A DNA stretch of 63,580 nt, filler included. It is 8 parts of 8 records of this genome, joined end to end, with 100 filler letters (N's around TTAATTAATTAA, not from the genome) between each part and the next. Parts side by side here need not be neighbours in the genome. Positions count along the whole stretch, not along the records: positions 50,742 to 55,774 come from SRR31147125_28062; 7 more parts are not named here. One strand, written 5' to 3'. This document shows positions 1 to 63,580 of the stretch, piece by piece. The notes below the pieces were generated by a model. That model did no database searches. It was not told the DNA's origin and worked only from the letters and a program-made list of their open reading frames with translations. Numbering within the stretch: position 1 is the stretch's first letter; the number at the start of each line of letters is the position of its first letter. A program made the translations under genes and the position numbers.

Positions 1-248
1 GTTGCAGAAGCAAGCTCATAGGCTTGGCTAAGGCTTTCTTGTGCCAATTTGGTGGCATCTTTGGCCGAGGCCATTGCTTCTTGTTGTTTAATTTCAGCAG
101 CTTCTGCTGCATCAGAATCTAGCTTCAAATCCGCAATCTTATTGGTTGGATCGTAGCCTGTGGCACTTAGCACACTTGATTGATTTTCTAACAGCAGAAT
201 TAACTGGATAACAAAATCCCGTTTACGGGCATCACTTAAAGTAGTCAT
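1..248 (-). CDS. Hypothetical alanine-rich helical protein, 5' part (runs off window start); absent from ORF track
   Basis: ATG at 248 opens an uninterrupted frame MTTLSDARKRDFVIQLILLLENQSSVLSATGYDPTNKIADLKLDSDAAEAAEIKQQEAMASAKDATKLAQESLSQAYELAS... Confidence 0.7.
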   Translation of the reverse strand, partial: MTTLSDARKRDFVIQLILLLENQSSVLSATGYDPTNKIADLKLDSDAAEAAEIKQQEAMASAKDATKLAQESLSQAYELASA

Positions 249-341
249 GTTAACTAATTTTTGGTTTTTAAAATTTCCAAACCAACACAATTTGATCGGG
301 TAAATGGGGTGGTTGGAATACTATCAAAAGCAAGATAAGTA

Positions 342-349
342 TACTTTTG
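342..349 (+). promoter_or_regulatory. Possible Bacteroidota -7 promoter element (TAnnTTTG)
   Basis: TACTTTTG about 100 bp upstream of the 451 ORF. Confidence 0.3.
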
Positions 350-450
350 TTAAATGTCAATATATTTGAATGTCCGCATTCAAAAAAGAATAAACATTCT
401 TCATTTTTTTGTAAATTTAATCTTCATTATTGTAATAAAAATTACCCCAA

Positions 451-2751
451 ATGAAAAACCACCGATTAACCATTGGCATTCTTCTGCTATTTGTATCCTG
501 CTTAATTGCAATTCAGGTATGGATTTCATGGAAAAACAAACAACTTGTTCTGGAAACCCTCAATGAACTTGAAAAAACTCAGGTAATTGAATCGCCAGAT
601 AATTTCTCTGATAACAAACTCAGGGAAGAAATAATTGCACTTCGTATTGAGAATCGAAAGAAATCACTCTTTCTACATTCTTTCTTTACCAACTTTGGTA
701 CTGCCGTAAGCATTATTGTAGCTCTAACAGGCGGATACATTGCCTTTAACCAATTCATTAGTGAAAAGAAAAAGGAGAAGAATGAAAAATTTGGGAGTAT
801 TCTGAATGAATTATGGAAAGGTGTTATGAGTAACGACACCAATGTAAGGGCTGGATCTATCGCAGGGCTTCAACAATTTCTGAATGATGATCATGAACAA
901 TTTCATGAACGCGTGGGACTTGCACTTTCGATTGCCGGAAGAAGAAAGGACAATGACATGACAGTTATTCGAACATTAACATCGGTAGTAGAACACGCCT
1001 TTAAGTGTTATCCGGAAACCATGCAAAAAATTTCATGGCAAGAGCTTACATTATATCGTCCCGATTTTTCAGAATGTATATTGAATAATTTTGATCTTAG
1101 AGATTGTGCTCTACAAGAAGGCAAATTTTGCAAGGCAGAAATTACACACTGCAGGTTAAATGCGGCCAATTTTAAAGGATCTGATTTTACAAATGCAAAC
1201 CTTAGTTACAGCGATTTAGAATATGCCGATTTAGCCTTAACAAAATTTATTAATGCCAACCTAAGCAACTCAAAACTGTATAATGCAATGGTTGTTGATA
1301 TGAACTTACGCAATGCCAACCTTAAAAATGCAGCCTTATCGGAACATTTAACTGAATGGAAGCTTTTAAAAGAATGGCGAGATGCTAGCTACGATCCGAA
1401 AATTACAAGCTATCAGGAAAAATACTTGCCCCCCAAAGCCAAGGGGCATAAAGTTTTAATACTTATTTGGGAATACCCACCGCTTATTGCTGGTGGAGCC
1501 TGGACAGCAACATATCACATGATCAAGAACTTAAGAGAAAAAGGTGCTGATATTTCAGTAATTGTTCCCTGGCCAAATACCAAAATCGACAAAAAACTTT
1601 TTGGAAATGAGATTAAATTAATTGGCGTTGGAAAACAAAGCCAGAAAAAAGAAACAATGTTTTCGTCGTACGATAACAATTTTTATTCTCCTTATCACAA
1701 TGCATATTCATATGAACAGCAGGGATATTCTGTTTACAACAACTATTTTTCATCGTACAACCAGCCCGATGAATACATTAATACCTACTTAAAATCACCA
1801 TCTATTTTTCAAAAGATTAAAGAATTCAAAAAGAACACATTGGAGTGTATATTAAAAGAAGAATTAAAATTTGATGTTATTCACGCTGTTGACTGGATCA
1901 CATTTGATACCGCCAATTTTATTGCCGAACAACAATTAATCCCTTGGGTTGCTCATTACCATAGCATCGAATCTGAGCGTCATGACAAGATTAGCAATTC
2001 GATACGGAATATCGAACAAAAAGCAAGTATCCATTCTTCAAAAATTCTGGTACCAAGTAGTGTTAGTAAAAATAATTTACTGAAAGAATATAATGTAGAT
2101 GAAAAGAAAGTTAGTATCGCTTATAATTGTTTGTCTGAAGAACACATGGATCAGATGACCATTGGCGAATTTGGTTCAAAAACGGTTGGGTTTGCTGGAA
2201 GAATAACCTGGCAAAAAGGACCCGATATCTTTTTAAAAATTGCTCGTGAATTAAAAGCTATAAACTCAGCTTATAAGTTTGTGATGTATGGAGAATCCGA
2301 CACCCAAACGCAAAACCTGATCAATAGTCTCAATTATATTGAAAATAATAACGAGAACTCATATTACTCATACAACATCAAACTGGCAGAGATTAAAGGA
2401 TTTGTAAATTGGTATGAACGAAAAAAAATGTTTGAAAATATGTCAGCAATCATCGTTCCTTCACGATATGAGCCTTTTGGAATGATTGTGCTTGAAGCAA
2501 TGCAATATGGAGTTCCTGTGTTTTATGCAAGTTCGGCTGGCGTTTCTGAAGTAATTAAATCTGGCTGTCGAATTGAGATTAATGAAGACCCCACGAGTCT
2601 TGCAGAAACGATAAATGGTATTTTAAAAGATGAAGCGAAATGGGAGAAAATGACAAAAGAACAATGCGAGGAACTAAAAAACTATTCCGACAGAGCTTAT
2701 GAAGATGATATTTATTCAAGCTGGGAAGAAGTTATAGAAGGGAATTCTTAA
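451..2751 (+). CDS. Membrane-anchored pentapeptide-repeat protein fused to a GT4 (GT-B) glycosyltransferase
   Basis: Two N-terminal hydrophobic helices; A(N/D)L/FxxA pentapeptide repeats (LNAANFKGSDFTNANLSYSDLEYADL); GT4 motifs WEYPPLIAGG, DVIHAVDW, FAGRITWQKG, PSRYEPFGMIVLEAM. Confidence 0.85.
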   Translation: MKNHRLTIGILLLFVSCLIAIQVWISWKNKQLVLETLNELEKTQVIESPDNFSDNKLREEIIALRIENRKKSLFLHSFFTNFGTAVSIIVALTGGYIAFNQFISEKKKEKNEKFGSILNELWKGVMSNDTNVRAGSIAGLQQFLNDDHEQFHERVGLALSIAGRRKDNDMTVIRTLTSVVEHAFKCYPETMQKISWQELTLYRPDFSECILNNFDLRDCALQEGKFCKAEITHCRLNAANFKGSDFTNANLSYSDLEYADLALTKFINANLSNSKLYNAMVVDMNLRNANLKNAALSEHLTEWKLLKEWRDASYDPKITSYQEKYLPPKAKGHKVLILIWEYPPLIAGGAWTATYHMIKNLREKGADISVIVPWPNTKIDKKLFGNEIKLIGVGKQSQKKETMFSSYDNNFYSPYHNAYSYEQQGYSVYNNYFSSYNQPDEYINTYLKSPSIFQKIKEFKKNTLECILKEELKFDVIHAVDWITFDTANFIAEQQLIPWVAHYHSIESERHDKISNSIRNIEQKASIHSSKILVPSSVSKNNLLKEYNVDEKKVSIAYNCLSEEHMDQMTIGEFGSKTVGFAGRITWQKGPDIFLKIARELKAINSAYKFVMYGESDTQTQNLINSLNYIENNNENSYYSYNIKLAEIKGFVNWYERKKMFENMSAIIVPSRYEPFGMIVLEAMQYGVPVFYASSAGVSEVIKSGCRIEINEDPTSLAETINGILKDEAKWEKMTKEQCEELKNYSDRAYEDDIYSSWEEVIEGNS

Positions 2752-2771
2752 TAATTAGAGGTTAAAAATTA

Positions 2772-3116
2772 TCAAATTCGTTCCAGAACAAATACACCAC
2801 AAACTTCCTCACTGTCGTAAGTAGAGCCCACCAGCTTATTGTTCGAAATCAGGTGTAGTTCAAAATTATTAGGCAAATAATCAATTGCCTTGTTGTTTTG
2901 AGTAGCTGTTACGTTGAAACTTTTCAGTAATACTTTACCATCTGAAATTGTTCCTTTAACGCTTTCAGTCACATCTATTCGGTAGTCGTTCTCTACTTCT
3001 TCGGTGAAAGTAAAAACACCTGAAACTTCATTTCCAGACTGACTAAACTCAACTTTACCTTCCGACTTCCCATATTCAAAATCTTCTTTATATGTCCAAG
3101 ATCCTGTTATATTCAT
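2772..3116 (-). CDS. Hypothetical protein (small, predicted beta-rich)
   Basis: 114-aa ORF convergent with the upstream gene; TAAGTTTG promoter-like motif at 3136-3129. Confidence 0.7.
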   Translation of the reverse strand: MNITGSWTYKEDFEYGKSEGKVEFSQSGNEVSGVFTFTEEVENDYRIDVTESVKGTISDGKVLLKSFNVTATQNNKAIDYLPNNFELHLISNNKLVGSTYDSEEVCGVFVLERI

Positions 3117-3352
3117 TCTTCTTTTTTACAAACTTAGCTATTTTATAATTTACACCTGATTTTGGAGCAAACACATTTTAAAATGAGATAATATGTGATT
3201 TAATGGAACAAATAAGGCTAAAGTTCTTTACAACAATATTTTACCTACAACAAAACATACATTGGCACTCCGTTTTCTATTCATTGTCTTTTGTTCCTAT
3301 TTAGTTTGTTATTAATAGCTTATTTTTTTGTTTTTTCATTCTTTAATTTTAT

Positions 3353-3360
3353 TACATTTG
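3353..3360 (+). promoter_or_regulatory. Possible Bacteroidota -7 promoter element for the polyamine operon
   Basis: TACATTTG matches TAnnTTTG, about 130 bp upstream of 3489. Confidence 0.35.
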
Positions 3361-3488
3361 TCCACCTTTTTTTCAGAATTATAAGACATTGAACTATTAT
3401 ATTTTGGATATCAGGAATTTATAAGTGTTTTTATGAGTGAATTAAACGAATGATTCACTCCATTTTTTACTTTTTATGATTAAAAAAA

Positions 3489-4691
3489 ATGAACAAGGTT
3501 CTTATTATTGGAGCTGGAGGAGTAAGTAATGTAGTAGTGCATAAATGCGCAGCTCTTCCTGAGGTATTTGGCGAGATTATTTTAGCCTCTCGTACCAAAA
3601 GCAAATGCGATGCTATCGCAAAATCGGTTAAAGAAAAAATAGGCAAAGAGATTTTAACCGAATCTTTGGATGCTGACCAAACCGAAAACACGGTTGCTCT
3701 CATCCGTAAACACCAACCCAAATTAGTCATTAATGTAGCATTACCTTATCAAGATTTGGTAATAATGGACGCTTGTTTAGAAACCGGAGTACATTATCTT
3801 GATACGGCAAACTATGAACCCAAAGACGAGGCTAAATTTGAATACAAATGGCAATGGGCTTATCAGGAACGGTTTAAAAATGCAGGTTTAATGGCCTTAC
3901 TAGGAAGTGGATTTGATCCAGGTGTTACGAATATGTTTTGTGCCTATGCGCAAAAACACTTGTTCGATGAAATTCATACCATCGATATTGTAGATTGTAA
4001 TGGAGGTGATCATGGAAAAGCGTTCGCAACAAATTTCAACCCAGAGATTAACATTCGTGAAATAACTGCCCGTGGACGTTATTGGGAAGAAGGAGATTGG
4101 AAAAGTACCGACCCACTTTCTGTAAAACAAGACTTTGATTTTCCGGGTGTAGGTACTCGTAAGATGTACTTAATGTACCATGAGGAAATGGAATCTTTAT
4201 GCCAGAATATTAAGGGATTAAAACGCATCCGGTTTTGGATGACTTTTGGAGAAGAATACTTAACACACCTACGTGTTATTAAAAATCTTGGACTAGACCG
4301 AATTGATGAGGTAGATTATAAAGGTCAAAAAGTTGTTCCTCTTGAGTTTTTAAAAAGTTTGTTACCTGATCCAGGATCTCTGGCAGAAAACTATACAGGA
4401 AAAACATCTATTGGCTGCGTAATAGAAGGAATTAAAGACGGTGAAAAAGTTCGCAAATTTATTTACAATATTTGCGATCACGAAGAAACATATAAGGAAG
4501 TTGGTTCACAGGCCGTTTCCTACACAACGGGTGTTCCTGCAATGATTGGAGCTAAAATGATTTTGGAAGGTCATTGGAAAAAAGAAGGAGTTTATAATAT
4601 GGAACAGTTAGATCCAGACCTTTTTATGGATGATTTAAACAAGTATGGCTTACCTTGGCATATAGAAGAATGGAGCAGTTCGGTGGAATAA
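3489..4691 (+). CDS. Carboxy(nor)spermidine dehydrogenase (saccharopine dehydrogenase family)
   Basis: GAGGV Rossmann motif, NVALPYQDL, YLDTANYEP, GSGFDPG, FATNFNPEIN; directly upstream of nspC. Confidence 0.92.
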   Translation: MNKVLIIGAGGVSNVVVHKCAALPEVFGEIILASRTKSKCDAIAKSVKEKIGKEILTESLDADQTENTVALIRKHQPKLVINVALPYQDLVIMDACLETGVHYLDTANYEPKDEAKFEYKWQWAYQERFKNAGLMALLGSGFDPGVTNMFCAYAQKHLFDEIHTIDIVDCNGGDHGKAFATNFNPEINIREITARGRYWEEGDWKSTDPLSVKQDFDFPGVGTRKMYLMYHEEMESLCQNIKGLKRIRFWMTFGEEYLTHLRVIKNLGLDRIDEVDYKGQKVVPLEFLKSLLPDPGSLAENYTGKTSIGCVIEGIKDGEKVRKFIYNICDHEETYKEVGSQAVSYTTGVPAMIGAKMILEGHWKKEGVYNMEQLDPDLFMDDLNKYGLPWHIEEWSSSVE

Positions 4692-5839
4692 ACTTCACAC
4701 AACAAGAATTGGCAAGTTTGCAAACACCTTGTTATGTTGTTAACGAAACACAACTGGAGCGTAATCTCCAGTTGTTACAATATGTGCAAGAAAAGGCTGA
4801 CTGTAAAATCCTGTTAGCCTTTAAAGGATTCGCCATGTGGAGCTTAGCTCCCTTGATTCGAAAATATCTTCCTGGCACTTCTGCAAGCTCAGTGTGTGAA
4901 GCAAAACTGGGACGTGAAATGTTCGGTGGGGAATTACATGTATATGCACCTGCCTTTTCTGATGCAGATATGGCTGAACATGTTAAAATAGCAAACCACA
5001 TTGTTTTTAACAGTTCCTCTCAATTTAGTCGCTTTAAATCAGTATTGGAAAAACACCCACAAATTAAAACAGCCATTCGAGTTAATCCGGAACATTCTGA
5101 AACAGACACTTCTATTTATGACCCTAGTGGTCAGTATAGTCGACTAGGTACAACCTTGAAAAATTTAAAAAACAACATTAAAGATATAGAGGGAATATCG
5201 GGTTTGCATTTTCATAACTTATGCGAATTAAATGCCGATGCCCTGGAAAGAACACTCGCTGTTGTTGAAGAAAAGTTTAGCTTCTTATTTGATCGTTTAT
5301 CATGGATTAATTTTGGTGGCGGTCATCATATTACACGACCTGATTATGCCATTGATCATTTAATCGAAATTATTAAAGATTTCAAAAACAAGTATCAGCT
5401 CGAAGTGTATTTAGAACCGGGAGAGGCCATTGCTTTAAACACAGGTATATTAGTTTCTACTGTTGAAGATGTGATTTATAACGAAGTGAATATTGCTATT
5501 TTGGATACCTCTGCAACTGCTCATATGCCCGATGTATTAGAAATGCCTTATCGCCCATATATAAAGGATGCCGACGAGCCCAATATAAAAGCAAACACTT
5601 ATCGATTGGGCGGAGTAACATGTTTGGCTGGCGATGTGATAGGCGACTATAGCTTTAATAACAAACTTAAAGTTGGGGATAGATTAATATTTGGAGACAT
5701 GGCACATTATACCATGGTTAAAAACAGTACTTTTAACGGTGTAACCCTGCCTTCAATTTATATCTATAATCAGGAAACGGATAAGTGCCGTTTAGTAAAA
5801 CATTTCTCTTACAAGGACTACAAGAATCGATTGAGTTAA
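4670..5839 (+). CDS. nspC: Carboxy(nor)spermidine decarboxylase
   Basis: TPCYV, LAFKGF (PLP lysine), GLHFHNLCE, NFGGGHHIT, HMPDVLEMPYRP, TCLAGD, HYTMVK; ATG at 4670 preferred over TTG at 4655. Confidence 0.93.
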   Translation: MEQFGGINFTQQELASLQTPCYVVNETQLERNLQLLQYVQEKADCKILLAFKGFAMWSLAPLIRKYLPGTSASSVCEAKLGREMFGGELHVYAPAFSDADMAEHVKIANHIVFNSSSQFSRFKSVLEKHPQIKTAIRVNPEHSETDTSIYDPSGQYSRLGTTLKNLKNNIKDIEGISGLHFHNLCELNADALERTLAVVEEKFSFLFDRLSWINFGGGHHITRPDYAIDHLIEIIKDFKNKYQLEVYLEPGEAIALNTGILVSTVEDVIYNEVNIAILDTSATAHMPDVLEMPYRPYIKDADEPNIKANTYRLGGVTCLAGDVIGDYSFNNKLKVGDRLIFGDMAHYTMVKNSTFNGVTLPSIYIYNQETDKCRLVKHFSYKDYKNRLS

Positions 5840-5850
5840 AAAAATTAGTA

Positions 5851-6401
5851 ATGGATTATACTAACTATTTTTGTGGAGAAGATGGCTATTGCACCGATTA
5901 CAACAAAGCTTCGATTGCCATATTGCCTGTTCCTTACGATGGAACAAGTACTTGGATAAAAGGTTCCGACAACGGACCTGCGGCACTTATCGAAGCATCG
6001 GGAACACTTGAAATGTTGGATATTGAGACAGGTACAGATATCTCTAAAAAAGGCATTTTCACCTTAGCTCCTATTGCGGAAAATCAATCTCCTGAGAAAA
6101 TGAGTACAGCAGTAGAGCTTGCTATTGCTCAACTTATACACGATGACAAATTTCCTGTGGTAATAGGTGGTGAACACTCTGTTAGTATTGGTGCATTCAA
6201 AGCGATGGCCAAACACTACAACAACATTACTTTTTTACAGTTTGATGCGCATGCAGACTTGCGTAAGTCATACGAAGGCTCTTCGTACAACCACGCCTGC
6301 GCTATGCATAAAGCAAAGGAACTGGCACCAATTGTTCAAGTAGGCATTCGCAGCATGTGTGAGGAAGAACGTGTTTATATTGACGAAGAAAAGATGTTCT
6401 T
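5851..6401 (+). CDS. speB: Agmatinase, 5' part (truncated by contig end)
   Basis: Ureohydrolase motifs PVPYDGT, GGEHSVS, FDAHADLR, VGIRS; in the polyamine operon. Confidence 0.88.
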
Positions 6402-6501
6402 NNNNNNNNNNNNNNNNNNNNNNNNNNNNNNNNNNNNNNNNNNNNTTAATTAATTAANNNNNNNNNNNNNNNNNNNNNNNNNNNNNNNNNNNNNNNNNNN
6501 N
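6402..6501. other. Artificial contig linker
   Basis: N44-TTAATTAATTAA-N44 (stops in all six frames). Confidence 0.99.
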
Positions 6502-7083
6502 AAAGGTAATTTTCATCTGAATTTTGGTCCAATAAATATTGCTGAATTACCTCTCCTATTTTCTTAATTGCAATGGTAAGCTGATGATCGATCGTTTTTA
6601 CAGAAATACTCAACAACTCGGCAATTTCTTTATACTTCATCTGCTCAACTTTAGCCATTTTGTATATCAACTTGCAACGTGGAGGTAAAGTTTCAATTGC
6701 TTTTTCAATGGTTTGTTTTAGCTCTTTTGTTATCAGGTCGGTTTCCGGACATATTCGATCTACTCCCAAGTCAACCTCAACATCGTCAAGCGACACCGCT
6801 TTTTTCCGCTTAAGTTCATCAAGATAGTTAAGTGATGTGTTATACGTTGCCTTAAAAGATAAGCCTTAAGATTAATATCTTGATTGAGAGAATCTCGGTT
6901 AAGCCAAAGTTTAAACATCACATCTGAAACTGCTTCTTCAGCTAAATATTTATTTTTAAGGAAAGACATTGAGAATTGGAAAAGACGTCCCGCAAAGTAA
7001 TCAAATAATTCTTTGAACGCTTTTTCATCGTCAACCTGACTTATTCGGCTAACTAAATTTCTCAGATATTCCTCTTGTTTCAA
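6502..7083 (-). CDS. ECF RNA polymerase sigma-70 factor (Bacteroidota type), apparent frameshift at 6854-6857, 3' truncated
   Basis: DEKAFKELFDYF..AEEAVSDVMFKLW (region 2); one extra T gives AYLFKATYNTSLNYL and joins region 4 (LPPRCKLIYKMAK..YKEIAELLSISVKTIDHQL). Confidence 0.85.
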
Positions 7084-7233
7084 ACCTTTGGTTTTTTGTA
7101 AAAATGTGAAAAATAATCAAAACTGCAATACCTGCTTGCTTCTACTCCGTCCAACATAAATAAACTTAAAAGAATAAACGAAAGGTTTTGTGTAACCAAA
7201 TGCACCATTTAAGTTGACATTACAAATGCAATA

Positions 7234-7267
7234 AAACTCCTGCGAATATTACTATTCACAGGAGTTT
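7234..7267 (-). terminator. Probable intrinsic terminator after GH2 gene
   Basis: Hairpin AAACTCCTG-cgaatattactattca-CAGGAGTTT, followed by a T-run on the minus strand. Confidence 0.65.
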
Positions 7268-7316
7268 ATCATTCTAAACCTAACAAAAATAACTGTTTAC
7301 ACAAAGCAGTTTTTAA

Positions 7317-9155
7317 TTACTGCTCACCATAAACTTGATTATTTATCTTTTTTACTTTCTCTACTTCCATCTTAATAATCTCACGATCATAAGTCATTAA
7401 TCCATTAACTTCACCTTCAACATCTGTTGTTTGTGTATAAACAGCTGCAGCAAGACCTTTTTTAATGAGTGCCGGTATTTTTTCAATCAACTTCCCATAA
7501 GATTCAACAAGCTGATTTCTATCGTCATAATTCCGATATCCCCAGTTTCTATCTTTTTGCCAAAGATGATCTTTCAATGGTAAACCTAAACCACCAAACT
7601 CACCTAAAACAAGCACCCTTCCATTCATAATTTCAGGAGCATGAATATTCAAATCAGGCATTCCGGGACCGGGATATTGGTGCTGATCAACAGTATGTCC
7701 AGCTGGGAAGAAGTTTCCTCCACTAGGGCCATTAACCAAACGACTTGGATCGTATGCCATTGTCCAGTTAATAATTTCCACTGTATTGAATTGTCCCCAA
7801 GCTTCGTTAAATGGTACCCACATTACAATAGAAGGGAAATGATGGAAATCATCCATAATTGCTTTCCACTCTTTTTTATACTGATGAGCAGACTGTGCCG
7901 TTCTATTCATCTCCCTGCCATCATATCCACAAGGTCCACGCCAGTCAGCACTTTTGTCACCATTAGGCATGTCCTGCCAAACAAGCATGCCCATTTTATC
8001 GCAATGGTAATACCAACGAGCTGGTTCAACTTTTACATGTTTACGAATCATATTAAAACCACTGTTTTGAGTGATTTCAATATCGTACTTTAGAGCTTCA
8101 TCTGATGGAGCAGTATACAATCCATCCGGCCACCAGCCTTGATCCAGAGTTCCTAAATGAAATACCGGCTTGTTGTTTAAATATAAACGTTCATGACCAT
8201 CTTCACCTACTCCAACACTAATTTTGCGCATAGCAAAATAACTTTCAACCTGATCAAGTTTTTTACCACCTTTTTCGAGTGTGATTTTCAGATCATATAA
8301 AAATGGGCTAACCGTTGACCAAAGTTTTGGGTTTTTAAGTTCTAAGCTTAATTCTGAATTCAATTCTCCTGAAACAGTTGCCACTTTTTTCTTTCCATCA
8401 AAAGCTTCAAGCTTTAGTTTGTATCCTTTTGTTGCTTTTATTTTTCCATCAATAAATACACTTAAGCTGTTATTATCCACATCCGGAGTTACTTTAATCG
8501 ATGCTATAGATTGTTGAGAAACCGGCTCAATCCAAACGGTTTGCCAAATTCCTGAAACCGGAGTATACCAAATTCCTTCTGGTCGTGTAACCTGTTTTCC
8601 ACGAGCCTGGGTTCCCTGACTTGTTGGATCCCAAACTGAGACTACAAGTTCCTGATCGCCTGAAGAGTTTAAAGCTTTTGTTATATCAAAACTAAACGGG
8701 TCGAAACCTCCCTGATGGCTACCAACCTTGATACCATTCACATATACATTAGTTTCCCAATCTACTGCCCCAAAGTTTAATAAGACATCTTTTCCTTTCC
8801 AATCTGCAGGAACTGTAAATGTACGTTTGTACCAGAGCAGATTTTTATCGCTAATTCTCTTTTTAACACCAGACAATGCTGATTCCACAGGATAGGGAAC
8901 CAAGATTTTACCGTCATAATTTGTTGGCTCTTCCAGGTCATTGTCAACAATTGCATAGTCCCAAAGTCCATTTAGGTTTAGCCATTGTTCACGCACCATT
9001 TGCGGACGCGGATATTCCGGCAATACGGCTTCAGGGTTTACTTCTTTAGCCCATTTTGTTACAATGTTATCTGTTTTTAACTCCCATTTTTCCTGAGCAA
9101 AAACAGTTGAAATTGTAAGTAATGCAATTAAAACTGATAGATTAAATTTCTTCAT
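7317..9155 (-). CDS. Glycoside hydrolase family 2 (beta-galactosidase-like), secreted
   Basis: Signal peptide; PEYPRPQ, WLNLNGLWDY, LNFGAVDW, LDQGWWPDG, FNMIRKHVKVEP, WVPFNEAWGQ, GEFGG. Confidence 0.92.
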   Translation of the reverse strand: MKKFNLSVLIALLTISTVFAQEKWELKTDNIVTKWAKEVNPEAVLPEYPRPQMVREQWLNLNGLWDYAIVDNDLEEPTNYDGKILVPYPVESALSGVKKRISDKNLLWYKRTFTVPADWKGKDVLLNFGAVDWETNVYVNGIKVGSHQGGFDPFSFDITKALNSSGDQELVVSVWDPTSQGTQARGKQVTRPEGIWYTPVSGIWQTVWIEPVSQQSIASIKVTPDVDNNSLSVFIDGKIKATKGYKLKLEAFDGKKKVATVSGELNSELSLELKNPKLWSTVSPFLYDLKITLEKGGKKLDQVESYFAMRKISVGVGEDGHERLYLNNKPVFHLGTLDQGWWPDGLYTAPSDEALKYDIEITQNSGFNMIRKHVKVEPARWYYHCDKMGMLVWQDMPNGDKSADWRGPCGYDGREMNRTAQSAHQYKKEWKAIMDDFHHFPSIVMWVPFNEAWGQFNTVEIINWTMAYDPSRLVNGPSGGNFFPAGHTVDQHQYPGPGMPDLNIHAPEIMNGRVLVLGEFGGLGLPLKDHLWQKDRNWGYRNYDDRNQLVESYGKLIEKIPALIKKGLAAAVYTQTTDVEGEVNGLMTYDREIIKMEVEKVKKINNQVYGEQ

Positions 9156-9164
9156 GATTAATAT

Positions 9165-10283
9165 TTAGTTTACAGAAAATTTATAAATACAAATTGAATA
9201 ATATTCTTCCCCTGGATTTAATTGAGTTGAAGGAAAATTGTGATGATTAGGGCTATCAGGGAAGTGTTGTGTTTCCAGGCAGAAAGCTGTACGATGTTCA
9301 TAGCTTAATTCATTTTTGCCGACATCACTTCCGTCTAAGAAATTCCCACCATAAAATTGCATACCCGGCTCATTGGTATAAACTTCAATGGCACGTCCAG
9401 AAGCCGGCTCGATAATTTTTGCGGCTAAACGCTCTAGCTGATTACCTGTATTTAAAACCCAGTTATGATCGTATCCCAAACCATACTTAAGCTGCTCGAA
9501 ATCCTGATTTACCCTTGCCCCAATAGCGATGGGTTCAGTAAAGTCCATTGGAGTACCATCTACCGATGCAATTTCACCTGTAGGAATCAAACCATCATCT
9601 ACAGGTGTATATTTATCAGCATTAATGAAAAGCTCATGATTATTAATACTTCCTTTACCAGCTCCATGCAGGTTAAAGAAACTATGATGAGTTAAATTAA
9701 CTACGGTAGAAGCATCTGTTGTTGCCCAATATTCAATTTTTAACTCATCATTATTCGTAAGTTGATAAACAACTTTAACTTGCAGGTTTCCGGGATATCC
9801 CCCCTCCATATCTTTCGACAGATAAGTCAGCTCAAGAGTTTGGTCATCAATTTGTTTTGCATTCCAAACAATATCGTTATAACCTTTAAACCCTCCATGA
9901 AGATGATTCACTCCATTGTTAACAGCTACGGTGTATTCTTTCCCATTGACTGAAAACTTTCCTTTTCCAATACGATTTCCATAGCGACCAATCAGAGCAC
10001 CAAAATAAATTTCGTTGCTATTTAAGTATCCATCAATGGATTCGTAACCAAGAACGATATCTTCAAAATTCCCCTTTCTGTCGGGAGTCCAAAGATTCAC
10101 AACACGACCACCATAGTTGGTAATTTGAGTTGCTATTCCATTTTCATTTTTCAATGTAAAAAGTCCTACATTTTTCCCATCGATCACCTTTTTAAAAGAT
10201 GATGCATCAATCAATTGATAAGCTTCAGGTGCTGCACATGAAGCAAACAAAACGATAATTAATCCAAGCAGATAATTTTTCAT
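9165..10283 (-). CDS. galM: Aldose 1-epimerase (galactose mutarotase), lipoprotein
   Basis: GRYGNRI, HLHGG, NLTHHSFFNL, YDHNW, FCLETQHFPDSPN; lipobox FASC. Confidence 0.93.
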   Translation of the reverse strand: MKNYLLGLIIVLFASCAAPEAYQLIDASSFKKVIDGKNVGLFTLKNENGIATQITNYGGRVVNLWTPDRKGNFEDIVLGYESIDGYLNSNEIYFGALIGRYGNRIGKGKFSVNGKEYTVAVNNGVNHLHGGFKGYNDIVWNAKQIDDQTLELTYLSKDMEGGYPGNLQVKVVYQLTNNDELKIEYWATTDASTVVNLTHHSFFNLHGAGKGSINNHELFINADKYTPVDDGLIPTGEIASVDGTPMDFTEPIAIGARVNQDFEQLKYGLGYDHNWVLNTGNQLERLAAKIIEPASGRAIEVYTNEPGMQFYGGNFLDGSDVGKNELSYEHRTAFCLETQHFPDSPNHHNFPSTQLNPGEEYYSICIYKFSVN

Positions 10284-10305
10284 TATATAAATTTTATGAG
10301 TAATT

Positions 10306-11640
10306 CTAATACTGAACTACCGGGAAAGCACTAATCCTTAAGCGTGCCGCTCCCATTGGTACTAATTCTACTTCTTCAATTTGTGTTGAAGTTTCAACCG
10401 GGCTATCGGTAAGCTCTCCACATAAACCTGTCTCATCAATTTTCCAATCAGGAATAATTTTTGCTTTTGCTTTAATCAACATTGGAACTTCTTCCAGAGT
10501 AAATGGAAAGTTTGATTTTGGCCAGGCTTTCTTCTCGACAATAAAATCAAGTTCTGGTTTATCTTCTTTTAATAAAAGACCATAATTCCAGTTTGATACC
10601 GGATGAATCTCATACGATGGCCACTTTTCTTTATCAACTCCAGCCTGCCACTTTGAATCGCCAATGGCTGTTTTGTCACTTTCTTTTTTTACATACTTCT
10701 CCTCGATCTTAAGCGAGAACGTTAGCGGCCCATAGCTAATACTTGCACTGTTGTGGTTTTTTGCCCATCTTTTTACATCAATTTCCATAGGAAGATGAAG
10801 TATGACCTGATCATTGTTTTTCCAGTTTCTTGAAATGATAACATACTTTTTAGCTTCAGCGGTTACATCAAGTTTTTTACCATTTACGGAAATACTTGCC
10901 TTGTTACACCAAGCAGGAATACGAAGGTATAATGGGAATTTAACTTCTTCTTTAGCTTCAATAGTAAATTCAATTTTCTCTTCAAACGGATAGTTTGTTT
11001 TTTCAGAGATCCGAACCTCTTTTCCATCACCAACCTTAGCAATTACGTTATTGGCACTATACATTGCTGCCAATAACCCATTGTCCGGTGTTGCCATCCA
11101 AAGGTTCTCGACAAAATATGGCCAACCTTGAGTATGGTTATGTTGGCAGCATCTTGAGCTAAAAGGGTTCATCATTAAAAATGGACCTCTGTTATCAATT
11201 CCAGGATGGTGATTGGCAGCATCGCATAAAACCATATTTGGTGAAGTGATGTAGTGCAAGGACTTAAAATCGGGCATGGTAGCTGCCGGATAGGTATTAA
11301 AAGCAACTTCCTCTGTATGATCAGCCCAAAAAGGATCACCGGTAATGCGAAGCATCTGCTCATTGGAGTTCATTTGCTCAACAATACCACAAGTTTCAAT
11401 TCCCTGACGTGGGTCATCATATCCGGGACGTGAATTTTCATCTGATCCGAACATTCCTCCCGGAACCTGTCCAAAATGCTCACGAATAATATTGAAGTTT
11501 TCGTAGCTTGCTTTTAAGTGATCTTCATTATGACTTAACAAATAGTATTGAGCAGGTTCACGAAAACACTGTGCATGATTCACATTATGCCAATCTATTT
11601 GATCACCAAACCAACTTGGCCAATCAATACCTTCTCTTTT
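10306..11640 (-). CDS. GH127/GH146-type (DUF1680, beta-L-arabinofuranosidase-like) hydrolase, 3' part
   Basis: ETCGIVEQM, RCCQHN, T.YPF, LRIPAW; frame open to contig edge. Confidence 0.85.
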   Translation of the reverse strand, partial: KREGIDWPSWFGDQIDWHNVNHAQCFREPAQYYLLSHNEDHLKASYENFNIIREHFGQVPGGMFGSDENSRPGYDDPRQGIETCGIVEQMNSNEQMLRITGDPFWADHTEEVAFNTYPAATMPDFKSLHYITSPNMVLCDAANHHPGIDNRGPFLMMNPFSSRCCQHNHTQGWPYFVENLWMATPDNGLLAAMYSANNVIAKVGDGKEVRISEKTNYPFEEKIEFTIEAKEEVKFPLYLRIPAWCNKASISVNGKKLDVTAEAKKYVIISRNWKNNDQVILHLPMEIDVKRWAKNHNSASISYGPLTFSLKIEEKYVKKESDKTAIGDSKWQAGVDKEKWPSYEIHPVSNWNYGLLLKEDKPELDFIVEKKAWPKSNFPFTLEEVPMLIKAKAKIIPDWKIDETGLCGELTDSPVETSTQIEEVELVPMGAARLRISAFPVVQY

Positions 11641-11740
11641 NNNNNNNNNNNNNNNNNNNNNNNNNNNNNNNNNNNNNNNNNNNNTTAATTAATTAANNNN
11701 NNNNNNNNNNNNNNNNNNNNNNNNNNNNNNNNNNNNNNNN
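11641..11740. other. Artificial contig linker
   Basis: N-run with TTAATTAATTAA. Confidence 0.99.
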
Positions 11741-12103
11741 AATGGTCTCCAGGGCATTGGCAATGGTGACTTCCAGAGCCTCCATATAAAGGGGCTTGAC
11801 AAGGTAGTCATAGGCCCCGTTTTTCATACTGGAAATGACCAGTTTGATGTCTTCATAGGCGGTGATCATGATGACCAGCACGTCGCTTTTGTACGTCTGG
11901 AACTCTGACAGGGCTTGGGTGCCCTTGATACCGGGCAGTTCAATGTCCAGCAAAATCAGATCGGCCGGATTTTCCTTAAATGCCTCAAGGGCGTCCTCTG
12001 CGGTTTCATAGGAAAACACAGCATAGTCATCTTCAAGTTCAGATGCCAGGCCCTCCCTGATAGTGGGCTCGTCATCCACAACAAAAATGGTATAATTAAT
12101 CAT
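11741..12103 (-). CDS. Response regulator, NtrC-like N-terminal receiver (3' truncated)
   Basis: IFVVDDE, LILLDIELPG, VIMITAY, GAYDYLVKP; ATG at 12103 overlaps the kinase stop (ATGA). Confidence 0.88.
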
Positions 12104-14616
12104 GATGGCATCCTTGGCCGGGCTATTTGATTGGGTTCCGCCTGGATCACAGGCAACTCTATGACAAACCGGGCCCCGCCCTCCGGGGCCTCTTCCACCA
12201 GTATTTTCCCCTTGTGATCGGTGATAATCCTGTGGCACAGACTCAGGCCTATGCCTGTGGAATGGGCTTTGGTGGTGTAAAAGGGTTCAAATATATTTTC
12301 AGCCAGGTCCGCTGGTACCCCCGGCCCTGTATCTTCCACAACAATCCGAATGCAGCCCTTGCCAAAAGAGGTGGCCAGCCTGATTTGCTTGTCCGTTTGC
12401 TGGCCGTCCATGGCGTCCACTGCGTTGTTGATCAGGTTAAGCACCACCTCCTCAATGAGGTTGGGCTCGGCACAGCAGACAGGCAGATCCCGGGCCAGAT
12501 CCACGTTCAGGGCCACCCCTTTTTTCCCCACGCTCATGTGTGCCAGGTCCACGGCCTCCTGCACGGGCCGGTTTAAATCCACAGCCAGAGCCTTAGGCTC
12601 ACTGGGCTTGGAAAAGTCAATGACCCGTTTGACAACCCCTTCCATTTTATTTGATGCAGTTCTGATGGCCTCAATGGCCGATGTAATCTTATGGGCCTTT
12701 GCCGGGTCAGCCACCCCTTTTTCAATGGACCGAAGATAGATATTGATTCCGGAAAGCGGATTTCTCACCTCATGGCCGATACCTGCGGCCACCCGGCCCA
12801 ATGAGGCCATTTTGTCTTGGACGGTCAGCAGATGCTCAAGCTCTCTGGCCCGTGTCCGGTCAATGGTGGTGACCAAGTAGGCCTTATCATCTCTGTACGT
12901 GATAGGGGTCACCAGACAGGTCACCCATTTTAAATTTTCTTTGGTCTGTCTGGTAAGGGAGGTGTAGAATTTAAAATCCAACTCCGTGGTTTTGGGACAG
13001 CCATCCAGAATGCTCAGGTAAAAGGCCTTGGCAGCCGCCCTGTCTCGGCTGTGGATGTGGCCGTACTGAATGCGCTCTCCCAGGTTGATCTCTCCGGCCA
13101 GTTCAAGCTGTTTGGCGTTCCGGTAGACCACCCTTCCGTTCTGGATGATGGTGATGCCGTTGGGAGAATTTTCCACAATATCCCGAAGATTTTTCTCTTC
13201 CCGGGCCAGGGCCTGTTCCTCCTGCTTTCTGTGGAGGCGCCGCCACAGCCCCTGGGCCAGCAGGGTCAACTGACGAAGATCCGAGGTGTCATAATCCAAA
13301 AATTTATTTCCCACCCCGGCCACCACCACAGGCTTATCTCCCTTGAAAATAGGCACATTCATATAGCGTTTTAATGCCCGATATCCCTTTGGAAGTCCCT
13401 TTTTCATAGGATTGGAGTCAAGGTAGCGGTTGGAGATGACCGCCTCTTTCCGGCGGACAGCCTCTCCCCACAGGCCCTGGGTTTCAATGGTAAATCCCCT
13501 GGTCACCTCGGTGGTCAGTTTTTCAGGGGATGCCGAATGATTGGAACGAACAGAGTAGATAATCCCCTCCTGGTCGTCAAATGCCAGATAGCCGAACCGG
13601 CTTTTTGTCAGGCGCATCATCTGCTGAAAGGCAAACTCAATGATTTCCTGGATGGAGTCATTGGCCCGCTCGTTGAGCTGAAGCAAAGCATCCAGCCGCA
13701 TTTCATTGAACCGGGCAGCTTCGGTGCGCTGCTGCACCTGACGCTGGAGGGTCTGGTTCCAGACGATCACAACGCTGACCAATACCAGGGCACAGCCTGA
13801 TATGCCCGCCACAAAGAACCAAAAGGTTCGGGTTTTGTAAAACGGCTGGGTTTTCAGATGGATCCATCTGGAATAGATCTCCTGATGGTCTGCCTCACTG
13901 ATGCCGGCAAGGGTTTTTTCGATGATGCCGGCAAACAGAGGCCAGTCCTTCCGGACCCCGATTCCCTGGTGCAGCTCAAACCCGGTGTCCCCTGCCAAGC
14001 GGAGATTGGTAATTTTTGCATTTTCAATCACGTACAAAGCATTGGGTACTTCGGTAATCATGGCGTCCAGTTCACCGAAGGACACCTTGTAAAGACCGTC
14101 CTTGTTACTGGCCACGTTCTCAAGGGCCAACTGAGGGTAGGCCTTGCGGACAAAGTCTCCTACGGCGTATTCCTTGGGCACGCCAATGCGCATCCCTGTC
14201 ATTTGCCCAAGGGAAAAATTTTGCTTCATTTGTTTTCTGACAATGATGGTTGTTCTGACGTGGAAATACGGCGGGGACCAGATCATGAATTTCCGCCGTT
14301 CGCCCGTGGGCTGGGCAGCCGGTATGACATCGATTTTTTTTTGTTTTGCTTTGATCAATGTCTCGGGCCAGGAGGGGGATCTTATTATTTTGAACCGGAT
14401 GCCCAACTGGGTCTCAATGAGCCGGATATAGTCGGCTACAAGCCCTTTGTATTCTCCATTTTCATCAAAAAACTCCATGGGTTCCCAGCTTGGTGCCGGC
14501 GCCAGACGTATCTTTTTGTCGTGTGCCCTGAGCCAGGCCCGTTCATCAGGGGTCAATTCAGGCCTGACGGCCGCAGCGAGAGTCACGGGCAGTATGACCA
14601 TACACGCCCAGACCAT
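12100..14616 (-). CDS. Sensor histidine kinase: periplasmic amino-acid-binding (SBP family 3) domain, TM, GAF, PAS, HisKA, HATPase
   Basis: WEPMEFFDENGEYKGLVADY (PBP2); GIGHEVRNPL H-box; NLINNAVDA, DTGPGV, FEPFYTTK, GIGL. True start may be ATG 14663 if one base is missing in the run at 14627-14633. Confidence 0.9.
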   Translation of the reverse strand: MVWACMVILPVTLAAAVRPELTPDERAWLRAHDKKIRLAPAPSWEPMEFFDENGEYKGLVADYIRLIETQLGIRFKIIRSPSWPETLIKAKQKKIDVIPAAQPTGERRKFMIWSPPYFHVRTTIIVRKQMKQNFSLGQMTGMRIGVPKEYAVGDFVRKAYPQLALENVASNKDGLYKVSFGELDAMITEVPNALYVIENAKITNLRLAGDTGFELHQGIGVRKDWPLFAGIIEKTLAGISEADHQEIYSRWIHLKTQPFYKTRTFWFFVAGISGCALVLVSVVIVWNQTLQRQVQQRTEAARFNEMRLDALLQLNERANDSIQEIIEFAFQQMMRLTKSRFGYLAFDDQEGIIYSVRSNHSASPEKLTTEVTRGFTIETQGLWGEAVRRKEAVISNRYLDSNPMKKGLPKGYRALKRYMNVPIFKGDKPVVVAGVGNKFLDYDTSDLRQLTLLAQGLWRRLHRKQEEQALAREEKNLRDIVENSPNGITIIQNGRVVYRNAKQLELAGEINLGERIQYGHIHSRDRAAAKAFYLSILDGCPKTTELDFKFYTSLTRQTKENLKWVTCLVTPITYRDDKAYLVTTIDRTRARELEHLLTVQDKMASLGRVAAGIGHEVRNPLSGINIYLRSIEKGVADPAKAHKITSAIEAIRTASNKMEGVVKRVIDFSKPSEPKALAVDLNRPVQEAVDLAHMSVGKKGVALNVDLARDLPVCCAEPNLIEEVVLNLINNAVDAMDGQQTDKQIRLATSFGKGCIRIVVEDTGPGVPADLAENIFEPFYTTKAHSTGIGLSLCHRIITDHKGKILVEEAPEGGARFVIELPVIQAEPNQIARPRMPS

Positions 14617-14899
14617 CCATGCCCGGAAAAAAATTTCACACCTATGAATAAAATTGAGGTCATTATGGGGGATGATACTACCATAAAAGGTGATTATTCA
14701 AAATATATACCAATCAGCCCAGGCACCGGTACACCACGGCCCTTGCCCCGGCACAGGTTGGTCCTGCCCTGACGAGTCTAAGAAATTTTCAAGTTTTTAA
14801 TAAAATTGTCAGGCCGTCCCCCCTGGCACCACAAAATTTAAATCCTCATAAAGGCCCGGTTAACCGGCATTTCTTCTTGCGCCCCCCAATGAATGGAAT

Positions 14900-14915
14900 T
14901 GGCACAAATCGTGCA
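14900..14915 (+). promoter_or_regulatory. Sigma54 (-24/-12) promoter upstream of pylB
   Basis: TGGCACAAATCGTGCA = GG-N10-GC; AGGAGG RBS at 14959-14964 and ATG at 14971. Confidence 0.7.
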
Positions 14916-14970
14916 ATTTCCGGCAGCAAAGGTCACAATCAGATATGGGCGATGCCCAAGGAGGAACGGT

Positions 14971-16053
14971 ATGGTAGCCGACATCATTGAAAAACGGGAA
15001 AATGGATTTCCTTTTGATAGAGAGGATATCAAAACCCTGCTCTCCCTGTCACAGGCCCAAGATATGGACCTTTTATTTGCGGCGGCAAGAAAGGCCAGGA
15101 AAACATATTTCGGGACCCGGGTCTTTTTGTACGGGTTCCTTTATTTTTCCACCCATTGCCGGAACAACTGCCGATTCTGTCAATACCGCAGGGCCAATAC
15201 CGGCCTGGAACGATATAGAAAAACCGAGGAGCAAATTATTGAGGCTGCAAAACAAATGGGGCGGACAGGGGTCCATCTCATTGATCTGACCATGGGCGAA
15301 GATCCTGAGTTTTTCAAACCGGATTCCGCCCGCTCATCCAATTGGTGAGCAAGGTTAAACAGGCAACCGGGTTGCCGGTCATGGTGTCACCCGGGGTTGT
15401 ACCGGATTCGATTATCCGTGAACTGGCCGAGGCCGGGGGGATTGGCTGGCCTGCTACCAGGAGACCCACAATAGGGATCTGTATGACACCCTGCGGCCGG
15501 GACAGGATTATGACCGCCGTATGGCCGCCAAACGAGCGGCAGCCAGGCAAAGCATGCTTGTGGAAGACGGGCTGCTGTCCGGGGTGGGTGAATCCCTGGA
15601 TGATCTTGCAGACGCCATCATAACCATGCGGGATCAGGCCTATGACCAGGTTAGGGTCATGACCTTTGTCCCCCAGCCCGGCACCCCCATGGCAACACCG
15701 GTTTCAGGCCGGTCTGAGGCACCCTCCAGGAACAAAAAACCATTGCTGTCATGCGGCTGACCATGCCGGACCGCCTCATTCCGGCGTCCCTGGATGTGGG
15801 CGGCTTAGACGGATTAAAAGACCGCCTGGATGCCGGTGCAAACCTGGTGACCTCCATTGTGCCCCCGGCGGCCGGGCTGGCCGGGGTGGCCAACCAGACG
15901 CTTGACATTGAAGAGGCCCGCCGCAGTGTCACCCAGGTATCTGAAATCCTAACGGACTGCGGCCTGTCACCAGCCTCCCAAACCCAATATGACAACTGGA
16001 TCAAAAAACGGCGGCACCTGAAAATACAAACCCTATCCCAGGGTGTCGCTTAG
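14971..16053 (+). CDS. pylB: Methylornithine synthase PylB homolog (radical SAM), split by three apparent single-base deletions
   Basis: YGFLYFSTHCRNNCRFCQYR (CxxxCxxC), GVHLIDLTMGEDP, LPVMVSPG, ACYQETHNRDLY, QVRVMTFVPQPGTP, RLIPASLDVGGLDGL..RLDAGANLVTSIVPP; frames join at about 15312, 15438 and 15723. Confidence 0.85.
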
Positions 16054-16099
16054 TGCCATCACCAAAAAACGAATTGCAACCATTGGAGACCGTTAACAA

Positions 16100-16776
16100 A
16101 TGGAATATTTAAAAAAGGCAGCAAAAACTGCAGAGGGTCACTCCCAGGACATTCGGGGCAAGGTAAAAGAAATCATAAAGGATATTGAGGTCCGCGGTGA
16201 AGCAGCCGTAATTGAGCTGGCCAAAAAATTTGATCATTGGGAAGGTGACTTTATCCTCAGCCCGGAAAAGAAACAGGCCCTGATAAATGAGGTTCCCGAA
16301 GGGGTGAAGGCGGACATCAGATATGCCCATGAACAGGTTTCCGGATTTGCCCGGGCCCAGCGGGACAGCATTAAAGAATTCGAGACCTCCCCCATTGATG
16401 GTGTTCGCTTAGGACAGCGCATCATTCCCATGGATGTGGCAGGGTGTTATATCCCTGGGGGGCGCTTTGCCCATGCCTGCTCTGCGATCATGAGCGTTGC
16501 CACGGCAAAGGCTGCAGGTGTTAAAACCGTTATTGCCTGTTCTCCGCCCAGGGGAAAATCCATTGCCCCGGCAGTGGTTTACGCCCTGGATGTGGCCGGT
16601 GCGGACATCATTCTTGAAATGGGAGGAATCCAGGCCATTGCCACCATGGCATTGGGCCTTTTCACCAACAAACCGGCCAATATTCTGGCCGGCCCCGGGA
16701 ATGCCTATGTGGCCGAGGCCAAAAGTATCCTCTCCTCTGCCGGCAAATGCACCATTGATGTCTTTGCAGGCCCCAC
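16100..16776 (+). CDS. HisD-family NAD-dependent dehydrogenase most like sulfopropanediol 3-dehydrogenase HpsN (3' truncated)
   Basis: EYLKKA N-terminus, AGCYIPGGRFAHACSAIM, ACSPPR, GGIQAIA.MA.G, GPGNAYVAEAK, ID.FAGP. Confidence 0.75.
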
Positions 16777-16876
16777 NNNNNNNNNNNNNNNNNNNNNNNN
16801 NNNNNNNNNNNNNNNNNNNNTTAATTAATTAANNNNNNNNNNNNNNNNNNNNNNNNNNNNNNNNNNNNNNNNNNNN
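16777..16876. other. Artificial contig linker
   Basis: N-run with TTAATTAATTAA. Confidence 0.99.
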
Positions 16877-18466
16877 AAAAAAAAGCTGTTGCGTATGGCC
16901 GCCGCCATTCTTCTGATGGCGGCGGCAGGACTCTACATTGCCTCGAAAGAGGGGGATACCGGAAGCCCTCAGGATAAGACGATCACCCTGGCAAGCTACA
17001 GGGACTTGACACCAGGCAGCAACTTCTTTTTTCCGGAAAGTTCCATCTGTCGAACTTGGGAGAGCCTGGTGGGAATAAAAGAGGATCAATTTTCACCGGT
17101 TCCCCTGCTTGCAACATCGTGGACAATGTCCGATGGCGGGAAACAGTGGATCTTTAATTTAAGACAAAATGTACGATTCCACGATGGCCGTCCTTTTAAT
17201 GCCGATGCCGTCATTGACAACTTTCGTCGGTATGAAAACGCACCGGGTAAAGTGAAATTCTATCGATTTCGAATGGAGCGTTACTACCCCGGTTTCAAAC
17301 GCATTGATAAGATAGGGGACGCTGCAGTCCGTCTCACCTTTCACCAGCCGATACCGACATTACCCTATTATATGGCAAATTGGGGAAGTCCAATGTTCAG
17401 CCCGGCATGTTTTGATAAAAACAGCGGCGAATTTGTAGACGTCCCTTCAGGGACAGGCCCTTTTTGTCTTGTTGAACATGTTGTAGATCAATATTCCGTA
17501 TTGAAACGGTTTGAGGGGTATTGGGGAGAGAAGGCAAAAAGCGAAACAATTCGTCTGAAAGTGATTCCCGAGGTCAATACCCGTTACTCGGCAATGAAAT
17601 CGGAGGAGATCTCCGCGACCCTCGGACTTGCAGGCATTACGCCTGCGCTTGCAGGTGAGCTATTGAAAGATGAGCGCTTTGCCGTCTCTGCGGCACCAAG
17701 CAGTCTTGTCCATTTTCTGGCGGTAAACGGAGAAGAATTTCCTTTCAACGATGTGCGTATGCGCCGGGCAGTCAGTATGATGATCGACAGAGAGTTGTTA
17801 TCCCATGAACTGTATCATGATTTTTTTCCACCCGCGTATAATCTTCTAAGCCCGGTATCACCGTTTCATCACCCCGTCACGGGTTCCCATGACCCGCAAA
17901 ACGCATTATTACTTGCCAAATCGGTCCTTGGCGGCAGACGGGCCGGGCTGGTCCTGCTGCTTTCTACAAAATCGTCGGATTATCCCTATAAGGAAACGGC
18001 ACAATACCTTCAAGCCGTACTCAAACCCATCGGACTCGATATCACCATCCATCAGGTTGAGCACGGCGCATTCAACGACCGTCTTCTTGCCGGTGATTAC
18101 AATCTCTATTTGAGGTGTCAAGGGCTTCCCCACGGAGATCCCATGGGCATTTTCAACGATTACATGCGGTTAAATGGTCGATACGGGATGCACTCCGAGA
18201 CCCAGAACAAGAGATATCATTACAATTATTATAATTTCGAGGCAGAGTCTCTGCTGGATAAAGCGCAGTATGTTTTGGATATGGAAACGCGTCGGGAGTA
18301 CTACAACCGGCTCCAAGAACTTGCCGAATCGACACTTCCGATTATTCCATTGCTCCACGAATCCACGCTCATTGTTCATGATAAAAGACTCTCCGGATAT
18401 CATGCCGCGGCCTATGGCGCAAGTATCCATCAGGCAGAGTGGGGCCCTTGCCATGCCCATAACTGA
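16877..18466 (+). CDS. ABC transporter substrate-binding protein, family 5 (NikA/DppA-like); start at or beyond contig edge
   Basis: PLLATSW..SDGGKQWIFNLRQNVRFHDG.PFNA, GTGPF, PFNDVRMRRAV. Confidence 0.9.
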   Translation, partial: KKKLLRMAAAILLMAAAGLYIASKEGDTGSPQDKTITLASYRDLTPGSNFFFPESSICRTWESLVGIKEDQFSPVPLLATSWTMSDGGKQWIFNLRQNVRFHDGRPFNADAVIDNFRRYENAPGKVKFYRFRMERYYPGFKRIDKIGDAAVRLTFHQPIPTLPYYMANWGSPMFSPACFDKNSGEFVDVPSGTGPFCLVEHVVDQYSVLKRFEGYWGEKAKSETIRLKVIPEVNTRYSAMKSEEISATLGLAGITPALAGELLKDERFAVSAAPSSLVHFLAVNGEEFPFNDVRMRRAVSMMIDRELLSHELYHDFFPPAYNLLSPVSPFHHPVTGSHDPQNALLLAKSVLGGRRAGLVLLLSTKSSDYPYKETAQYLQAVLKPIGLDITIHQVEHGAFNDRLLAGDYNLYLRCQGLPHGDPMGIFNDYMRLNGRYGMHSETQNKRYHYNYYNFEAESLLDKAQYVLDMETRREYYNRLQELAESTLPIIPLLHESTLIVHDKRLSGYHAAAYGASIHQAEWGPCHAHN

Positions 18467-19424
18467 TTGTCTCAAAATAACCGGTTATTTTTTGACAAAG
18501 TCGTTTCAGGCAATCTTTGTCTTGGCCGGTGTCAGTTTCATTGCATTTATTCTCAGTGTGAACTCACCGGGCGATCCTGCCTATCTGATTCTCGTTGCGG
18601 ATGGTAATGCGGAACCCACGCAACGGGAAATTGTGGAAATGCGGCAATCTCTCGGACTGGATCAGCCTTTTTTTCATCAATACTGGCGATGGGCAACAAA
18701 AGCGCTTCATGGGGATTTGGGTCGTTCGTTTGTTACGGGCACCGAGATTGCTGATGAATTTTTGATGCGACTGCCCTATACGGTCACCCTGGCTGTCGTT
18801 TCTATGATTCTTTCAACCGGATGGGGCATATTTCTGGGTCTGTTCATGGCATCGGGTCATAATGGCGTCAAAGATCGTATCGGCCAGGGCATTGCAATGA
18901 CACTGTTATCCCTGCCCGACTTCTGGTTTGCCATCATCCTTATCGGGATTTTTGCCGAAACGTTTCGGATATTGCCCACCTCAGGGGCCGATTCTCCCAT
19001 TCATTACATTCTCCCGGCATTTGTCATGGCTGCCGGTTCAACCGGAAGCCTTGCCAGGCTTTCCAGAACTTTGCTTCTCAATGAAATGGGGATGGATTAC
19101 GTAACCACCGTGAAGTCCAAAGGGGTTTCCGGAACAGATACGCTTTTGCGTCACGCACTTCCCAATGCCATGATTCCCATCTCTACATCACTGGGGCTTC
19201 ATTTCGGACATATCCTTGGCGGGGCTGTCATTGTTGAAACCATATTTGCCATCCCCGGATTGGGGCACTACGTCATGACCGGTATTCTCAATCGCGACTA
19301 TCCGGTGATTCAGGGATTTGTGCTTTATTCCACCGTTTTATACATGACTTTCAATTTCCTTCTCGACCTGATTTATCCTCTGCTTAATCCGGAACTCAGG
19401 CCCAACAAAATGGGGACTCCATGA
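18453..19424 (+). CDS. ABC transporter permease (NikB/DppB-like)
   Basis: PGDPA, LGLDQP..QY, GDLGRSF, EAA-like DYVTTVKSKG, HALPNA, RDYPVIQG; ATG at 18453. Confidence 0.9.
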   Translation: MPITDCLKITGYFLTKSFQAIFVLAGVSFIAFILSVNSPGDPAYLILVADGNAEPTQREIVEMRQSLGLDQPFFHQYWRWATKALHGDLGRSFVTGTEIADEFLMRLPYTVTLAVVSMILSTGWGIFLGLFMASGHNGVKDRIGQGIAMTLLSLPDFWFAIILIGIFAETFRILPTSGADSPIHYILPAFVMAAGSTGSLARLSRTLLLNEMGMDYVTTVKSKGVSGTDTLLRHALPNAMIPISTSLGLHFGHILGGAVIVETIFAIPGLGHYVMTGILNRDYPVIQGFVLYSTVLYMTFNFLLDLIYPLLNPELRPNKMGTP

Positions 19425-20251
19425 ACAGGGGAAAAACGGGGATAATTGTGGCAATATTTGCTGTGGCGATTGTGTTCACCATGATGATCATAACCCTTTG
19501 GGCCCCCTATATCAGCCCTTTCGATCCTTTGGACGTGGATATGCAATCAAGGTTGAAGGCGCCATCCTCAGCCCATCTGTTGGGCACGGATGCCATGGGA
19601 AGAGATTATTTGAGTCGTGTCATTCACGGTGGCAGGGTATCGGTCATCTTGTCCCTTGTGGTGACCTCTCTTGGAATGGTTGTGGGACTGATTGCGGGGA
19701 TTATCGGCGGATATTTCGGGGGGATTACGGATAGTGTCATTTTAGGGATAACCAATATTTTTCTGGGATTACCGGGCATGACTCTTATTATCGCCATTGC
19801 CGGTGCCATGGGGCCGGGGGTGACGACGTTGCTTGTCGCTCTTTCACTTACCGGATGGATGGGGTTCTCGCGAATTATCAGAGGGGAGGTGATGAAGATC
19901 AAACAGGTGGATTTCATGGATGCGGCCCTTGCCATGGGCGCAAGCCATTGGTTTGTCATTTCACGCCACCTTATTCCCAACATGCGAGCCGTTATACTGG
20001 TGACTTTCACGACACGCGTAAGCAGAGCCATGATCCTCATCTCATCATTGAGTTATCTCGGCTTTGGGCTGGAACCGCCTGCTCCGGATTGGGGCGTCAT
20101 GGTGAGAGATGCATTAAACTATTTTAGAAGTGCTCCCCATTTGATTCTTGCACCGGGAGCCTGCATTTTTTTGTTGGTCTTTAATTTGAATATTATCAGT
20201 GATTTTCTACGAGACTATTTTGATGTCAGGGAAGATGCCGTTCAAGGATAG
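19421..20251 (+). CDS. ABC transporter permease (NikC/DppC-like)
   Basis: HLLGTDAMGRD, FMDAALAMGAS, HLIPN, LSYLGFG, DWG. Confidence 0.92.
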   Translation: MNRGKTGIIVAIFAVAIVFTMMIITLWAPYISPFDPLDVDMQSRLKAPSSAHLLGTDAMGRDYLSRVIHGGRVSVILSLVVTSLGMVVGLIAGIIGGYFGGITDSVILGITNIFLGLPGMTLIIAIAGAMGPGVTTLLVALSLTGWMGFSRIIRGEVMKIKQVDFMDAALAMGASHWFVISRHLIPNMRAVILVTFTTRVSRAMILISSLSYLGFGLEPPAPDWGVMVRDALNYFRSAPHLILAPGACIFLLVFNLNIISDFLRDYFDVREDAVQG

Positions 20252-21209
20252 GATAACGATTTTGAGTTCACGGTCGATCATATTTAAGGATGTTTCAATC
20301 TCGTTTTTGACAAGCCACTCGCCCATTTCAGTTGTCAAGGATGTTGAACTTGATTTAAGGGAGGGCAGGGTCACGGGATTGATAGGTGAATCCGGTAGTG
20401 GAAAAACCATACTCGGTATGTCCATTCTTCAGCTTCTTCCGAAAAATGCGGTAACAACAGGCCGTATATATTACCGGGAAAACGATATACTGACATTTCA
20501 AGAGGAGATGCTCCAACACCTGAGGCATAAAGAAATTGCACTGATTCCCCAAAATCCCGGTACGTCCCTTGATCCGGTTATGACCGTGGGTCGACAGATT
20601 GGCGAAGCGCTGTTTCCGACAAAAGCAGATGAAAAAAGATTTGTAACCGGTAAGATTGGATCAATATTGGAAAAAATTAATAGAAGCCATACCCGTATTC
20701 ATCCCTCTCACTATCCTTTTGAATTGAGCGGAGGGATGAAACAGCGCGTCCTCACGGCCATGGGAATTTGCAGGAATCCTAAGTGGCTCATTGCAGATGA
20801 GCCGACCAAAGGGCTTGATGCCTGCCTCAGAAAAGAGATCGGCAAGGTGTTCTGTGATCTACACGATTCAACCGGATGCGGTATTGTGATGATTACCCAT
20901 GATCTTCTGTTGGCGGAAAGCCTGTGCGATCATATGGTTGCAATGTATTGCGGGGAGGTGATCGAAACGGCTCCGGTGAAAGACTATTTTTCAAATCCGG
21001 CTCATCCCTATTCCAAAGCATTGTTGAACGCCTTACCTCGGGGAGGATTTATTCCCATTCCAGGCGAGTCTCCATCAGTCACCGCTCCCCCTGAGGGGTG
21101 CCGGTTCCATCCCAGATGCCCTGTGAAAACGCCCTGCTGTCCGTCAACCCCCCCAATGCTGCACCAAATAGAAGGGGACCGAACCGTGAGATGTCACCAT
21201 TATGCTTAG
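20235..21209 (+). CDS. ABC transporter ATP-binding protein (DppD-like)
   Basis: GESGSGKT, LSGGMKQR, IADEPT, HPYSKALL, GCRFHPRC. Confidence 0.92.
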   Translation: MPFKDRITILSSRSIIFKDVSISFLTSHSPISVVKDVELDLREGRVTGLIGESGSGKTILGMSILQLLPKNAVTTGRIYYRENDILTFQEEMLQHLRHKEIALIPQNPGTSLDPVMTVGRQIGEALFPTKADEKRFVTGKIGSILEKINRSHTRIHPSHYPFELSGGMKQRVLTAMGICRNPKWLIADEPTKGLDACLRKEIGKVFCDLHDSTGCGIVMITHDLLLAESLCDHMVAMYCGEVIETAPVKDYFSNPAHPYSKALLNALPRGGFIPIPGESPSVTAPPEGCRFHPRCPVKTPCCPSTPPMLHQIEGDRTVRCHHYA

Positions 21210-21956
21210 GGTGTCACACATAACAAAATCATTTTACAGAGGGATGTTTCCTCCGATCCGGGTACGTGCCGTCCATGATGTCGGTTTTTCCATCCAAAAG
21301 GGAGAAACCCTTGGACTTGTCGGAGAGAGCGGATGCGGCAAATCAACACTGTCTCGGATCATTATGGGGTTGATTCCTCCAGATCACGGCACCATTTTGC
21401 TGGGAAATAAGACAATCTCACGGTTAAAGGGGGAGCGCTCAGGAATGTGAGAAGAAAAATTCAAATCGTTTTTCAAAATCCTTTTTCCTCATTTGATCCC
21501 CTGCGAAAGGTAAAGCAGAGCCTTCTCGAGCCGCTGATCATCCATGGGGCAATGCCATCCGATCATGAGGGGCGATTGAGAGAAGTGACCCATAACGTCG
21601 GACTTCCTTTTGAAATCATGGATCGGTATCCCCATCAGGTCAGTGGGGGAGAGTTGCAGCGTGCCGCCATTGCAAGGGCTCTTATTCTCAATCCGGATGT
21701 GTTGATTCTTGATGAGCCGACCTCCATGCTGGATGTGTCGATACAGGCAACCATTCTCAACCTGCTTAAAACGATTCAGAACGCATCCAAGGTGAGTTTT
21801 TTGTTTATTTCCCACGATCCGGCTGTTGTTGCATTTATGAGTGATACCATTGCGGTGATGAAAAAAGGCGAACTGTTGGAAATCGGTACGAAAAATCAGA
21901 TTTTTACGAATCCCGAAAATGAGTATACCAGGCGATTACTTGAGCAGAGTTTATGA
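21202..21956 (+). CDS. ABC transporter ATP-binding protein (DppF/NikE-like), apparent frameshift in G-run 21429-21433
   Basis: GESGCGKS in the first frame; one extra G gives RLKGGALRNVRRKIQIVFQ, then VSGGELQR and ILDEPTS. Confidence 0.88.
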
Positions 21957-22013
21957 CGATCATGGCAGGGTATCTCTTCCGGGACTTATATTTTCAAAAA
22001 ACCTGATGTCAGG

Positions 22014-22113
22014 NNNNNNNNNNNNNNNNNNNNNNNNNNNNNNNNNNNNNNNNNNNNTTAATTAATTAANNNNNNNNNNNNNNNNNNNNNNNNNNNNNNN
22101 NNNNNNNNNNNNN
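22014..22113. other. Artificial contig linker
   Basis: N-run with TTAATTAATTAA. Confidence 0.99.
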
Positions 22114-23421
22114 TGGGAAGGGACCTTGCTTATTGATCCCATGTTACGAATGTACCAAATCGATGGTCAGACCAAATATCTAGAGTGGACGCGATGGGTT
22201 ATCAGCAATATAGATAAATGGAGTGGCCATGATGCCTTTTCCCGGCTGGATCAGGTGGCAGCTGGCACCATGGGCATACATGAAGTCCAGCCATATGTAC
22301 ATGCGCATACATTCCATATGAATTTCCTCGGTTTTCTAAGAATGTATCAGATAACGGGAGAGGAATCTTATCTGAAAAAAGTGCAAGGCGCCTGGCATGA
22401 CATTGCCAGCCGTCAAATGTATATTACAGGAGGCGTTAGCGTAGGAGAACACTATGAACCGAATAACAATTTACCAATCGTGGGTCATGTTGTTGAAACA
22501 TGTGCCAGTATGTCATGGATAGAATTATCACAATACCTGCTGGAACTTAGTGAGGATCCAGTTTATGCGGATGCAATTGAAAAACTCCTGTTAAATCATC
22601 TTTTTGCGGCACAAACAGTTGATGGCGATTGTAACCGCTATTTCACACCTTTGAACGGTGTCAAGCCAAAATCTTATTTTCACGGACCTGATTGTTGCAC
22701 TGGAAGTGGTCACCGGATTGTAGCCAGGATTCCATCTCTTATTTACGCTCTCGGGAAAAATACAATTTACGTTAATCAGTATTTACCTTCCTCACTTGAA
22801 ACTAATTTGAATTCAAAATTCTCCGTTATCCTGGTACAGGAAACAGAGTATCCGTCCAGCGATAAAATTATTTTGAAAATAAGCCCTGACAAGAAAAGCA
22901 TGTTTTCATTGAAACTTCGCATTCCGGCCTGGTGTAAAAATGCTTCTGTCAAAGTCAACGGCGTCGAAATGGATAACATTGTTTCCGGTACTTATGCAGT
23001 CATTGAAAGAGAATGGCAATCCGGCGACCAGGTCGAGTTGAACCTGCCAATGACAATAGAATGGATCGCCGGTGAATATAATACTGCTGGCTTGTGGGCT
23101 CTTCGCCGAGGTCCGGTTGTATACTCACTTGATACTATTTGGTGGGAAAAGTTCCATGCACATTCGAGAGAGTTGCCTGAAAATCTGGCCGAGTTTGTAA
23201 CTGTCGATGTAAAAGCCGAACCTGTTGAATCTGAAGCGCCGGCCGGAACATTAGGACCCGCTCTGACTGTTCCAGTTAAAACGAAGAATAGCTCGGTATT
23301 AACCGCTCCCATGCTCCCGTTTGCCAATACAGGTGTCTGGTATCGTAATCCTGTCACCAGGCCTGATAAACAAAGTGCTGCTTTTGCCTATGCAGTATGG
23401 CTGCCAGCACGAAAATATTAA
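22114..23421 (+). CDS. GH127-family (beta-L-arabinofuranosidase-like) hydrolase, 3' part
   Basis: HAHTF, MYITGGVSVGEH, ETCASMSW, DCCTGSG, LRIPAW, RGPVVY. Confidence 0.85.
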   Translation, partial: WEGTLLIDPMLRMYQIDGQTKYLEWTRWVISNIDKWSGHDAFSRLDQVAAGTMGIHEVQPYVHAHTFHMNFLGFLRMYQITGEESYLKKVQGAWHDIASRQMYITGGVSVGEHYEPNNNLPIVGHVVETCASMSWIELSQYLLELSEDPVYADAIEKLLLNHLFAAQTVDGDCNRYFTPLNGVKPKSYFHGPDCCTGSGHRIVARIPSLIYALGKNTIYVNQYLPSSLETNLNSKFSVILVQETEYPSSDKIILKISPDKKSMFSLKLRIPAWCKNASVKVNGVEMDNIVSGTYAVIEREWQSGDQVELNLPMTIEWIAGEYNTAGLWALRRGPVVYSLDTIWWEKFHAHSRELPENLAEFVTVDVKAEPVESEAPAGTLGPALTVPVKTKNSSVLTAPMLPFANTGVWYRNPVTRPDKQSAAFAYAVWLPARKY

Positions 23422-23530
23422 CTGATTAACAGGGATTACTGGTTCTCAATGTTTCGTAACGATGGATTTTTACCGGGCCTTTCTGTGATCCCGGTGTTTT
23501 TATATTCTATTTTGTAAAAGGAGTTATTTC

Positions 23531-25102
23531 GTGCGAATTAGAAATATTGCTGCACTTTTGATATTACTATATACATTATTACTACCGGCTCAAAGTAATC
23601 GAATAGAAAAATGGGGTATTTTTGAGCTGCAATTGCAGGGTTCAGAAGCAGGCAATCCATTTATAGGTGTTGAATTCAGTGCTGTGTTTCGGAATGGTGA
23701 TTCTGTATATGAATCGGATGGTTTTTATGATGGAAACGGTATATACAAAATACGTTTTATGCCGGGCAAGGAGGGTCTCTGGACCTACGAAACCATAAGT
23801 AACAAGGAAGAACTTGACGGTCAAAAAGGGCAGTTCATCTGCATTCCGCCCAATAAAAAGAATCGTGGACCCATGCGCATTCGTAACAAGTACCATTTTG
23901 CCTATGAAGACGGCACGCCATTTTATCCATTTGGGACGACACTTTACGAATGGGCTTTTCAACCGCGCGAACGCCAGGAACGGACCCTTAAAACACTGCA
24001 AAGCTCACCGTTTAACAAAGTCCGTTTTCTTCTTGTACCTCCCTATAAAGAACGATATATAAGTGGCCCCGAAGCGCTTGATACCTTTCCATTTCCTGGC
24101 ACATCAAAGGAGAATTGGGATTTTTCGCGTTTTAATACCGTCTATTTTCAGCAGTTTGAAGAAAAAATAGTTCATTTGCTGGATATGGGAATTGAAGCTG
24201 ACCTGATTTTATTTCGTCCGTATGACAACGGTAAATGGGGATTTGATAGAATGGATGCAGAGACAAACGATCGTTTTCTACGTTATGTGGTCGCACGGTT
24301 TGCTGCCTATCGAAATGTCTGGTGGTGTCTGGCCAATGAAAACAGTTTTATGCGGCACTTGACAACGGCTGATTGGGATCGGTTATTTCAAATTGTACAG
24401 GAAAAGGATCCATACCAGCACCTTCGCTCCATTCATAATGCGGGGATACTTTATGATTACACAAAACCCTGGGTGACACATGTGAGTCTGCAATATTACA
24501 ATGCGGTGCGAGAGTTTGGAGCGTCCACCCTGGTGAGGGATATTTATCGAAAACCTGTCGTACATGATGAAATCAATTATGAAGGTAATATTGCCAAGCG
24601 ATGGGGACAGCTAACCGGGGAAGAAATGGTCTATCGTTTTTGGTTGGCCTATATCGGCGGCACTTATGCCAGTCACGGTGAGGCCATCCAACACGAATCC
24701 GACATTGATTGGATTTCAGAAGGTGGTCTTCTTCGCGGAAAAAGTCCTTCCCGGATTGCTTTTTTACGGCACATTGTGGAAAGTGGCCCGGACGAAGGTC
24801 TGGAGCCTTTGGATCATTATTATCTTCGCAACGTGGCAGGCAAATATGGAGAATACTATCTCTATTATTTTGGCAAGGAAACACCAAAAGAATGGGAGTT
24901 CAAACTACCTGATGAGGCTCTCAAGGAGGGAGAAAAGTTTCAGCTGGAGCTGATTGATACATGGAACATGACCATTAGCCCGGTAAAAGGCATTTTTGAG
25001 GTTGTAAGATTGAATAATTATGAATATTGCGATAAAAATAAATCACGAATCAAAATGTCCGGCAAACCCTATATGGCTATACGCATCCGCAAAATCGAGT
25101 AA
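23531..25102 (+). CDS. DUF5060/DUF4038/DUF5605 (apiosidase-like TIM-barrel) secreted protein
   Basis: Signal peptide; GFYDG..YKIRFMP, F.YEDGTPF, FNKVR, RFAAYRNVWWCLANE, SIHN, DEINYEG, IDTWNMT. Confidence 0.8.
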   Translation: MRIRNIAALLILLYTLLLPAQSNRIEKWGIFELQLQGSEAGNPFIGVEFSAVFRNGDSVYESDGFYDGNGIYKIRFMPGKEGLWTYETISNKEELDGQKGQFICIPPNKKNRGPMRIRNKYHFAYEDGTPFYPFGTTLYEWAFQPRERQERTLKTLQSSPFNKVRFLLVPPYKERYISGPEALDTFPFPGTSKENWDFSRFNTVYFQQFEEKIVHLLDMGIEADLILFRPYDNGKWGFDRMDAETNDRFLRYVVARFAAYRNVWWCLANENSFMRHLTTADWDRLFQIVQEKDPYQHLRSIHNAGILYDYTKPWVTHVSLQYYNAVREFGASTLVRDIYRKPVVHDEINYEGNIAKRWGQLTGEEMVYRFWLAYIGGTYASHGEAIQHESDIDWISEGGLLRGKSPSRIAFLRHIVESGPDEGLEPLDHYYLRNVAGKYGEYYLYYFGKETPKEWEFKLPDEALKEGEKFQLELIDTWNMTISPVKGIFEVVRLNNYEYCDKNKSRIKMSGKPYMAIRIRKIE

Positions 25103-25542
25103 TTGGTCTGATCAGCAAAGATTGTTTTGCAATAATAATATTATGGTCTGTTATTTCCATGTTTCATATAATTATCTATGATAATACGTTTTATCCTGGA
25201 CTTTTTTGGTAATGTCTGAATATTGGAGTTTAAGCAAAAATTAATTTGTTTTGATTTATGTAAATTATTATATTTTTCACTCAATATACAATATATACCC
25301 GGGTTGCATTTGATATAGATGAACACTTTTTTTGCATCCGGATGAAATCATAAATCCATATGTTCTTGTTTTCGAATACAAAATCCTGCCTTTATATTTA
25401 ATTTATCACACACAATTTTTTTGAAAAAATAGTCGTTACAATAATAGATATCTATTTACATTATCGGCGTAGTTCTATTAATTCATGAATGATGTTAGTA
25501 TAGTGTTGTCCCTTCATGTAATGGGAAAGGAGAGGTAGCTCT

Positions 25543-28419
25543 ATGAAGACGAGATATGTTATACTGCTAGTCGTATTTTCTGTTTTCTGTATTTTTTCGG
25601 CTCATGCTGCTCTGGCTCATTCGATAACAGGAACCGTCATTCATGAATCTGATGGCTCGCCAATCGTTAATACGCGGGTTTATGTGTGTAATCAACAGGG
25701 AAATTATATTTTCCCACTTGCAGGTACCACGCAAGCAGACGGAACCTATTCTATTCCGGGTATTGAAACAGGCCAATACTATATTCACGCAGAAGGTGTG
25801 ATCGGCAGATGGCAGGAGGCAAAAGAGTTATTTAACGAATCCTGGTATCCCGGTTCTCCCAATTTGGAAGGTGCCACCTTTTTATCCATAACAGAAGATA
25901 AGCAAAATATCGATTTTGTCCTCAGTGGACATTATATCCTGGGAACTGTAAAGGAGGCAGGAACGGATAGTGCCATCCCCTTTCAGGACATCCGAGTATA
26001 TAATTCTGACTGGCAGGAAATAAACTGCCCGGGATTTCTTAACGAATATGGAGAGTATTTTATGGGGCGGTTGCCGGCAGGGCGTTATTATGTGGGTACA
26101 ACAGACTTTCCCTATTTTCCACAATACTATAACCAGGTATCTGAAAGGGCTGATGCCACTTTGCTCGATCTCGAAAACAATATCGGCCTGACGGATATCA
26201 ATTTTTTATTGGAATCCGGTATTAGTCTTTCCGGCAGAGTAACAGATACAAATGGATCCCCTGTGGCAAAAACCGAGGTGGTATTATTGACTCAAGCATC
26301 AAATCAGTGGTGGGGCAATGGTGCAGGTAGTTATGATATAACGGATAGTAATGGCTATTATACTTTACCGGCCATCGCACCCGGTACTTACTATCTTATC
26401 GCTACGGGCGTGGTTTATAAAGAACATATGCATGACGGAACGCAGGTGTATTCTCCGATTTTCTACGATAACACAAATGAGCCTGAAAACGCGACCCCTG
26501 TTACCATAGAAGAAAGCCTGACCGGTTATGATTTCACTTTGGAAAAAGGCCTCAGTATTTCAGGACAGGTTGTCCAACTAAATGACGGTGCGCCTGTTAA
26601 AAATGCTGAAATCTGTCTCTTGCGCCCGGATGGGGAAGGAATTATTTTAAAGTTTACAGATGAGAATGGTCAGTTTCAGTTTGGCGGGTTAATATCGGGT
26701 GATTATGTTATAAAGGTTACTGGCGGTATCAATACGGATCAAGTAACTCAATACGTGTATCTCCCTATATATTATGAGAACGCAACAAATCTTGAATCTG
26801 CCACGATTATTCACCTTGATGATAATCTGTCAGGAATTATATTTGAAATGCAGGAAGGTTTTTCTGTTTCCGGCAGAATAACGGAAACGGATGGCTCACC
26901 TGTTGAAAATACCGAGGTAGTTCTGCTGACCCAGGCGTCTTTGGGATGGTGGAATTTTGGTACCGGTAGTTCTGACAAAACGGATAATAACGGTTATTAC
27001 ACTTTGCCGGCCATCGCACCTGGTACATATTATATTATTGCTACGGGTACTGTATTTGAGCAAAATATGCATCAGGGAACTCGGGTATATTCACCGGTTT
27101 TTTACGACAACACACAGGAACCTGAAAATGCAACCCCGGTTACCATTGAAGAGAGCCTGACCGGTTATGATTTTGTTTTAAAAAAAGGTCTCAGTATTTC
27201 CGGGCAGGTTGTTCTGAAAAATGATGGTGCGCCTGTTAAAAACGCCAATATCTACCTTTTGTGTCCGGATGGGGAAGAGATTATTTTAAAGTTTACAGAT
27301 GAGGATGGTCAGTTTCAGTTTGCGGGATTACAATCAGGGGATTATGTTATAAAGGTCTCCGGTGAAATAAATACGGAACAAGGGCCACAATGGTTGTATT
27401 CTGAGCAATATTATAAAAACGCAACAAGCCTTGAATCTGCCACGATTATTCATCTGACAGAGAATCTGACAGGAATCTTGATTGAAATGACGGAGGGTTT
27501 TTCTATTTCCGGATGCGTCACCTGCCAGACGGATAATAAACCCCTGCAGGATGTGGAAGTGAGTTTGTTGACACCGTCCAATGAACCTGTTCAGTATATA
27601 AGAACCGATGAAAACGGTTATTACATTTTTAGTCAGTTACCTGCCGGAGAGTATGTTCTTTTTGCCTGGCCATTTGATGTTCCTATGTATAAAGGCGAGT
27701 ATTATCAGGAATCTTCCACCTTTGAAGGTGCGACCAAACTGAATGTGACAGAAAATACGACTAATGTGGATTTTACACTGGAACCGGAAAACTGTGTTTA
27801 TGGACATATAACTCGTCTGGATAACGGGGAAAACGTTGCCGAGGCGCAGATTCTTCTTTTTGATGCAACTTGGTCGCAGGCAGCTGATGCACGGGCTACC
27901 CTGCAGGGATTTTATGTTGCTGTTGTACCTCCCGGTGATTATTATGTTAAATTTACCGGTTGTGTTTACTGGGATTTTGGCGATTATTGTTGGTGGAACC
28001 AGTTATATCATCCACGCTATTACCCTGGAGTTCATGATAGTCTGGATGCGCAACTCGTTCACGTTGATAGCCAAACGCAGATTGATTTGGCAGTAAAGGA
28101 TATTAATGCGTCTGTAAAAGATGCTGATCCGGTGGTTACGCATGGATTTCAATTACATCCCAATTATCCCAATCCGTGCAATCCAGGTACTACGATACGA
28201 TACGAGTTACCAAAGTCCATGGATATTCATCTTGCTATTTTCAATTCGCTTGGTCAAAAAGTAAAAGCGTTAAAACAAGGATTTCACCCGGCCGGATCTT
28301 TTTCCGTAAAATGGGATGGCAGAGATGAGCATGGACAATCGCTTTCATGCGGTATCTATATTGGTCTGATGCAGGCGGGAGATTTTAAACAGTCAATAAA
28401 GTTGTTATTATTGCAATAA
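25543..28419 (+). CDS. Secreted protein with tandem carboxypeptidase-regulatory-like (SdrD B/CnaB-type) domains and a C-terminal sorting (FlgD-Ig/T9SS-like) domain
   Basis: Signal peptide; repeated ISG.V...TD.NG.Y...PG.Y...YY.N....A..I units; LHPNYPNPCNPGTTIRYEL...WDGRDE.G...GIY. Confidence 0.8.
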   Translation: MKTRYVILLVVFSVFCIFSAHAALAHSITGTVIHESDGSPIVNTRVYVCNQQGNYIFPLAGTTQADGTYSIPGIETGQYYIHAEGVIGRWQEAKELFNESWYPGSPNLEGATFLSITEDKQNIDFVLSGHYILGTVKEAGTDSAIPFQDIRVYNSDWQEINCPGFLNEYGEYFMGRLPAGRYYVGTTDFPYFPQYYNQVSERADATLLDLENNIGLTDINFLLESGISLSGRVTDTNGSPVAKTEVVLLTQASNQWWGNGAGSYDITDSNGYYTLPAIAPGTYYLIATGVVYKEHMHDGTQVYSPIFYDNTNEPENATPVTIEESLTGYDFTLEKGLSISGQVVQLNDGAPVKNAEICLLRPDGEGIILKFTDENGQFQFGGLISGDYVIKVTGGINTDQVTQYVYLPIYYENATNLESATIIHLDDNLSGIIFEMQEGFSVSGRITETDGSPVENTEVVLLTQASLGWWNFGTGSSDKTDNNGYYTLPAIAPGTYYIIATGTVFEQNMHQGTRVYSPVFYDNTQEPENATPVTIEESLTGYDFVLKKGLSISGQVVLKNDGAPVKNANIYLLCPDGEEIILKFTDEDGQFQFAGLQSGDYVIKVSGEINTEQGPQWLYSEQYYKNATSLESATIIHLTENLTGILIEMTEGFSISGCVTCQTDNKPLQDVEVSLLTPSNEPVQYIRTDENGYYIFSQLPAGEYVLFAWPFDVPMYKGEYYQESSTFEGATKLNVTENTTNVDFTLEPENCVYGHITRLDNGENVAEAQILLFDATWSQAADARATLQGFYVAVVPPGDYYVKFTGCVYWDFGDYCWWNQLYHPRYYPGVHDSLDAQLVHVDSQTQIDLAVKDINASVKDADPVVTHGFQLHPNYPNPCNPGTTIRYELPKSMDIHLAIFNSLGQKVKALKQGFHPAGSFSVKWDGRDEHGQSLSCGIYIGLMQAGDFKQSIKLLLLQ
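26218..27495 (+). repeat. Intragenic tandem duplication, two copies of 639 bp
   Basis: 26218-26856 and 26857-27495 share long near-identical stretches (e.g. CCGGCCATCGCACC, GTTACCAT.GAAGA.AGCCTGACCGGTTATGATTT). Confidence 0.85.
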
Positions 28420-28445
28420 GTTGTCATCCGATTTATATTGAGAAA

Positions 28446-28486
28446 AATCCGGCAGGAATTTCTGACTTGAGAATTCCTGCCGGATT
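28446..28486. terminator. Probable bidirectional terminator between convergent genes
   Basis: Perfect 15-bp inverted repeat AATCCGGCAGGAATT...AATTCCTGCCGGATT. Confidence 0.8.
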
Positions 28487-28554
28487 ATATTTCTATTACG
28501 CGGACCAAATTTTCGGCCCCAATAGTGCAAATAAAGCTGATATAAATATTTTTT

Positions 28555-31500
28555 CTATTTTATCAACAGACATTTACCCATACATATACCATCTACTGAC
28601 TCTAATCGGTAAAAATAAAGTCCGGAACTCATCTTTGCAGCATTCCATTTTACTTCATAGGTGCCGGTATTATGCGTTTCATCGACAAGCCTGCTCACTA
28701 ATTCTCCCTTGGAATTATATAAAGAGATTCGAACGTTACCTTTTTCTTTCACGTTATAATGTATGACTGTTTCTGCGTTAAAGGGATTCGGGTAATTGTT
28801 AATGAGTTCATAATCTGTAACAGGGGTTTCCTTTTCGGTTTTATTTGCTATGCTTGTTGGTCTGGAACCTGTTGCGTACCATATGGGATATCGGACCGGA
28901 TAAATCCACTCCTGCACGGAATTCTGGTCAGCATTCAGGGCGTCTTGCATGTTTATGAGTGATAGATATGGTACACCTTCCTCGTCTTCATCCTGAAATA
29001 CTATTTTCTGATCATCCGGCGAAAAGCAGGGGTGACCAAACATGTATTCATTTTGATAGATAAAACCAAAGTCCCCACTGAAAAGGTCATAAGTATACAT
29101 AGAATATCCCGGATTGTAAATATCCGTATAATCCATAACATCAAAAGTGATAACGTTATCACGCGTACTTGAAAAGGAGGGATTGCCAACAGAAATGTTT
29201 TCGTCAGGCTGGAACAAGCCAATGATCGCATCTTCCTGAGCGTTCGTCAGATAGACACCCCACATTTCTGATTCATAGCCATATTGGTCTGTAATGTAAT
29301 AACTGCAATCGTAAAGCAGCCAACCACCCTCAATGGACCAATCCAGAATATCCGCGTAATTGGCCGTGATAGAAGAATTATCTTCGCTTGTTGTCGGAAT
29401 GTAAAGCTCGCGAATGATCGTTTGCTCGCTGGCCATATCCAATATGCCGATGACCGAGGGATATAAATCCGGATCCGGAACCATGGCTATATAATCTGCT
29501 TTAGGTGAGATGGCAATGTTATGCCAGAAATTATCATCCGTTATAACGTAATTCTGCGCCTCTGTTACATCATAGAGGTTGACGTTACCATCAAAGTCGA
29601 TGTAAGCGATGATAGAACCATCCTCGGTAATAGATGGTTTGTTATCCGTATATATCTCATGACTTATTAGATAGTCGCTCTGGTAAGGTATATTGGGTAT
29701 GACACTCAGGATCTCATTCGATTCCTCAAGCACCATCAAAACAAACTGATCGCCGGAAACCGGATTGTTCGGTGGAGCCGGTTCTGTGTTGTTGCCGTCA
29801 TATATTTCGACCCCGTCAAATGCCTGCCCCACAAGTGCCGGTATATCGGTATTCGGATAAAGATCATTAGCCGCCTGAATCGCTGCCAGGCGAAGATCAA
29901 TAAACTGGGATCGTCGCGTCAGATAGTGGATATACGCCCGGTAAATGATTTTTTCCAATTCACTCCGGCTCATGACCGTAGACATCAGGTAAAAGGCATG
30001 TCCCGGAATGGTGCTGTTTCGATGCACACCACCGTTATCCTGCTCAATGGTCAGATCATAGTATTCGGACATTTTAGCTGGATAGTGGGATGTCATAGAC
30101 CTGGAATTATGCGGATTGGACAAATCACGCAAACACGTATATTCTGATGATGCCGGGACAAGATCCTCTGCCAGGAGCCAGTTCGCATTTTGTGGATCTG
30201 TAAAATAGGAAGCCATGATACCGCCGAAATCGCTGAACGCCTCATTCAGCGCACCGGATTGAAACTGGTATTCCAGGTTTGAGCTATTTTGGGTGATACC
30301 ATGCGAGTATTCATGTGCGACAATATCAAAATCACCAGCCCAATCCAAAAAAGTCGATCCATCGCCATTACCAAAGCAGAAAAGTTTTAATCCACCGCTC
30401 CAAAAGGCATTATTATAGTTGTTACCCATATTTACAATGCCTTTGATATTATGCCTTTCATCATCCAGAGATGTACGCCCATGCACTGTTTTATAATAGT
30501 CATAGGTTTTGGATAAATAATAAGCCAGAGACACCGCGTTCGCTGGCCACTGGTTCGTCGTGTTTGACGCTACATAATAATAATAGTTAAAGTCATCTAT
30601 CTCCACATTTCGAGCATCACTTATCAGCATGATACCGTTCATATCACCGATGGTGTCACCCATATTGCCATCAAACATGTTTTTTTGCGTGTCGAGCATA
30701 TAATACTCGTTTTCAATTTGGTAAATCTCCAGTTGTCGTGTTCTTCCCAACAAGTCCACTCCTGAACCATTTAGAGGTGTACCCGTTTGAATGTTATTGT
30801 AAGAATGTAGAATTTCATTTGTGTTGGCATCGATAAAAATACAATAATCCTGTAAAATTGTGCCTCCCGCTTCGATGTACCATGCACAGTGTGCTTTATT
30901 CCCAAGACCAATATAGATAATTTTTTCAATGTCAAAGACTTTGAGCTTGTCTATTGATACGCCCAATAAACGCGCGGCTCTAATTTTGACTTGTTCCTCG
31001 GAAATGCTAAAGAGCACATTCCCTGCAAGATCTGGTGTAGGATGGTAACGTCCGTTCATACTGCTTAACGTGCCGGCTGCATCAAAATGAAGGTAAAGAT
31101 CGCTTGCCCATACTTTGACACCCTGATAGTATTGCTGATATCGGCTGTGTGTATATCCGAGTCGGTCATTTTTCATTTTGATGAGCACAAGCTCTTCATT
31201 CGGTTTTTCAAGTTGTAAGAGATCACGATTTGAATCGAAAAAATCGCGGGCTGTCTCGATAAAATAAGCTTCGGGTTGCTTTTTTGCCAGCGCCATCCCC
31301 TTATCTTGATTAAAGGTCATAAAAGCTGGTGTATTGTTGTCCTTGTTCCAGCGAATAGAATAATGGTTTTTATTGCTCTGTTGATCAATAGCTCTTCTCA
31401 GGTTGCTGTTGGTATGAATTTTATGATTCTGTACGAGTGAACGTGAACTTTGATTAGCCGCTTGACGAATGGTACTCAGTTTGTTCAAAACAGCATTTAT

Positions 31501-31721
31501 ATCTGAATAGAGCGCGCTCTCGGACAGGATTGGTTCTTTTTTTGTGTCGTCTTTTCTGTTTTGTGGCGTGTGAATTTGTTTTCAGCTCGAAGCGTGTTTT
31601 CAGTTGATTTAACAGGAGTCTTTTTTACAGATACAGCTTTTACTGTTTCAGACGGCCCCGCGTACACTGCAATATTCCATGCTGCGATAACTGCAATCAA
31701 AAATATTCTGATTTTTGGCAT
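28555..31721 (-). CDS. M4 (thermolysin/bacillolysin) metallopeptidase preproenzyme with TolB-like propeller and C-terminal sorting domain; apparent frameshift at 31537-31543
   Basis: Signal peptide in the 31497-31721 ORF joins 28555-31488 with one extra A; FTP (DRLGYTHSRYQQYYQGVKV), PepSY (IFIDANT.EIL), NNAFW, HEYSH, GALNEAFSD, DNGGVHRNS; NYPNPFN CTD. Confidence 0.88.
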
Positions 31722-31759
31722 AATTTATCCTCCCTGATGCAATTAATTTATTGTCAATG

Positions 31760-32422
31760 TTAATATCGAATCAGACTTGACTTTGTTAATAAATCGCCGT
31801 TATGGGCGTTGATAATACATTCCCATTGTTCCACAGAACGTGCTGATTTCCCGATGATTAAATGATAGGCTAACAGAGGAGAAGTGGATGCGAAATGAAT
31901 GATCAGACTGGTTTCCCGCGCCTCATAATTTGAGAGACGGAGAGCCGCTGCCGCAGCTGCTTCTGCCTGTTTTGCTGTCAATGTCGGTTGGGTTGAAAAA
32001 TCGGCGCTCAAACTGGGGTGATAGTGTCCGCTGTACAGATATAACACGTTATCTGCGTTTATATGAAATAAAAGTTCATCCCCCCATATGGGTATGCTGT
32101 TGTGCCGCCGATGCAAAAGAATATGTCTGAAACCCAGATCATCTGTCGTGTTGCTGGCAACTGACAACTCCATGACCGGATCGGCGAGATTATAAAGCAC
32201 CTTATTTTCTGACAGATAAGAAAAAATCGCTTTTTGCGCGTCTTCACCTTTTTTAAAAACAGCGATTTCTCCTTCGATACGTTTTGGTGTATCCAAATCA
32301 CTACTCACGATATCAAGTTCCTGGTTTTGTGGTTTTGGCATATCAGTGACTTTCGATTTTTCCCCTGAAGAAGAACATTTCAGGATTGAGGTCAAAAGGA
32401 GCAATAATAGATAAAACCGCAT
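31760..32422 (-). CDS. Stand-alone FTP+PepSY propeptide-domain putative lipoprotein
   Basis: Hydrophobic leader ending ILKC; DDLGFRHILLHRRHNSIPIWGDELLFH (FTP) and WECIINAHNGDLL (PepSY); no HExxH. Confidence 0.75.
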   Translation of the reverse strand: MRFYLLLLLLTSILKCSSSGEKSKVTDMPKPQNQELDIVSSDLDTPKRIEGEIAVFKKGEDAQKAIFSYLSENKVLYNLADPVMELSVASNTTDDLGFRHILLHRRHNSIPIWGDELLFHINADNVLYLYSGHYHPSLSADFSTQPTLTAKQAEAAAAAALRLSNYEARETSLIIHFASTSPLLAYHLIIGKSARSVEQWECIINAHNGDLLTKSSLIRY

Positions 32423-32698
32423 GCCCTTCCCCTTGTTTTTTTATGAATGTTTTGGTATGATTTTCAAAAGTTCGATATAAAATGCCGTGATCACGTTTTC
32501 ATATCAAGGTATCTGGCAATAGTGCAGGATCATTTGGATAGGTAAATATGGATCATTGCTTTACCAGGAAATGGTTTGGTTCATATACAAGATGGATCAT
32601 TATAGGAATTTTTTTTAGTATTTCCAATCTCTAAATGTTCAACATTCACAATAATTTCATTATTTCAGAAAGTTTACAAATTCCCTTCTGCAAAATTT

Positions 32699-32905
32699 CT
32701 GATCGCCCCGGGAATCCTCCTGGGGTGTAGAATGGATCAGGGCATTTGCCCCACCAAAGGTTGAAAACAGGATCCACTTTAATCGTGCGCAATAAATAGA
32801 TTGGAGTACTCTTCTTTTCCATAAAAGTGTTTCGCTGGCTGTATCGTGCGGGGGAGAAAGCCCCAATTCATTACCCGCCCGGGGATGGAATCTCCAGGCG
32901 ATCAG
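32699..32905. repeat. REP/REPIN- or MITE-like element with degenerate ~55-bp terminal inverted repeats
   Basis: CTGATCGCC...GGCGATCAG perfect ends; arms contain GC-rich imperfect palindromes and GGGCATTTGCCC / GGGGAGAAAGCCCC. Confidence 0.5.
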
Positions 32906-32972
32906 TGACGCATAATATAAAAATGATTTTTTCTTTCAAGTTTGTGCTCTACAGGTGGTAAAAGCACACTCT

Positions 32973-35121
32973 TTATTCATATCGGATACTCTCTACCGGG
33001 TTGCACGAGGCAACTTTGATTGTTTGAAAACTGATGGTGAATACAGCTACGAAAAGAGCCAATAATCCAGCCAGTAAAAATAAAAGTGGGTGGACCTGAA
33101 CACGATAGGTAAAATTCTGCAGCCATATGTTCATGGCATACCAGGCAATGGGCCATGCTACCAGATTGGCTAAAAGAACAGATGTTAAAAAATCTTTTGA
33201 CAGCAGCAGAAAAAGATGAGCCACATTAGCTCCAATGACCTTGCGGATGCCGAATTCCTTGCGACGTTGTAATGCCATAAAAGAGCTGAGGCCCAGTAAG
33301 CCAAGACAGGATAAAAAGATGGCCAAACCGGTAAAAATCGTTGCCAGTTGTCCGATGTTTTGTTCTGAACGATAAAGTGCGTCCAGTTGCTCATCGACAA
33401 ACTGAAATTGAAAAGGAATGGAGGGATAAAGTTTCTGCCAGCTATCACGCATAAAGTCTATCGTTTGGGAGATATCTTGTGAATTTATTTTTACCAGCAG
33501 ATGTTCCAGGTTTTTTGTTTTGTATCTCACAACCAAAGGTTCGATTGGTTTGTGCAGGGAGCGAAAGTGAAAATCCTTTATCACACCGATAATCTGTCGA
33601 TTCATCAGTTTTTTCCCAAGAGGATCTTTCATATTCATGGCTTTTACAGCGGTTTCATTAACAAGAATACTATTATCCAAATCCATAGGGCGATCTTTTG
33701 CAAAGAACCGGCCCCCAACAAGATCATATTTTAATGTTGCGACAAGATCATGGTCACCTGAAAGCATAAAAAGTTCAAACTGGTCATCACTGGCTTTACC
33801 TTCCCATTCCTCCAGGATGGTCGATACAGGCCTTTCAAAAGGTGGTTCTGATATCGCAGCGGCATTCAAAATGTGCGGATGATTTAAAAGCTCAGATTTT
33901 AATGTTTCAACTTTTTTGCTGCTATCACCGGCCAGTTCAAGATGGACAAGGTATTCTTTGTCAAATCCCAGTTTTTTGTTTTTAATATAGTGCAATTGGT
34001 TGTAAATAGTGAATGTCCCAATGATTAAAACGGTTGCAATGACAAATTGTACAATAACGAGAATTCGTCGAAAGGAGACATTTTTTCTGCCGGTTGCGGA
34101 TGCTCCTTTGAGAATATGAATGGGCCGAAATGAGGAAAGAAAAAAGGCTGGATAGCTACCGGCAAAAACTCCGCATAGCATGACAAGTCCTAAAAGACCA
34201 GGAATCAGGGACCAGTCAGAAAATGATAAGGCAAGGGATTTATGGGTAAAATTATTAAAAGAGGGGAGAAGAAACACAACGGCTATTGAAGCCAGGATCA
34301 ACGCTAAGAGACTGTAAAAAAGGGATTCACCAATAAACTGTAAAAAAAGTTGAAAACGATGTCCACCCACAACCTTTCGCAGGCCTATTTCTTTTAAACG
34401 GTTGGAATATCTGGCAGTAGATAAATTCATGAAATTGATGCAGGCTATTAAAAGAATAAAACCTCCGATAAGTGAAAACAGATAAACATAACGAATATCA
34501 CCGATTTGTGATGAACTGGTAAGATTTCGCGAATATAGGTGAATATCTTTAAGCGGTTGTAGTGAAAGGCTGGTAGGTAAGGTCCCATGTTCCCTAATAA
34601 TACCTTCAATTTTTTCACCGAGTGCTTTGACATCACTTTCCTGTTTAATCTCCACAAAGGTTCGAAAAGCAAAGTGATTCCAGCCTTCTGTCGGGATCCC
34701 CAGGTCTTTGAGTTTAACAAAAGGAAGGAGTGCATCAAACTGGAGGTGTGAATTATGGGGTATGTCCTTTAAAATTCCGGTCACCTGAGCAGTATGCTGA
34801 TTGTCAATTTTTACTATTTTCCCAAACGGATCTTCCTGACCAAATAATTTTTTTGCTGTTTTTTGTGTCAGCAGAATGGAATTAATGCCTTGCAAAGCCG
34901 TTCGAGTGCCACCGCTTAGCAAGGGAAAGCTAAACATATCAAGAAAAGCCGGATCAACAAATGAAATATCACATGTAACGGGTGAAAGATTTTCCCTCTG
35001 CACAAGTTTATTTGAGAATCCCCGCACACGTACTGTATTCAGGATGTCCGGGTAATCCTGCTTGAGAGTCAAGGCCAAATCAGGTGGATTTACAGTAAAG
35101 TTTATGACCTTGCCACCGGCC
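32973..35121 (-). CDS. ABC transporter permease (MacB/FtsX-like, two FtsX domains), 5' truncated
   Basis: LQPLKDIHL, LLIACINFMNLSTAR..KEIGLRKVVG, GSYPAF, CLGLLGL..QRRKEFGIRKVIGA. Confidence 0.92.
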
Positions 35122-35221
35122 NNNNNNNNNNNNNNNNNNNNNNNNNNNNNNNNNNNNNNNNNNNNTTAATTAATTAANNNNNNNNNNNNNNNNNNNNNNN
35201 NNNNNNNNNNNNNNNNNNNNN
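35122..35221. other. Artificial contig linker
   Basis: N-run with TTAATTAATTAA. Confidence 0.99.
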
Positions 35222-36024
35222 GCCGCTTTTCTTTTACTATGTTTTGTTTGCCATTTCCATGCAATATCCAGGTGTGCATGGCCAACACTGATCGCTTTTG
35301 GATAGGATTTAAATGATGTGTCCGAATATAATTCCTGACGTATGAAATCATTCGCACGAGCGATAGATTCAAAAAATCCAGTTTCTCCGATACGCAGAAA
35401 ATCCACCATAAGCAGTGATTCCTGCAGGGCACGAAAAATCCGGGGACTTTCCTCGTGGTTATCTCCACCAGCTATATATGCTTCAAATGCATTTTTAACA
35501 TTATAATAATACTCTTCGACATCTTTATTTATCACCATCAGTTCAGCTTGTTCAAATATGTGCTGGTGTTCCTCCAAACCACTGAACGCCTCAACAGATA
35601 AAAGATGGTTTTCTCCGGCAGAGATGAGATCCCACAGATGGATTTCATTACGTCGAACACCCACACTTTGTAATGGTTCTCCATCCAGATAGATCATAAG
35701 TTCATATTCCCGCAGGTCTCCGCCTTCACTGCCCTTAAAGTAAAAACGTTTGCCGGGTTGAAGAATAATGACATATTTGCTATTTTTCACATTATCCGGC
35801 ACTTTAAACGGGATTCGAAACCAGGTAATTGTATCTTTTCCACCCCATGGTTGATCCAGAGAAAATTGTTCCCAGGAACTGTCATCATAATCCGGATGTT
35901 CAGCTCCCGTTATTTCTCCGGCTTTAAACCTTATATTGTCCAAAGGTGAAACAAGTGTGTAAATATATTCTTTAATTGTCAGAATCTTTTTTTCAAGATT
36001 TCGACTCTGAAAGTTTATGTCCAT
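35222..36024 (-). CDS. Alpha-mannosidase (GH38), 5' part
   Basis: WGGKDTITWFR N-terminal module and GH38 motif VGHAHLDIAWKW at the contig edge. Confidence 0.8.
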
Positions 36025-36105
36025 TTTCTACTCCAATATAGGTATATCCTGTCTACGCGTTTCATCTTTTAACTTCCATAAAATCAATTATCTTGTCATA
36101 AAAGG

Positions 36106-38694
36106 CTAATTTGCTGCTTCGACTGTTTTGTGAAAGGCCTCCAGATGAGGCAAGCCTCTTTCAGCATAATGCGTTATGCCTTCACGCTTTACAATACGGC
36201 TGAAACGTTCATAGGTACCATCATATTTTGCTTTACCAGGTGAGCGCTTGCATTTTAGATACATTATTGGCAGGCGTACCATTTCGATTCGTTGCCGGAT
36301 GGATTCATTATCAGCCACAGCCTCGGCCTGATCAAAGATATTCTCTGCTTTGTCTACAAGCTCGTCTGAAAATATATTATCATCCGGATTCAAACCAAGG
36401 TGAATATGTGTGTCCGGAGTTACCTGATCATGCAGCAGATCAAAATACTGACGCACATATTGACCGGCACGTCCGTAATAGCCATACATAAAATCATTTA
36501 TTACAGGATTTACATCACATTCCGGATTCCACAGTAATTTTGAAATAACATAGGCACGTAATTCAGCAAATTCTCCACCGCGACTTTGATAGGCTGCCTG
36601 TTCCATGATGCCAATTGCTTTATTATCCCGAAACGTTTTAATGTTTGATTGCAGTACGCCAAAATTTGGATATGGCATGATGTAATGGCTGAAATTTACA
36701 ACATAATCCCAAATGTAAAGATGGGGAGAAATGGCTGCCCATCCTCTCAAGTCCTGCAGGAATGATCCATTCTCAGGGCAAGTCTTAAAATCGTGTGCAA
36801 AACAACATTCAATGCTGCATAGCCTTATGACAACATTTTCTTTTGGACGAAGAGTTTTACAGGGTTTTCGTGTATATTGATAAGCCAATGTTCCTACATA
36901 CTTTTCCGGGAATTCATCTTTGATTCGTTCTGCCACTTTATTAACAAACCAGATCAGTGGTCCTGATTCGCTCTCCTCCTGTCTGGCAATAGCCTGACAT
37001 TTCTCACACTGGCATGGATTACGCCAATCGTTTTGCGATACGGAATAGATGAGATTATTGGGATTTTCCCGCATGGTTTTTTTGAGTCGTTCCGTAACGA
37101 TATCCAATACATCCGGATTTGTGAGACATAATTGAGCGTGATCAAAAGTACGTTTACCATCTATGAGACTATAATATTCAGGATGTTGGTTGAAAAATTC
37201 ACCTGGTGGCATAAATCTGTAAAATGTGTGCACGGCCCAATATGCTTCCACACCACCTGTTTGCTGGCGATAGTTCATAGCACCGTTTATTTTGTTACGA
37301 GCAGCCCAGGTTGGATTAAAAGCTTCATAATAAAAATCATTTCGGACACGTATTCCAGGTGAATCTGAATAATTTAACAGATTAAACGAATACTTTACTT
37401 TTTTAGGGATCACGCTCACCTGAGGTGTGTACCAGCGACAACCAAATTCACGCTCAAGAAAAGTCATTACGCCATACATACTTCCACGTTCCTTACCACC
37501 CCAAATAACAATAGAAGGTCCCACATTTTTATAGGTAAATGATTCGTCGGTTGGTTTCGGTTGACTTGCTGTTGAACCGAGTAGTGCTGCGGAACGCTTA
37601 TTATAGCCGATAACAATTTCGTATTTGTGTGGTTTTTCTGTGTCAAAACGGACGGGGATTGTCGCGCCACTTATTTCTTTGAGCCAATTATGAAGTTCCA
37701 GGGCTGCCCATTGTTCAGATTCAGAAGCCTCAGTTCCAATGACAATAACATATTTGGATAAACCTTTATCAAAAAGCGTAAAATTCATTCTTTTGCCTGC
37801 AGAAAACGGAATCTCTGTATTCCATTTTTTACCATCTGCAAGTACTCCATTTGCAACAAGCTTGTAGTGAGCATAATTCTCTACAGGAACTTGCAGGCGC
37901 ATTTGCTGTTTTTGATCCCACTTTTTTTCCCAAAAGATACGATTCGGCATCTCATTTGAATATACTTTCAGGTGTACATCTTTTAACAGGTGTTCACTCA
38001 TGGATTTGGGTTGGGTAAAATGGAGGGTTGCTGTACCATCATGACTTGTAACAATTCGAAAAATACGGGATTGTTCTGTCATGGGAACGTCTTCTAAAGA
38101 TAAAAAACGTGCACAAAAGCTCCATATGCCACCTCTCTCTTCAACTTTGAGAAGAATTGAATTTTTACCTTTGTTCAGTTTAACTGCAATCAGATCATCA
38201 TCGGTTTTTAAACCACGTCCTTCGGGATAATCCCAAATCTGTTCGCCGTTTAACCAGAGTCGCCCACCATCGTTTGTTCCAAGAGACAAGAAACAAACTT
38301 TATCAGAAGGCGATTCAATCTCTTTATAGGCATATGCAACAAGACGAGCTTTATCGGATAGTGCCTGGTCTAAATTTATTATGTGATCCTTTGAATTATA
38401 TTTGAACCATTTAAAAGATTCACCTTTAAAAGTCGTAATTTTCCCTTCCTCAATGTCGAAATTAGACTCTCCACCATGATCTGCCAGATAATCTGTTTCA
38501 AATCCGGGTATATGTTCAAAATCAGGTGTTCCTTCTGAATAATCCTCAAGAGCAAAAGGTCCACAAAGAAGCCATGATTGAATCCACTGCCCCATCTGTA
38601 TTGTATTCTCTGGGACGTCTGCATGTACGGTAACGAAAAAAAAGCATGTCAAAAGTAAAAATCCTGTCAGAACCGTTTTTTTGATATAATTCAC
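36106..38694 (-). CDS. DUF4838-domain protein with N-terminal PA14-like and GH67/GH20-N-like domains
   Basis: Signal peptide; WLLCGPF, LGTNDGGRLWLNG; G..RGSMYGV..FLE..GCRW; HTF, HPEYYSL, QLCLTNP, SQND, C.CEKC, TLAYQYT, YIWDY. Confidence 0.8.
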   Translation of the reverse strand: MNYIKKTVLTGFLLLTCFFFVTVHADVPENTIQMGQWIQSWLLCGPFALEDYSEGTPDFEHIPGFETDYLADHGGESNFDIEEGKITTFKGESFKWFKYNSKDHIINLDQALSDKARLVAYAYKEIESPSDKVCFLSLGTNDGGRLWLNGEQIWDYPEGRGLKTDDDLIAVKLNKGKNSILLKVEERGGIWSFCARFLSLEDVPMTEQSRIFRIVTSHDGTATLHFTQPKSMSEHLLKDVHLKVYSNEMPNRIFWEKKWDQKQQMRLQVPVENYAHYKLVANGVLADGKKWNTEIPFSAGKRMNFTLFDKGLSKYVIVIGTEASESEQWAALELHNWLKEISGATIPVRFDTEKPHKYEIVIGYNKRSAALLGSTASQPKPTDESFTYKNVGPSIVIWGGKERGSMYGVMTFLEREFGCRWYTPQVSVIPKKVKYSFNLLNYSDSPGIRVRNDFYYEAFNPTWAARNKINGAMNYRQQTGGVEAYWAVHTFYRFMPPGEFFNQHPEYYSLIDGKRTFDHAQLCLTNPDVLDIVTERLKKTMRENPNNLIYSVSQNDWRNPCQCEKCQAIARQEESESGPLIWFVNKVAERIKDEFPEKYVGTLAYQYTRKPCKTLRPKENVVIRLCSIECCFAHDFKTCPENGSFLQDLRGWAAISPHLYIWDYVVNFSHYIMPYPNFGVLQSNIKTFRDNKAIGIMEQAAYQSRGGEFAELRAYVISKLLWNPECDVNPVINDFMYGYYGRAGQYVRQYFDLLHDQVTPDTHIHLGLNPDDNIFSDELVDKAENIFDQAEAVADNESIRQRIEMVRLPIMYLKCKRSPGKAKYDGTYERFSRIVKREGITHYAERGLPHLEAFHKTVEAAN

Positions 38695-38801
38695 TGAACA
38701 CTCTCTCTTTCAATCGTTTTACGTAACTCGGTTTAATGTTCATAACAAATAATAATTTTTGTTAAAACAAAAATCAATTACAATTAAATTAAAGTAATGT
38801 T

Positions 38802-39653
38802 TTAATTGTTTCCTGCAAGCCACCTAATTGCTTGAACAAAGGATTTGCCGTAATTCTCCCATTTTTGAAACCCGGCACCCCAGTGAGGAGAAATGTCTGA
38901 TGCAAATGCCATGCTTCTACCTTTACCAAATTCACCAACAACAACAAATGGATCACCATACTCCTGCACTTTGGCTAATACTTTTGCCTCAGGTTTGGCA
39001 ATTATGCGGTTATAACCCGTAAATACAGGACAGGTTTCCCAATTTATATCTTTTGTGACTGGATGATCATTTACCAGTGTTTTGATATGAACACCCTGCG
39101 GCGCTTCCCGCCTGTCATCATTGACAGCAAGACATTTAACAGGTAACGCCTCTTCGACTGGAGTTCCTCCCCAGTCACCAATCCCACGACGTCCGGTAAA
39201 GGATTCCCAGCCACCAATCATAATAAGACCGCCACCATTACGGACAAACTCACGAATAGATTCCAGACGATTGGGACCCATTGGTGTGTCCTGCATCCGG
39301 TCCCATGGATAAAGCACCAGAACTTCCTGTTCAATATCAGAAAGTACGACAACATCATATTTGGCAGCAATGGCTTCGGGAGTTTCAGGAAATTCTTTAA
39401 GAGCCCGCCAGTTGGTCATATGTTCGACTGTAATATCCATTTCAGCATTTAACGCATCCAGCACAGGTTGACACCAAATATGAACTTCATAGCCCTTTTG
39501 CTCATAATAAAATGGAGAAGCAATAATATTGGGTCCCAACATAACACCGGCATCACCGACATATAAGACACTTATCGCTTTTGCAAATGAATTAGCGGGA
39601 AGAGTAAATAGGAAAACAGTTAATAGTAATAATAATGCTATATTTTTTTTCAT
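38802..39653 (-). CDS. Class I glutamine amidotransferase-like (DUF1355-type) protein with signal peptide
   Basis: YDVVVLSDI, FVRNGGGLIMIGGWESF, TPVEEALPV, DDRRE.P, GKGRS.AFASDISPHW. Confidence 0.8.
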   Translation of the reverse strand: MKKNIALLLLLTVFLFTLPANSFAKAISVLYVGDAGVMLGPNIIASPFYYEQKGYEVHIWCQPVLDALNAEMDITVEHMTNWRALKEFPETPEAIAAKYDVVVLSDIEQEVLVLYPWDRMQDTPMGPNRLESIREFVRNGGGLIMIGGWESFTGRRGIGDWGGTPVEEALPVKCLAVNDDRREAPQGVHIKTLVNDHPVTKDINWETCPVFTGYNRIIAKPEAKVLAKVQEYGDPFVVVGEFGKGRSMAFASDISPHWGAGFQKWENYGKSFVQAIRWLAGNN

Positions 39654-39701
39654 GAGTTAATCCTCCATTAACAGGTCAATTATGTATTAATTAATTTTCA
39701 T

Positions 39702-42343
39702 TTAATCTTTAACTTTTTTTGTGATCAAGCCCATTTTCCTGAAATTTTCAAGCGCTGGTTGCCAGGTTCCATCTTGAGCAAACAAATAATATGAGAAAAA
39801 GGTGGTTGTACCATGTTTTATTTTTACCCATGGCTGTAATTCGGTGTAATAATACGGAGTTGGGGTGTTATTGGGATGATTATTCCACATATGCATATAC
39901 ATAGCATGATTTACCGGGTACCCGACAATAAGACTCACATCCATTTCTGTATCGTGTCCGGCAACCCAGCCTTCGTTAAGGAAAAATCCATTCCCATAAT
40001 ATCTCTCCAGTTCAGGACGCCGCTCTTCAATCTGTTGCATTGGGAAATAATAGACGTCTTCAGGACCTGTAGAGGGCCCTAATTCAACAAGGGGATTGAT
40101 GCCAATCATATTAATATTAGAAACCATATCATTAAATGCATAACGCACTTCCAATACTTCGCTGTCGGCATATAAGGTGATTATTTTATTAATTTTACTT
40201 CCATGAATATCAGACCATACACGGACTCGCACATAAGGACCTGAGTCCTGAAGTATTTCATAATTAAAAATAATGTGTCCACCAATAGTTCGGTAGCCAA
40301 TAAATTCTTCCAGTCCGCCATAGGGATAGAATGCACGGTATCCTCTTGGTTCATCTGCCCAGGGAGGTTTTTCAGGCCATAATTTAAATAGTAAATTTTC
40401 ATTTCTTTTTTCAAGATGTATTCGATTACGCGCCCACCAAATAAAAGAATAGTAGCCCGAATTTTAGAATTTTCCAGCACTATTTCAGGGATATCGTCAT
40501 TATTTAAATCTTCCTCATGTACAAAAGCCGTCGATTTTTGTGATTTTATCGATATTTTTCCTTCGCTTGTTTTATTGAGAGCTGTTACTCTGGCAATATA
40601 CTCCCCTGAATTGAGTTTAAATGAAAAACCGGATTCTTTTTTCTCCCATTTTTGTACATCCACTGTGATGTTTTGTACTAGAACACGCTTTTTCTCTTTG
40701 GCCGTTATAATTTCACACGTCACATTACATGTCCTGTTGTCGGTATAATTCCAGATTGTAACAGGATAGGTAATTTTTTCAGGCACATCCAGGATTAGCG
40801 GATGAATTTCAACAGGATTTGGAATAAAAACATGTGACAGACAACGTTTTTCACCATGTGGCGTCTTTAAAACAACCGCTATCGGATTATCCTTTCCACA
40901 AGCCATAGTTGTACAATGGATATTAAAAATCATTTCACGTGTTTCATTTGCGGCAAGAGAAATGGGAATACTTTTTAAATTCTCTCCGATTACTATTCCA
41001 GGTGATAATTTGAAAGTCATATTAGCGTTAAGAGATGAAGCCGTTCTGTTTTGAACAGTAACGTGCAAAAAATCATTTTTTACTATTGCATCGACAGATA
41101 TTAAATCGTTAAAATGTTTTTGTAAAAAATCCTGTTCTAGTAACAAAATACGCAATGGATCGAGATAATCCTTCGGCCCAAGCATCTGGCCATTGGCAAA
41201 CACGGCGACAGCTCTTTTTTCCATGATCGCTTTCATTATTGTCTGCTGATTCAGGGGCATATTTTTTTCAATAAACAGCACCATTGCCGGAGGTGGATTT
41301 GTATAAATGGTTTCCGCATTGGTAATAATGGGGGCATCCAGGGAATCTATCAATGCTTGTTGAGATGGATTTGTCACAATATACCCACTATAACGTTGAT
41401 TCAATTCACCATTTAAGCCGGAAAGATGACTGAAATAGAATCCATTGTTATTATCAACAAAATCCAGGCACTCTTTTATTGTATTATCCTGCACATCAGG
41501 ATAGTGCTGCATACCATATAAAACGCCACCAGTGACATATTGGCCAGGGTAAAATTCAAATGGAAATTGAATCTCTTGCAAGGACTTGTTAACAGATTCG
41601 GGGATATAACGATCATTATATCCACTCAACATGACCCATGAACAGCCTATTTGCAGAGCCTTATTAATTAAATCATAGGGAATATGATTAAATGAAGGCG
41701 TGATCATCAGATAATTGCTGTGTACACCAGCTAATCCTTTGTACAAGCTATACCTGTCAATGACATTTTGTGCTGATGTTATGTTTGCAAAAAGTCTTTC
41801 CGCTTCCTCATGCGTCTGACCGGCGATAACGAGAATTGTTCTCTTTTCATTGCAGAGATAAAAAGCTCGATTGCGTCTGTACTGCAATTCCCGTGGTATT
41901 TTCGCATTCAGTTTCCGCATGATCGGATCACGATCCATGGCTATTACAAGAATATTGTCCTCTGATAATTTTTGCAGCAGTTCTTTTTCGGACGGAGACT
42001 GTAGTATCACTGGATCGCTTTGATCAAGCATGCCAATGAAGCCTTTTTGTATCCATAATTCTTCCAGGAGTAGTTTGTTACCAATGGCCATTTCCAATTG
42101 GTGACGAGCACTGGATGATTCCTGATTCTGAGTAAGAAATATACTACTATTGGTGTACCAGGTCCACGAATTACGATCCCAATAATTGGAGTAACCCTTA
42201 AAATCGTAATGTAACGCCCTGGTATTTATCAAAGCATTATTTCCATTTGAAAATTGAAATTCAGTACAAGTGTCAAACGAGGCTGTAAAACTCATAGAAA
42301 CCAAATTCAGCATCAGAGCAGAAAAAAGAAAAAGTCGCTTCAT
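39702..42343 (-). CDS. Large secreted hypothetical protein (apparent frameshift at 40406-40411 joins two ORFs)
   Basis: MKRLFLFSALMLNLVS leader at 42343; one extra A gives YILKKRNENLLFKLWPEKPP...YGGLEEF continuing into 39702-40232; C-terminal LENSKIRATILLFGGRVIEY resembles a mutarotase-like fold. Confidence 0.7.
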
Positions 42344-42484
42344 AGTCCATACCCATTTAATATAATATATTCTACTATTGAAAAAACTGGAATACATGAA
42401 TTGAAAAAATAACATTATTCAGGATTTAGTACTTATCCTGATCATGCCAGGCATTATATCATCACATAATAAAGTAAACTATTC

Positions 42485-43897
42485 TTAGTCGTGAATGTCA
42501 AAAGTGTACATTTCAGCATTATCCAAAAGGAAACGCAATCTAACGGTTTGACCATATAATTCATTAAGACTTTTCTTTCCCCAATGAACAGGGATCGCGA
42601 GTTCATTGCCTGTGAAGGGAGTACAGTCCTGCTCGGTCCACCCTTCTATTGGCTCATCTGTGATAGTGCGAACCTGTACACGAATTTGTCCTTTTGCATG
42701 TGCATTCAACCAAAGGTGTCCATCGATTTTCACGGGTCGGGTCAGAAAACGGCTTTTTTGTCCGGGAATGGAACGCATGCCCAGAAGTCTATCTTTTTGA
42801 GTGGTTGCAAGACCAACCGCATAAGTTCCACTCACATTATGTGGTGTATCACTGCCACCATAATAAAAATACATTTCATCTTTAACCAAAACAGGTTTGT
42901 CACTGATAAAGACCATCCCTTCATCCCATGCTCCGTTGGAACCGTGCCTTAAAAAATATTTTTGAGAATGAATGGGCAACCTGTTCCATCTAAATCCATC
43001 ATAACTCCAGACCAGCTCTGAATCAAGATGGTGCGTCACGACCTCATAATGTTGTAGCGCTCCAAAAAACAAATCGCCTCGTTTGAAAACAGTCATCCCA
43101 TAAAAATAATCCGGATCTCCTTCTTCCGGAACCAGCACCGTATATTCCAGGGTCCAGCTAATTAAATCCTTACTTTTTTTTACAGCAACACGCCGTCGTC
43201 CGACGCCTTTTAAACCGGATCCGGCATAGGCTTGGGGACGTACGTACATAAACCAGGTATGACTAATATCATCATACAAAAAATTGTTGTGTGTATCACT
43301 GTGGTAACGGACGGCAGGTTTGCTAAATGAACAATCGAATGCTTTGCCGTCGGCTGAGTTCGAAACAAATACGCCACCGCTATCATTATGAATGGCAACA
43401 AAAAAATCCTCTGGTCCTGTTGGTGATGGATTTTTTTCTACGTCCATATTTTGTGTCTTATTTCTCCCCAATTTTATACAATTGTTCTCTTTATTGCCAT
43501 TATAGTTAAAGACACCGAGATTGGGCTTTACCCACGTGATGCCATCTTTGGATTCCGCGTAACACATATTATATGAAAAACGCTCTTTATTAAAATAGGC
43601 CTGTTTGTTCCACACCGAATACCACATTTTAAACAAACCATCTCTTGGATCGATAAGAACGGAGCCACCTGCATGCGGTCCGGTACCTTCCCAGGGGTGT
43701 TCTTTAAAAAGGACTGGATTTTCAGGACACCGTTGCAAAGGAACAACAAAACGTTCAATCTGCCAGCGATCTTCAATGATACGTTCATCACACAGAAAAT
43801 ACGGACCAATGACTGGCAGATCCGTCTCCTCTTTTTCAGCAGAATAAACGTTAACGAAAAATAATACTGATAATAAAATGATAAAGATGTTTTTCAT
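42485..43897 (-). CDS. Secreted five-bladed beta-propeller glycosidase-like protein (GH32/43/130 clan-like)
   Basis: FKMWY, CYAESKDGITWVKPNLG, S.DL.SW, WSYDGFRW, WDEGM, YFYYGG Asp-box-like repeats. Confidence 0.65.
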   Translation of the reverse strand: MKNIFIILLSVLFFVNVYSAEKEETDLPVIGPYFLCDERIIEDRWQIERFVVPLQRCPENPVLFKEHPWEGTGPHAGGSVLIDPRDGLFKMWYSVWNKQAYFNKERFSYNMCYAESKDGITWVKPNLGVFNYNGNKENNCIKLGRNKTQNMDVEKNPSPTGPEDFFVAIHNDSGGVFVSNSADGKAFDCSFSKPAVRYHSDTHNNFLYDDISHTWFMYVRPQAYAGSGLKGVGRRRVAVKKSKDLISWTLEYTVLVPEEGDPDYFYGMTVFKRGDLFFGALQHYEVVTHHLDSELVWSYDGFRWNRLPIHSQKYFLRHGSNGAWDEGMVFISDKPVLVKDEMYFYYGGSDTPHNVSGTYAVGLATTQKDRLLGMRSIPGQKSRFLTRPVKIDGHLWLNAHAKGQIRVQVRTITDEPIEGWTEQDCTPFTGNELAIPVHWGKKSLNELYGQTVRLRFLLDNAEMYTFDIHD

Positions 43898-44145
43898 TAA
43901 AGAATATCCTTAATTTATATAAAGTTATGGTGTTTTTTTATTGAATAACATCGATAAAGAAGGTCCGTACTTTATTTGTACGAAACTATTTTAATTAAGG
44001 ACATGGTAATTGTGTAAAATCAAATATTGTGAAACAGAATATGGATACAATGTAAAAAAGGAGGAATTAAAATTTACCGTCATCTTATTATATGATCGGA
44101 ACAGATCTCACATTTCGTCCAAATTATACAAAATCATTTTTCACT

Positions 44146-46413
44146 TTACAAACGATTTATTATATAATTGACATCCTTTTCAAATTCTATGGTTGTCTTT
44201 TTCAGGTATTTAATAAAGGAATTATCCTCAATTTTGCCAAGCACTGCCTCCATTTCTTCCTGATCTTTATAAACCATTCTGCGAAAATCATTTGAATAGT
44301 CTTTTTCTCTTGATCTGATGGTCATTCGGGTTATTTTTTTCTGAATGTCCAAACCTTTGATAAAAATCTTTTTCCATTCCTCTTTCGACAGATATGTGAT
44401 GCTTTTTCCTATCATTTTCTCAAGAGAAAAGACGGCGTGGGAGATTTTTTGTTGAGAGTAGCCTTGCCATAACTCATCATACCTCTTGTGAATTTTATCC
44501 CAGCTGGATAATTTTCCAGAGGTGATGTCATCTATCAAAACAAACAAATCAGAATTATAAATGATCTGCCCACCAATATTCCACCACTTTTCTTCATATC
44601 TTTCCGTAAAATTTTCCAATATTGTAGAAAGAGATGAAGGTCCTTTACTGTCCAAATTGTTTTGTTTTACTGTGGAAAATTGTTGTAATAGATACTCTTT
44701 CAGGTTAGTAATACCATAATAAAATACCATTTCTCTGTAACTTTGTAATCCGCTAATGGCCTTTATTACTTTGGCTTTTTTATGAGAATGTTCCATCCCA
44801 TCAATATAAATCTGAAGCCGGTCCTCTATCAGCTTTTGTTCTTCAATCGTGTAATTTTGAAAATCTGATTCAATGAATTCTTGTGCTGCGCTTAAAAGCT
44901 CTTCTTTTCCGGCATTTTCGGGATTCATTCCTTTGTCTTTTAAAAGTCCTTTACCAATTTCTGGTAAAAGCAGATCCATAGAATAAAGAATTTCCTGTAT
45001 TGTGTCCGGAGCCAGGAAATCCAATTCTATGTTCTGTTCCTTTTTAACCCGCTTATCACGGACCTTAAACTTCCATCCATTTCTTGTAATGGCATACATA
45101 TTATACATAAACCAGTACCCCGGCATAATTTGAAGACAATTTTCATCTTCATTGCGACTTACAAGGGAAAAAGGAAATTTAACATCCAGTTCGTGAATAT
45201 AAGTACCATTACTAACCAAAACAAACGATGCAAACTTGCTGTTATGCTTAAAATTACTGCAAAGTCCCGGCCAGAATCCTCTATTAGCCACGATTTCGCC
45301 ATCAGGTGATCTTGAGTTATGATTACTACCAATAGTCGCATTAGCAGCAATATTACTCTGGCCCATAATAGTCGTTGCTATTAAAAAGGAATTATTGTGG
45401 TGTTGTTCATGAAAGGGGAAAATTAAATTGTTAAGAATTTCACAACACGATACGGTTGAATTATCACCAAGATAGGAATTTATAAGCCGGGCGCCATATT
45501 TTAACTGGGTATTTCTTCCGGTAATAAACCGAACTGCCTTGCAGCCATAAAAGATCCGTGAACCATATCCTATTATACCGTTAACAAGCTCAACACCTTC
45601 ACCAATTTGTGCCGGTTCCTCCTGATTTGACAAAATGGTTAAATTTTTTAGCTTATTAGCACCTTTGATATAGGAATTGGGGCCAATATTCGTATCCTTT
45701 ATGATACGACAGTTTTTCACCACACTTTTTGTCCCAACCTTTCCATAATATCCTCTTCTCTTGTCCCCCACATTTTCAGTAAGCTCTAGAAATTTCCTCA
45801 TGAGCTTTTTATTTCCGCGAAATTTCGACCATAAATAGGCATCAGAGGAAAGCATACCGGTAAATGGTAATACCCTGCGGCCACCGTTCTCATTGCCAAG
45901 CTCAAGCCAGATGCGTACATCTTCGGGTTCACCTTCCTTTATGATACCGACACCAAATTTTGCATGGTTTGTGGTTATCATTTCGTCAATATTAAACAGA
46001 ATACACTCATCTTCAAGAATGTAATGAGCAATATAATGAATATTACGCATGACAACATTATTACCTATATCACAGGATTTAATAACACAATTATACAATC
46101 CAACAGGCAATCTCAAATCATGAAAATCCAGGTAATACTCTTTTAGTTGACCGATACGCACCATTCCAAGGAACTCACACCCTCGAATTAGATAGGGATT
46201 AAAATTATCGGTGACATAAATTTTGTTCCAATTTTCTGCTGTATTTGCATTTTTGACAAGAATTTCAATTTCTTCTGCCTTTAATGAACGGAAGATGCTT
46301 GGATCCGTTAATTGATTGCGGATATAATATGGATTATCCTTTTCTGTCAGGTATTCATTTGGTAAAAAATCATGTGTTAATGAATCCATTGACCCCTTAG
46401 ATACGGTATCCAT
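44146..46413 (-). CDS. DUF4954-family protein (left-handed beta-helix-like)
   Basis: NENGGRRVLPF, QIGEGVELVNG, SCCEILNNLIFPFHEQHHNNSFL, GSNHNSR, MPGYWF.YNMYA. Confidence 0.75.
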   Translation of the reverse strand: MDTVSKGSMDSLTHDFLPNEYLTEKDNPYYIRNQLTDPSIFRSLKAEEIEILVKNANTAENWNKIYVTDNFNPYLIRGCEFLGMVRIGQLKEYYLDFHDLRLPVGLYNCVIKSCDIGNNVVMRNIHYIAHYILEDECILFNIDEMITTNHAKFGVGIIKEGEPEDVRIWLELGNENGGRRVLPFTGMLSSDAYLWSKFRGNKKLMRKFLELTENVGDKRRGYYGKVGTKSVVKNCRIIKDTNIGPNSYIKGANKLKNLTILSNQEEPAQIGEGVELVNGIIGYGSRIFYGCKAVRFITGRNTQLKYGARLINSYLGDNSTVSCCEILNNLIFPFHEQHHNNSFLIATTIMGQSNIAANATIGSNHNSRSPDGEIVANRGFWPGLCSNFKHNSKFASFVLVSNGTYIHELDVKFPFSLVSRNEDENCLQIMPGYWFMYNMYAITRNGWKFKVRDKRVKKEQNIELDFLAPDTIQEILYSMDLLLPEIGKGLLKDKGMNPENAGKEELLSAAQEFIESDFQNYTIEEQKLIEDRLQIYIDGMEHSHKKAKVIKAISGLQSYREMVFYYGITNLKEYLLQQFSTVKQNNLDSKGPSSLSTILENFTERYEEKWWNIGGQIIYNSDLFVLIDDITSGKLSSWDKIHKRYDELWQGYSQQKISHAVFSLEKMIGKSITYLSKEEWKKIFIKGLDIQKKITRMTIRSREKDYSNDFRRMVYKDQEEMEAVLGKIEDNSFIKYLKKTTIEFEKDVNYIINRL

Positions 46414-46559
46414 TAATAGAACTCCAAAAATTAATTATTAAATAGACATAACATTGCCTATAAACACAATACACATTTTTAACCTTCCAATTGGCTGTGC
46501 ATTGCGTGAGCATGTGAAGAATGATCCATAATCGATTTATATGGATTTCATGAATCACT

Positions 46560-47420
46560 TTATAATGATTCCAGTCTCTCAAGATGCTCACGGGCCTTAT
46601 TTATATATTCACTTTTGGGAAAATTGGTAATTACGTTTTGAAAATAGGTTTTTGCCGTTTGTTTATCACCGACCAGCGCATAACATCTTCCAAGCATTAA
46701 GGTAGCATCGTCTTTTTTATACGAAAAATCAAAATTCAGAACAGTTTTAAACGACGTTATAGCATCACGATACTTTTTGCTGCCAAAATGACATTCACCA
46801 ATCCAATATTGACAATTACTGATCAATTTGTGAGAAGGGTATTGTTTCATTAAATCCGATAAAATAGTATTGGCTTCCTGGTAATTTCGGGATTGGAATT
46901 GATTGAGTGCTTTAAAATACTTTTTCATAAAATCATCCATTTCTGCACTTTTCAATTCTGCCATCTCACGTGACACTTTATTTTCATCAGATGGGCCCGC
47001 GGCTGCTTCAGCCGGCTCTGTTTTAGGCTGTATTGTGACTATCACATTACCTATAGCAACATATTTTTCAAATGAAATTTGATATGTGAACTGATCATTA
47101 CCACTTGTATAGTCATTGGCCATATATAGAACACTGTAATCAGGCCTTAGACTGACAGAACCTTTTGTTGGTTTTTCCTGAATAGTAATTTGCAAGCCTT
47201 CAGCAGGAAATTTATCGTTTTTAAGCAAATCAATCCGCAGTGTATCTCCGGAATACACCATTGCCTGGTCATCATTCGCTATCAAAACCGGTGTTTTGCC
47301 TTTACAATGAAAAAACATTAAAAGTAAAATACTGAAAAGAATAGCAAGCCTGTAGAGTATCCAATAAAAACGTTTACCAAGAGAATCTCTGAAAATGGTT
47401 TGAAAGTATGCATTTTTCAT
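46560..47420 (-). CDS. Ig-like (Big_9/cadherin-like) plus TPR (CpoB/YbgF-like) putative lipoprotein
   Basis: ANDD...IDLLKND...PTKGSV...SGNDQFTYQI; YPSHKLISNCQYWIGEC, KKDDATLMLG, FPKSEY. Confidence 0.75.
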   Translation of the reverse strand: MKNAYFQTIFRDSLGKRFYWILYRLAILFSILLLMFFHCKGKTPVLIANDDQAMVYSGDTLRIDLLKNDKFPAEGLQITIQEKPTKGSVSLRPDYSVLYMANDYTSGNDQFTYQISFEKYVAIGNVIVTIQPKTEPAEAAAGPSDENKVSREMAELKSAEMDDFMKKYFKALNQFQSRNYQEANTILSDLMKQYPSHKLISNCQYWIGECHFGSKKYRDAITSFKTVLNFDFSYKKDDATLMLGRCYALVGDKQTAKTYFQNVITNFPKSEYINKAREHLERLESL

Positions 47421-47593
47421 GATGGTCCCCTTTTCGTCTTAAAAGTTCAGAACGTGTCAGGATTATTCACTTCAAATCCTTACAATTCGGATCAAACTAA
47501 AAAGTGGCTCCTGAATTGTGTAACTTTTAATTAAAACATTGAATTAATAAAGTAAAATAATTCGTATAATTAAACAAGAAGAAAGTGAAAGAA

Positions 47594-49198
47594 TTAATGC
47601 ACAACACCAACCAATTTGCCATTTCTAAGGTGAAATTCAGCTGGATCAGGCCCTTTGATGTTTTTACCAGTTATTCTGACTTTAAGACACACGTAATCAT
47701 GAGATTTTGCAAGGATTTTATCAGATATCGGGATGGTAAGGATAGTTGAATCTGATGAAAGCACATACTTTTCAGCAATTTCCTTACCCTTTCCATCATA
47801 GAATTGAATAATATAAGATGTTGTTACAGGTTTTGCTTTGAGTAATTCCTTACGAAGATCCAGTAATTGAATACTCTTATTTGAAAAACTCATAAATTCG
47901 AGAGGAGTAACGGTTTGTAAATAATAGTCAAGAATTTTCTGTTTTCTTTTGATTAATGTTTTAATCACATATTCTTCAGCGTCCGGTTCAGGATAACCAG
48001 CGGCACGAACAAGAGCTTTAATATGTTCAGAGGAGAGCGCACCCAAGATTTTACAAGCCCAATAATTATCTGCAGGTTGACTGTGTCTTACGGGCTTAAA
48101 GGAATGAGTCTCTTTCCACTGCTGTGGGTAAAAAATATCCGCTTCAAATGCTCCAACAGATGTCCACGGTGTAATTTTCATATTTTCCCAATCGGCAACA
48201 ACAAGTCCGGCTGTTACAAAATTTTTAAAAATATCGCTTAAACTGAATAGATGATTAAATCCGGCCCAGGGACGGTTGTTTTTCATGGCATGTGTACCAA
48301 AAGCGTCATCGAAATCAATGATATAATGTTTAATATAGCCTTTTCCTTCTTCCCCAACATATAAATCCTGGGTATTATCAGAACCAATATCGGACATATT
48401 TGTCAAGGCACCAAAAATTCTTAATGCCCGCAGCACCCTTCTGTCTTCATGTGGGAACAAATCATTTGGATCATCTTTACGAACTCCACTCTCGGGAGTG
48501 GGGCCCAGAGGATAGCCCTCGATAATTTTACTGGCAATGCAACGATAAAAACCATCAATTGGTTGAGCCACTTTGCTCAAAATAACATCAATATCTACAT
48601 TATCCAGGTTACTTTTTGAATCAATCTTTATATCGTTTTTATGAAAATAAAAGAGATGATCTTCAGGTACGTGATACCCGAATCCCCAAAAAAGCCGATT
48701 GACAATAAACGATGTTGTTGTTGCCATGAACGGAAATTCCGGAGGATCGCATTTCAAAAGATACAGAATATTTCGTTTGTCAGAAACTAACAGTCTTGGA
48801 TTCTGGTTTGGCTTGCGAACCCGAATAATTTTTAACGGAGGAACTGGTGGACCGTATTCTGTTGGGCCGATACTCAGTGTTGCAGGTGATATTTCTGAAT
48901 AACCGAGACGCGGAATAAACCAGCTGGAAGCCGGAACCTCGTCCATAGAATTCACATCACGCGCATTTTTACTACCGGATACAGCAACAGCTTTCACTAT
49001 CGGCCTTGGAGGTCTGACTGTCGCATAATAATCAAGAGCATTTCGATAAGCAGATTTTGGCACTGGAATTGGATGAATATCATTATAGTATCTGATTGGC
49101 TCTTTATCCACAAAACGTAGCTGGTGAGAATTACACGCTAATGTGAATAAAATGAGCATAATTCCAATTATTATTTTGAAACGCTGATTACGGATCAT
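47594..49198 (-). CDS. Uncharacterised lipoprotein with atypical (HipA/PI3K-like) kinase-fold motifs
   Basis: Lipobox FTLAC after ATG 49198; DEVPASSWF, YLLKCD, RLFWGFGYHVPE, LTNMSDIGSDN, HYIIDFDDAFG. Confidence 0.6.
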   Translation of the reverse strand: MIRNQRFKIIIGIMLILFTLACNSHQLRFVDKEPIRYYNDIHPIPVPKSAYRNALDYYATVRPPRPIVKAVAVSGSKNARDVNSMDEVPASSWFIPRLGYSEISPATLSIGPTEYGPPVPPLKIIRVRKPNQNPRLLVSDKRNILYLLKCDPPEFPFMATTTSFIVNRLFWGFGYHVPEDHLFYFHKNDIKIDSKSNLDNVDIDVILSKVAQPIDGFYRCIASKIIEGYPLGPTPESGVRKDDPNDLFPHEDRRVLRALRIFGALTNMSDIGSDNTQDLYVGEEGKGYIKHYIIDFDDAFGTHAMKNNRPWAGFNHLFSLSDIFKNFVTAGLVVADWENMKITPWTSVGAFEADIFYPQQWKETHSFKPVRHSQPADNYWACKILGALSSEHIKALVRAAGYPEPDAEEYVIKTLIKRKQKILDYYLQTVTPLEFMSFSNKSIQLLDLRKELLKAKPVTTSYIIQFYDGKGKEIAEKYVLSSDSTILTIPISDKILAKSHDYVCLKVRITGKNIKGPDPAEFHLRNGKLVGVVH

Positions 49199-49217
49199 TT
49201 TTATTACTCTATAATTA

Positions 49218-50630
49218 TTATTCCCTATTGGAACGATCACCTAAAAAAGTATCTAATCCCATACTCATAGATATACGAAGTCCTTCAGAGCCAACAGCAC
49301 ATTGAAGCCTGGCCAGTTCCTTGTCAATGGCATGAAAATTTATCCCAAAGCCTGCGGCCCATGGAATGGATTGAAGTGAGATTGTGTGTAGAGATTCCGC
49401 GACAATTAAATAATCCAGAAAAACAAGTCCTCCAAGATTAAATGACAGAGGCCATTTATACTCCAGGGATGGGACAAAGGAATAGTTATCAGTTCTAAGC
49501 ATCTTTCTATGTGCAACACCCCGAAATGATGGCTGTCTGGGATATTCTGTAAAACTGACAGAAACATTATCTTTTAAATTCCTGATCATATTAAAAACGA
49601 GGCGAGGAGAGATAATTCTGTTATTTTGAAGAACAGGAAGATTTGTTTTCAAGTCAAATCCCATTTTAAGGAACCGGCTTTTATCAACACCGATCCCGTT
49701 AGCAATGCCGGCATATCCTTCCAGCACAATGCCTCCGGACAGGTAGGCATTTTCATCTGTTGTATCAAAATGTAAAGAAATTTCATTATACAGGTGTTGA
49801 ATTTTATTCTGCAGTCCTGGGAGGTTATCAAGATCAAAATACTGACCGAGAGGATCCTCTTTTTCATCTGCATCTTTAACAAGACGGTGCTGATAATGAC
49901 TCGTAAAAAACCATTGCCAGTAAGGCCTGGATCGAAAACCTACGACCAGTTGTAAAAGCTCCCGTTTTTGAAAATAAATCCCAAAGTCGTTAACTGCTTT
50001 GGGTAAAAAATAGCTTCGTGGATCTGAACGTGGGTCATGTCCAAAACCATAAAATATCCTGTCATCATCATATTCAAGGAGGCCGGATATGTCCATATGC
50101 CATGTTTTATTTCTGGCTTTGAATCTATAGTGCAAACGAGCATTTAAAAGATATTTCTCCTCATCAGCATATTTTCCTTTTATAGCGGCTTCCATTTGCT
50201 TTTGGTTATAAAAGAGATTTATTCCGGCTCTGGGTCTAAAATCAGAGGTGAGATCGACGATAGGATACCATCCTACATTCCCGGCATCATTTATAAAAAA
50301 TTCTTCCAAATTGGCAATAAATTTAGGATCATTGGCCAATTGAGCACCGTACCCGGATGCAAATCGAATTCCATAAATTATTTGATTTGGAATATAAAAG
50401 ACAATATTTTTGCACATTTTTATGGGATTAAAAAATTGTGGTTCATCTGCTTCAATACCACGAATCAACAAATAGGCTTCATGTGGATTTGGTATCGTAT
50501 CAGCTAAAGCCACCTCTTCAGAAGGGTTGGTTTGTGAATAAATCTGCGGTTGAAATTCATGCGGAATATAGCTATAAAGTATTATGAAAAATCCAATCCG
50601 GAATGACAACACTATGCGGTTCAAAAACAT
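49218..50630 (-). CDS. Omp85/BamA-TamA-family outer-membrane beta-barrel protein lacking obvious POTRA domains
   Basis: Alternating beta-strand pattern, FYGFG, FRG loop-6-like motif (PSFRGV), SLEYKWPL, WAAGFGI. Confidence 0.65.
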   Translation of the reverse strand: MFLNRIVLSFRIGFFIILYSYIPHEFQPQIYSQTNPSEEVALADTIPNPHEAYLLIRGIEADEPQFFNPIKMCKNIVFYIPNQIIYGIRFASGYGAQLANDPKFIANLEEFFINDAGNVGWYPIVDLTSDFRPRAGINLFYNQKQMEAAIKGKYADEEKYLLNARLHYRFKARNKTWHMDISGLLEYDDDRIFYGFGHDPRSDPRSYFLPKAVNDFGIYFQKRELLQLVVGFRSRPYWQWFFTSHYQHRLVKDADEKEDPLGQYFDLDNLPGLQNKIQHLYNEISLHFDTTDENAYLSGGIVLEGYAGIANGIGVDKSRFLKMGFDLKTNLPVLQNNRIISPRLVFNMIRNLKDNVSVSFTEYPRQPSFRGVAHRKMLRTDNYSFVPSLEYKWPLSFNLGGLVFLDYLIVAESLHTISLQSIPWAAGFGINFHAIDKELARLQCAVGSEGLRISMSMGLDTFLGDRSNRE

Positions 50631-50641
50631 CTGATATTTTT

Positions 50642-50741
50642 NNNNNNNNNNNNNNNNNNNNNNNNNNNNNNNNNNNNNNNNNNNNTTAATTAATTAANNN
50701 NNNNNNNNNNNNNNNNNNNNNNNNNNNNNNNNNNNNNNNNN
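50642..50741. other. Artificial contig linker
   Basis: N-run with TTAATTAATTAA. Confidence 0.99.
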
Positions 50742-50845
50742 TCGCAAATTTAGGAAATATTTGCGACAAAAAGACTATAAAAACAGAATATATGTGAGTA
50801 AAGCTCTAAAGAACGTCTAGTTAAAATGGGCAATTTCAGCCACCC

Positions 50846-50875
50846 TTGACTTTTCCAGACGGCGAAGTAACTTTG
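50846..50875 (+). promoter_or_regulatory. Possible Bacteroidota-type promoter (TTG-N19-TAnnTTTG)
   Basis: TTG at 50846 and TAACTTTG at 50868-50875, upstream of the small gene at 51029. Confidence 0.4.
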
Positions 50876-51028
50876 ACGGGATTTAAGGGATGATAGACTA
50901 TTCTACTCCCTCAAAAAACTGTACTGCAAATTCCCGATGGGTGCTCTCTACTCTGAAATATGATTTCAACCTTATCATATAACAATTTATTCGCAAAACC
51001 ATTTTATAATCAAAAAAACTGAAAGACA

Positions 51029-51236
51029 ATGACCTATTACTATGTAAACAGAAATGCTCAGTCTAATGGTGATCATGAGGTACACACGCAGGTAGTTGTT
51101 CTTACTTACCAGCAGAAGAGAACAGAATTTATTTAGGCTCTTTTGCTAATTGTGCTGATGCAGTTAGAGCGGCTAGAAGGTATTATAGCCAGGCTAATGG
51201 CTGTTATTACTGCAGTCTCCTTGCCATACCGGGTAA
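51029..51236 (+). CDS. Small Cys/His-rich hypothetical protein (~69 aa), two apparent single-base deletions; absent from ORF track
   Basis: Reconstructed MTYYYVNRNAQSNGDHEVHT(A)GSCSYLPAEENRIYLGSFANCADAVRAARRYYSQANGCYYCS(P)PCHTG*; shifts near 51089 and 51217; followed by a terminator. Confidence 0.7.
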
Positions 51237-51257
51237 TTTAGTAAAATTATTATCGAT

Positions 51258-51287
51258 TAACGACCGCCTTTCTTTAGGTGGTCGTTA
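51258..51287 (+). terminator. Intrinsic terminator
   Basis: TAACGACCGCCT-ttcttt-AGGTGGTCGTTA followed by TTTATCCTTT. Confidence 0.7.
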
Positions 51288-51552
51288 TTTATCCTTTCAC
51301 AAAGTCTCGTATGTAATTTTACCGTTTATCAATCGCCTTTTGTATGCTTATGTGGCTTTAATGAAGGCGTATTCCCAGGAGTATTCTTATTATCTCGCTG
51401 ACGTCTGTCGGGTGCTCCTGTTGATTTAGCAGTTCTTTTTGGACCTGGTTTAATTCCCATTTTAATCTATCTTAGTTAATAATTAATTGTAAGCTAAAAT
51501 TAATCAAAAAAGCTGGGAACGTTACGATTATTAAATTCAAATGTAATTTAAA

Positions 51553-53358
51553 TTAAATATAATATTTAGCATTGAAGAATTCATTAATCTTCTTTTCATC
51601 TTCCTGATTTATAATGTATTCCATTTCGTCGCTACTTGGCCTGTATATTCCAAAATTCTTTAAGTAATTTCGACTTAATGAATAATAACCGGAACCATAA
51701 GGTTTGCTTGTTTTCTTAATATATGACCAAAATAATTCTGTGCTCATTAATCTTTTGAGAAAAAGCAATTCTTCTATGTCGTCTGATATCACAGCCAATC
51801 CATTATGAAATAATAGATTTTCATCTCTACTTAATATAAAATTTGGAATTTTGTGAGAAATGTGAGGAAAGAATAATTTAATTGGTAATTTCTCTAAAGA
51901 CTGATTTCGTCCATATGCATACCAATTCTCATAAATCCCATTTCCTTTATCTCTTGTCGCCAGAAGTTCCCTCATACATCTTAGATACTGATATGTCTTT
52001 GGAAAACTCTTTTTTATGTTTTTTTCATCATAGAGTTTTACACTATTTCCATCATAAAAATATGGGAATATAACCTTTTGTTTAAGAGAATCTAGATTAT
52101 CATTCTCGATAAATTTATTGGGATTAACTATTTCCTTACAGATAGTCTTTTCGATTTCATATACGGTTTTATCATCCTTTAAATAATAGTAATATTCATT
52201 TTCATCAACTGGTGAAAATATATAGACTCTGTTTTTTAACGTAGCAATACCATTCCTTGTTTTATAGAGCTTTCCAAATGGGATACCCGTCGTTTCAATT
52301 TTTTTCACATAGTCTATGTCGTGGAGATTCCAGCCATTCTTTGAGTTTAAATCAGCATAATCGATTCTGCTATAAGGTATGGGGAGATTTAAATTTCCTT
52401 CCGAAGTTCTAACATATTGAATAAAGGGAGATTCTGTTTTTACTAGAAGACAAATGCATGTATATGTTGATTTGCTTGCAAATATTTGGTGATTACCAAA
52501 ATCTATAATTCTGAATTTTAATGATTCTGATTTCAAATATTGCCGAAGAGCACGCCCATTTACACTTTTAAAAAAACTATTCATAGTGATATACCCTAAA
52601 GAACCATTTGTTTTTAGATTCTCAAGTCCTATCTGAAAAAATGGGATATATAAATCCGGATGACCTGTTGAACATACATTCCATTTGTGCAAGTACCTTT
52701 TACTATCATCATCAATATTCCGTGAACAAACGTATGGTGGATTTCCTAAAATGATATCAAACTTGAACTTCCATTCAAAATTTAAAGCATTACCAACAAA
52801 CAAATTAAATTGAAAACTTTTATGTTCTTCTCCATTCATGATCGCAGCTAGGGTAAGAAGAATCTTTGTTCTCTCAATACTATACTCCTTGATATCTAGA
52901 CCATAGATGCTGTTTTTGTATATTTCATAAAAACTATTCCCAGATTTTTTCTTCAAAAATATCGCCGCATCTGCCAGGAAGCCACCGCATCCGCAAGCGA
53001 TATCTGCAATCCTTAACCTCCGTCCGGCATAATTCTGTTTAATAGTATCCTGTATTAAAAAAGAACGAATATGTGAAGGTGTATAAACCGCTCCATTGAT
53101 AACTTTATCTTCCGGAGAAATCACAAATTCAAAAAGCTCAATTAAATCTTCTAATTCAAAACCCTCCTGAAAATGTTTGTAGAAATTAATGAAATGGGAA
53201 TAGTCTTCATCTATTGACTGAATAAGATTAGACTTTATGAGTTCATTTTCTTTAATTCTGATTTTATTAATTTCGATAAAGGTTGATATTAGTAAGCGAT
53301 TAATCAGAACTATATCTGTTGTATATTTCTTTAAATATTGGAATATACTCTGTCTCAT
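51553..53358 (-). CDS. N6-adenine DNA methyltransferase, gamma class (TaqI/Eco57I-like) with C-terminal TRD
   Basis: GAVYTP (motif X), IADIACGCGGFL (I), IYGLDI, FDIILGNPPY (IV), DLYIPFF, WYAYGRNQ; ATG at 53358 overlaps the upstream TGA. Confidence 0.92.
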   Translation of the reverse strand: MRQSIFQYLKKYTTDIVLINRLLISTFIEINKIRIKENELIKSNLIQSIDEDYSHFINFYKHFQEGFELEDLIELFEFVISPEDKVINGAVYTPSHIRSFLIQDTIKQNYAGRRLRIADIACGCGGFLADAAIFLKKKSGNSFYEIYKNSIYGLDIKEYSIERTKILLTLAAIMNGEEHKSFQFNLFVGNALNFEWKFKFDIILGNPPYVCSRNIDDDSKRYLHKWNVCSTGHPDLYIPFFQIGLENLKTNGSLGYITMNSFFKSVNGRALRQYLKSESLKFRIIDFGNHQIFASKSTYTCICLLVKTESPFIQYVRTSEGNLNLPIPYSRIDYADLNSKNGWNLHDIDYVKKIETTGIPFGKLYKTRNGIATLKNRVYIFSPVDENEYYYYLKDDKTVYEIEKTICKEIVNPNKFIENDNLDSLKQKVIFPYFYDGNSVKLYDEKNIKKSFPKTYQYLRCMRELLATRDKGNGIYENWYAYGRNQSLEKLPIKLFFPHISHKIPNFILSRDENLLFHNGLAVISDDIEELLFLKRLMSTELFWSYIKKTSKPYGSGYYSLSRNYLKNFGIYRPSSDEMEYIINQEDEKKINEFFNAKYYI

Positions 53359-54119
53359 ATTGCCTTTAATTGTGGGAAAATTAGGTTTGGCGACCAATTA
53401 ATGGCACCTGGAGCAGACGCAGGCCATTGTGAAGCCAATGTATGTACAAAAGGTTTGACCAATGAACTATAATACTCCTGAAGAAGAGAATTGTAAGTGC
53501 TTTCCTTTAATAATTGATTCCAATAATCAGGGAAAAAATTTGATAAAACGAAATCAAAACCAATAATTAGATCTGTTGGATAAAACATCACTCTTGGGGC
53601 ATCTAAAAAGATAGTATGACCAATATTGGCATTATCGAAGTCCATCTTTTTTCCTCCAAAATGCAAATGATACATTGGATGTGGTTCTTCACTTTCACTA
53701 TCTAAATGACGATCAATATGATAACAAATATGATGAAGTTGGCTATCCGCATCATATCCTTTTACTGAAATATTGAATTCTAATTTTTTTAAGGGATCAT
53801 AAATTAATCCCCAATAATCACAGGAAGCGATGAAGTCTATTGATAAAAGTACACTTATTGGATTTAATCCCTTAGGTTGTATATGTTTAGGTGGTTCAAT
53901 GAGTGGAATCTCAAAATTATCTATGTTATATCCCCAATATGAATAATCGACTTCGTCCTCTTGTTTAACTTTTTTTGTCCTATTAAAATCCGTTAAATCT
54001 TTCGCAGCATCTCTTAATTTATAACTTGGTATTCCAATCTTATCAAAAAGTTCTGCAAGTTGAGTTAAATCTTGAGCTCGATCGATCCGAAACTTTTTCT
54101 GTTTGGTATTCAAACTCAT
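53355..54119 (-). CDS. Hypothetical protein with His-rich motif (YHIDRH..HPMYHLHFGG..PR..PxD)
   Basis: 254-aa ORF with ATGA overlaps at both ends. Confidence 0.85.
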   Translation of the reverse strand: MSLNTKQKKFRIDRAQDLTQLAELFDKIGIPSYKLRDAAKDLTDFNRTKKVKQEDEVDYSYWGYNIDNFEIPLIEPPKHIQPKGLNPISVLLSIDFIASCDYWGLIYDPLKKLEFNISVKGYDADSQLHHICYHIDRHLDSESEEPHPMYHLHFGGKKMDFDNANIGHTIFLDAPRVMFYPTDLIIGFDFVLSNFFPDYWNQLLKESTYNSLLQEYYSSLVKPFVHTLASQWPASAPGAINWSPNLIFPQLKAI

Positions 54120-55218
54120 TCTTGCAATGATTTTTTTATTATTTCAACTCTTTCTTTTTCAGATGGATGAAGCTTGATATTCCTATCTTCAAATCCCTCA
54201 CGTTCTAAAATGGCCTCGAGTGATATGTAATCATAATCTTGCCATGATTTAGGCTCTCTGGACATTACAATTTTAAATCCTTCACGTGGATCTAGCGGAC
54301 GATTATATCCTTTACAAATTGTCCAATAACGATAACTATTACATTTCTCTATTTTTTCAGCAAATTTGAAATCCTTATATTCAATTTTATCTTTAAGAAT
54401 TGTTACTCTTTCTCTTGCATCTAGAGCAGCCAAATTATTTCCAGTTAGCATTTTGAAAATCTCCAAAACTTCATTCATCCACCATCTATTCCAGCCCTCT
54501 AAAAATACACCTTTGTATTTGGCTCCTGAAAAAACATCGTTTTTTATATCATCCCATGAAGGAGATTCTTTAATATCAATTCCTAATCTAGCGGCCAGCA
54601 TCTCTTCATTAATTAAAGGTCATTGATGAACAACAGATCCTTTAAAATGACCTGTGCTATATTGTAATTAGGGAGTTGCTCGGCAACAAGTAAATGAGAA
54701 TATAATCTCGAATCAACATTAACCTCATTTGTATCTAGCATTTTGCCAAAACTGAGATCGGAGTTTGCAATGTTTTCATAGCCTAAAATTAGTGAATGAA
54801 TTTTTGCTGATTCTAAATTATAATCTTTACGGTCTTTATGAAACCGCATATCAAATAAGTCATGACTACTAATATCTCTCCGATATAAGTTATTAATCTT
54901 CTGTTGGGTAGAACATAGTATAATTGGAATATCAAGAGATTTTTCATCAATTGATTTTTCTCTTATGTTCTGGGCTAAGGTAGGAGCTTTAAATGAAACT
55001 CTTTTCCCTTGGGAATTTGCAGCCTCGTCAAGTTGTAAATCAAGAATTACAGCTTGTGCGTTTTCTTCTTGAATTTTTGAAATAATTATTTCAAGGTTAT
55101 CAACTTCACATAGCACTACAGACAAAAGGCCATTCGCTTCTAATGCGTCCTTTATAGCCTCTATTTGTGCTCGACCACCATTAATTTCATCGTCAATATA
55201 TAATACTTTTTTAGTCAT
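54116..55218 (-). CDS. Response-regulator receiver protein with long unknown C-terminal domain (apparent frameshift near 54620)
   Basis: KVLYIDDE, VILDLQL, IPIILCST; one extra G gives FINGPLINEEMLAARLGID, joining ORFs 54613-55248 and 54116-54601. Confidence 0.8.
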
Positions 55219-55774
55219 TATCTTCAAATTTATGCATTGGTACTTCAATCTTAATGGTTGTTGAAAAACCTTGCTCAGGTTCTTTTACATAAATGTCACC
55301 ACCATATCCTTCAACAATATCTTTCACTATTTTAAGGCCAAGGCCTGTTCCTGTCATTTCTTCAATTTCATCCGCATCTTTTCCAGAAGGCTTACTGGTT
55401 GTAAAGAACGGAACAAAAATTTTCTCATAGCTTGTTAAAGGAATTCCATCACCATTATCGGAAAACTCAAGAAAAATAGAATCATTCAATCTTCCAGCCT
55501 TAACAAAGATTTTACCATTTACGCCAGCTCTTTTAATTGCTTTTTTAGAATTTGAAAAGAAATTAAATAAAATAGAAGCCCATTCTGATTTATGCATAGG
55601 GCATGTAAATAAATCATACCCTTTGAATTGGTGTTCTACCAACTCAATTCCAGCCCTAGAGCAATTAGGTTCAACTACTTTGTAAAATGGTTTAACTACA
55701 TCTCGGATTTCGATAGGCTCTAACTCCCGATTTACATTTTCTGAAATTGCTTTATCAAAATAAGAAGTATAGGT
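55211..55774 (-). CDS. Histidine kinase HATPase_c C-terminal part (5' truncated)
   Basis: SILFNFFSNSKKA (N), FSDNGDGIP (G1), IFVPFFTT (F), GTGLGL (G2); frame open to contig edge. Confidence 0.88.
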   Translation of the reverse strand, partial: TYTSYFDKAISENVNRELEPIEIRDVVKPFYKVVEPNCSRAGIELVEHQFKGYDLFTCPMHKSEWASILFNFFSNSKKAIKRAGVNGKIFVKAGRLNDSIFLEFSDNGDGIPLTSYEKIFVPFFTTSKPSGKDADEIEEMTGTGLGLKIVKDIVEGYGGDIYVKEPEQGFSTTIKIEVPMHKFEDND

Positions 55775-55874
55775 NNNNNNNNNNNNNNNNNNNNNNNNNN
55801 NNNNNNNNNNNNNNNNNNTTAATTAATTAANNNNNNNNNNNNNNNNNNNNNNNNNNNNNNNNNNNNNNNNNNNN
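55775..55874. other. Artificial contig linker
   Basis: N-run with TTAATTAATTAA. Confidence 0.99.
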
Positions 55875-56780
55875 GCAATTTGGCAGATTATTCAGGCATC
55901 GGTTCGGGAGGCCTTAGGTAAATTTAATGTTGTTCCTTCAATCGATTTTGATCAGGCCGGGAGCATTGATATTCCTGTTGCGCTGAAGGATCATTCTGAG
56001 ATCAAGCCGCCTACTATTCAAATAGATCCAAGTTATAACCCATTTGAGGAAGAAAAGAGATTTTCAGGAAGTTCAGCTCCTTCTTTCCAAACTAAAGAAA
56101 AGACTTCGGCTGGGAATTGGGAAAAACTGTATAGTGACTTCGATCGTCAGCCTGATGAAATTCAAATTCAACCCAAAGAAGAGAATCTTGAAATTCAGCA
56201 TGAGCAGGAATCATATTCAGGAAAATCGTTTATTCAGTTTAAAAATAAATATATTCTAAGTCCGGTAAAGTCTGGTTTAATGGTGATTGATCAGAAACGG
56301 GCACATGAACGAATCTTGTTCGAGAATTTTATGGCAGTTATGGCAAGCAGTGAGATAGCTAGCCAGCAGCAGTTGTTCCCACAAACATTTGATTTGTCGG
56401 CTGCTGATGCAGAGCTGCTGCGTTCAATTTTAGAAGATTTAAAAGCTCTTGGTTTTGATATTCGTGATTTTGGAAACAATAGTTTCATTATTAATGGAAC
56501 TCCGGGCATGTTGGATACTTCATCTCCACTTGAAATTATTGAAGGGATGTTGGAAGATATGAAAAGTACTGCTGATGATCTAAAAGAAAAGGCCAAAGAA
56601 AAAGTTGCTGCATCATTGGCCAGAGCTTCGGCAATTGCGTATGGGTATGTCATGAAGCCGGAAGAAATGAACCAGATCATTGATCAGCTATTTGCCTGTT
56701 CAACTCCAAATTTTTCACCATCTGGCAAACAGGTGTTGACAATCATGCCGATTGAGCAATTTGAAAAACTTTTGAAGTGA
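55875..56780 (+). CDS. mutL: DNA mismatch repair endonuclease MutL, C-terminal part
   Basis: Open frame from contig edge (ALGKFNVVPSIDF...) into IDQKRAHERILFE, SQQQLFPQ, LFACSTPNFSPSGK. Confidence 0.9.
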   Translation, partial: AIWQIIQASVREALGKFNVVPSIDFDQAGSIDIPVALKDHSEIKPPTIQIDPSYNPFEEEKRFSGSSAPSFQTKEKTSAGNWEKLYSDFDRQPDEIQIQPKEENLEIQHEQESYSGKSFIQFKNKYILSPVKSGLMVIDQKRAHERILFENFMAVMASSEIASQQQLFPQTFDLSAADAELLRSILEDLKALGFDIRDFGNNSFIINGTPGMLDTSSPLEIIEGMLEDMKSTADDLKEKAKEKVAASLARASAIAYGYVMKPEEMNQIIDQLFACSTPNFSPSGKQVLTIMPIEQFEKLLK

Positions 56781-56862
56781 CAAGTTGTCTCCATATTTGT
56801 TTACTTTGTAGTGATATCAGTTTTGGCTTGGCTCTTGTAGCCTTCCTTTAAATTTTTCAGTT

Positions 56863-57603
56863 ATGCAGAATACACGACCCAATTTTGGTTCTATCCCGCC
56901 CGTGGTTAAAAACCTGATCATTATTAATGTGCTCATGCTTTTGGCAACATTCGTTTTGAGCATGAGAGGTATAGATCTGGCACGTATACTTGGTCTTCAT
57001 TATATTAGTTCCCCAAAGTTTGAACCTTATCAGTTGGTGACACACATCTTTATGCATGGAGGGTTTACTCACTTGTTGTTTAATATGTTTGCACTTTGGA
57101 TGTTTGGTCGGGTACTTGAAAGTGTTTGGGGACCGAAACGTTTTTTTATCTATTATTTTGTAACAGGACTAGGTGCTGCGGTTTTACACACATTTGTTAA
57201 TTTTCTGGAATACCAATCCCTAATTGCTAAAATGAGTCCTGAGCAGATTGACATTGTCATGCAGCAAGGTGTTGAGATATATAATCAAGGAAAGAATTAC
57301 TCCGACCCTTTAATGGGGAAATTAAATGCGTTAATTAATGTTCCAACAGTTGGCGCATCGGGTGCTGTTTTTGGTGTATTGCTCGGATTTGGAATGCTAT
57401 TCCCAAATACACAATTGATGTTACTTTTCCCTCCAATTCCGATTAAAGCTAAATATTTTGTAATTGGCTATGGGTTGATTGAATTGTATCTTGGTTTAAC
57501 CAGACCCGGCAGTAATATTGCTCACTTTGCCCACCTTGGAGGAATGCTTTTCGGATATTTATTGATAAAATACTGGAACAAGAACAGTCGAAAATTTTAT
57601 TGA
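56863..57603 (+). CDS. Rhomboid family intramembrane serine protease
   Basis: HIFMHGGFTHLLFNMFALW, VGASGAVFG, AHFAHLGG. Confidence 0.93.
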   Translation: MQNTRPNFGSIPPVVKNLIIINVLMLLATFVLSMRGIDLARILGLHYISSPKFEPYQLVTHIFMHGGFTHLLFNMFALWMFGRVLESVWGPKRFFIYYFVTGLGAAVLHTFVNFLEYQSLIAKMSPEQIDIVMQQGVEIYNQGKNYSDPLMGKLNALINVPTVGASGAVFGVLLGFGMLFPNTQLMLLFPPIPIKAKYFVIGYGLIELYLGLTRPGSNIAHFAHLGGMLFGYLLIKYWNKNSRKFY

Positions 57604-57605
57604 TC

Positions 57606-58481
57606 ATGGGAATTGCAGATGAGATAAAGGAATCCTTTAAAAAAGGTTCGGTATTAACGCGCTTGATTTACGTTAATTTAGCAGTGTTTCTGTTTATTCG
57701 TATCGTTAATGTATTTTTCTTCTTGCTGAATCAAGAGTTCTCGCTGCTTAACTGGTTGGCTCTTCCATCTGATTTTAGCCAACTTGCAAGCAAGCCATGG
57801 ACGCTGATTACCTACATGTTCCTGCATTTCAATTTTCTGCATATTCTTTTCAATTTGTTGTGGTTGTATTGGTTAGGTAAAATCTTCCTTTTTTATTTTG
57901 ATGAGCGAAAATTGTTAGGGGTATATTTGCTTGGAGGAATTAGTGGAGGAATCTTCTATTTAGTTGCGTATAACCTGTTTCCTGCATTTTCAGAGGTGCT
58001 AACTTTCTCGCAATTGCTTGGAGCATCGGCATCGGTAATTGCAATTGTTATTGCTGTCGCTATGTGGGCTCCAAATCATGCAATTAACCTTTTGTTTATT
58101 GGCTCGGTGAAAATGAAATACATTGCACTGGTTTCTGTATTTATGTATGTTATTGGTATTTCTTCGTCTAATGCGGGAGGAAATTTGGCACATATAGGTG
58201 GTGCTTTTTGGGGTGTGATTTATGTGTTACAGTTTCGTAAAGGCAAAGATCTGTCGAAAGGAATTAATAACTTGATTGATGCAATTGTGAAATTCTTCAA
58301 GCCAAAGCAGAAGATAAAAGTTAGTTATAAAGGCGGAAGTTCAAATGACATTGAATACAACCGCAATAAAAACCTGAATCAAGACGAAATTAATCAGGTG
58401 CTGGAAAAAATTAGTAAATCTGGTTACGATTCACTGACCAAGCAAGAAAAAGAACTGCTTTTCAAAATGGGAAAAAAGTAG
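57606..58481 (+). CDS. Rhomboid family intramembrane serine protease with C-terminal DUF6576-like tail
   Basis: TYMFLH..HILFNLLWL, LGASA, AHIGGA; C-terminal INQVLEKISKSGYDSLTKQEK. Confidence 0.92.
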   Translation: MGIADEIKESFKKGSVLTRLIYVNLAVFLFIRIVNVFFFLLNQEFSLLNWLALPSDFSQLASKPWTLITYMFLHFNFLHILFNLLWLYWLGKIFLFYFDERKLLGVYLLGGISGGIFYLVAYNLFPAFSEVLTFSQLLGASASVIAIVIAVAMWAPNHAINLLFIGSVKMKYIALVSVFMYVIGISSSNAGGNLAHIGGAFWGVIYVLQFRKGKDLSKGINNLIDAIVKFFKPKQKIKVSYKGGSSNDIEYNRNKNLNQDEINQVLEKISKSGYDSLTKQEKELLFKMGKK

Positions 58482-58517
58482 GCTTGTTTTAGGTGTTTAG
58501 TCACTTGACTTCAGTAT

Positions 58518-59444
58518 TTATTCTTCTATGGCCTGCTGGTGTGCTTCATTAATGCTCGCATTCAATTCAAAGCCAACAAGCAAAATTAGCGACATTAAAT
58601 AAAAAAGGAAAAGCACCACAAGTAATGTTCCAATAGATCCATACAATTTATTGTATTGCCCAAAGTTGGTAATGTAATAACCAAAACCAATAATGGTTGG
58701 TATACTAAGTGCTGTAGCAAGCGTTCCTCCTGCTGAAATAAAGCGCCAGCGTGTTTTCTTAGCGGGAGCAAAATAGTAGAAGAATGAGTATGTGAAAAAG
58801 AGCAAACTAATAATTACGATCCATTTACCGAAAGTTAGCAGATAGTAGGTAAAGTTATCTCTTAGCAGGTCATTCTCTGCCAAATAATTTATGGCAATTT
58901 GCCCGCCCGCAATCATAGCGATAGTAACGGTTAGGAGAATTGAAATAATAAAAAGTAGCATAACCGCAATTATTCGTTGTCCAATCCAGGTTCTGCGCTG
59001 AAAACTGTGCAATGAAGCATCGAAAGCACTCATCATGCTGGCTAATCCGTTGGTTGAGAATATAAGAGCCATGAAAAAACCAAGCGAAAGTAAGCCCCCA
59101 TGTTCTTCTGTTATAATTTCACGAATCGTTTTCTCAACGGTTGAAAATGCATTTTCAGGTAATACATTCTGGATTAGCAAAAAGAGTTCATCCTGAAAAT
59201 TGGTAATTGGAATGTATGGAATCAAAGTGAAAATGAAAATCAAAGCTGGGAACAGAGCCAAAAAAAAACTAAACGCAATTGCTGAGGCACGAGTCGTTAT
59301 TGATCCTTCGACAATACTTTTCCAAAAGAAAACAAGAACATCATATAGCGGAATCCCATCAAATCCAGGTAAGCTAATCCGTCTTGCCTTAAGCAAGATG
59401 CTCAAAAAAAAACGTTTAATTTTATGGGATCGTGGAGCGGACAT
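58518..59444 (-). CDS. YihY/virulence factor BrkB family membrane protein
   Basis: RASAIAFSFFLALFP, YNKLYGSIG, LLVGFELNAS. Confidence 0.9.
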   Translation of the reverse strand: MSAPRSHKIKRFFLSILLKARRISLPGFDGIPLYDVLVFFWKSIVEGSITTRASAIAFSFFLALFPALIFIFTLIPYIPITNFQDELFLLIQNVLPENAFSTVEKTIREIITEEHGGLLSLGFFMALIFSTNGLASMMSAFDASLHSFQRRTWIGQRIIAVMLLFIISILLTVTIAMIAGGQIAINYLAENDLLRDNFTYYLLTFGKWIVIISLLFFTYSFFYYFAPAKKTRWRFISAGGTLATALSIPTIIGFGYYITNFGQYNKLYGSIGTLLVVLFLFYLMSLILLVGFELNASINEAHQQAIEE

Positions 59445-59449
59445 TGAGC

Positions 59450-59842
59450 TTATTGTTTTTCAATACGCAGCTGGTGAATATATGATTTTTCGCCATTTTC
59501 CTTTAAAAGAAAATAGACCCTGAATACACCTTTATTGGTTGTTAAATTGCCAATCCCATAACGTGCACCCTCTTTCCCTCCATCATGAATAATGTCGAAT
59601 CGTTTTGTCGTGTGTTGTTTGAAAAAATCAGAAACTATCTGTTCTGCCTGAGCTTTGCTATAAACATCATCTTTATCAATAACCACCAATTCAATATTTT
59701 TATTGAAGAATTTTGAAAGTGATGAAGCATTTCCTGTTTTCAAACTAACAATTACATCTTCAGGTATTTGTGCAACTGAACTTAACCAAAATAACAGTGA
59801 TGCAAATATCAAAAGGACTGGTTTATAATTACTTATTTTCAT
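59450..59842 (-). CDS. DUF4783-family protein
   Basis: Signal peptide; SLKTGNA..LSKFF...IEL...YSKAQAEQIVSDFF..H.G...IGNL.T..G.FRV. Confidence 0.8.
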   Translation of the reverse strand: MKISNYKPVLLIFASLLFWLSSVAQIPEDVIVSLKTGNASSLSKFFNKNIELVVIDKDDVYSKAQAEQIVSDFFKQHTTKRFDIIHDGGKEGARYGIGNLTTNKGVFRVYFLLKENGEKSYIHQLRIEKQ

Positions 59843-60061
59843 AGATTTCAATTTTATAAAAGCATAATCGCATAAATTATGCCACATTATAAAGCGCTGA
59901 TGAACTAGAAATATAACTTTGTAAAGTTAATAAGAAATCCGAAAATCATTCAAAGTAGTTACAATCTCGAATAAATTGTCATACTTATTGACAATTGAAT
60001 TTCATTTGATTGGAAAAAACGGATATTTTGGCGAATTTTATCAAAGAACAATTAAGCAAAC

Positions 60062-60535
60062 ATGAAGATTAAATTCGTAGTTATTGGAAAAACTGATCAA
60101 TCTTATTTGAAGGAAGGAATTGAAATCTTCTTTAAGCGATTAAAACATTATATTCCATTTGAATATCAAATTATTCCTGACATTAAAAATACACGAAAGC
60201 TTTCCCAAGACCAGCAAAAACAAAAAGAAGGGGAGTTGATTCTTGCACAAATTAGACCTGGTGATGAGCTAATTTTGCTTGACGAGAAAGGAAAAGAACT
60301 ACGATCAGTAGATTTTGCACGGTTTTTGGAGAAGAAAATGCTTGGCGGATTAAAGAATCTTGTTTTTGCAGTTGGCGGGCCTTATGGTTTTTCACCAGAT
60401 GTTTACCAGGCTGCAACGGGAAAAATAAGTTTGTCGAAAATGACTTTTTCACACCAAATGGTTCGCTTGGTTTTTAGTGAGCAACTATATAGGGCTTTTA
60501 CAATTTTGAAGGGTGAGCCTTATCATCATGAATAA
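60062..60535 (+). CDS. rlmH: 23S rRNA (pseudouridine1915-N3)-methyltransferase
   Basis: LLDEKGK, GGPYGF, SLSKMTFSHQMVRL..EQLYRA.TI..GEPYHH. Confidence 0.95.
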   Translation: MKIKFVVIGKTDQSYLKEGIEIFFKRLKHYIPFEYQIIPDIKNTRKLSQDQQKQKEGELILAQIRPGDELILLDEKGKELRSVDFARFLEKKMLGGLKNLVFAVGGPYGFSPDVYQAATGKISLSKMTFSHQMVRLVFSEQLYRAFTILKGEPYHHE

Positions 60536-60546
60536 AGATAGTTTAG

Positions 60547-63500
60547 ATGAAACGATTTCATAAGCATAGTTTACTTATTCTTTCTGTAGTTTTATTCTTA
60601 ATTGCGTTTGTAGTTGATTTTCAGTTTGTCAGTAATCATCCAGAGAAACGATTGATTGATACGTTTCAGAGTAAGTTCCTGGAGCAGGAGCTACTGCTAG
60701 ATCAGAAACTAAATGAAATCGAAGATGTAATTTTGAGCGATGGGTTTAGCGGAAATCTTCAAGCAGAATTTGCTGATTTATCAAAAATATATGATGAAAA
60801 CAAGATTGGGTTTTTAATTCTTGAAGGGAGTGAAATACTTTATTGGTCTAATAATCATTTTTCATTTGGTGGAAGATTTCCACGGTTAATGATTAATTCC
60901 AGTTTGGTTCAATTACCAAATGGAACCTATTTTTCAAAAACAAAATATTCTGACGGATTAAAATTGGTTGGATTAATTCACCTGAAAAACAATTATTCAA
61001 TTCAAAATAAGTATGTCGATAATGGGTTTGTTAAACCTTTTCGTTTGCCAGAACAATTTTTAATTAAAAAGAAGGCTTCAGAGGAATCTGTCTCGGTTTT
61101 AAATACAGAGGGTGATTATGCGTTTTCAATATTTCCCGGTGGCGAAATTCAGAGCAATACATATCAGCTCTATTTTTCTGCGGTTTTATTTGTTCTGGCT
61201 TTACTTGCACTTTTCTTTTTTGCCAGAACGGTTATGAAAGATTTTCGCGAAGAGCACTTTCTATTGCGAATAATTGTTTTGGCTCTTTCGCTTTTCGGAT
61301 TGTATTGGTTACACTTAATTTTTAAAATACCTACATCATTTTATTTGTTTGATTTTTTTGGACCATCAATTTACGCATATTCGTTTTGGATTCCTTCTTT
61401 GGGCGATTTTACCATTCTTGTGGTTTTTATCTTTTTCTGGAGTTTGAATTTTATTAAAGAATTAAAATTCAGAAAAAAGAAGTCATCTTTAGAAGTAATT
61501 TATGTACTTGTTTTTACGGTTCTTTTTTATTTTCTGGTAAATTTTCTGGTACAGAACCTAATTGTAAATAGTAGTATTTCATTGGAATTGAATCACATTG
61601 GTGATATCAATTTTTACAGTTTAATTGGCCTTTTTGTAATTGCAACTCTGTTTTTGTCTGCCTTTTTAATTAACCTAAAGGTTCTTGAGCTTGGGATGAA
61701 ACAGTTTGTCGATAAACGGTTTTTACGATTCAATTTTCAGGCTTTAATCGTTTTTGGAATTCTGTCAATTATCTTTAAAAACACTTATGTTTATACTTTA
61801 TGTCTGTTTTTGCTTACCAATTTTTCGGTTGTCGCATTACGGAACACACAGCTAAAACGATATTCATTTTCATACCTCATTTATTTTGTTTCAATTTTTG
61901 CTTTCTTTTCACTCATAATTATTCAGCAGAATCAAGAAAAAAGACAAATAGAGATTCAAAAATTGATGGCAGTTACCTTGAACTCTGAACATGATCCGGC
62001 TGCTGAGGTTTTTTTAAAAGAGATGCAGGAAGAAATTGGATTGGATTCAATAATTCCATATTTACTTTCGCCACCATATCTGGATTTAGAGAATTATTTG
62101 AAACGGAATTATTTTAGTGGATATTTTCGTAAGTATGATCTTCAGGTTACTGCTTGTGCCGGATATGATAGCCTGTTGGTTGAACCCGATAATAATCTGG
62201 TTCCTTGCTTTCCGTTTTTTGATGATATGATTGAGCAGTTCGGTACTCATATTCCAGGAACCAGCTTTTATTTTTTGGATAATATGAATGGACGGATTTC
62301 TTATTTTGGCAAGCTGTTGTATCCGTTGGTTGCTGACTCAATTGGGGTTTCCATTTTTCTTGAGTTTAATTCAAAACTTTTGCCTGAAGGTGCAGGTTTC
62401 CCCGAGTTATTGCTTGATAATTCGATGATAAAACCTGATCGATATCGTCATTTCTCATATGCAAAATATTTCGATCGAAGTCTGGTGCATTTAAGTGGAG
62501 ACTATCAATACAATTACTATATCGATTCTTATGAAATACCACAAGATAGTGTAGAGTTTTCATTGGTAAGTTGGGATGGTTATGATCATTTAGTATATCA
62601 TTTGGCTGAGGATAATTACATTTTTGTGAGTGCACACTCATTTGAATTTCTGGATTACCTGATTTCCTTTCCATACCTTTTTGTTTTTACTTTCTGGTTA
62701 TTTTACTGATGATTTTTATCGGAAATCCGTCCTATCGGAGGCAGGCAATTCTTTATGATTTACGTTTTAAAATTCAGGCATCAATTATTGCGGTTGTACT
62801 GGGGGCCTTATTGGTTGTTGCAGCAGGTACTATTTTTTATAACATTCAGGAATATGAGGCCAAGCATCAGTATGACCTGAACGAAAAAATGAAATCAATT
62901 GCTGAAGAAATTGATAATCGGTTGAATGGTGTAGATGTGATTACAAGGGATTTGCAGGACTGGATGGAACGGGAATTAAATAAGCTTTCAAATATTTTCC
63001 GTACTGATATTAATATCTATGGTGTAGATGGGCGGTTGCTGGCTACTTCAAGACCTGAGATTTTCTACAGAAGAGGAATTCAATCAGACCGTATAAATTC
63101 AAATGCCTATTATGAGTTGATAGAGAATTACCAAGTGAGTTATTATCAGCCAGAAATTATTGGGAATCTGCGATACTCATCAATTTATGAGCCTATTATC
63201 AATAACAATGGAGATTATCTGGGTTTTATTAATTTGCCGTATTTTACAAAGGGCGATAAACTGAAGCAGGAAATTACAACCTTTATTGTAGCCTTTATCA
63301 ATTTGTATGTTTTGCTGTTCCTTGCCGGGGTATTTGTCGCTGTGTTTCTGGCTAATCAAATTACCAGACCGCTTAGCCTTATTCGTGAAAAACTAAAAGG
63401 CATTCAGTTAACCGAAAAGAATGAACAAATAAGTTATCATCGCGACGATGAAATTGGCTCATTAGTGAAAGAGTACAACCGAAAAGTAGAAGAATTGGCA

Positions 63501-63580
63501 GAAAGTGCAGATTTGTTAGCACGAACTGAACGTGAATTGGCTTGGAGGGAGATGGCTAAACAAGTTGCACATGAGATAAA
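60547..63580 (+). CDS. Large multi-TM sensor histidine kinase (NtrY-like), apparent frameshift at 62684-62688, 3' truncated
   Basis: One extra T continues the frame (VFYFLVILLMIF...) to HAMP (ITRPL..DEIG.LV.EYN) and H-box ERELAWREMAKQVAHEIK. Confidence 0.85.

Follow-up and report, generated by a model that had tools for sequence, protein, structure and literature searches.

Pyrrolysine is the 22nd amino acid, pylB is the first gene for making it, and cysteinolate is an algal sulfonate. Marine Deltaproteobacteria use pyrrolysine for trimethylamine (PMC8318568). In the D-cysteinolate route, CuyC serves as a racemase, HpsN converts L-cysteinolate to L-cysteate, and CuyB together with CuyA yields pyruvate, ammonia and sulfite (Liu et al. 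2025, PMC12814064); Desulfobacteraceae are among the candidate carriers of CuyC, with 22 rows in supplement file 4 of that paper. HpsN is set apart from HisD by the histidine (His126) of its G-R-Y-A/S-H motif, where HisD has G-S-A-P-L (PMC11382572).

Here we describe a locus in which an extra copy of pylB stands ahead of hpsN. The component enzymes are known, and it is their joining in one operon that is new to the literature searched. No paper found there (most subscription papers lie outside it) deals with pyrrolysine and cysteinolate together, and neither pyrrolysine nor RidA, nor any corrinoid or methyltransferase, is mentioned in the main text of PMC12814064. The papers listed from the same literature gave nothing relevant on orphan or duplicated pylB, or on pyrrolysine with sigma-54 or two-component regulation.

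The pylB-hpsN locus and the state of its genes

The stretch of DNA analysed (the window; 63,580 nucleotides) is made up of eight unrelated contigs with N spacers between them, and the locus lies on a contig of 5036 bp (11741-16776; 53% GC). On the plus strand, pylB (14971-16053) starts at an ATG at 14971 behind an AAGGAGG ribosome-binding site and stops with a TAG at 16053. After a gap of 46 bp it is followed by a gene for an hpsN-type (R)-DHPS/L-cysteinolate dehydrogenase (16100-16776), recognized by its GRFAH motif and its homologues, of which the first 225 codons are present before the contig ends. The gene calls and profile matches therefore bear out the original prediction of a PylB homolog placed first behind its own promoter and ribosome-binding site, with a HisD-family gene 46 bp on that is cut by the contig end. 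No plus-strand terminator was called in the gap, and we infer that the two genes are co-transcribed. The prediction that pylT, pylS, pylC and pylD are absent beside pylB held for the whole window, in which tblastn gave no match to pylC, pylD, pylSc or pylSn, ARAGORN found no tRNA, and Rfam returned nothing at gathering score. Divergent from pylB, on the minus strand, lie a sensor histidine kinase gene (12103-14684; SBP_bac_3, GAF, HisKA and HATPase domains by Pfam) and a response regulator gene (11741-12103; NCBIfam receiver matches), cut at the contig end so that the receiver domain only is present.

As assembled, pylB carries three -1 frameshifts and falls into four ordered pieces (TIGR03910 positions 6-120, 127-161, 163-248 and 257-347), each with TIGR03910 as its best profile match. 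Alignment to intact relatives places the breaks at one-base deficits in a T run (~15310), a G run (~15434) and a C run (~15722). The kinase frame is open from 12103 to 14616, and comparison of its N-terminus with P0241 indicates that a base is missing from an A7/T7 run (~14627-14633), a deficit that has probably shifted the true start, 14684, out of frame. Two genes on other contigs of the window, one for an ABC ATPase and one for an ECF sigma factor, are split as well, and the pylB frameshifts are probably sequencing errors. Genuine frameshifts, which would make the window's pylB copy a pseudogene, are unlikely but deserve consideration; this question is restricted to that copy and is separate from the alternatives weighed below. 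Three of the four frameshifts on the contig lie inside the 1.08-kb pylB (binomial chance ~0.04 under uniform errors, calculated by hand), so decay of this copy has to be entertained, and the copy is redundant in relatives. However, every pylB break is a -1 event in a homopolymer and read-through meets no nonsense codon. The kinase has a homopolymer frameshift too, split genes are found on other contigs of the window, the window's pylB has a short branch (0.11, that of its sister being 0.14), and the frames of all 13 other clade members are open.

The TAG stop of pylB also suggested a read-through switch. The stop is TGA in L001 and L006 (loci of genomes G001 and G002, respectively), and the frame of the metagenome locus L095 does not end at the aligned TAG. 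Since the amber codon is not conserved among these relatives, this idea was dropped.

Read through with X at the breaks, the window's PylB is 80% identical to the intact P0008, which scores 479.8 against TIGR03910; intact relatives score 448-488, above the equivalog cut-off of 348.2 in six of six tested. The best match in the PDB is Methanosarcina barkeri PylB (3T7V; E 2.7e-83). The window protein carries CRNNCRFC (the CxxxCxxC cluster motif) together with LTMGE, YQET, RVMTF, PASLD and VTSI, and retains 89 of the 92 columns that are invariant in 88 other PylB sequences. The sole clade-wide change at an invariant column is Y160L, which matches the M. barkeri residue, and clade members have 1-4 mismatches at these columns (mean 1.0 and maximum 5 in other PylB). 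The substrate pocket was judged by conservation alone rather than by the ligand contacts of 3T7V; a single-sequence AlphaFold model of P0008 (pLDDT 38) was set aside.

The original prediction had called for a PylB phylogeny, and in the tree that we built the window copy sits within a distinct extra-copy clade of 14 sequences (support 0.999), whose root-to-tip lengths are no longer than those of other PylB clades. Seven of the 14 are linked to hpsN, L001 is unlinked, P0006 is probably unlinked (its accessions are distant), and five come without context data. The close set comprises about 12 clusters at 63-72% identity to L006, the next matches being at or below 60% except P0018. With dN/dS of 0.13-0.23 and dS >1 (six pairs among four DNA copies), the clade is, by this measure, under purifying selection, and its members would be expected still to make 3-methylornithine from L-lysine.

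The dehydrogenase motif GRFAH keeps the HpsN-specific histidine and has phenylalanine in place of tyrosine. The window protein is 84% identical to the full-length L006 dehydrogenase, for which the best PDB match is Cupriavidus pinatubonensis HpsN (E 8.5e-151, vs. 1e-64 for HisD). The motif of the window protein and the HpsN-nearest PDB match of the L006 protein led us to reject a role as the HisD of histidine biosynthesis; G001 and G002 each carry separate paralogues (33% identical). The zinc-binding and catalytic residues fall past the contig end in the window and were read in relatives, where Gln248, His251, Glu318, His319, Asp352, Lys353 and His411 are present in seven of seven full-length proteins of the linked group. 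The motifs are the same in pylB-linked (n = 7) and unlinked (n = 2) proteins. Judged in this way, the dehydrogenase is an ordinary HpsN, which in G002 heads the genes of the known D-cysteinolate pathway.

Three contigs of G002 overlap (442 bp at 98.6% identity and 127 bp at 100%), and the order kinase, sigma-54 site, pylB, hpsN, established through the C123-C355 overlap, continues there into cuyC-ridA-cuyA-cuyB and then the beginning of a corrinoid gene. Both CuyA and CuyB of G002 exceed their NCBIfam cut-offs; cuyC was assigned by DegT family and position rather than by comparison with the Bilophila sequence. It had been conceded at the outset that pylC and pylD might follow directly downstream; in G002, the single extendable relative, cuyC-ridA-cuyA-cuyB occupy that place. 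A cuyC follows hpsN in 41 of 67 metagenome loci, many of the others being on short contigs, so the hpsN-cuyC arrangement is ordinary for the family.

Recurrence of the pairing and origin of its regulation

The pairing recurs in six further assemblies: two by DNA, one by consecutive accessions (MCG8618806/805/804, which hold kinase, pylB and hpsN) and three in which linkage was inferred from equal contig sizes, not read as DNA (kinase, pylB and hpsN matches share sizes of 7768, 9512 and 13723 bp; 0.07 matches were expected from a jittered control). A survey of pylB neighbourhoods for hpsN had been urged together with the original prediction, which would fall if the pairing was unique to this contig or the contig was chimeric. 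It is not unique, and its recurrence makes a chimera unlikely.

The linkage is nevertheless rare, which counts against the reading favoured below. Among 25 pylB loci, each species being represented by a single genome, one (L006) has the dehydrogenase, 84% identical to that of the window, next to it, and one (L001) has a kinase 77% identical to the window's. Of 161 family genomes, 48 have pylB and 44 have hpsN; both genes occur in 27, and they are adjacent in one of these (hand tally). A metagenome search found 74 dehydrogenase loci, 67 of them at no less than 60% identity and 46 of those with at least 1.2 kb upstream; pylB lies upstream of hpsN in one of the 46 (L095), in the order corrinoid protein-methyltransferase II-pylB-hpsN. 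Each gene is also found without the other, and L001 has kinase-pylB without hpsN, an ArsR gene being next to pylB. Two supposed hidden copies of pylB-linked hpsN (G463:C405 and G500:C94) were rejected, as they group with unlinked hpsN, and so was linkage in G493 and G494, where pylB and hpsN are 24-31 kb apart with unrelated housekeeping and signalling genes (annotated for G493) between them. Since the linked pylB form one clade and the linked hpsN one group (FastTree support 0.992; 52% bootstrap in another tree), the linkage probably arose once.

G001 and G002 have other pyl genes. They carry two and three copies of pylB, respectively, and both have pylC above the cut-off and matches to pylD, pylSc and pylSn; pylT was identified in neither. 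Both are fragmented metagenome-assembled genomes, and for this reason the three pylB of G002 may include contamination. Methylamine methyltransferase genes split by TAG comprise two mttB in G001 and, in G002, three mttB plus an mtbB. Two further mttB matches in G001 (C254 and C183, from four scored as having one TAG) have uninterrupted frames and were rejected as pyrrolysine genes. Among 40 family pylB loci fetched, pylC lies within 3 kb in 20, pylD only in seven, and neither in 12, and one locus is truncated; three genomes with a single pylB carry pylC elsewhere. A lone pylB apart from pylCD is thus common in Desulfobacteraceae and, for annotation, is on its own no sign of a new function.

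The sigma-54 -24/-12 consensus is of the type TGGCAC-N5-GTGCA, and a site with this pattern precedes pylB (14900-14915, plus strand). The pattern, picked after the site was seen, occurs once in the window (expected, 0.12), and the site stands at the same place before pylB in L001 and L006; a sigma-70 scan upstream of pylB gave nothing convincing. The window's response regulator is 78% identical to a 461-residue regulator of L001/L260 with Response_reg and Sigma54_activat domains, and by these domains the orthologue is an NtrC-type sigma-54 activator. With a conserved site and a neighbouring activator, the pylB promoter is predicted to be sigma-54-dependent. Further upstream, at 14781-14807 (plus strand), lies an AT-rich imperfect inverted motif (AGAAwTTTTCAA...ATT) that aligned in five of five promoter regions, namely those of the window, L001 and L006 and the corrinoid/pyl operon promoters of L192 and L225; it may be the binding site of the sigma-54 activator.

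Kinase orthologues 77-83% identical to that of the window adjoin pylB of the same clade. A 60% identical relative (L192) faces corrinoid-methyltransferase II-pylB-pylC-pylD-pylSc and a 65% identical one (L225) faces a corrinoid gene, and both join the kinase of the window in a supported clade, in a tree read without row L238 (an out-of-frame sequence that distorts the midpoint root). In the regions of kinase relatives fetched (20 from 28 matches), 15 of the 20 kinases face mttB and/or BCCT genes, often with a GcvT-like gene too; the mttB opposite relatives of 50-54% identity have uninterrupted, non-pyrrolysine frames. The kinases beside TRAP-URO-D-hpsN operons (L094, L111 and L138) were rejected as a source, being 40-48% identical and branching far away. 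The two-component system divergent from pylB, like the upstream motif, derives from methylotrophy and pyl operons, so that the cysteinolate genes appear to have been captured by an expression module of pylB.

Proposed shared induction and its alternatives

On balance, we lean toward a fusion of operons under shared control, and not a new enzyme pathway, as the explanation of this locus: pylB and the cysteinolate genes would be induced together. The order of events was read from trees without formal rooting or testing. A module of kinase and sigma-54 activator, promoter, corrinoid gene, methyltransferase II and pylB may have been duplicated in one Desulfobacteraceae lineage, and hpsN and the rest of the operon may then have been captured behind pylB, with L095 as the basal state. 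Later, the corrinoid and methyltransferase II genes ahead of pylB would have been lost (in the window and G002) and hpsN lost again in G001.

Functionally, PylB would convert L-lysine to 3-methylornithine for the products of pylC and pylD encoded elsewhere, adding capacity at a step reported as limiting. In an evolved pathway pylB, described as rate-limiting, was the source of most gains (PMC8225853), and in Methanosarcina the pyl genes respond to demand (PMC12626013). HpsN, CuyC, CuyB and CuyA would independently convert D-cysteinolate to pyruvate, ammonia and sulfite. The ligand of the sensor is probably a methylated amine or a betaine-type osmolyte, and sensing it would lead to more pyrrolysine for methylamine oxidation (an electron donor) and to release of sulfite, an acceptor that requires no activation by ATP. 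Desulfovibrio litoralis uses cysteinolate for growth only if pyruvate is added as electron donor (PMC12814064), and a methylamine-oxidizing sulfate reducer would therefore have reason to co-induce donor and acceptor routes. Since an extra pylB heads the cysteinolate operon, pyrrolysine supply and cysteinolate breakdown are probably switched on together. Any benefit would not be indispensable, as G001 retains kinase-pylB without hpsN.

A single route for an N-methylated cysteinolate, or a related methylated C3 sulfonate, that needs a pyrrolysine methyltransferase is rather unlikely. The methyltransferase would first move the N-methyl group to a corrinoid protein and so release the primary amine required by the PLP racemase CuyC; HpsN, CuyB and CuyA would finish the breakdown, and pylB would head the operon to provide pyrrolysine for the methyltransferase. 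Such a route would fit the corrinoid-methyltransferase II-pylB-hpsN order of L095, the corrinoid gene start after cuyB in G002, and the URO-D/MtaA-family protein near hpsN in seven of the 46 metagenome loci. A gene of that family immediately precedes hpsN in L081, L242, L243 and L254, and in L300 and L305 two URO-D genes with corrinoid, RamA-like and CobW genes diverge from hpsN-cuyC; corrinoid O-, S- and halogen-demethylases are among the members of the UroD superfamily (PMC10418091). However, there is no methyltransferase I from the promoter to cuyB in G002, and the regions fetched around the TAG-split mttB and mtbB of G001 and G002 contain no matches to hpsN, cuyC, cuyA or cuyB. The G002 corrinoid gene, moreover, amounts to 42 codons, copied at 97-99% identity in two other contigs and giving no Pfam match by itself. 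URO-D methyltransferases work without pyrrolysine, and we know of no natural N-methylated cysteinolate; a literature search for one gave nothing relevant. That an unrecognized marine compound of this kind is demethylated by a pyrrolysine-containing corrinoid methyltransferase and then desulfonated, giving both donor and acceptor, is accordingly a distinctly doubtful proposition. If it were true, pyrrolysine enzymes would extend past mono-, di- and trimethylamine, and a pyrrolysine-free version of the demethylation step would be seen in the URO-D/corrinoid genes that adjoin other hpsN-cuyC operons. The recurrence of corrinoid methyl-transfer genes by hpsN-cuyC does hint at a possible methylated sulfonate substrate.

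Neutral hitch-hiking strikes us as quite improbable. In that case a spare kinase-pylB module would have come to precede the cysteinolate genes by rearrangement, and descent would have kept the arrangement without advantage. The probable single origin of the linkage (one pylB clade, one hpsN group) is compatible with this, as are its breakage in G001, the free shuffling of pyl genes within Desulfobacteraceae, and a kinase/hpsN pair that shares a contig size of 10038 bp with no clade pylB of that size among the matches listed. However, the gene order persisted while linked PylB fell to 63-80% identity to the window copy, under purifying selection and with dS >1, and the promoter and upstream motif were kept. 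Finally, the original proposal of a mutase recruited into a new pathway, in which PylB would rearrange another substrate by radical chemistry and the HisD-family enzyme oxidize the product, might have suited a redundant paralogue in its own clade with a dehydrogenase and a PLP enzyme behind it, but it was not supported and is very improbable, because the PylB residues are kept (89 of 92 invariant columns, with clade mismatches in the range of other PylB), six of six intact members exceed the TIGR03910 cut-off and root-to-tip lengths are ordinary, the linked enzyme is an ordinary HpsN with its histidine kept and motifs identical to those of unlinked HpsN, and the two genes also occur apart; nor does 3-methylornithine have a primary alcohol for HpsN to oxidize.

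The locus ties genetic-code expansion to organosulfonate respiration, and this link is conserved. Under the preferred reading of shared induction, coastal sulfate reducers would co-induce methylamine oxidation and the release of sulfite from algal osmolytes, which would bear on the competition between sulfate reducers and methanogens for methylamines. The extra, apparently inducible pylB is also a concrete test case for dosage control of pyrrolysine supply.

Comparison with known systems

PylB of this clade resembles the methylornithine synthase of M. barkeri (3T7V; TIGR03910) in its invariant residues and in the scores of its intact members, which are above the cut-off. In bacteria the gene is known from the cassette pylT-pylSc-pylB-pylC-pylD-pylSn, whereas here an extra pylB, apart from pylCD, heads a catabolic operon. 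The locus also resembles the split pyl loci of Desulfobacteraceae (corrinoid-methyltransferase II-pylB; for pyrrolysine use in marine Deltaproteobacteria, PMC8318568), with which it shares a regulator family, the upstream motif and neighbours (L192, L225 and L095). However, those split operons end at pylB or run into pylCD or pylS, and here the operon runs into sulfonate catabolism.

The dehydrogenase shares with HpsN of C. pinatubonensis (PMC11382572; PDB 8V35) the key histidine and, in full-length relatives, QAEH, EH, DK and H. It differs in having GRFAH as its motif and, in G002, cuyC-cuyA-cuyB as its context instead of hpsOP, and this context suggests that the linked HpsN acts mainly on L-cysteinolate. 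Enzymes of the same kinds as the HpsN, DegT-family PLP enzyme, CuyA and CuyB of G002 are encoded in the hpsN-cuyC-cuyA-cuyB clusters of Bilophila sp. 4_1_30 and D. litoralis (PMC12814064). Compared with those clusters, the present one has pylB first, ridA inside and the start of a corrinoid gene behind (the latter two in G002), is accompanied by a sigma-54 two-component system of the methylotrophy type, and has no TRAP transporter between the promoter and hpsN.

Two-component genes beside pylB and in related regulatory loci

Orthologs of the kinase/regulator pair that lies divergently from pylB in the window were found in a relative's locus (L223:5048-10125, genome G433; 69%/81% identity). No pylB is present and no sigma-54 site was called within these coordinates, and the locus appears to have lost its own pylB. 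The pair is followed there by a DUF2975 gene and an ArsR gene, and the same ArsR gene comes after pylB in genome G001. At the orthologous locus of G001, a gene of the histidine decarboxylase family, whose score exceeds the NF002748 cut-off, and an ACT-domain gene are convergent with the response regulator (L001:4144-5704).

In 15 of 20 regions, SBP-GAF histidine kinases accompanied by sigma-54 activators were also observed facing uninterrupted mttB, BCCT and GcvT-like genes; regions of this family are L224, L226 and L228-L240. The family looks like a group of methylamine/betaine-sensing regulators of the Desulfobacteraceae, and our literature search found no description of it.

The pylB stop codon and a second type of pylB locus

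The window pylB ends in TAG (16051-16053), and translation past this codon would cross the hpsN start out of frame. TAG is not kept in the relatives' loci L001, L006 or L095. A second type of locus carries pylD and pylSn, lacks pylC within 3 kb, and accounts for 7 of 40 pylB loci (L183, L191, L212-L215 and L217). Several PylB proteins from these loci group in a long-branch clade, each being a second copy in its genome.

Other contigs of the window

On contigs other than that of pylB, an ECF sigma factor (6503-7116) and an ABC ATPase (21202-21953) are each split across two frames, a pattern that fits assembly indel errors. An unrelated low-GC contig carries consecutive saccharopine dehydrogenase-like, PLP decarboxylase and arginase-family genes (3480-6399), which we take to be a carboxy(nor)spermidine-type polyamine pathway. 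On another unrelated contig, an Eco57I/N6-adenine methylase-domain gene whose neighbours are unassigned (51556-53397) may belong to a defence locus, for instance one for restriction-modification. Two further stretches, 7320-11640 and 22114-25099, carry GH2, aldose epimerase, GH127 and apiosidase-like genes; gene content and low GC suggest that these unrelated contigs are Bacteroidota-like.

Methyltransferase genes adjoining sulfonate genes

In many Desulfobacteraceae cysteinolate operons, the gene for a 375-aa URO-D/MtaA-family protein either separates the TRAP transporter from hpsN or adjoins hpsN/cuyC. This gene precedes hpsN in L081, L093, L094/L244, L100, L101, L112, L242, L243 and L254, and L111, L135 and L299 are further loci with this gene. 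The 2025 cysteinolate pathway paper (PMC12814064) makes no mention of this protein, which may act as a demethylase of a methylated C3 sulfonate. In two loci (L305:2931-16214, G287; L300:881-13836, G330), hpsN-cuyC-TRAP faces divergent genes for dctP, URO-D, an IclR-like or unassigned regulator-sized product, a corrinoid protein, a second URO-D, a RamA-like activase and CobW. Here the sulfonate genes adjoin a complete corrinoid methyltransferase set.

What the first reader, a model, noticed from the sequence alone, without database searches (positions are those of the whole stretch)
51553..55774. Translationally coupled histidine kinase - receiver - His-rich unknown - N6-adenine MTase operon: candidate signalling-coupled defence/modification system
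Seen: four minus-strand genes with tight overlaps (kinase/receiver 8 bp, then ATGA at 54116-54119 and 53355-53358) in an AT-rich contig. No recognisable restriction endonuclease or HsdS/HsdR is visible, and the MTase is the last gene. Known: GHKL/MORC-type ATPases fused to histidine kinases, with receiver genes, have been noted computationally next to restriction-modification genes. I know of no experimental characterisation of this four-gene arrangement. Inference: a phosphorelay may gate an effector (the receiver C-terminal domain or the 254-aa protein) while the MTase marks self DNA. The kinase N-terminus is missing, so its sensor/ATPase architecture cannot be seen.
Basis: partly seen in the sequence, partly recalled or inferred. 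Interest (0 to 1): 0.8.

Follow-up and report, generated by a model that had tools for sequence, protein, structure and literature searches.

The report
Ambrosia-like kinase-gated methylase defence cassette
A mobile four-gene cassette joins a DNA adenine methylase to a MORC-like sensor kinase, a receiver protein and an enzyme-like protein of unknown fold; it is an untested variant of a kind of anti-phage system shown to work in 2025.

Summary
The operon is real, but it sits on a 5,033-base contig piece (window 50742-55774) bounded by N linkers. That boundary is why the kinase is cut. The receiver gene is split in the window by a one-base deletion. Contigs from the probable source run and from an independent run carry the missing base, so the gene is most likely intact. 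Across 88 non-redundant related loci, the receiver lies beside the 254-aa gene in 74 of 74 and the kinase in 61 of 61. An Eco57I-type N6-adenine methylase lies directly downstream in 64 of 75, and directly upstream of the kinase in 6 more. The cassette has lower GC than its flanks and sits among defence and mobile genes. The 254-aa protein has a confident predicted fold with no match in the PDB and no Pfam family, although the family has 942 cluster representatives. It occupies the place of the HNH nuclease of Ambrosia, a kinase/receiver/methylase anti-phage system validated in a 2025 preprint. Verdict: a new variant of a known kind with an uncharacterised effector. This scan has noted Ambrosia-like cassettes before on other DNA (42 notes).

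The parts
55211..55774 (-). 3' part (187 codons) of the sensor histidine kinase gene: the end of the DHp region plus the HATPase_c catalytic domain. The 5' part, about 1.75 kb, is lost at the contig boundary.
   Evidence: Pfam HATPase_c E 3.4e-17. NCBIfam histidine-kinase models match. 79% identical to the C-terminus of the 769-aa kinase of L001. Alignment A6. N linker at 55775.
54116..55218 (-). Receiver protein gene (RECX): a REC domain plus a conserved C-terminal domain of about 210 aa with unassigned fold. In the window it reads as two ORFs, 54613-55218 and 54116-54601.
54613..54621 (-). Break in the receiver gene: one base is missing between + strand 54620 and 54621, giving a stop at 54613-54615.
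   Evidence: Frames. Contigs of runs X1 and X3 have one extra base behind 54620 (table 4).
53355..54119 (-). U254: a 254-aa His/Asp-rich protein of unknown fold, the presumed effector. It sits in the position of Ambrosia's nuclease.
51553..53358 (-). Eco57I-family gamma-class N6-adenine DNA methyltransferase (601 aa from the ATG at 53358) with a C-terminal target-recognition region.
   Evidence: Pfam Eco57I 1.5e-26 and N6_Mtase 1.2e-17. PADLOC MTase_II 1.1e-100 over 65-608. NPPY in 35 of 35 and motif I in 34 of 35 complete relatives. ATGA overlap with U254.
55775..55874 (.). Artificial linker (N44, TTAATTAATTAA, N44): a contig boundary.
50642..50741 (.). Artificial linker: the other contig boundary.
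51258..51287 (.). 12-bp-stem palindromic hairpin 265 bases downstream of the methylase stop. Possibly a terminator; function not shown.
   Evidence: Consensus scan only: 4 terminator-like sites found against 2.2 expected.

Best explanation
This is a contig-truncated copy of an Ambrosia-type anti-phage / anti-foreign-DNA cassette.

In the complete form, a soluble kinase has a MORC-type GHKL ATPase as its input module. That module probably clamps or senses DNA, or senses an infection cue. The kinase autophosphorylates on the conserved His of its H-E box and passes the phosphate to Asp59 of the receiver protein RECX. Activated RECX has an aromatic-rich, probably DNA-binding C-terminal domain. It then switches on the last two functions, either by inducing transcription (as proposed for Ambrosia) or by direct contact. 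Those functions are the 254-aa protein U254, which replaces Ambrosia's HNH nuclease and is most likely a metal-dependent enzyme acting on DNA, and the Eco57I-type N6-adenine methylase.

Shown here: the gene content and order, their conservation and mobility, the domain folds of the kinase, REC and methylase, and the conservation of all catalytic and phosphorelay motifs.

Inferred: the signal, the direction of control, U254's activity, and whether methylation protects self DNA or marks target DNA.
For: Synteny in 88 non-redundant loci:
- RECX lies directly upstream of U254 in 74 of 74 loci with enough flank.
- The kinase is present in 61 of 61.
- The methylase is directly downstream in 64 of 75.
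- 6 of the other 11 have an Eco57I-type methylase directly upstream of the kinase, which is Ambrosia's order.

Operon and unit behaviour:
- Genes overlap or abut.
- Pairwise identities of the four proteins correlate across 35 complete loci, Spearman 0.52-0.78.

Catalytic competence:
- Full kinases have HATPase_c_3 plus HATPase_c in 6 of 6, with GHKL motifs, the H-E box and the N/G1/G2 boxes conserved.

Mobility and defence context:
- GC is below both flanks in 8 of 8 genome loci.
- The cassette is rare and patchy: 1 of 400 other Bacteroidota genomes sampled and 0 of 399 other Gammaproteobacteria scored.
- Hosts span Bacteroidota, Campylobacterota and Gammaproteobacteria.
- Neighbours include AbiEii in 8 loci, type I and type III R-M genes, TIR, KAP NTPase, ArdC/TraG, integrases and a pAgo gene on a Hymenobacter plasmid.
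- In L005 the cassette lies between housekeeping genes and tRNA-Gly/Gly/Ser.

Experimental analog. Ambrosia comprises an XRE regulator, an N6A methylase, a kinase/HSP90-like ATPase, a REC-wHTH protein and an HNH nuclease. It blocks phages, every gene and receiver D60 are required, and expression is induced on infection (10.1101/2025.09.30.679545, passages).

Other links:
- A Cro/C1-type regulator sits directly upstream of the kinase in 5 of 34 loci scanned, including the closest relative L001.
- One natural RECX-U254 fusion exists: P0039, 617 aa, with the U254 part at E 7e-45.
Against: - No experiment exists for this variant.
- U254 has no detectable similarity to any nuclease or any solved fold. 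It is unrelated to an HNH_2 protein (hhalign E 0.44). 'Effector' rests on position and conserved His/Asp residues only.
- Homology to the Ambrosia proteins themselves could not be tested, because their sequences are in supplements I could not open.
- RECX matches neither Response_reg_2 (0 of 60) nor any HTH family. Its C-terminal domain could not be searched alone.
- The HEF_HK model matches only 1 of 6 kinases, and below Pfam's cut-off.
- The single fusion protein may be a sequencing artefact. A search for longer fused forms found none.
- In the window the kinase is incomplete and the receiver is broken as deposited.
Confidence: 0.65

Rival explanations
1. Conventional type II restriction-modification system. 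U254 is a sequence-specific restriction endonuclease of a new fold, and the methylase constitutively protects host DNA. The kinase/receiver pair only times expression, doing the job of a C (controller) protein during establishment in a new host.
For: U254 and the methylase overlap by 4 bp and are adjacent in 64 of 75 loci. The methylase matches a stand-alone type II methylase model end to end, 1.1e-100. Restriction enzymes often have no detectable relatives (established knowledge, recalled). U254 has invariant His/Asp residues.
Against: In 6 loci the methylase is separated from U254 by the kinase and receiver genes. One relative (L096) keeps kinase, receiver and a U254-like gene with no adjacent methylase, and L091 has no recognisable one. 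That would be lethal for an unregulated restriction enzyme. U254 is linked to the kinase/receiver more strictly (74/74, 61/61) than to the methylase. In Ambrosia, methylation did not protect phages.
Confidence: 0.15
2. [quoted passage not shown] U254 is an accessory, such as a sensor, adaptor or inhibitor that holds RECX in check.
For: The RECX C-terminal domain is conserved, with invariant G236, W245, W246, W325 and near-invariant R210, R244, C301, D309, H349. In Detocs the receiver protein itself carries the effector (10.1101/2023.01.24.525353, passages). RECX and U254 are the fastest-evolving pair, with median identity 36% against 51% for the kinase, as expected of interacting or phage-facing parts.
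Against: The conserved residues of the RECX C-terminal domain are mostly aromatic, which fits binding more than catalysis. Its secondary structure (helix-strand-helix-helix-strands at 183-246) looks like a winged helix, as reported for AbrC. U254 has the more enzyme-like invariant set of D, H, H, R.
Confidence: 0.12
3. Not an immune system. It is a signal-controlled epigenetic switch in which the phosphorelay tunes adenine methylation of the host chromosome to regulate host genes.
For: An orphan-looking methylase plus a two-component pair could regulate gene expression. No nuclease is recognisable.
Against: Distribution is patchy and laterally transferred, GC is low, and the cassette sits among defence and mobile genes. 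A methylase-less variant exists. The validated analog defends against phages.
Confidence: 0.05

Closest known systems
Ambrosia (AbrR, AbrA, AbrB, AbrC, AbrD) of Pseudomonas aeruginosa; preprint 10.1101/2025.09.30.679545 (passages read; figures and supplements not seen)
   Same: A type II-like N6-adenine methylase, a soluble histidine kinase with an HSP90/GHKL-type ATPase, and a receiver protein whose phospho-acceptor Asp is at about position 60, followed by a last 'effector' gene. An XRE regulator lies upstream in some copies. A subset of relatives (6 loci) even has Ambrosia's order: methylase, kinase, receiver, last gene.
   Different: The last gene is U254 (unknown fold), not an HNH nuclease. 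In most copies (64 of 75) the methylase follows U254 instead of preceding the kinase. Hosts are mainly Bacteroidota and Campylobacterota rather than Pseudomonadales. Sequence homology to AbrA-D was not testable here.
HEF_HK / Response_reg_2 'two-component-like' modules beside R-M genes (Bellieny-Rabelo et al. 2021, PMC8011034; abstract, Results and Discussion read)
   Same: The kinase architecture is HATPase_c_3, then a DHp-like H-E box, then HATPase_c. It is soluble, sits next to a receiver-like protein with an unknown C-terminal part, and is linked to DNA methylases.
   Different: That work found mostly C5-cytosine methylases, Vsr and HNH_2 neighbours. Here the methylase is an Eco57I-type N6A enzyme. 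The receiver does not match PF19192 (0 of 60). HEF_HK matches 1 of 6 kinases, below the cut-off. U254 is not mentioned in the parts I read.
paraMORC / prokaryotic MORC ATPases in R-M contexts (Iyer, Abhiman & Aravind 2008, PMC2292703; abstract and passages)
   Same: An N-terminal GHKL ATPase of the HATPase_c_3 type in a laterally mobile R-M-like operon.
   Different: The passages I read describe GHKL+S5 proteins with helicases and nucleases, and do not mention a fused histidine kinase or a receiver ('receiver' occurs 0 times).
Detocs (DtcA, DtcB, DtcC), a defensive two-component system (10.1101/2023.01.24.525353; passages)
   Same: A phosphorelay used directly as an anti-phage system. The kinase His and receiver Asp are required, and effector modules are swappable.
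   Different: Detocs has a TPR sensor kinase, a stand-alone buffer receiver and an effector fused to the receiver (usually an ATP nucleosidase), and no methylase. No PADLOC defence model other than methylase, restriction-enzyme (REase_II), MzaB GHKL-type and weak chance-level models (e.g. PDC-M43B, E 0.014) matched our proteins.
Type II R-M systems with controller (C) proteins (recalled, no call)
   Same: A methylase adjacent to a small unknown protein, with an XRE-type regulator upstream in some copies.
   Different: A kinase/receiver pair is an obligatory part of the unit. Methylase position is variable, and at least one copy lacks a methylase.

Membership tests
Ambrosia | N6-adenine DNA methyltransferase of the type II kind in the operon (AbrA) | tested here: met
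   Eco57I / N6_Mtase domains and NPPY. PADLOC MTase_II 1.1e-100. An Eco57I-type methylase adjoins the unit in 70 of 75 non-redundant loci with flank: 64 downstream and 6 upstream.
Ambrosia | Sensor histidine kinase with an HSP90/GHKL-like ATPase (AbrB) | tested here: met
   The window holds only the HATPase_c end. Full-length relatives have HATPase_c_3 plus HATPase_c in 6 of 6, with a conserved H-E box.
Ambrosia | Receiver protein with phospho-acceptor Asp (D60 in AbrC) | tested here: met
Ambrosia | Winged helix-turn-helix output on the receiver protein | tested here: inconclusive
   Secondary structure at 183-246 is compatible. A few OmpR-type regulators align out to residue 244. No HTH family matches.
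Ambrosia | Type IV HNH endonuclease as last gene (AbrD) | tested here: not met
   U254 shows no significant HNH match: only one sub-threshold HNH_4 row, 1 of 98 members at E 0.11. Against an HNH_2 protein, hhalign gives E 0.44. No solved nuclease fold matches.
Ambrosia | XRE regulator upstream (AbrR) | not testable with these tools
   The window's contig ends inside the kinase. A Cro/C1-type HTH gene lies directly upstream in 5 of 34 loci scanned, including the closest relative L001.
Ambrosia | Sequence homology to AbrA-AbrD (the authors' HMM cut-offs) | not testable with these tools
   Sequences and Table S2 are in bioRxiv supplements, which are closed. No Ambrosia locus turned up in 399 other Gammaproteobacteria genomes scored.
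Ambrosia | Anti-phage activity dependent on every gene | not testable with these tools
   Needs an experiment.
HEF_HK / Response_reg_2 module (PMC8011034) | Kinase with HATPase_c_3 + HEF_HK (PF19191) + HATPase_c | tested here: inconclusive
   Both ATPase domains are present in 6 of 6. PF19191 matches 1 of 6, at E 6.3e-5 and 23.8 bits against a cut-off of 24.1. An H-E box is present.
HEF_HK / Response_reg_2 module (PMC8011034) | Receiver protein matching Response_reg_2 (PF19192) | tested here: not met
   0 of 60 RECX sequences match at E<=1. There are only weak iREC (5 of 60) and Response_reg (2 of 60) matches.
HEF_HK / Response_reg_2 module (PMC8011034) | Adjacent kinase and receiver genes beside a DNA methylase | tested here: met
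paraMORC (PMC2292703) | GHKL ATP-binding motifs | tested here: met
   The ExxxNxxD, DxGxG and GxxGxG motifs are nearly invariant in 12 full-length kinases. Motif I is present in 33 of 35.
paraMORC (PMC2292703) | S5-fold domain after the GHKL domain | not tested
   No kinase structure was predicted.
Detocs | Stand-alone buffer receiver (DtcB) and effector fused to the receiver (DtcC) | tested here: not met
   The conserved unit has one receiver gene only. No Detocs model appears among PADLOC matches.
Classical type II R-M | Recognisable restriction endonuclease paired with the methylase | tested here: inconclusive
   No endonuclease family matches U254, and no fold matches. A new endonuclease fold cannot be excluded.

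The most novel reading that the evidence does not exclude
U254 founds a new class of DNA-targeting enzyme, with a novel fold and an invariant Asp/His/His/Arg centre. It is held inactive until it is engaged directly by the phosphorylated receiver protein. The receiver's tryptophan-rich C-terminal domain reads the adenine-methylation state of DNA. On this reading the cassette is a post-translationally gated, methylation-aware restriction machine rather than a transcriptionally induced R-M system.
Probability: 0.22. Interest if true: 0.8.

Novelty: new variant of a known kind. Interest (0 to 1): 0.48.

Why it matters
Kinase/receiver-wired R-M-like systems were predicted in 2021, and one of them (Ambrosia) was shown to defend in 2025. 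How they sense infection and what the methylase is for are still open questions.

This variant is widespread: U254 has 942 cluster representatives at 50% identity. Its effector position is filled by a protein with no known fold or family. Characterising it could yield a new nuclease or DNA-acting enzyme class. It could also show whether the phosphorelay acts on transcription or directly on the effector.

The methylase-first, methylase-last and methylase-less permutations found here give natural material for testing whether methylation protects self DNA or marks the target. Several carriers are cultured type strains, so the tests are practical.

Tried and rejected
- **Complex prediction of RECX with U254 (alignments A4 and A5).** It never ran.
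- **Whole-genome search of the window's own genome.** None is held.
- **ESM Atlas.** The window's U254 is not held. The stored homolog P0002 gave only unnamed clusters and a weak DUF2290 lead (0.88, 15% of members). Pfam did not bear that lead out: DUF2290 matched 1 of 98 at E 0.099. The RECX C-terminal part gave no usable hit.
- **Fold searches of the RECX model** (PDB Foldseek, VIA wide, BFVD). They returned only receiver domains, so the C-terminal domain stays untested.
- **Profile searches against PDB sequences.** U254 best E 0.31; RECX none.
- **PHROGs.** Nothing for U254 or RECX.
- **Search for longer fused forms of U254.** None scored. This is weak evidence, because it also missed the known fusion P0039.
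- **RNA runs.** No RNA holder is listed, so nothing can be said on expression.
- **Rfam and tRNA scans of the contig.** Nothing found.
- **Promoter-like sites.** 26 found against 24.6 expected, which is not informative.
- **Rejected: insertion into mutL.** I first considered that the cassette had inserted into mutL, because a MutL C-terminal fragment follows. The N linkers show it is a separate contig.
- **Rejected: REC and the 161-aa ORF as two genes.** Relatives and read-derived contigs show one gene.
- **Repeat scan of L005.** No clear flanking repeats bound the cassette.

Full report
**What is in the window**

The window is a chain of contigs joined by artificial linkers (N44, TTAATTAATTAA, N44). 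The finding lies on a 5,033-base piece, 50742-55774. On the minus strand it carries four genes.
- The last 187 codons of a histidine kinase (55211-55774; HATPase_c E 3.4e-17).
- A receiver gene.
- A 254-aa ORF (53355-54119).
- An Eco57I-family N6-adenine methyltransferase (51553-53358; Eco57I 1.5e-26, N6_Mtase 1.2e-17; PADLOC MTase_II 1.1e-100).

ATGACTAA joins the kinase and receiver at 55211-55218. ATGA occurs at 54116-54119 and at 53355-53358. The MutL C-terminal fragment at 56280-56780 belongs to the next contig.

**The break in the receiver gene**

As deposited, the receiver gene is split by a frame change and a stop at 54613-54615 into ORFs of 211 and 161 aa. In all 9 genome relatives it is one ORF of 340-389 aa, and the two window pieces align end to end with it.

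I laid contigs of four public runs on the stretch. The probable source run (X1) gave a contig of 8,537 bases at depth 62.5 with no other difference over 2,401 bases. That contig and one from an independent run (X3) both carry one extra base behind + strand 54620, which restores the frame. The junction then reads like the relatives' conserved G-P-L-I motif. The split is therefore most likely an error of the deposited assembly. The same X1 contig runs several kilobases past the window's contig end, so the full kinase exists in that sample.

**Conservation of the unit**

With the 254-aa protein (U254) as probe I collected 9 genome loci, 80 metagenome loci (the best 80 of 143 relatives found), 2 IMG/VR loci and 1 more genome locus. 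I scored them with HMMs built from the nine genome copies. After merging copies at 95% identity or more (92 loci to 88 clusters; L010, a duplicate of L001, was dropped) the counts were as follows.
- The receiver gene lies directly upstream of U254 in 74 of 74 loci with at least 300 bases upstream.
- The kinase is present in 61 of 61 loci with at least 1,500 bases upstream.
- The methylase lies directly downstream in 64 of 75 loci with at least 300 bases downstream.

The 11 exceptions break down like this.
- Six (L072, L083, L086, L087, L089, L093) have an Eco57I-type methylase of 466-572 aa directly upstream of the kinase instead.
- L091 has no recognisable methylase.
- Four (L041, L075, L079, L084) have 850 bases or fewer downstream and too little upstream to tell.

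A second, distant copy in the Marithrix genome (L096) has kinase, receiver and a U254-like gene but no adjacent methylase.

Pairwise identities of the four proteins correlate across 35 complete loci (Spearman 0.52-0.78). The kinase is the most conserved (median 51%) and the receiver and U254 the least (36%). Related sequences inflate such correlations, so this shows only that nothing contradicts inheritance as a unit.

**Mobility and context**

Cassette GC is below both flanks in 8 of 8 genome loci, for example 0.356 against 0.532 and 0.416 in Pontibacter.

The cassette is rare. It was found in 1 of 400 other sampled Bacteroidota genomes and in 0 of 399 other scored Gammaproteobacteria. Even so, it occurs in several groups.
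- Bacteroidota: Carboxylicivirga, Algoriphagus, Flavobacterium, Flagellimonas, Pontibacter, and a Hymenobacter plasmid.
- Campylobacterota: Marinarcus, Arcobacteraceae. Source-given names also include Sulfuricurvum, Sulfurimonas and Aliarcobacter.
- Gammaproteobacteria: Marithrix.

Neighbours include AbiEi/AbiEii pairs (8 loci), type I and type III R-M genes, a TIR protein, KAP NTPase with a PD-(D/E)XK protein, ArdC, TraG, integrases, a transposase and HigB, and a Piwi-domain gene on the Hymenobacter plasmid. In the complete Marinarcus genome the cassette lies between pyrF/nusB/ribH and a tRNA-Gly/Gly/Ser cluster.

**The four proteins**

- **Kinase (750-790 aa in relatives).**
  - It has an N-terminal HATPase_c_3, the MORC/paraMORC type (E 1e-24 to 1e-28), and a C-terminal HATPase_c in 6 of 6 scanned.
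  - The GHKL motifs, an H-E box (H545-E546, L001 numbering) and the N, G1 and G2 boxes are nearly invariant.
  - Pfam's HEF_HK matches only 1 of 6, just below its cut-off.
- **Receiver protein RECX.**
  - The AlphaFold model of the L001 ortholog is confident (pLDDT 92.9, pTM 0.90).
  - The acidic pair, Asp59, Ser/Thr and Lys127 are conserved in 60 sequences.
  - The remaining 210 residues or so are conserved and rich in invariant tryptophans. Their secondary structure is compatible with a winged helix followed by a small alpha/beta part.
  - Every fold search was filled by receiver domains, so the fold of this part is untested.
  - No member matches Response_reg_2 (0 of 60). The family has at least 184 members, none with a Pfam label.
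- **U254.**
  - The model is confident (pLDDT 84.9, pTM 0.81; two N-terminal helices, a five-stranded sheet, C-terminal helices).
  - It has no PDB sequence match.
  - No significant Pfam family turned up in 98 diverse members; the most frequent row matched 3 of 98, best E 0.011.
  - An exhaustive profile search found 942 cluster representatives at E<=0.001 and 327 at E<=1e-30, so the family is large and unnamed.
  - Invariant residues are D136, H147, P148, H151, P175, R176, P181 and P249. H134, D108, Y150, D189 and N194 are nearly invariant.
  - This pattern looks like a metal or catalytic centre, but that is inference.
- **Methylase.** It keeps NPPY in 35 of 35 and motif I in 34 of 35 complete relatives.

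**Comparison with what is known**

- **The 2021 prediction.** Kinase/receiver pairs with this kinase architecture beside methylases were described computationally by Bellieny-Rabelo et al. 2021 (PMC8011034; abstract, Results and Discussion read). They were found mainly with C5 methylases, Vsr and HNH_2.
- **The 2008 paraMORC paper.** Iyer et al. 2008 (PMC2292703; abstract and passages) defines paraMORCs in R-M contexts but does not mention receivers.
- **The lead to Ambrosia.** I read its Ambrosia passages.
- **What Ambrosia is.**
  - It has an XRE regulator, a type II-like N6A methylase, a kinase/HSP90-like ATPase, a REC-wHTH protein and a type IV HNH nuclease.
  - It protects P. aeruginosa PAO1 against two phage groups.
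  - Mutating any gene, including receiver D60, abolishes defence.
  - Reporters in place of the methylase or nuclease genes are induced on infection.
  - Phage grown on the methylase alone stays sensitive.
- **How our cassette compares.** It has the same logic, and U254 sits where the HNH nuclease sits. Six relatives even have Ambrosia's gene order.
- **A distant branch.** A Paraburkholderia plasmid carries XRE, an NPPY methylase, a kinase, a 355-aa protein and a 225-aa protein. The last two align weakly with RECX (hhalign E 2e-4, probability 46%) and with U254's H-P-x-[YF]-H-x-Q motif (E 0.0045, probability 8%). This hints at a still more distant branch but is not proof.
- **Regulator.** A Cro/C1-type regulator lies directly upstream of the kinase in 5 of 34 loci scanned, including the closest relative. 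The window's contig ends before that position.
- **Not HNH.** U254 is not a divergent HNH (hhalign E 0.44 against an HNH_2 protein).
- **Limits of the comparison.** Direct homology to AbrA-D could not be tested, because the preprint's supplements are closed. They may bear on whether this variant was already listed among Ambrosia instances.
- **Detocs.** This system (10.1101/2023.01.24.525353, passages) shows independently that phosphorelays serve as defence systems. It differs in all parts except the relay.

**Mechanism**

The best-supported reading (0.65) is an Ambrosia-type system.
1. The MORC-like input of the kinase senses infection or foreign DNA.
2. The phosphate passes from the kinase His to Asp59 of RECX.
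3. RECX turns on U254 and the methylase.

Whether control is transcriptional (as proposed for Ambrosia) or direct is open. Several observations lean towards a physical link between RECX and U254: a single natural RECX-U254 fusion (P0039), the strict RECX-U254 adjacency, and their fast co-divergence. But the fusion may be an artefact, a search for longer forms found none, and the complex prediction could not be run.

The classical type II R-M rival (0.15) is weakened by the methylase's variable position and by a methylase-less copy.

My text searches found no paper on this variant. They returned 5 papers, 12, 1 and 1. U254 has no name, so text search cannot exclude a mention.

**Verdict**

This is a real, conserved, mobile cassette and a new variant of a known kind. 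The kind was predicted in 2021 and validated in 2025, and this scan has noted it repeatedly (42 notes in at least 31 genomes; AI notes, not independent evidence). The open and interesting part is U254, together with the receiver's output domain.

Noticed in passing
window 6402-6501, 11641-11740, 16777-16876, 22014-22113, 35122-35221, 50642-50741, 55775-55874: The window is a concatenation of at least eight contigs joined by N44-TTAATTAATTAA-N44 linkers. Neighbourhood arguments across these points are invalid.
   Followed up: partly
window 56280-56780 (+): A MutL C-terminal dimerisation domain (MutL_C, E 2e-26) starts right after a linker. It is a contig-end fragment, not a gene disrupted by the cassette.
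   Followed up: partly
window 12001-22000: GC rises to 0.47-0.54 against about 0.32-0.42 elsewhere. These are separate contigs of different composition and were not examined.
   Followed up: no
window 51029-51241 (+): About 800 bases downstream of the methylase hold no ORF of 60 aa or more. Two short + strand ORFs (35 and 32 aa; the first begins MTYYYVNRNAQSNGDHEVH) are followed by a 12-bp-stem hairpin at 51258-51287. This may be a small gene broken by a frame change.
   Followed up: no
L096 6164-10229 (second copy in the Marithrix genome, G003:C332): A distant paralogous kinase, receiver and U254-like triad with no adjacent methylase. A PLD-like gene lies two genes upstream and a nucleotidyltransferase/HEPN-like gene lies downstream.
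   Followed up: partly
L097 (Hymenobacter sp. PAMC 26628 plasmid NZ_CP014303.1): The same four-gene cassette, all but the methylase and kinase annotated 'hypothetical', lies on an 89.6-kb plasmid next to a Piwi-domain (prokaryotic Argonaute) gene and a large DNA methyltransferase.
   Followed up: partly
L098 3334-8966 (Paraburkholderia plasmid NZ_AP023177.1): XRE, NPPY methylase (460 aa), kinase, a 355-aa and a 225-aa protein in Ambrosia's gene order, beside an integrase. The last two proteins resemble RECX and U254 only faintly.
   Followed up: partly
L078 1802-2775; L090 58-770: Other copies with a split receiver gene (L078) or a split U254 gene (L090). These are either assembly errors like the window's or decaying copies.
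   Followed up: no
L004, L007, L021, L022, L026, L038, L042, L081 (directly upstream of the kinase): AbiEii-type nucleotidyltransferase toxin genes, with AbiEi or DUF6577 partners, precede the cassette on the same strand in 8 loci. This is more often than expected for a chance neighbour, so they may travel together.
   Followed up: no
L007 12715-13665: An HNH_2 endonuclease gene starts 18 bases after the methylase in Flagellimonas meridianipacifica, so this copy has both U254 and an Ambrosia-like HNH gene.
   Followed up: no
P0039 (617 aa, ENA metagenome protein): A single polypeptide joining a RECX-like and a U254-like part. In it the usual GG after the H-P-x-Y-H motif is replaced.
   Followed up: partly
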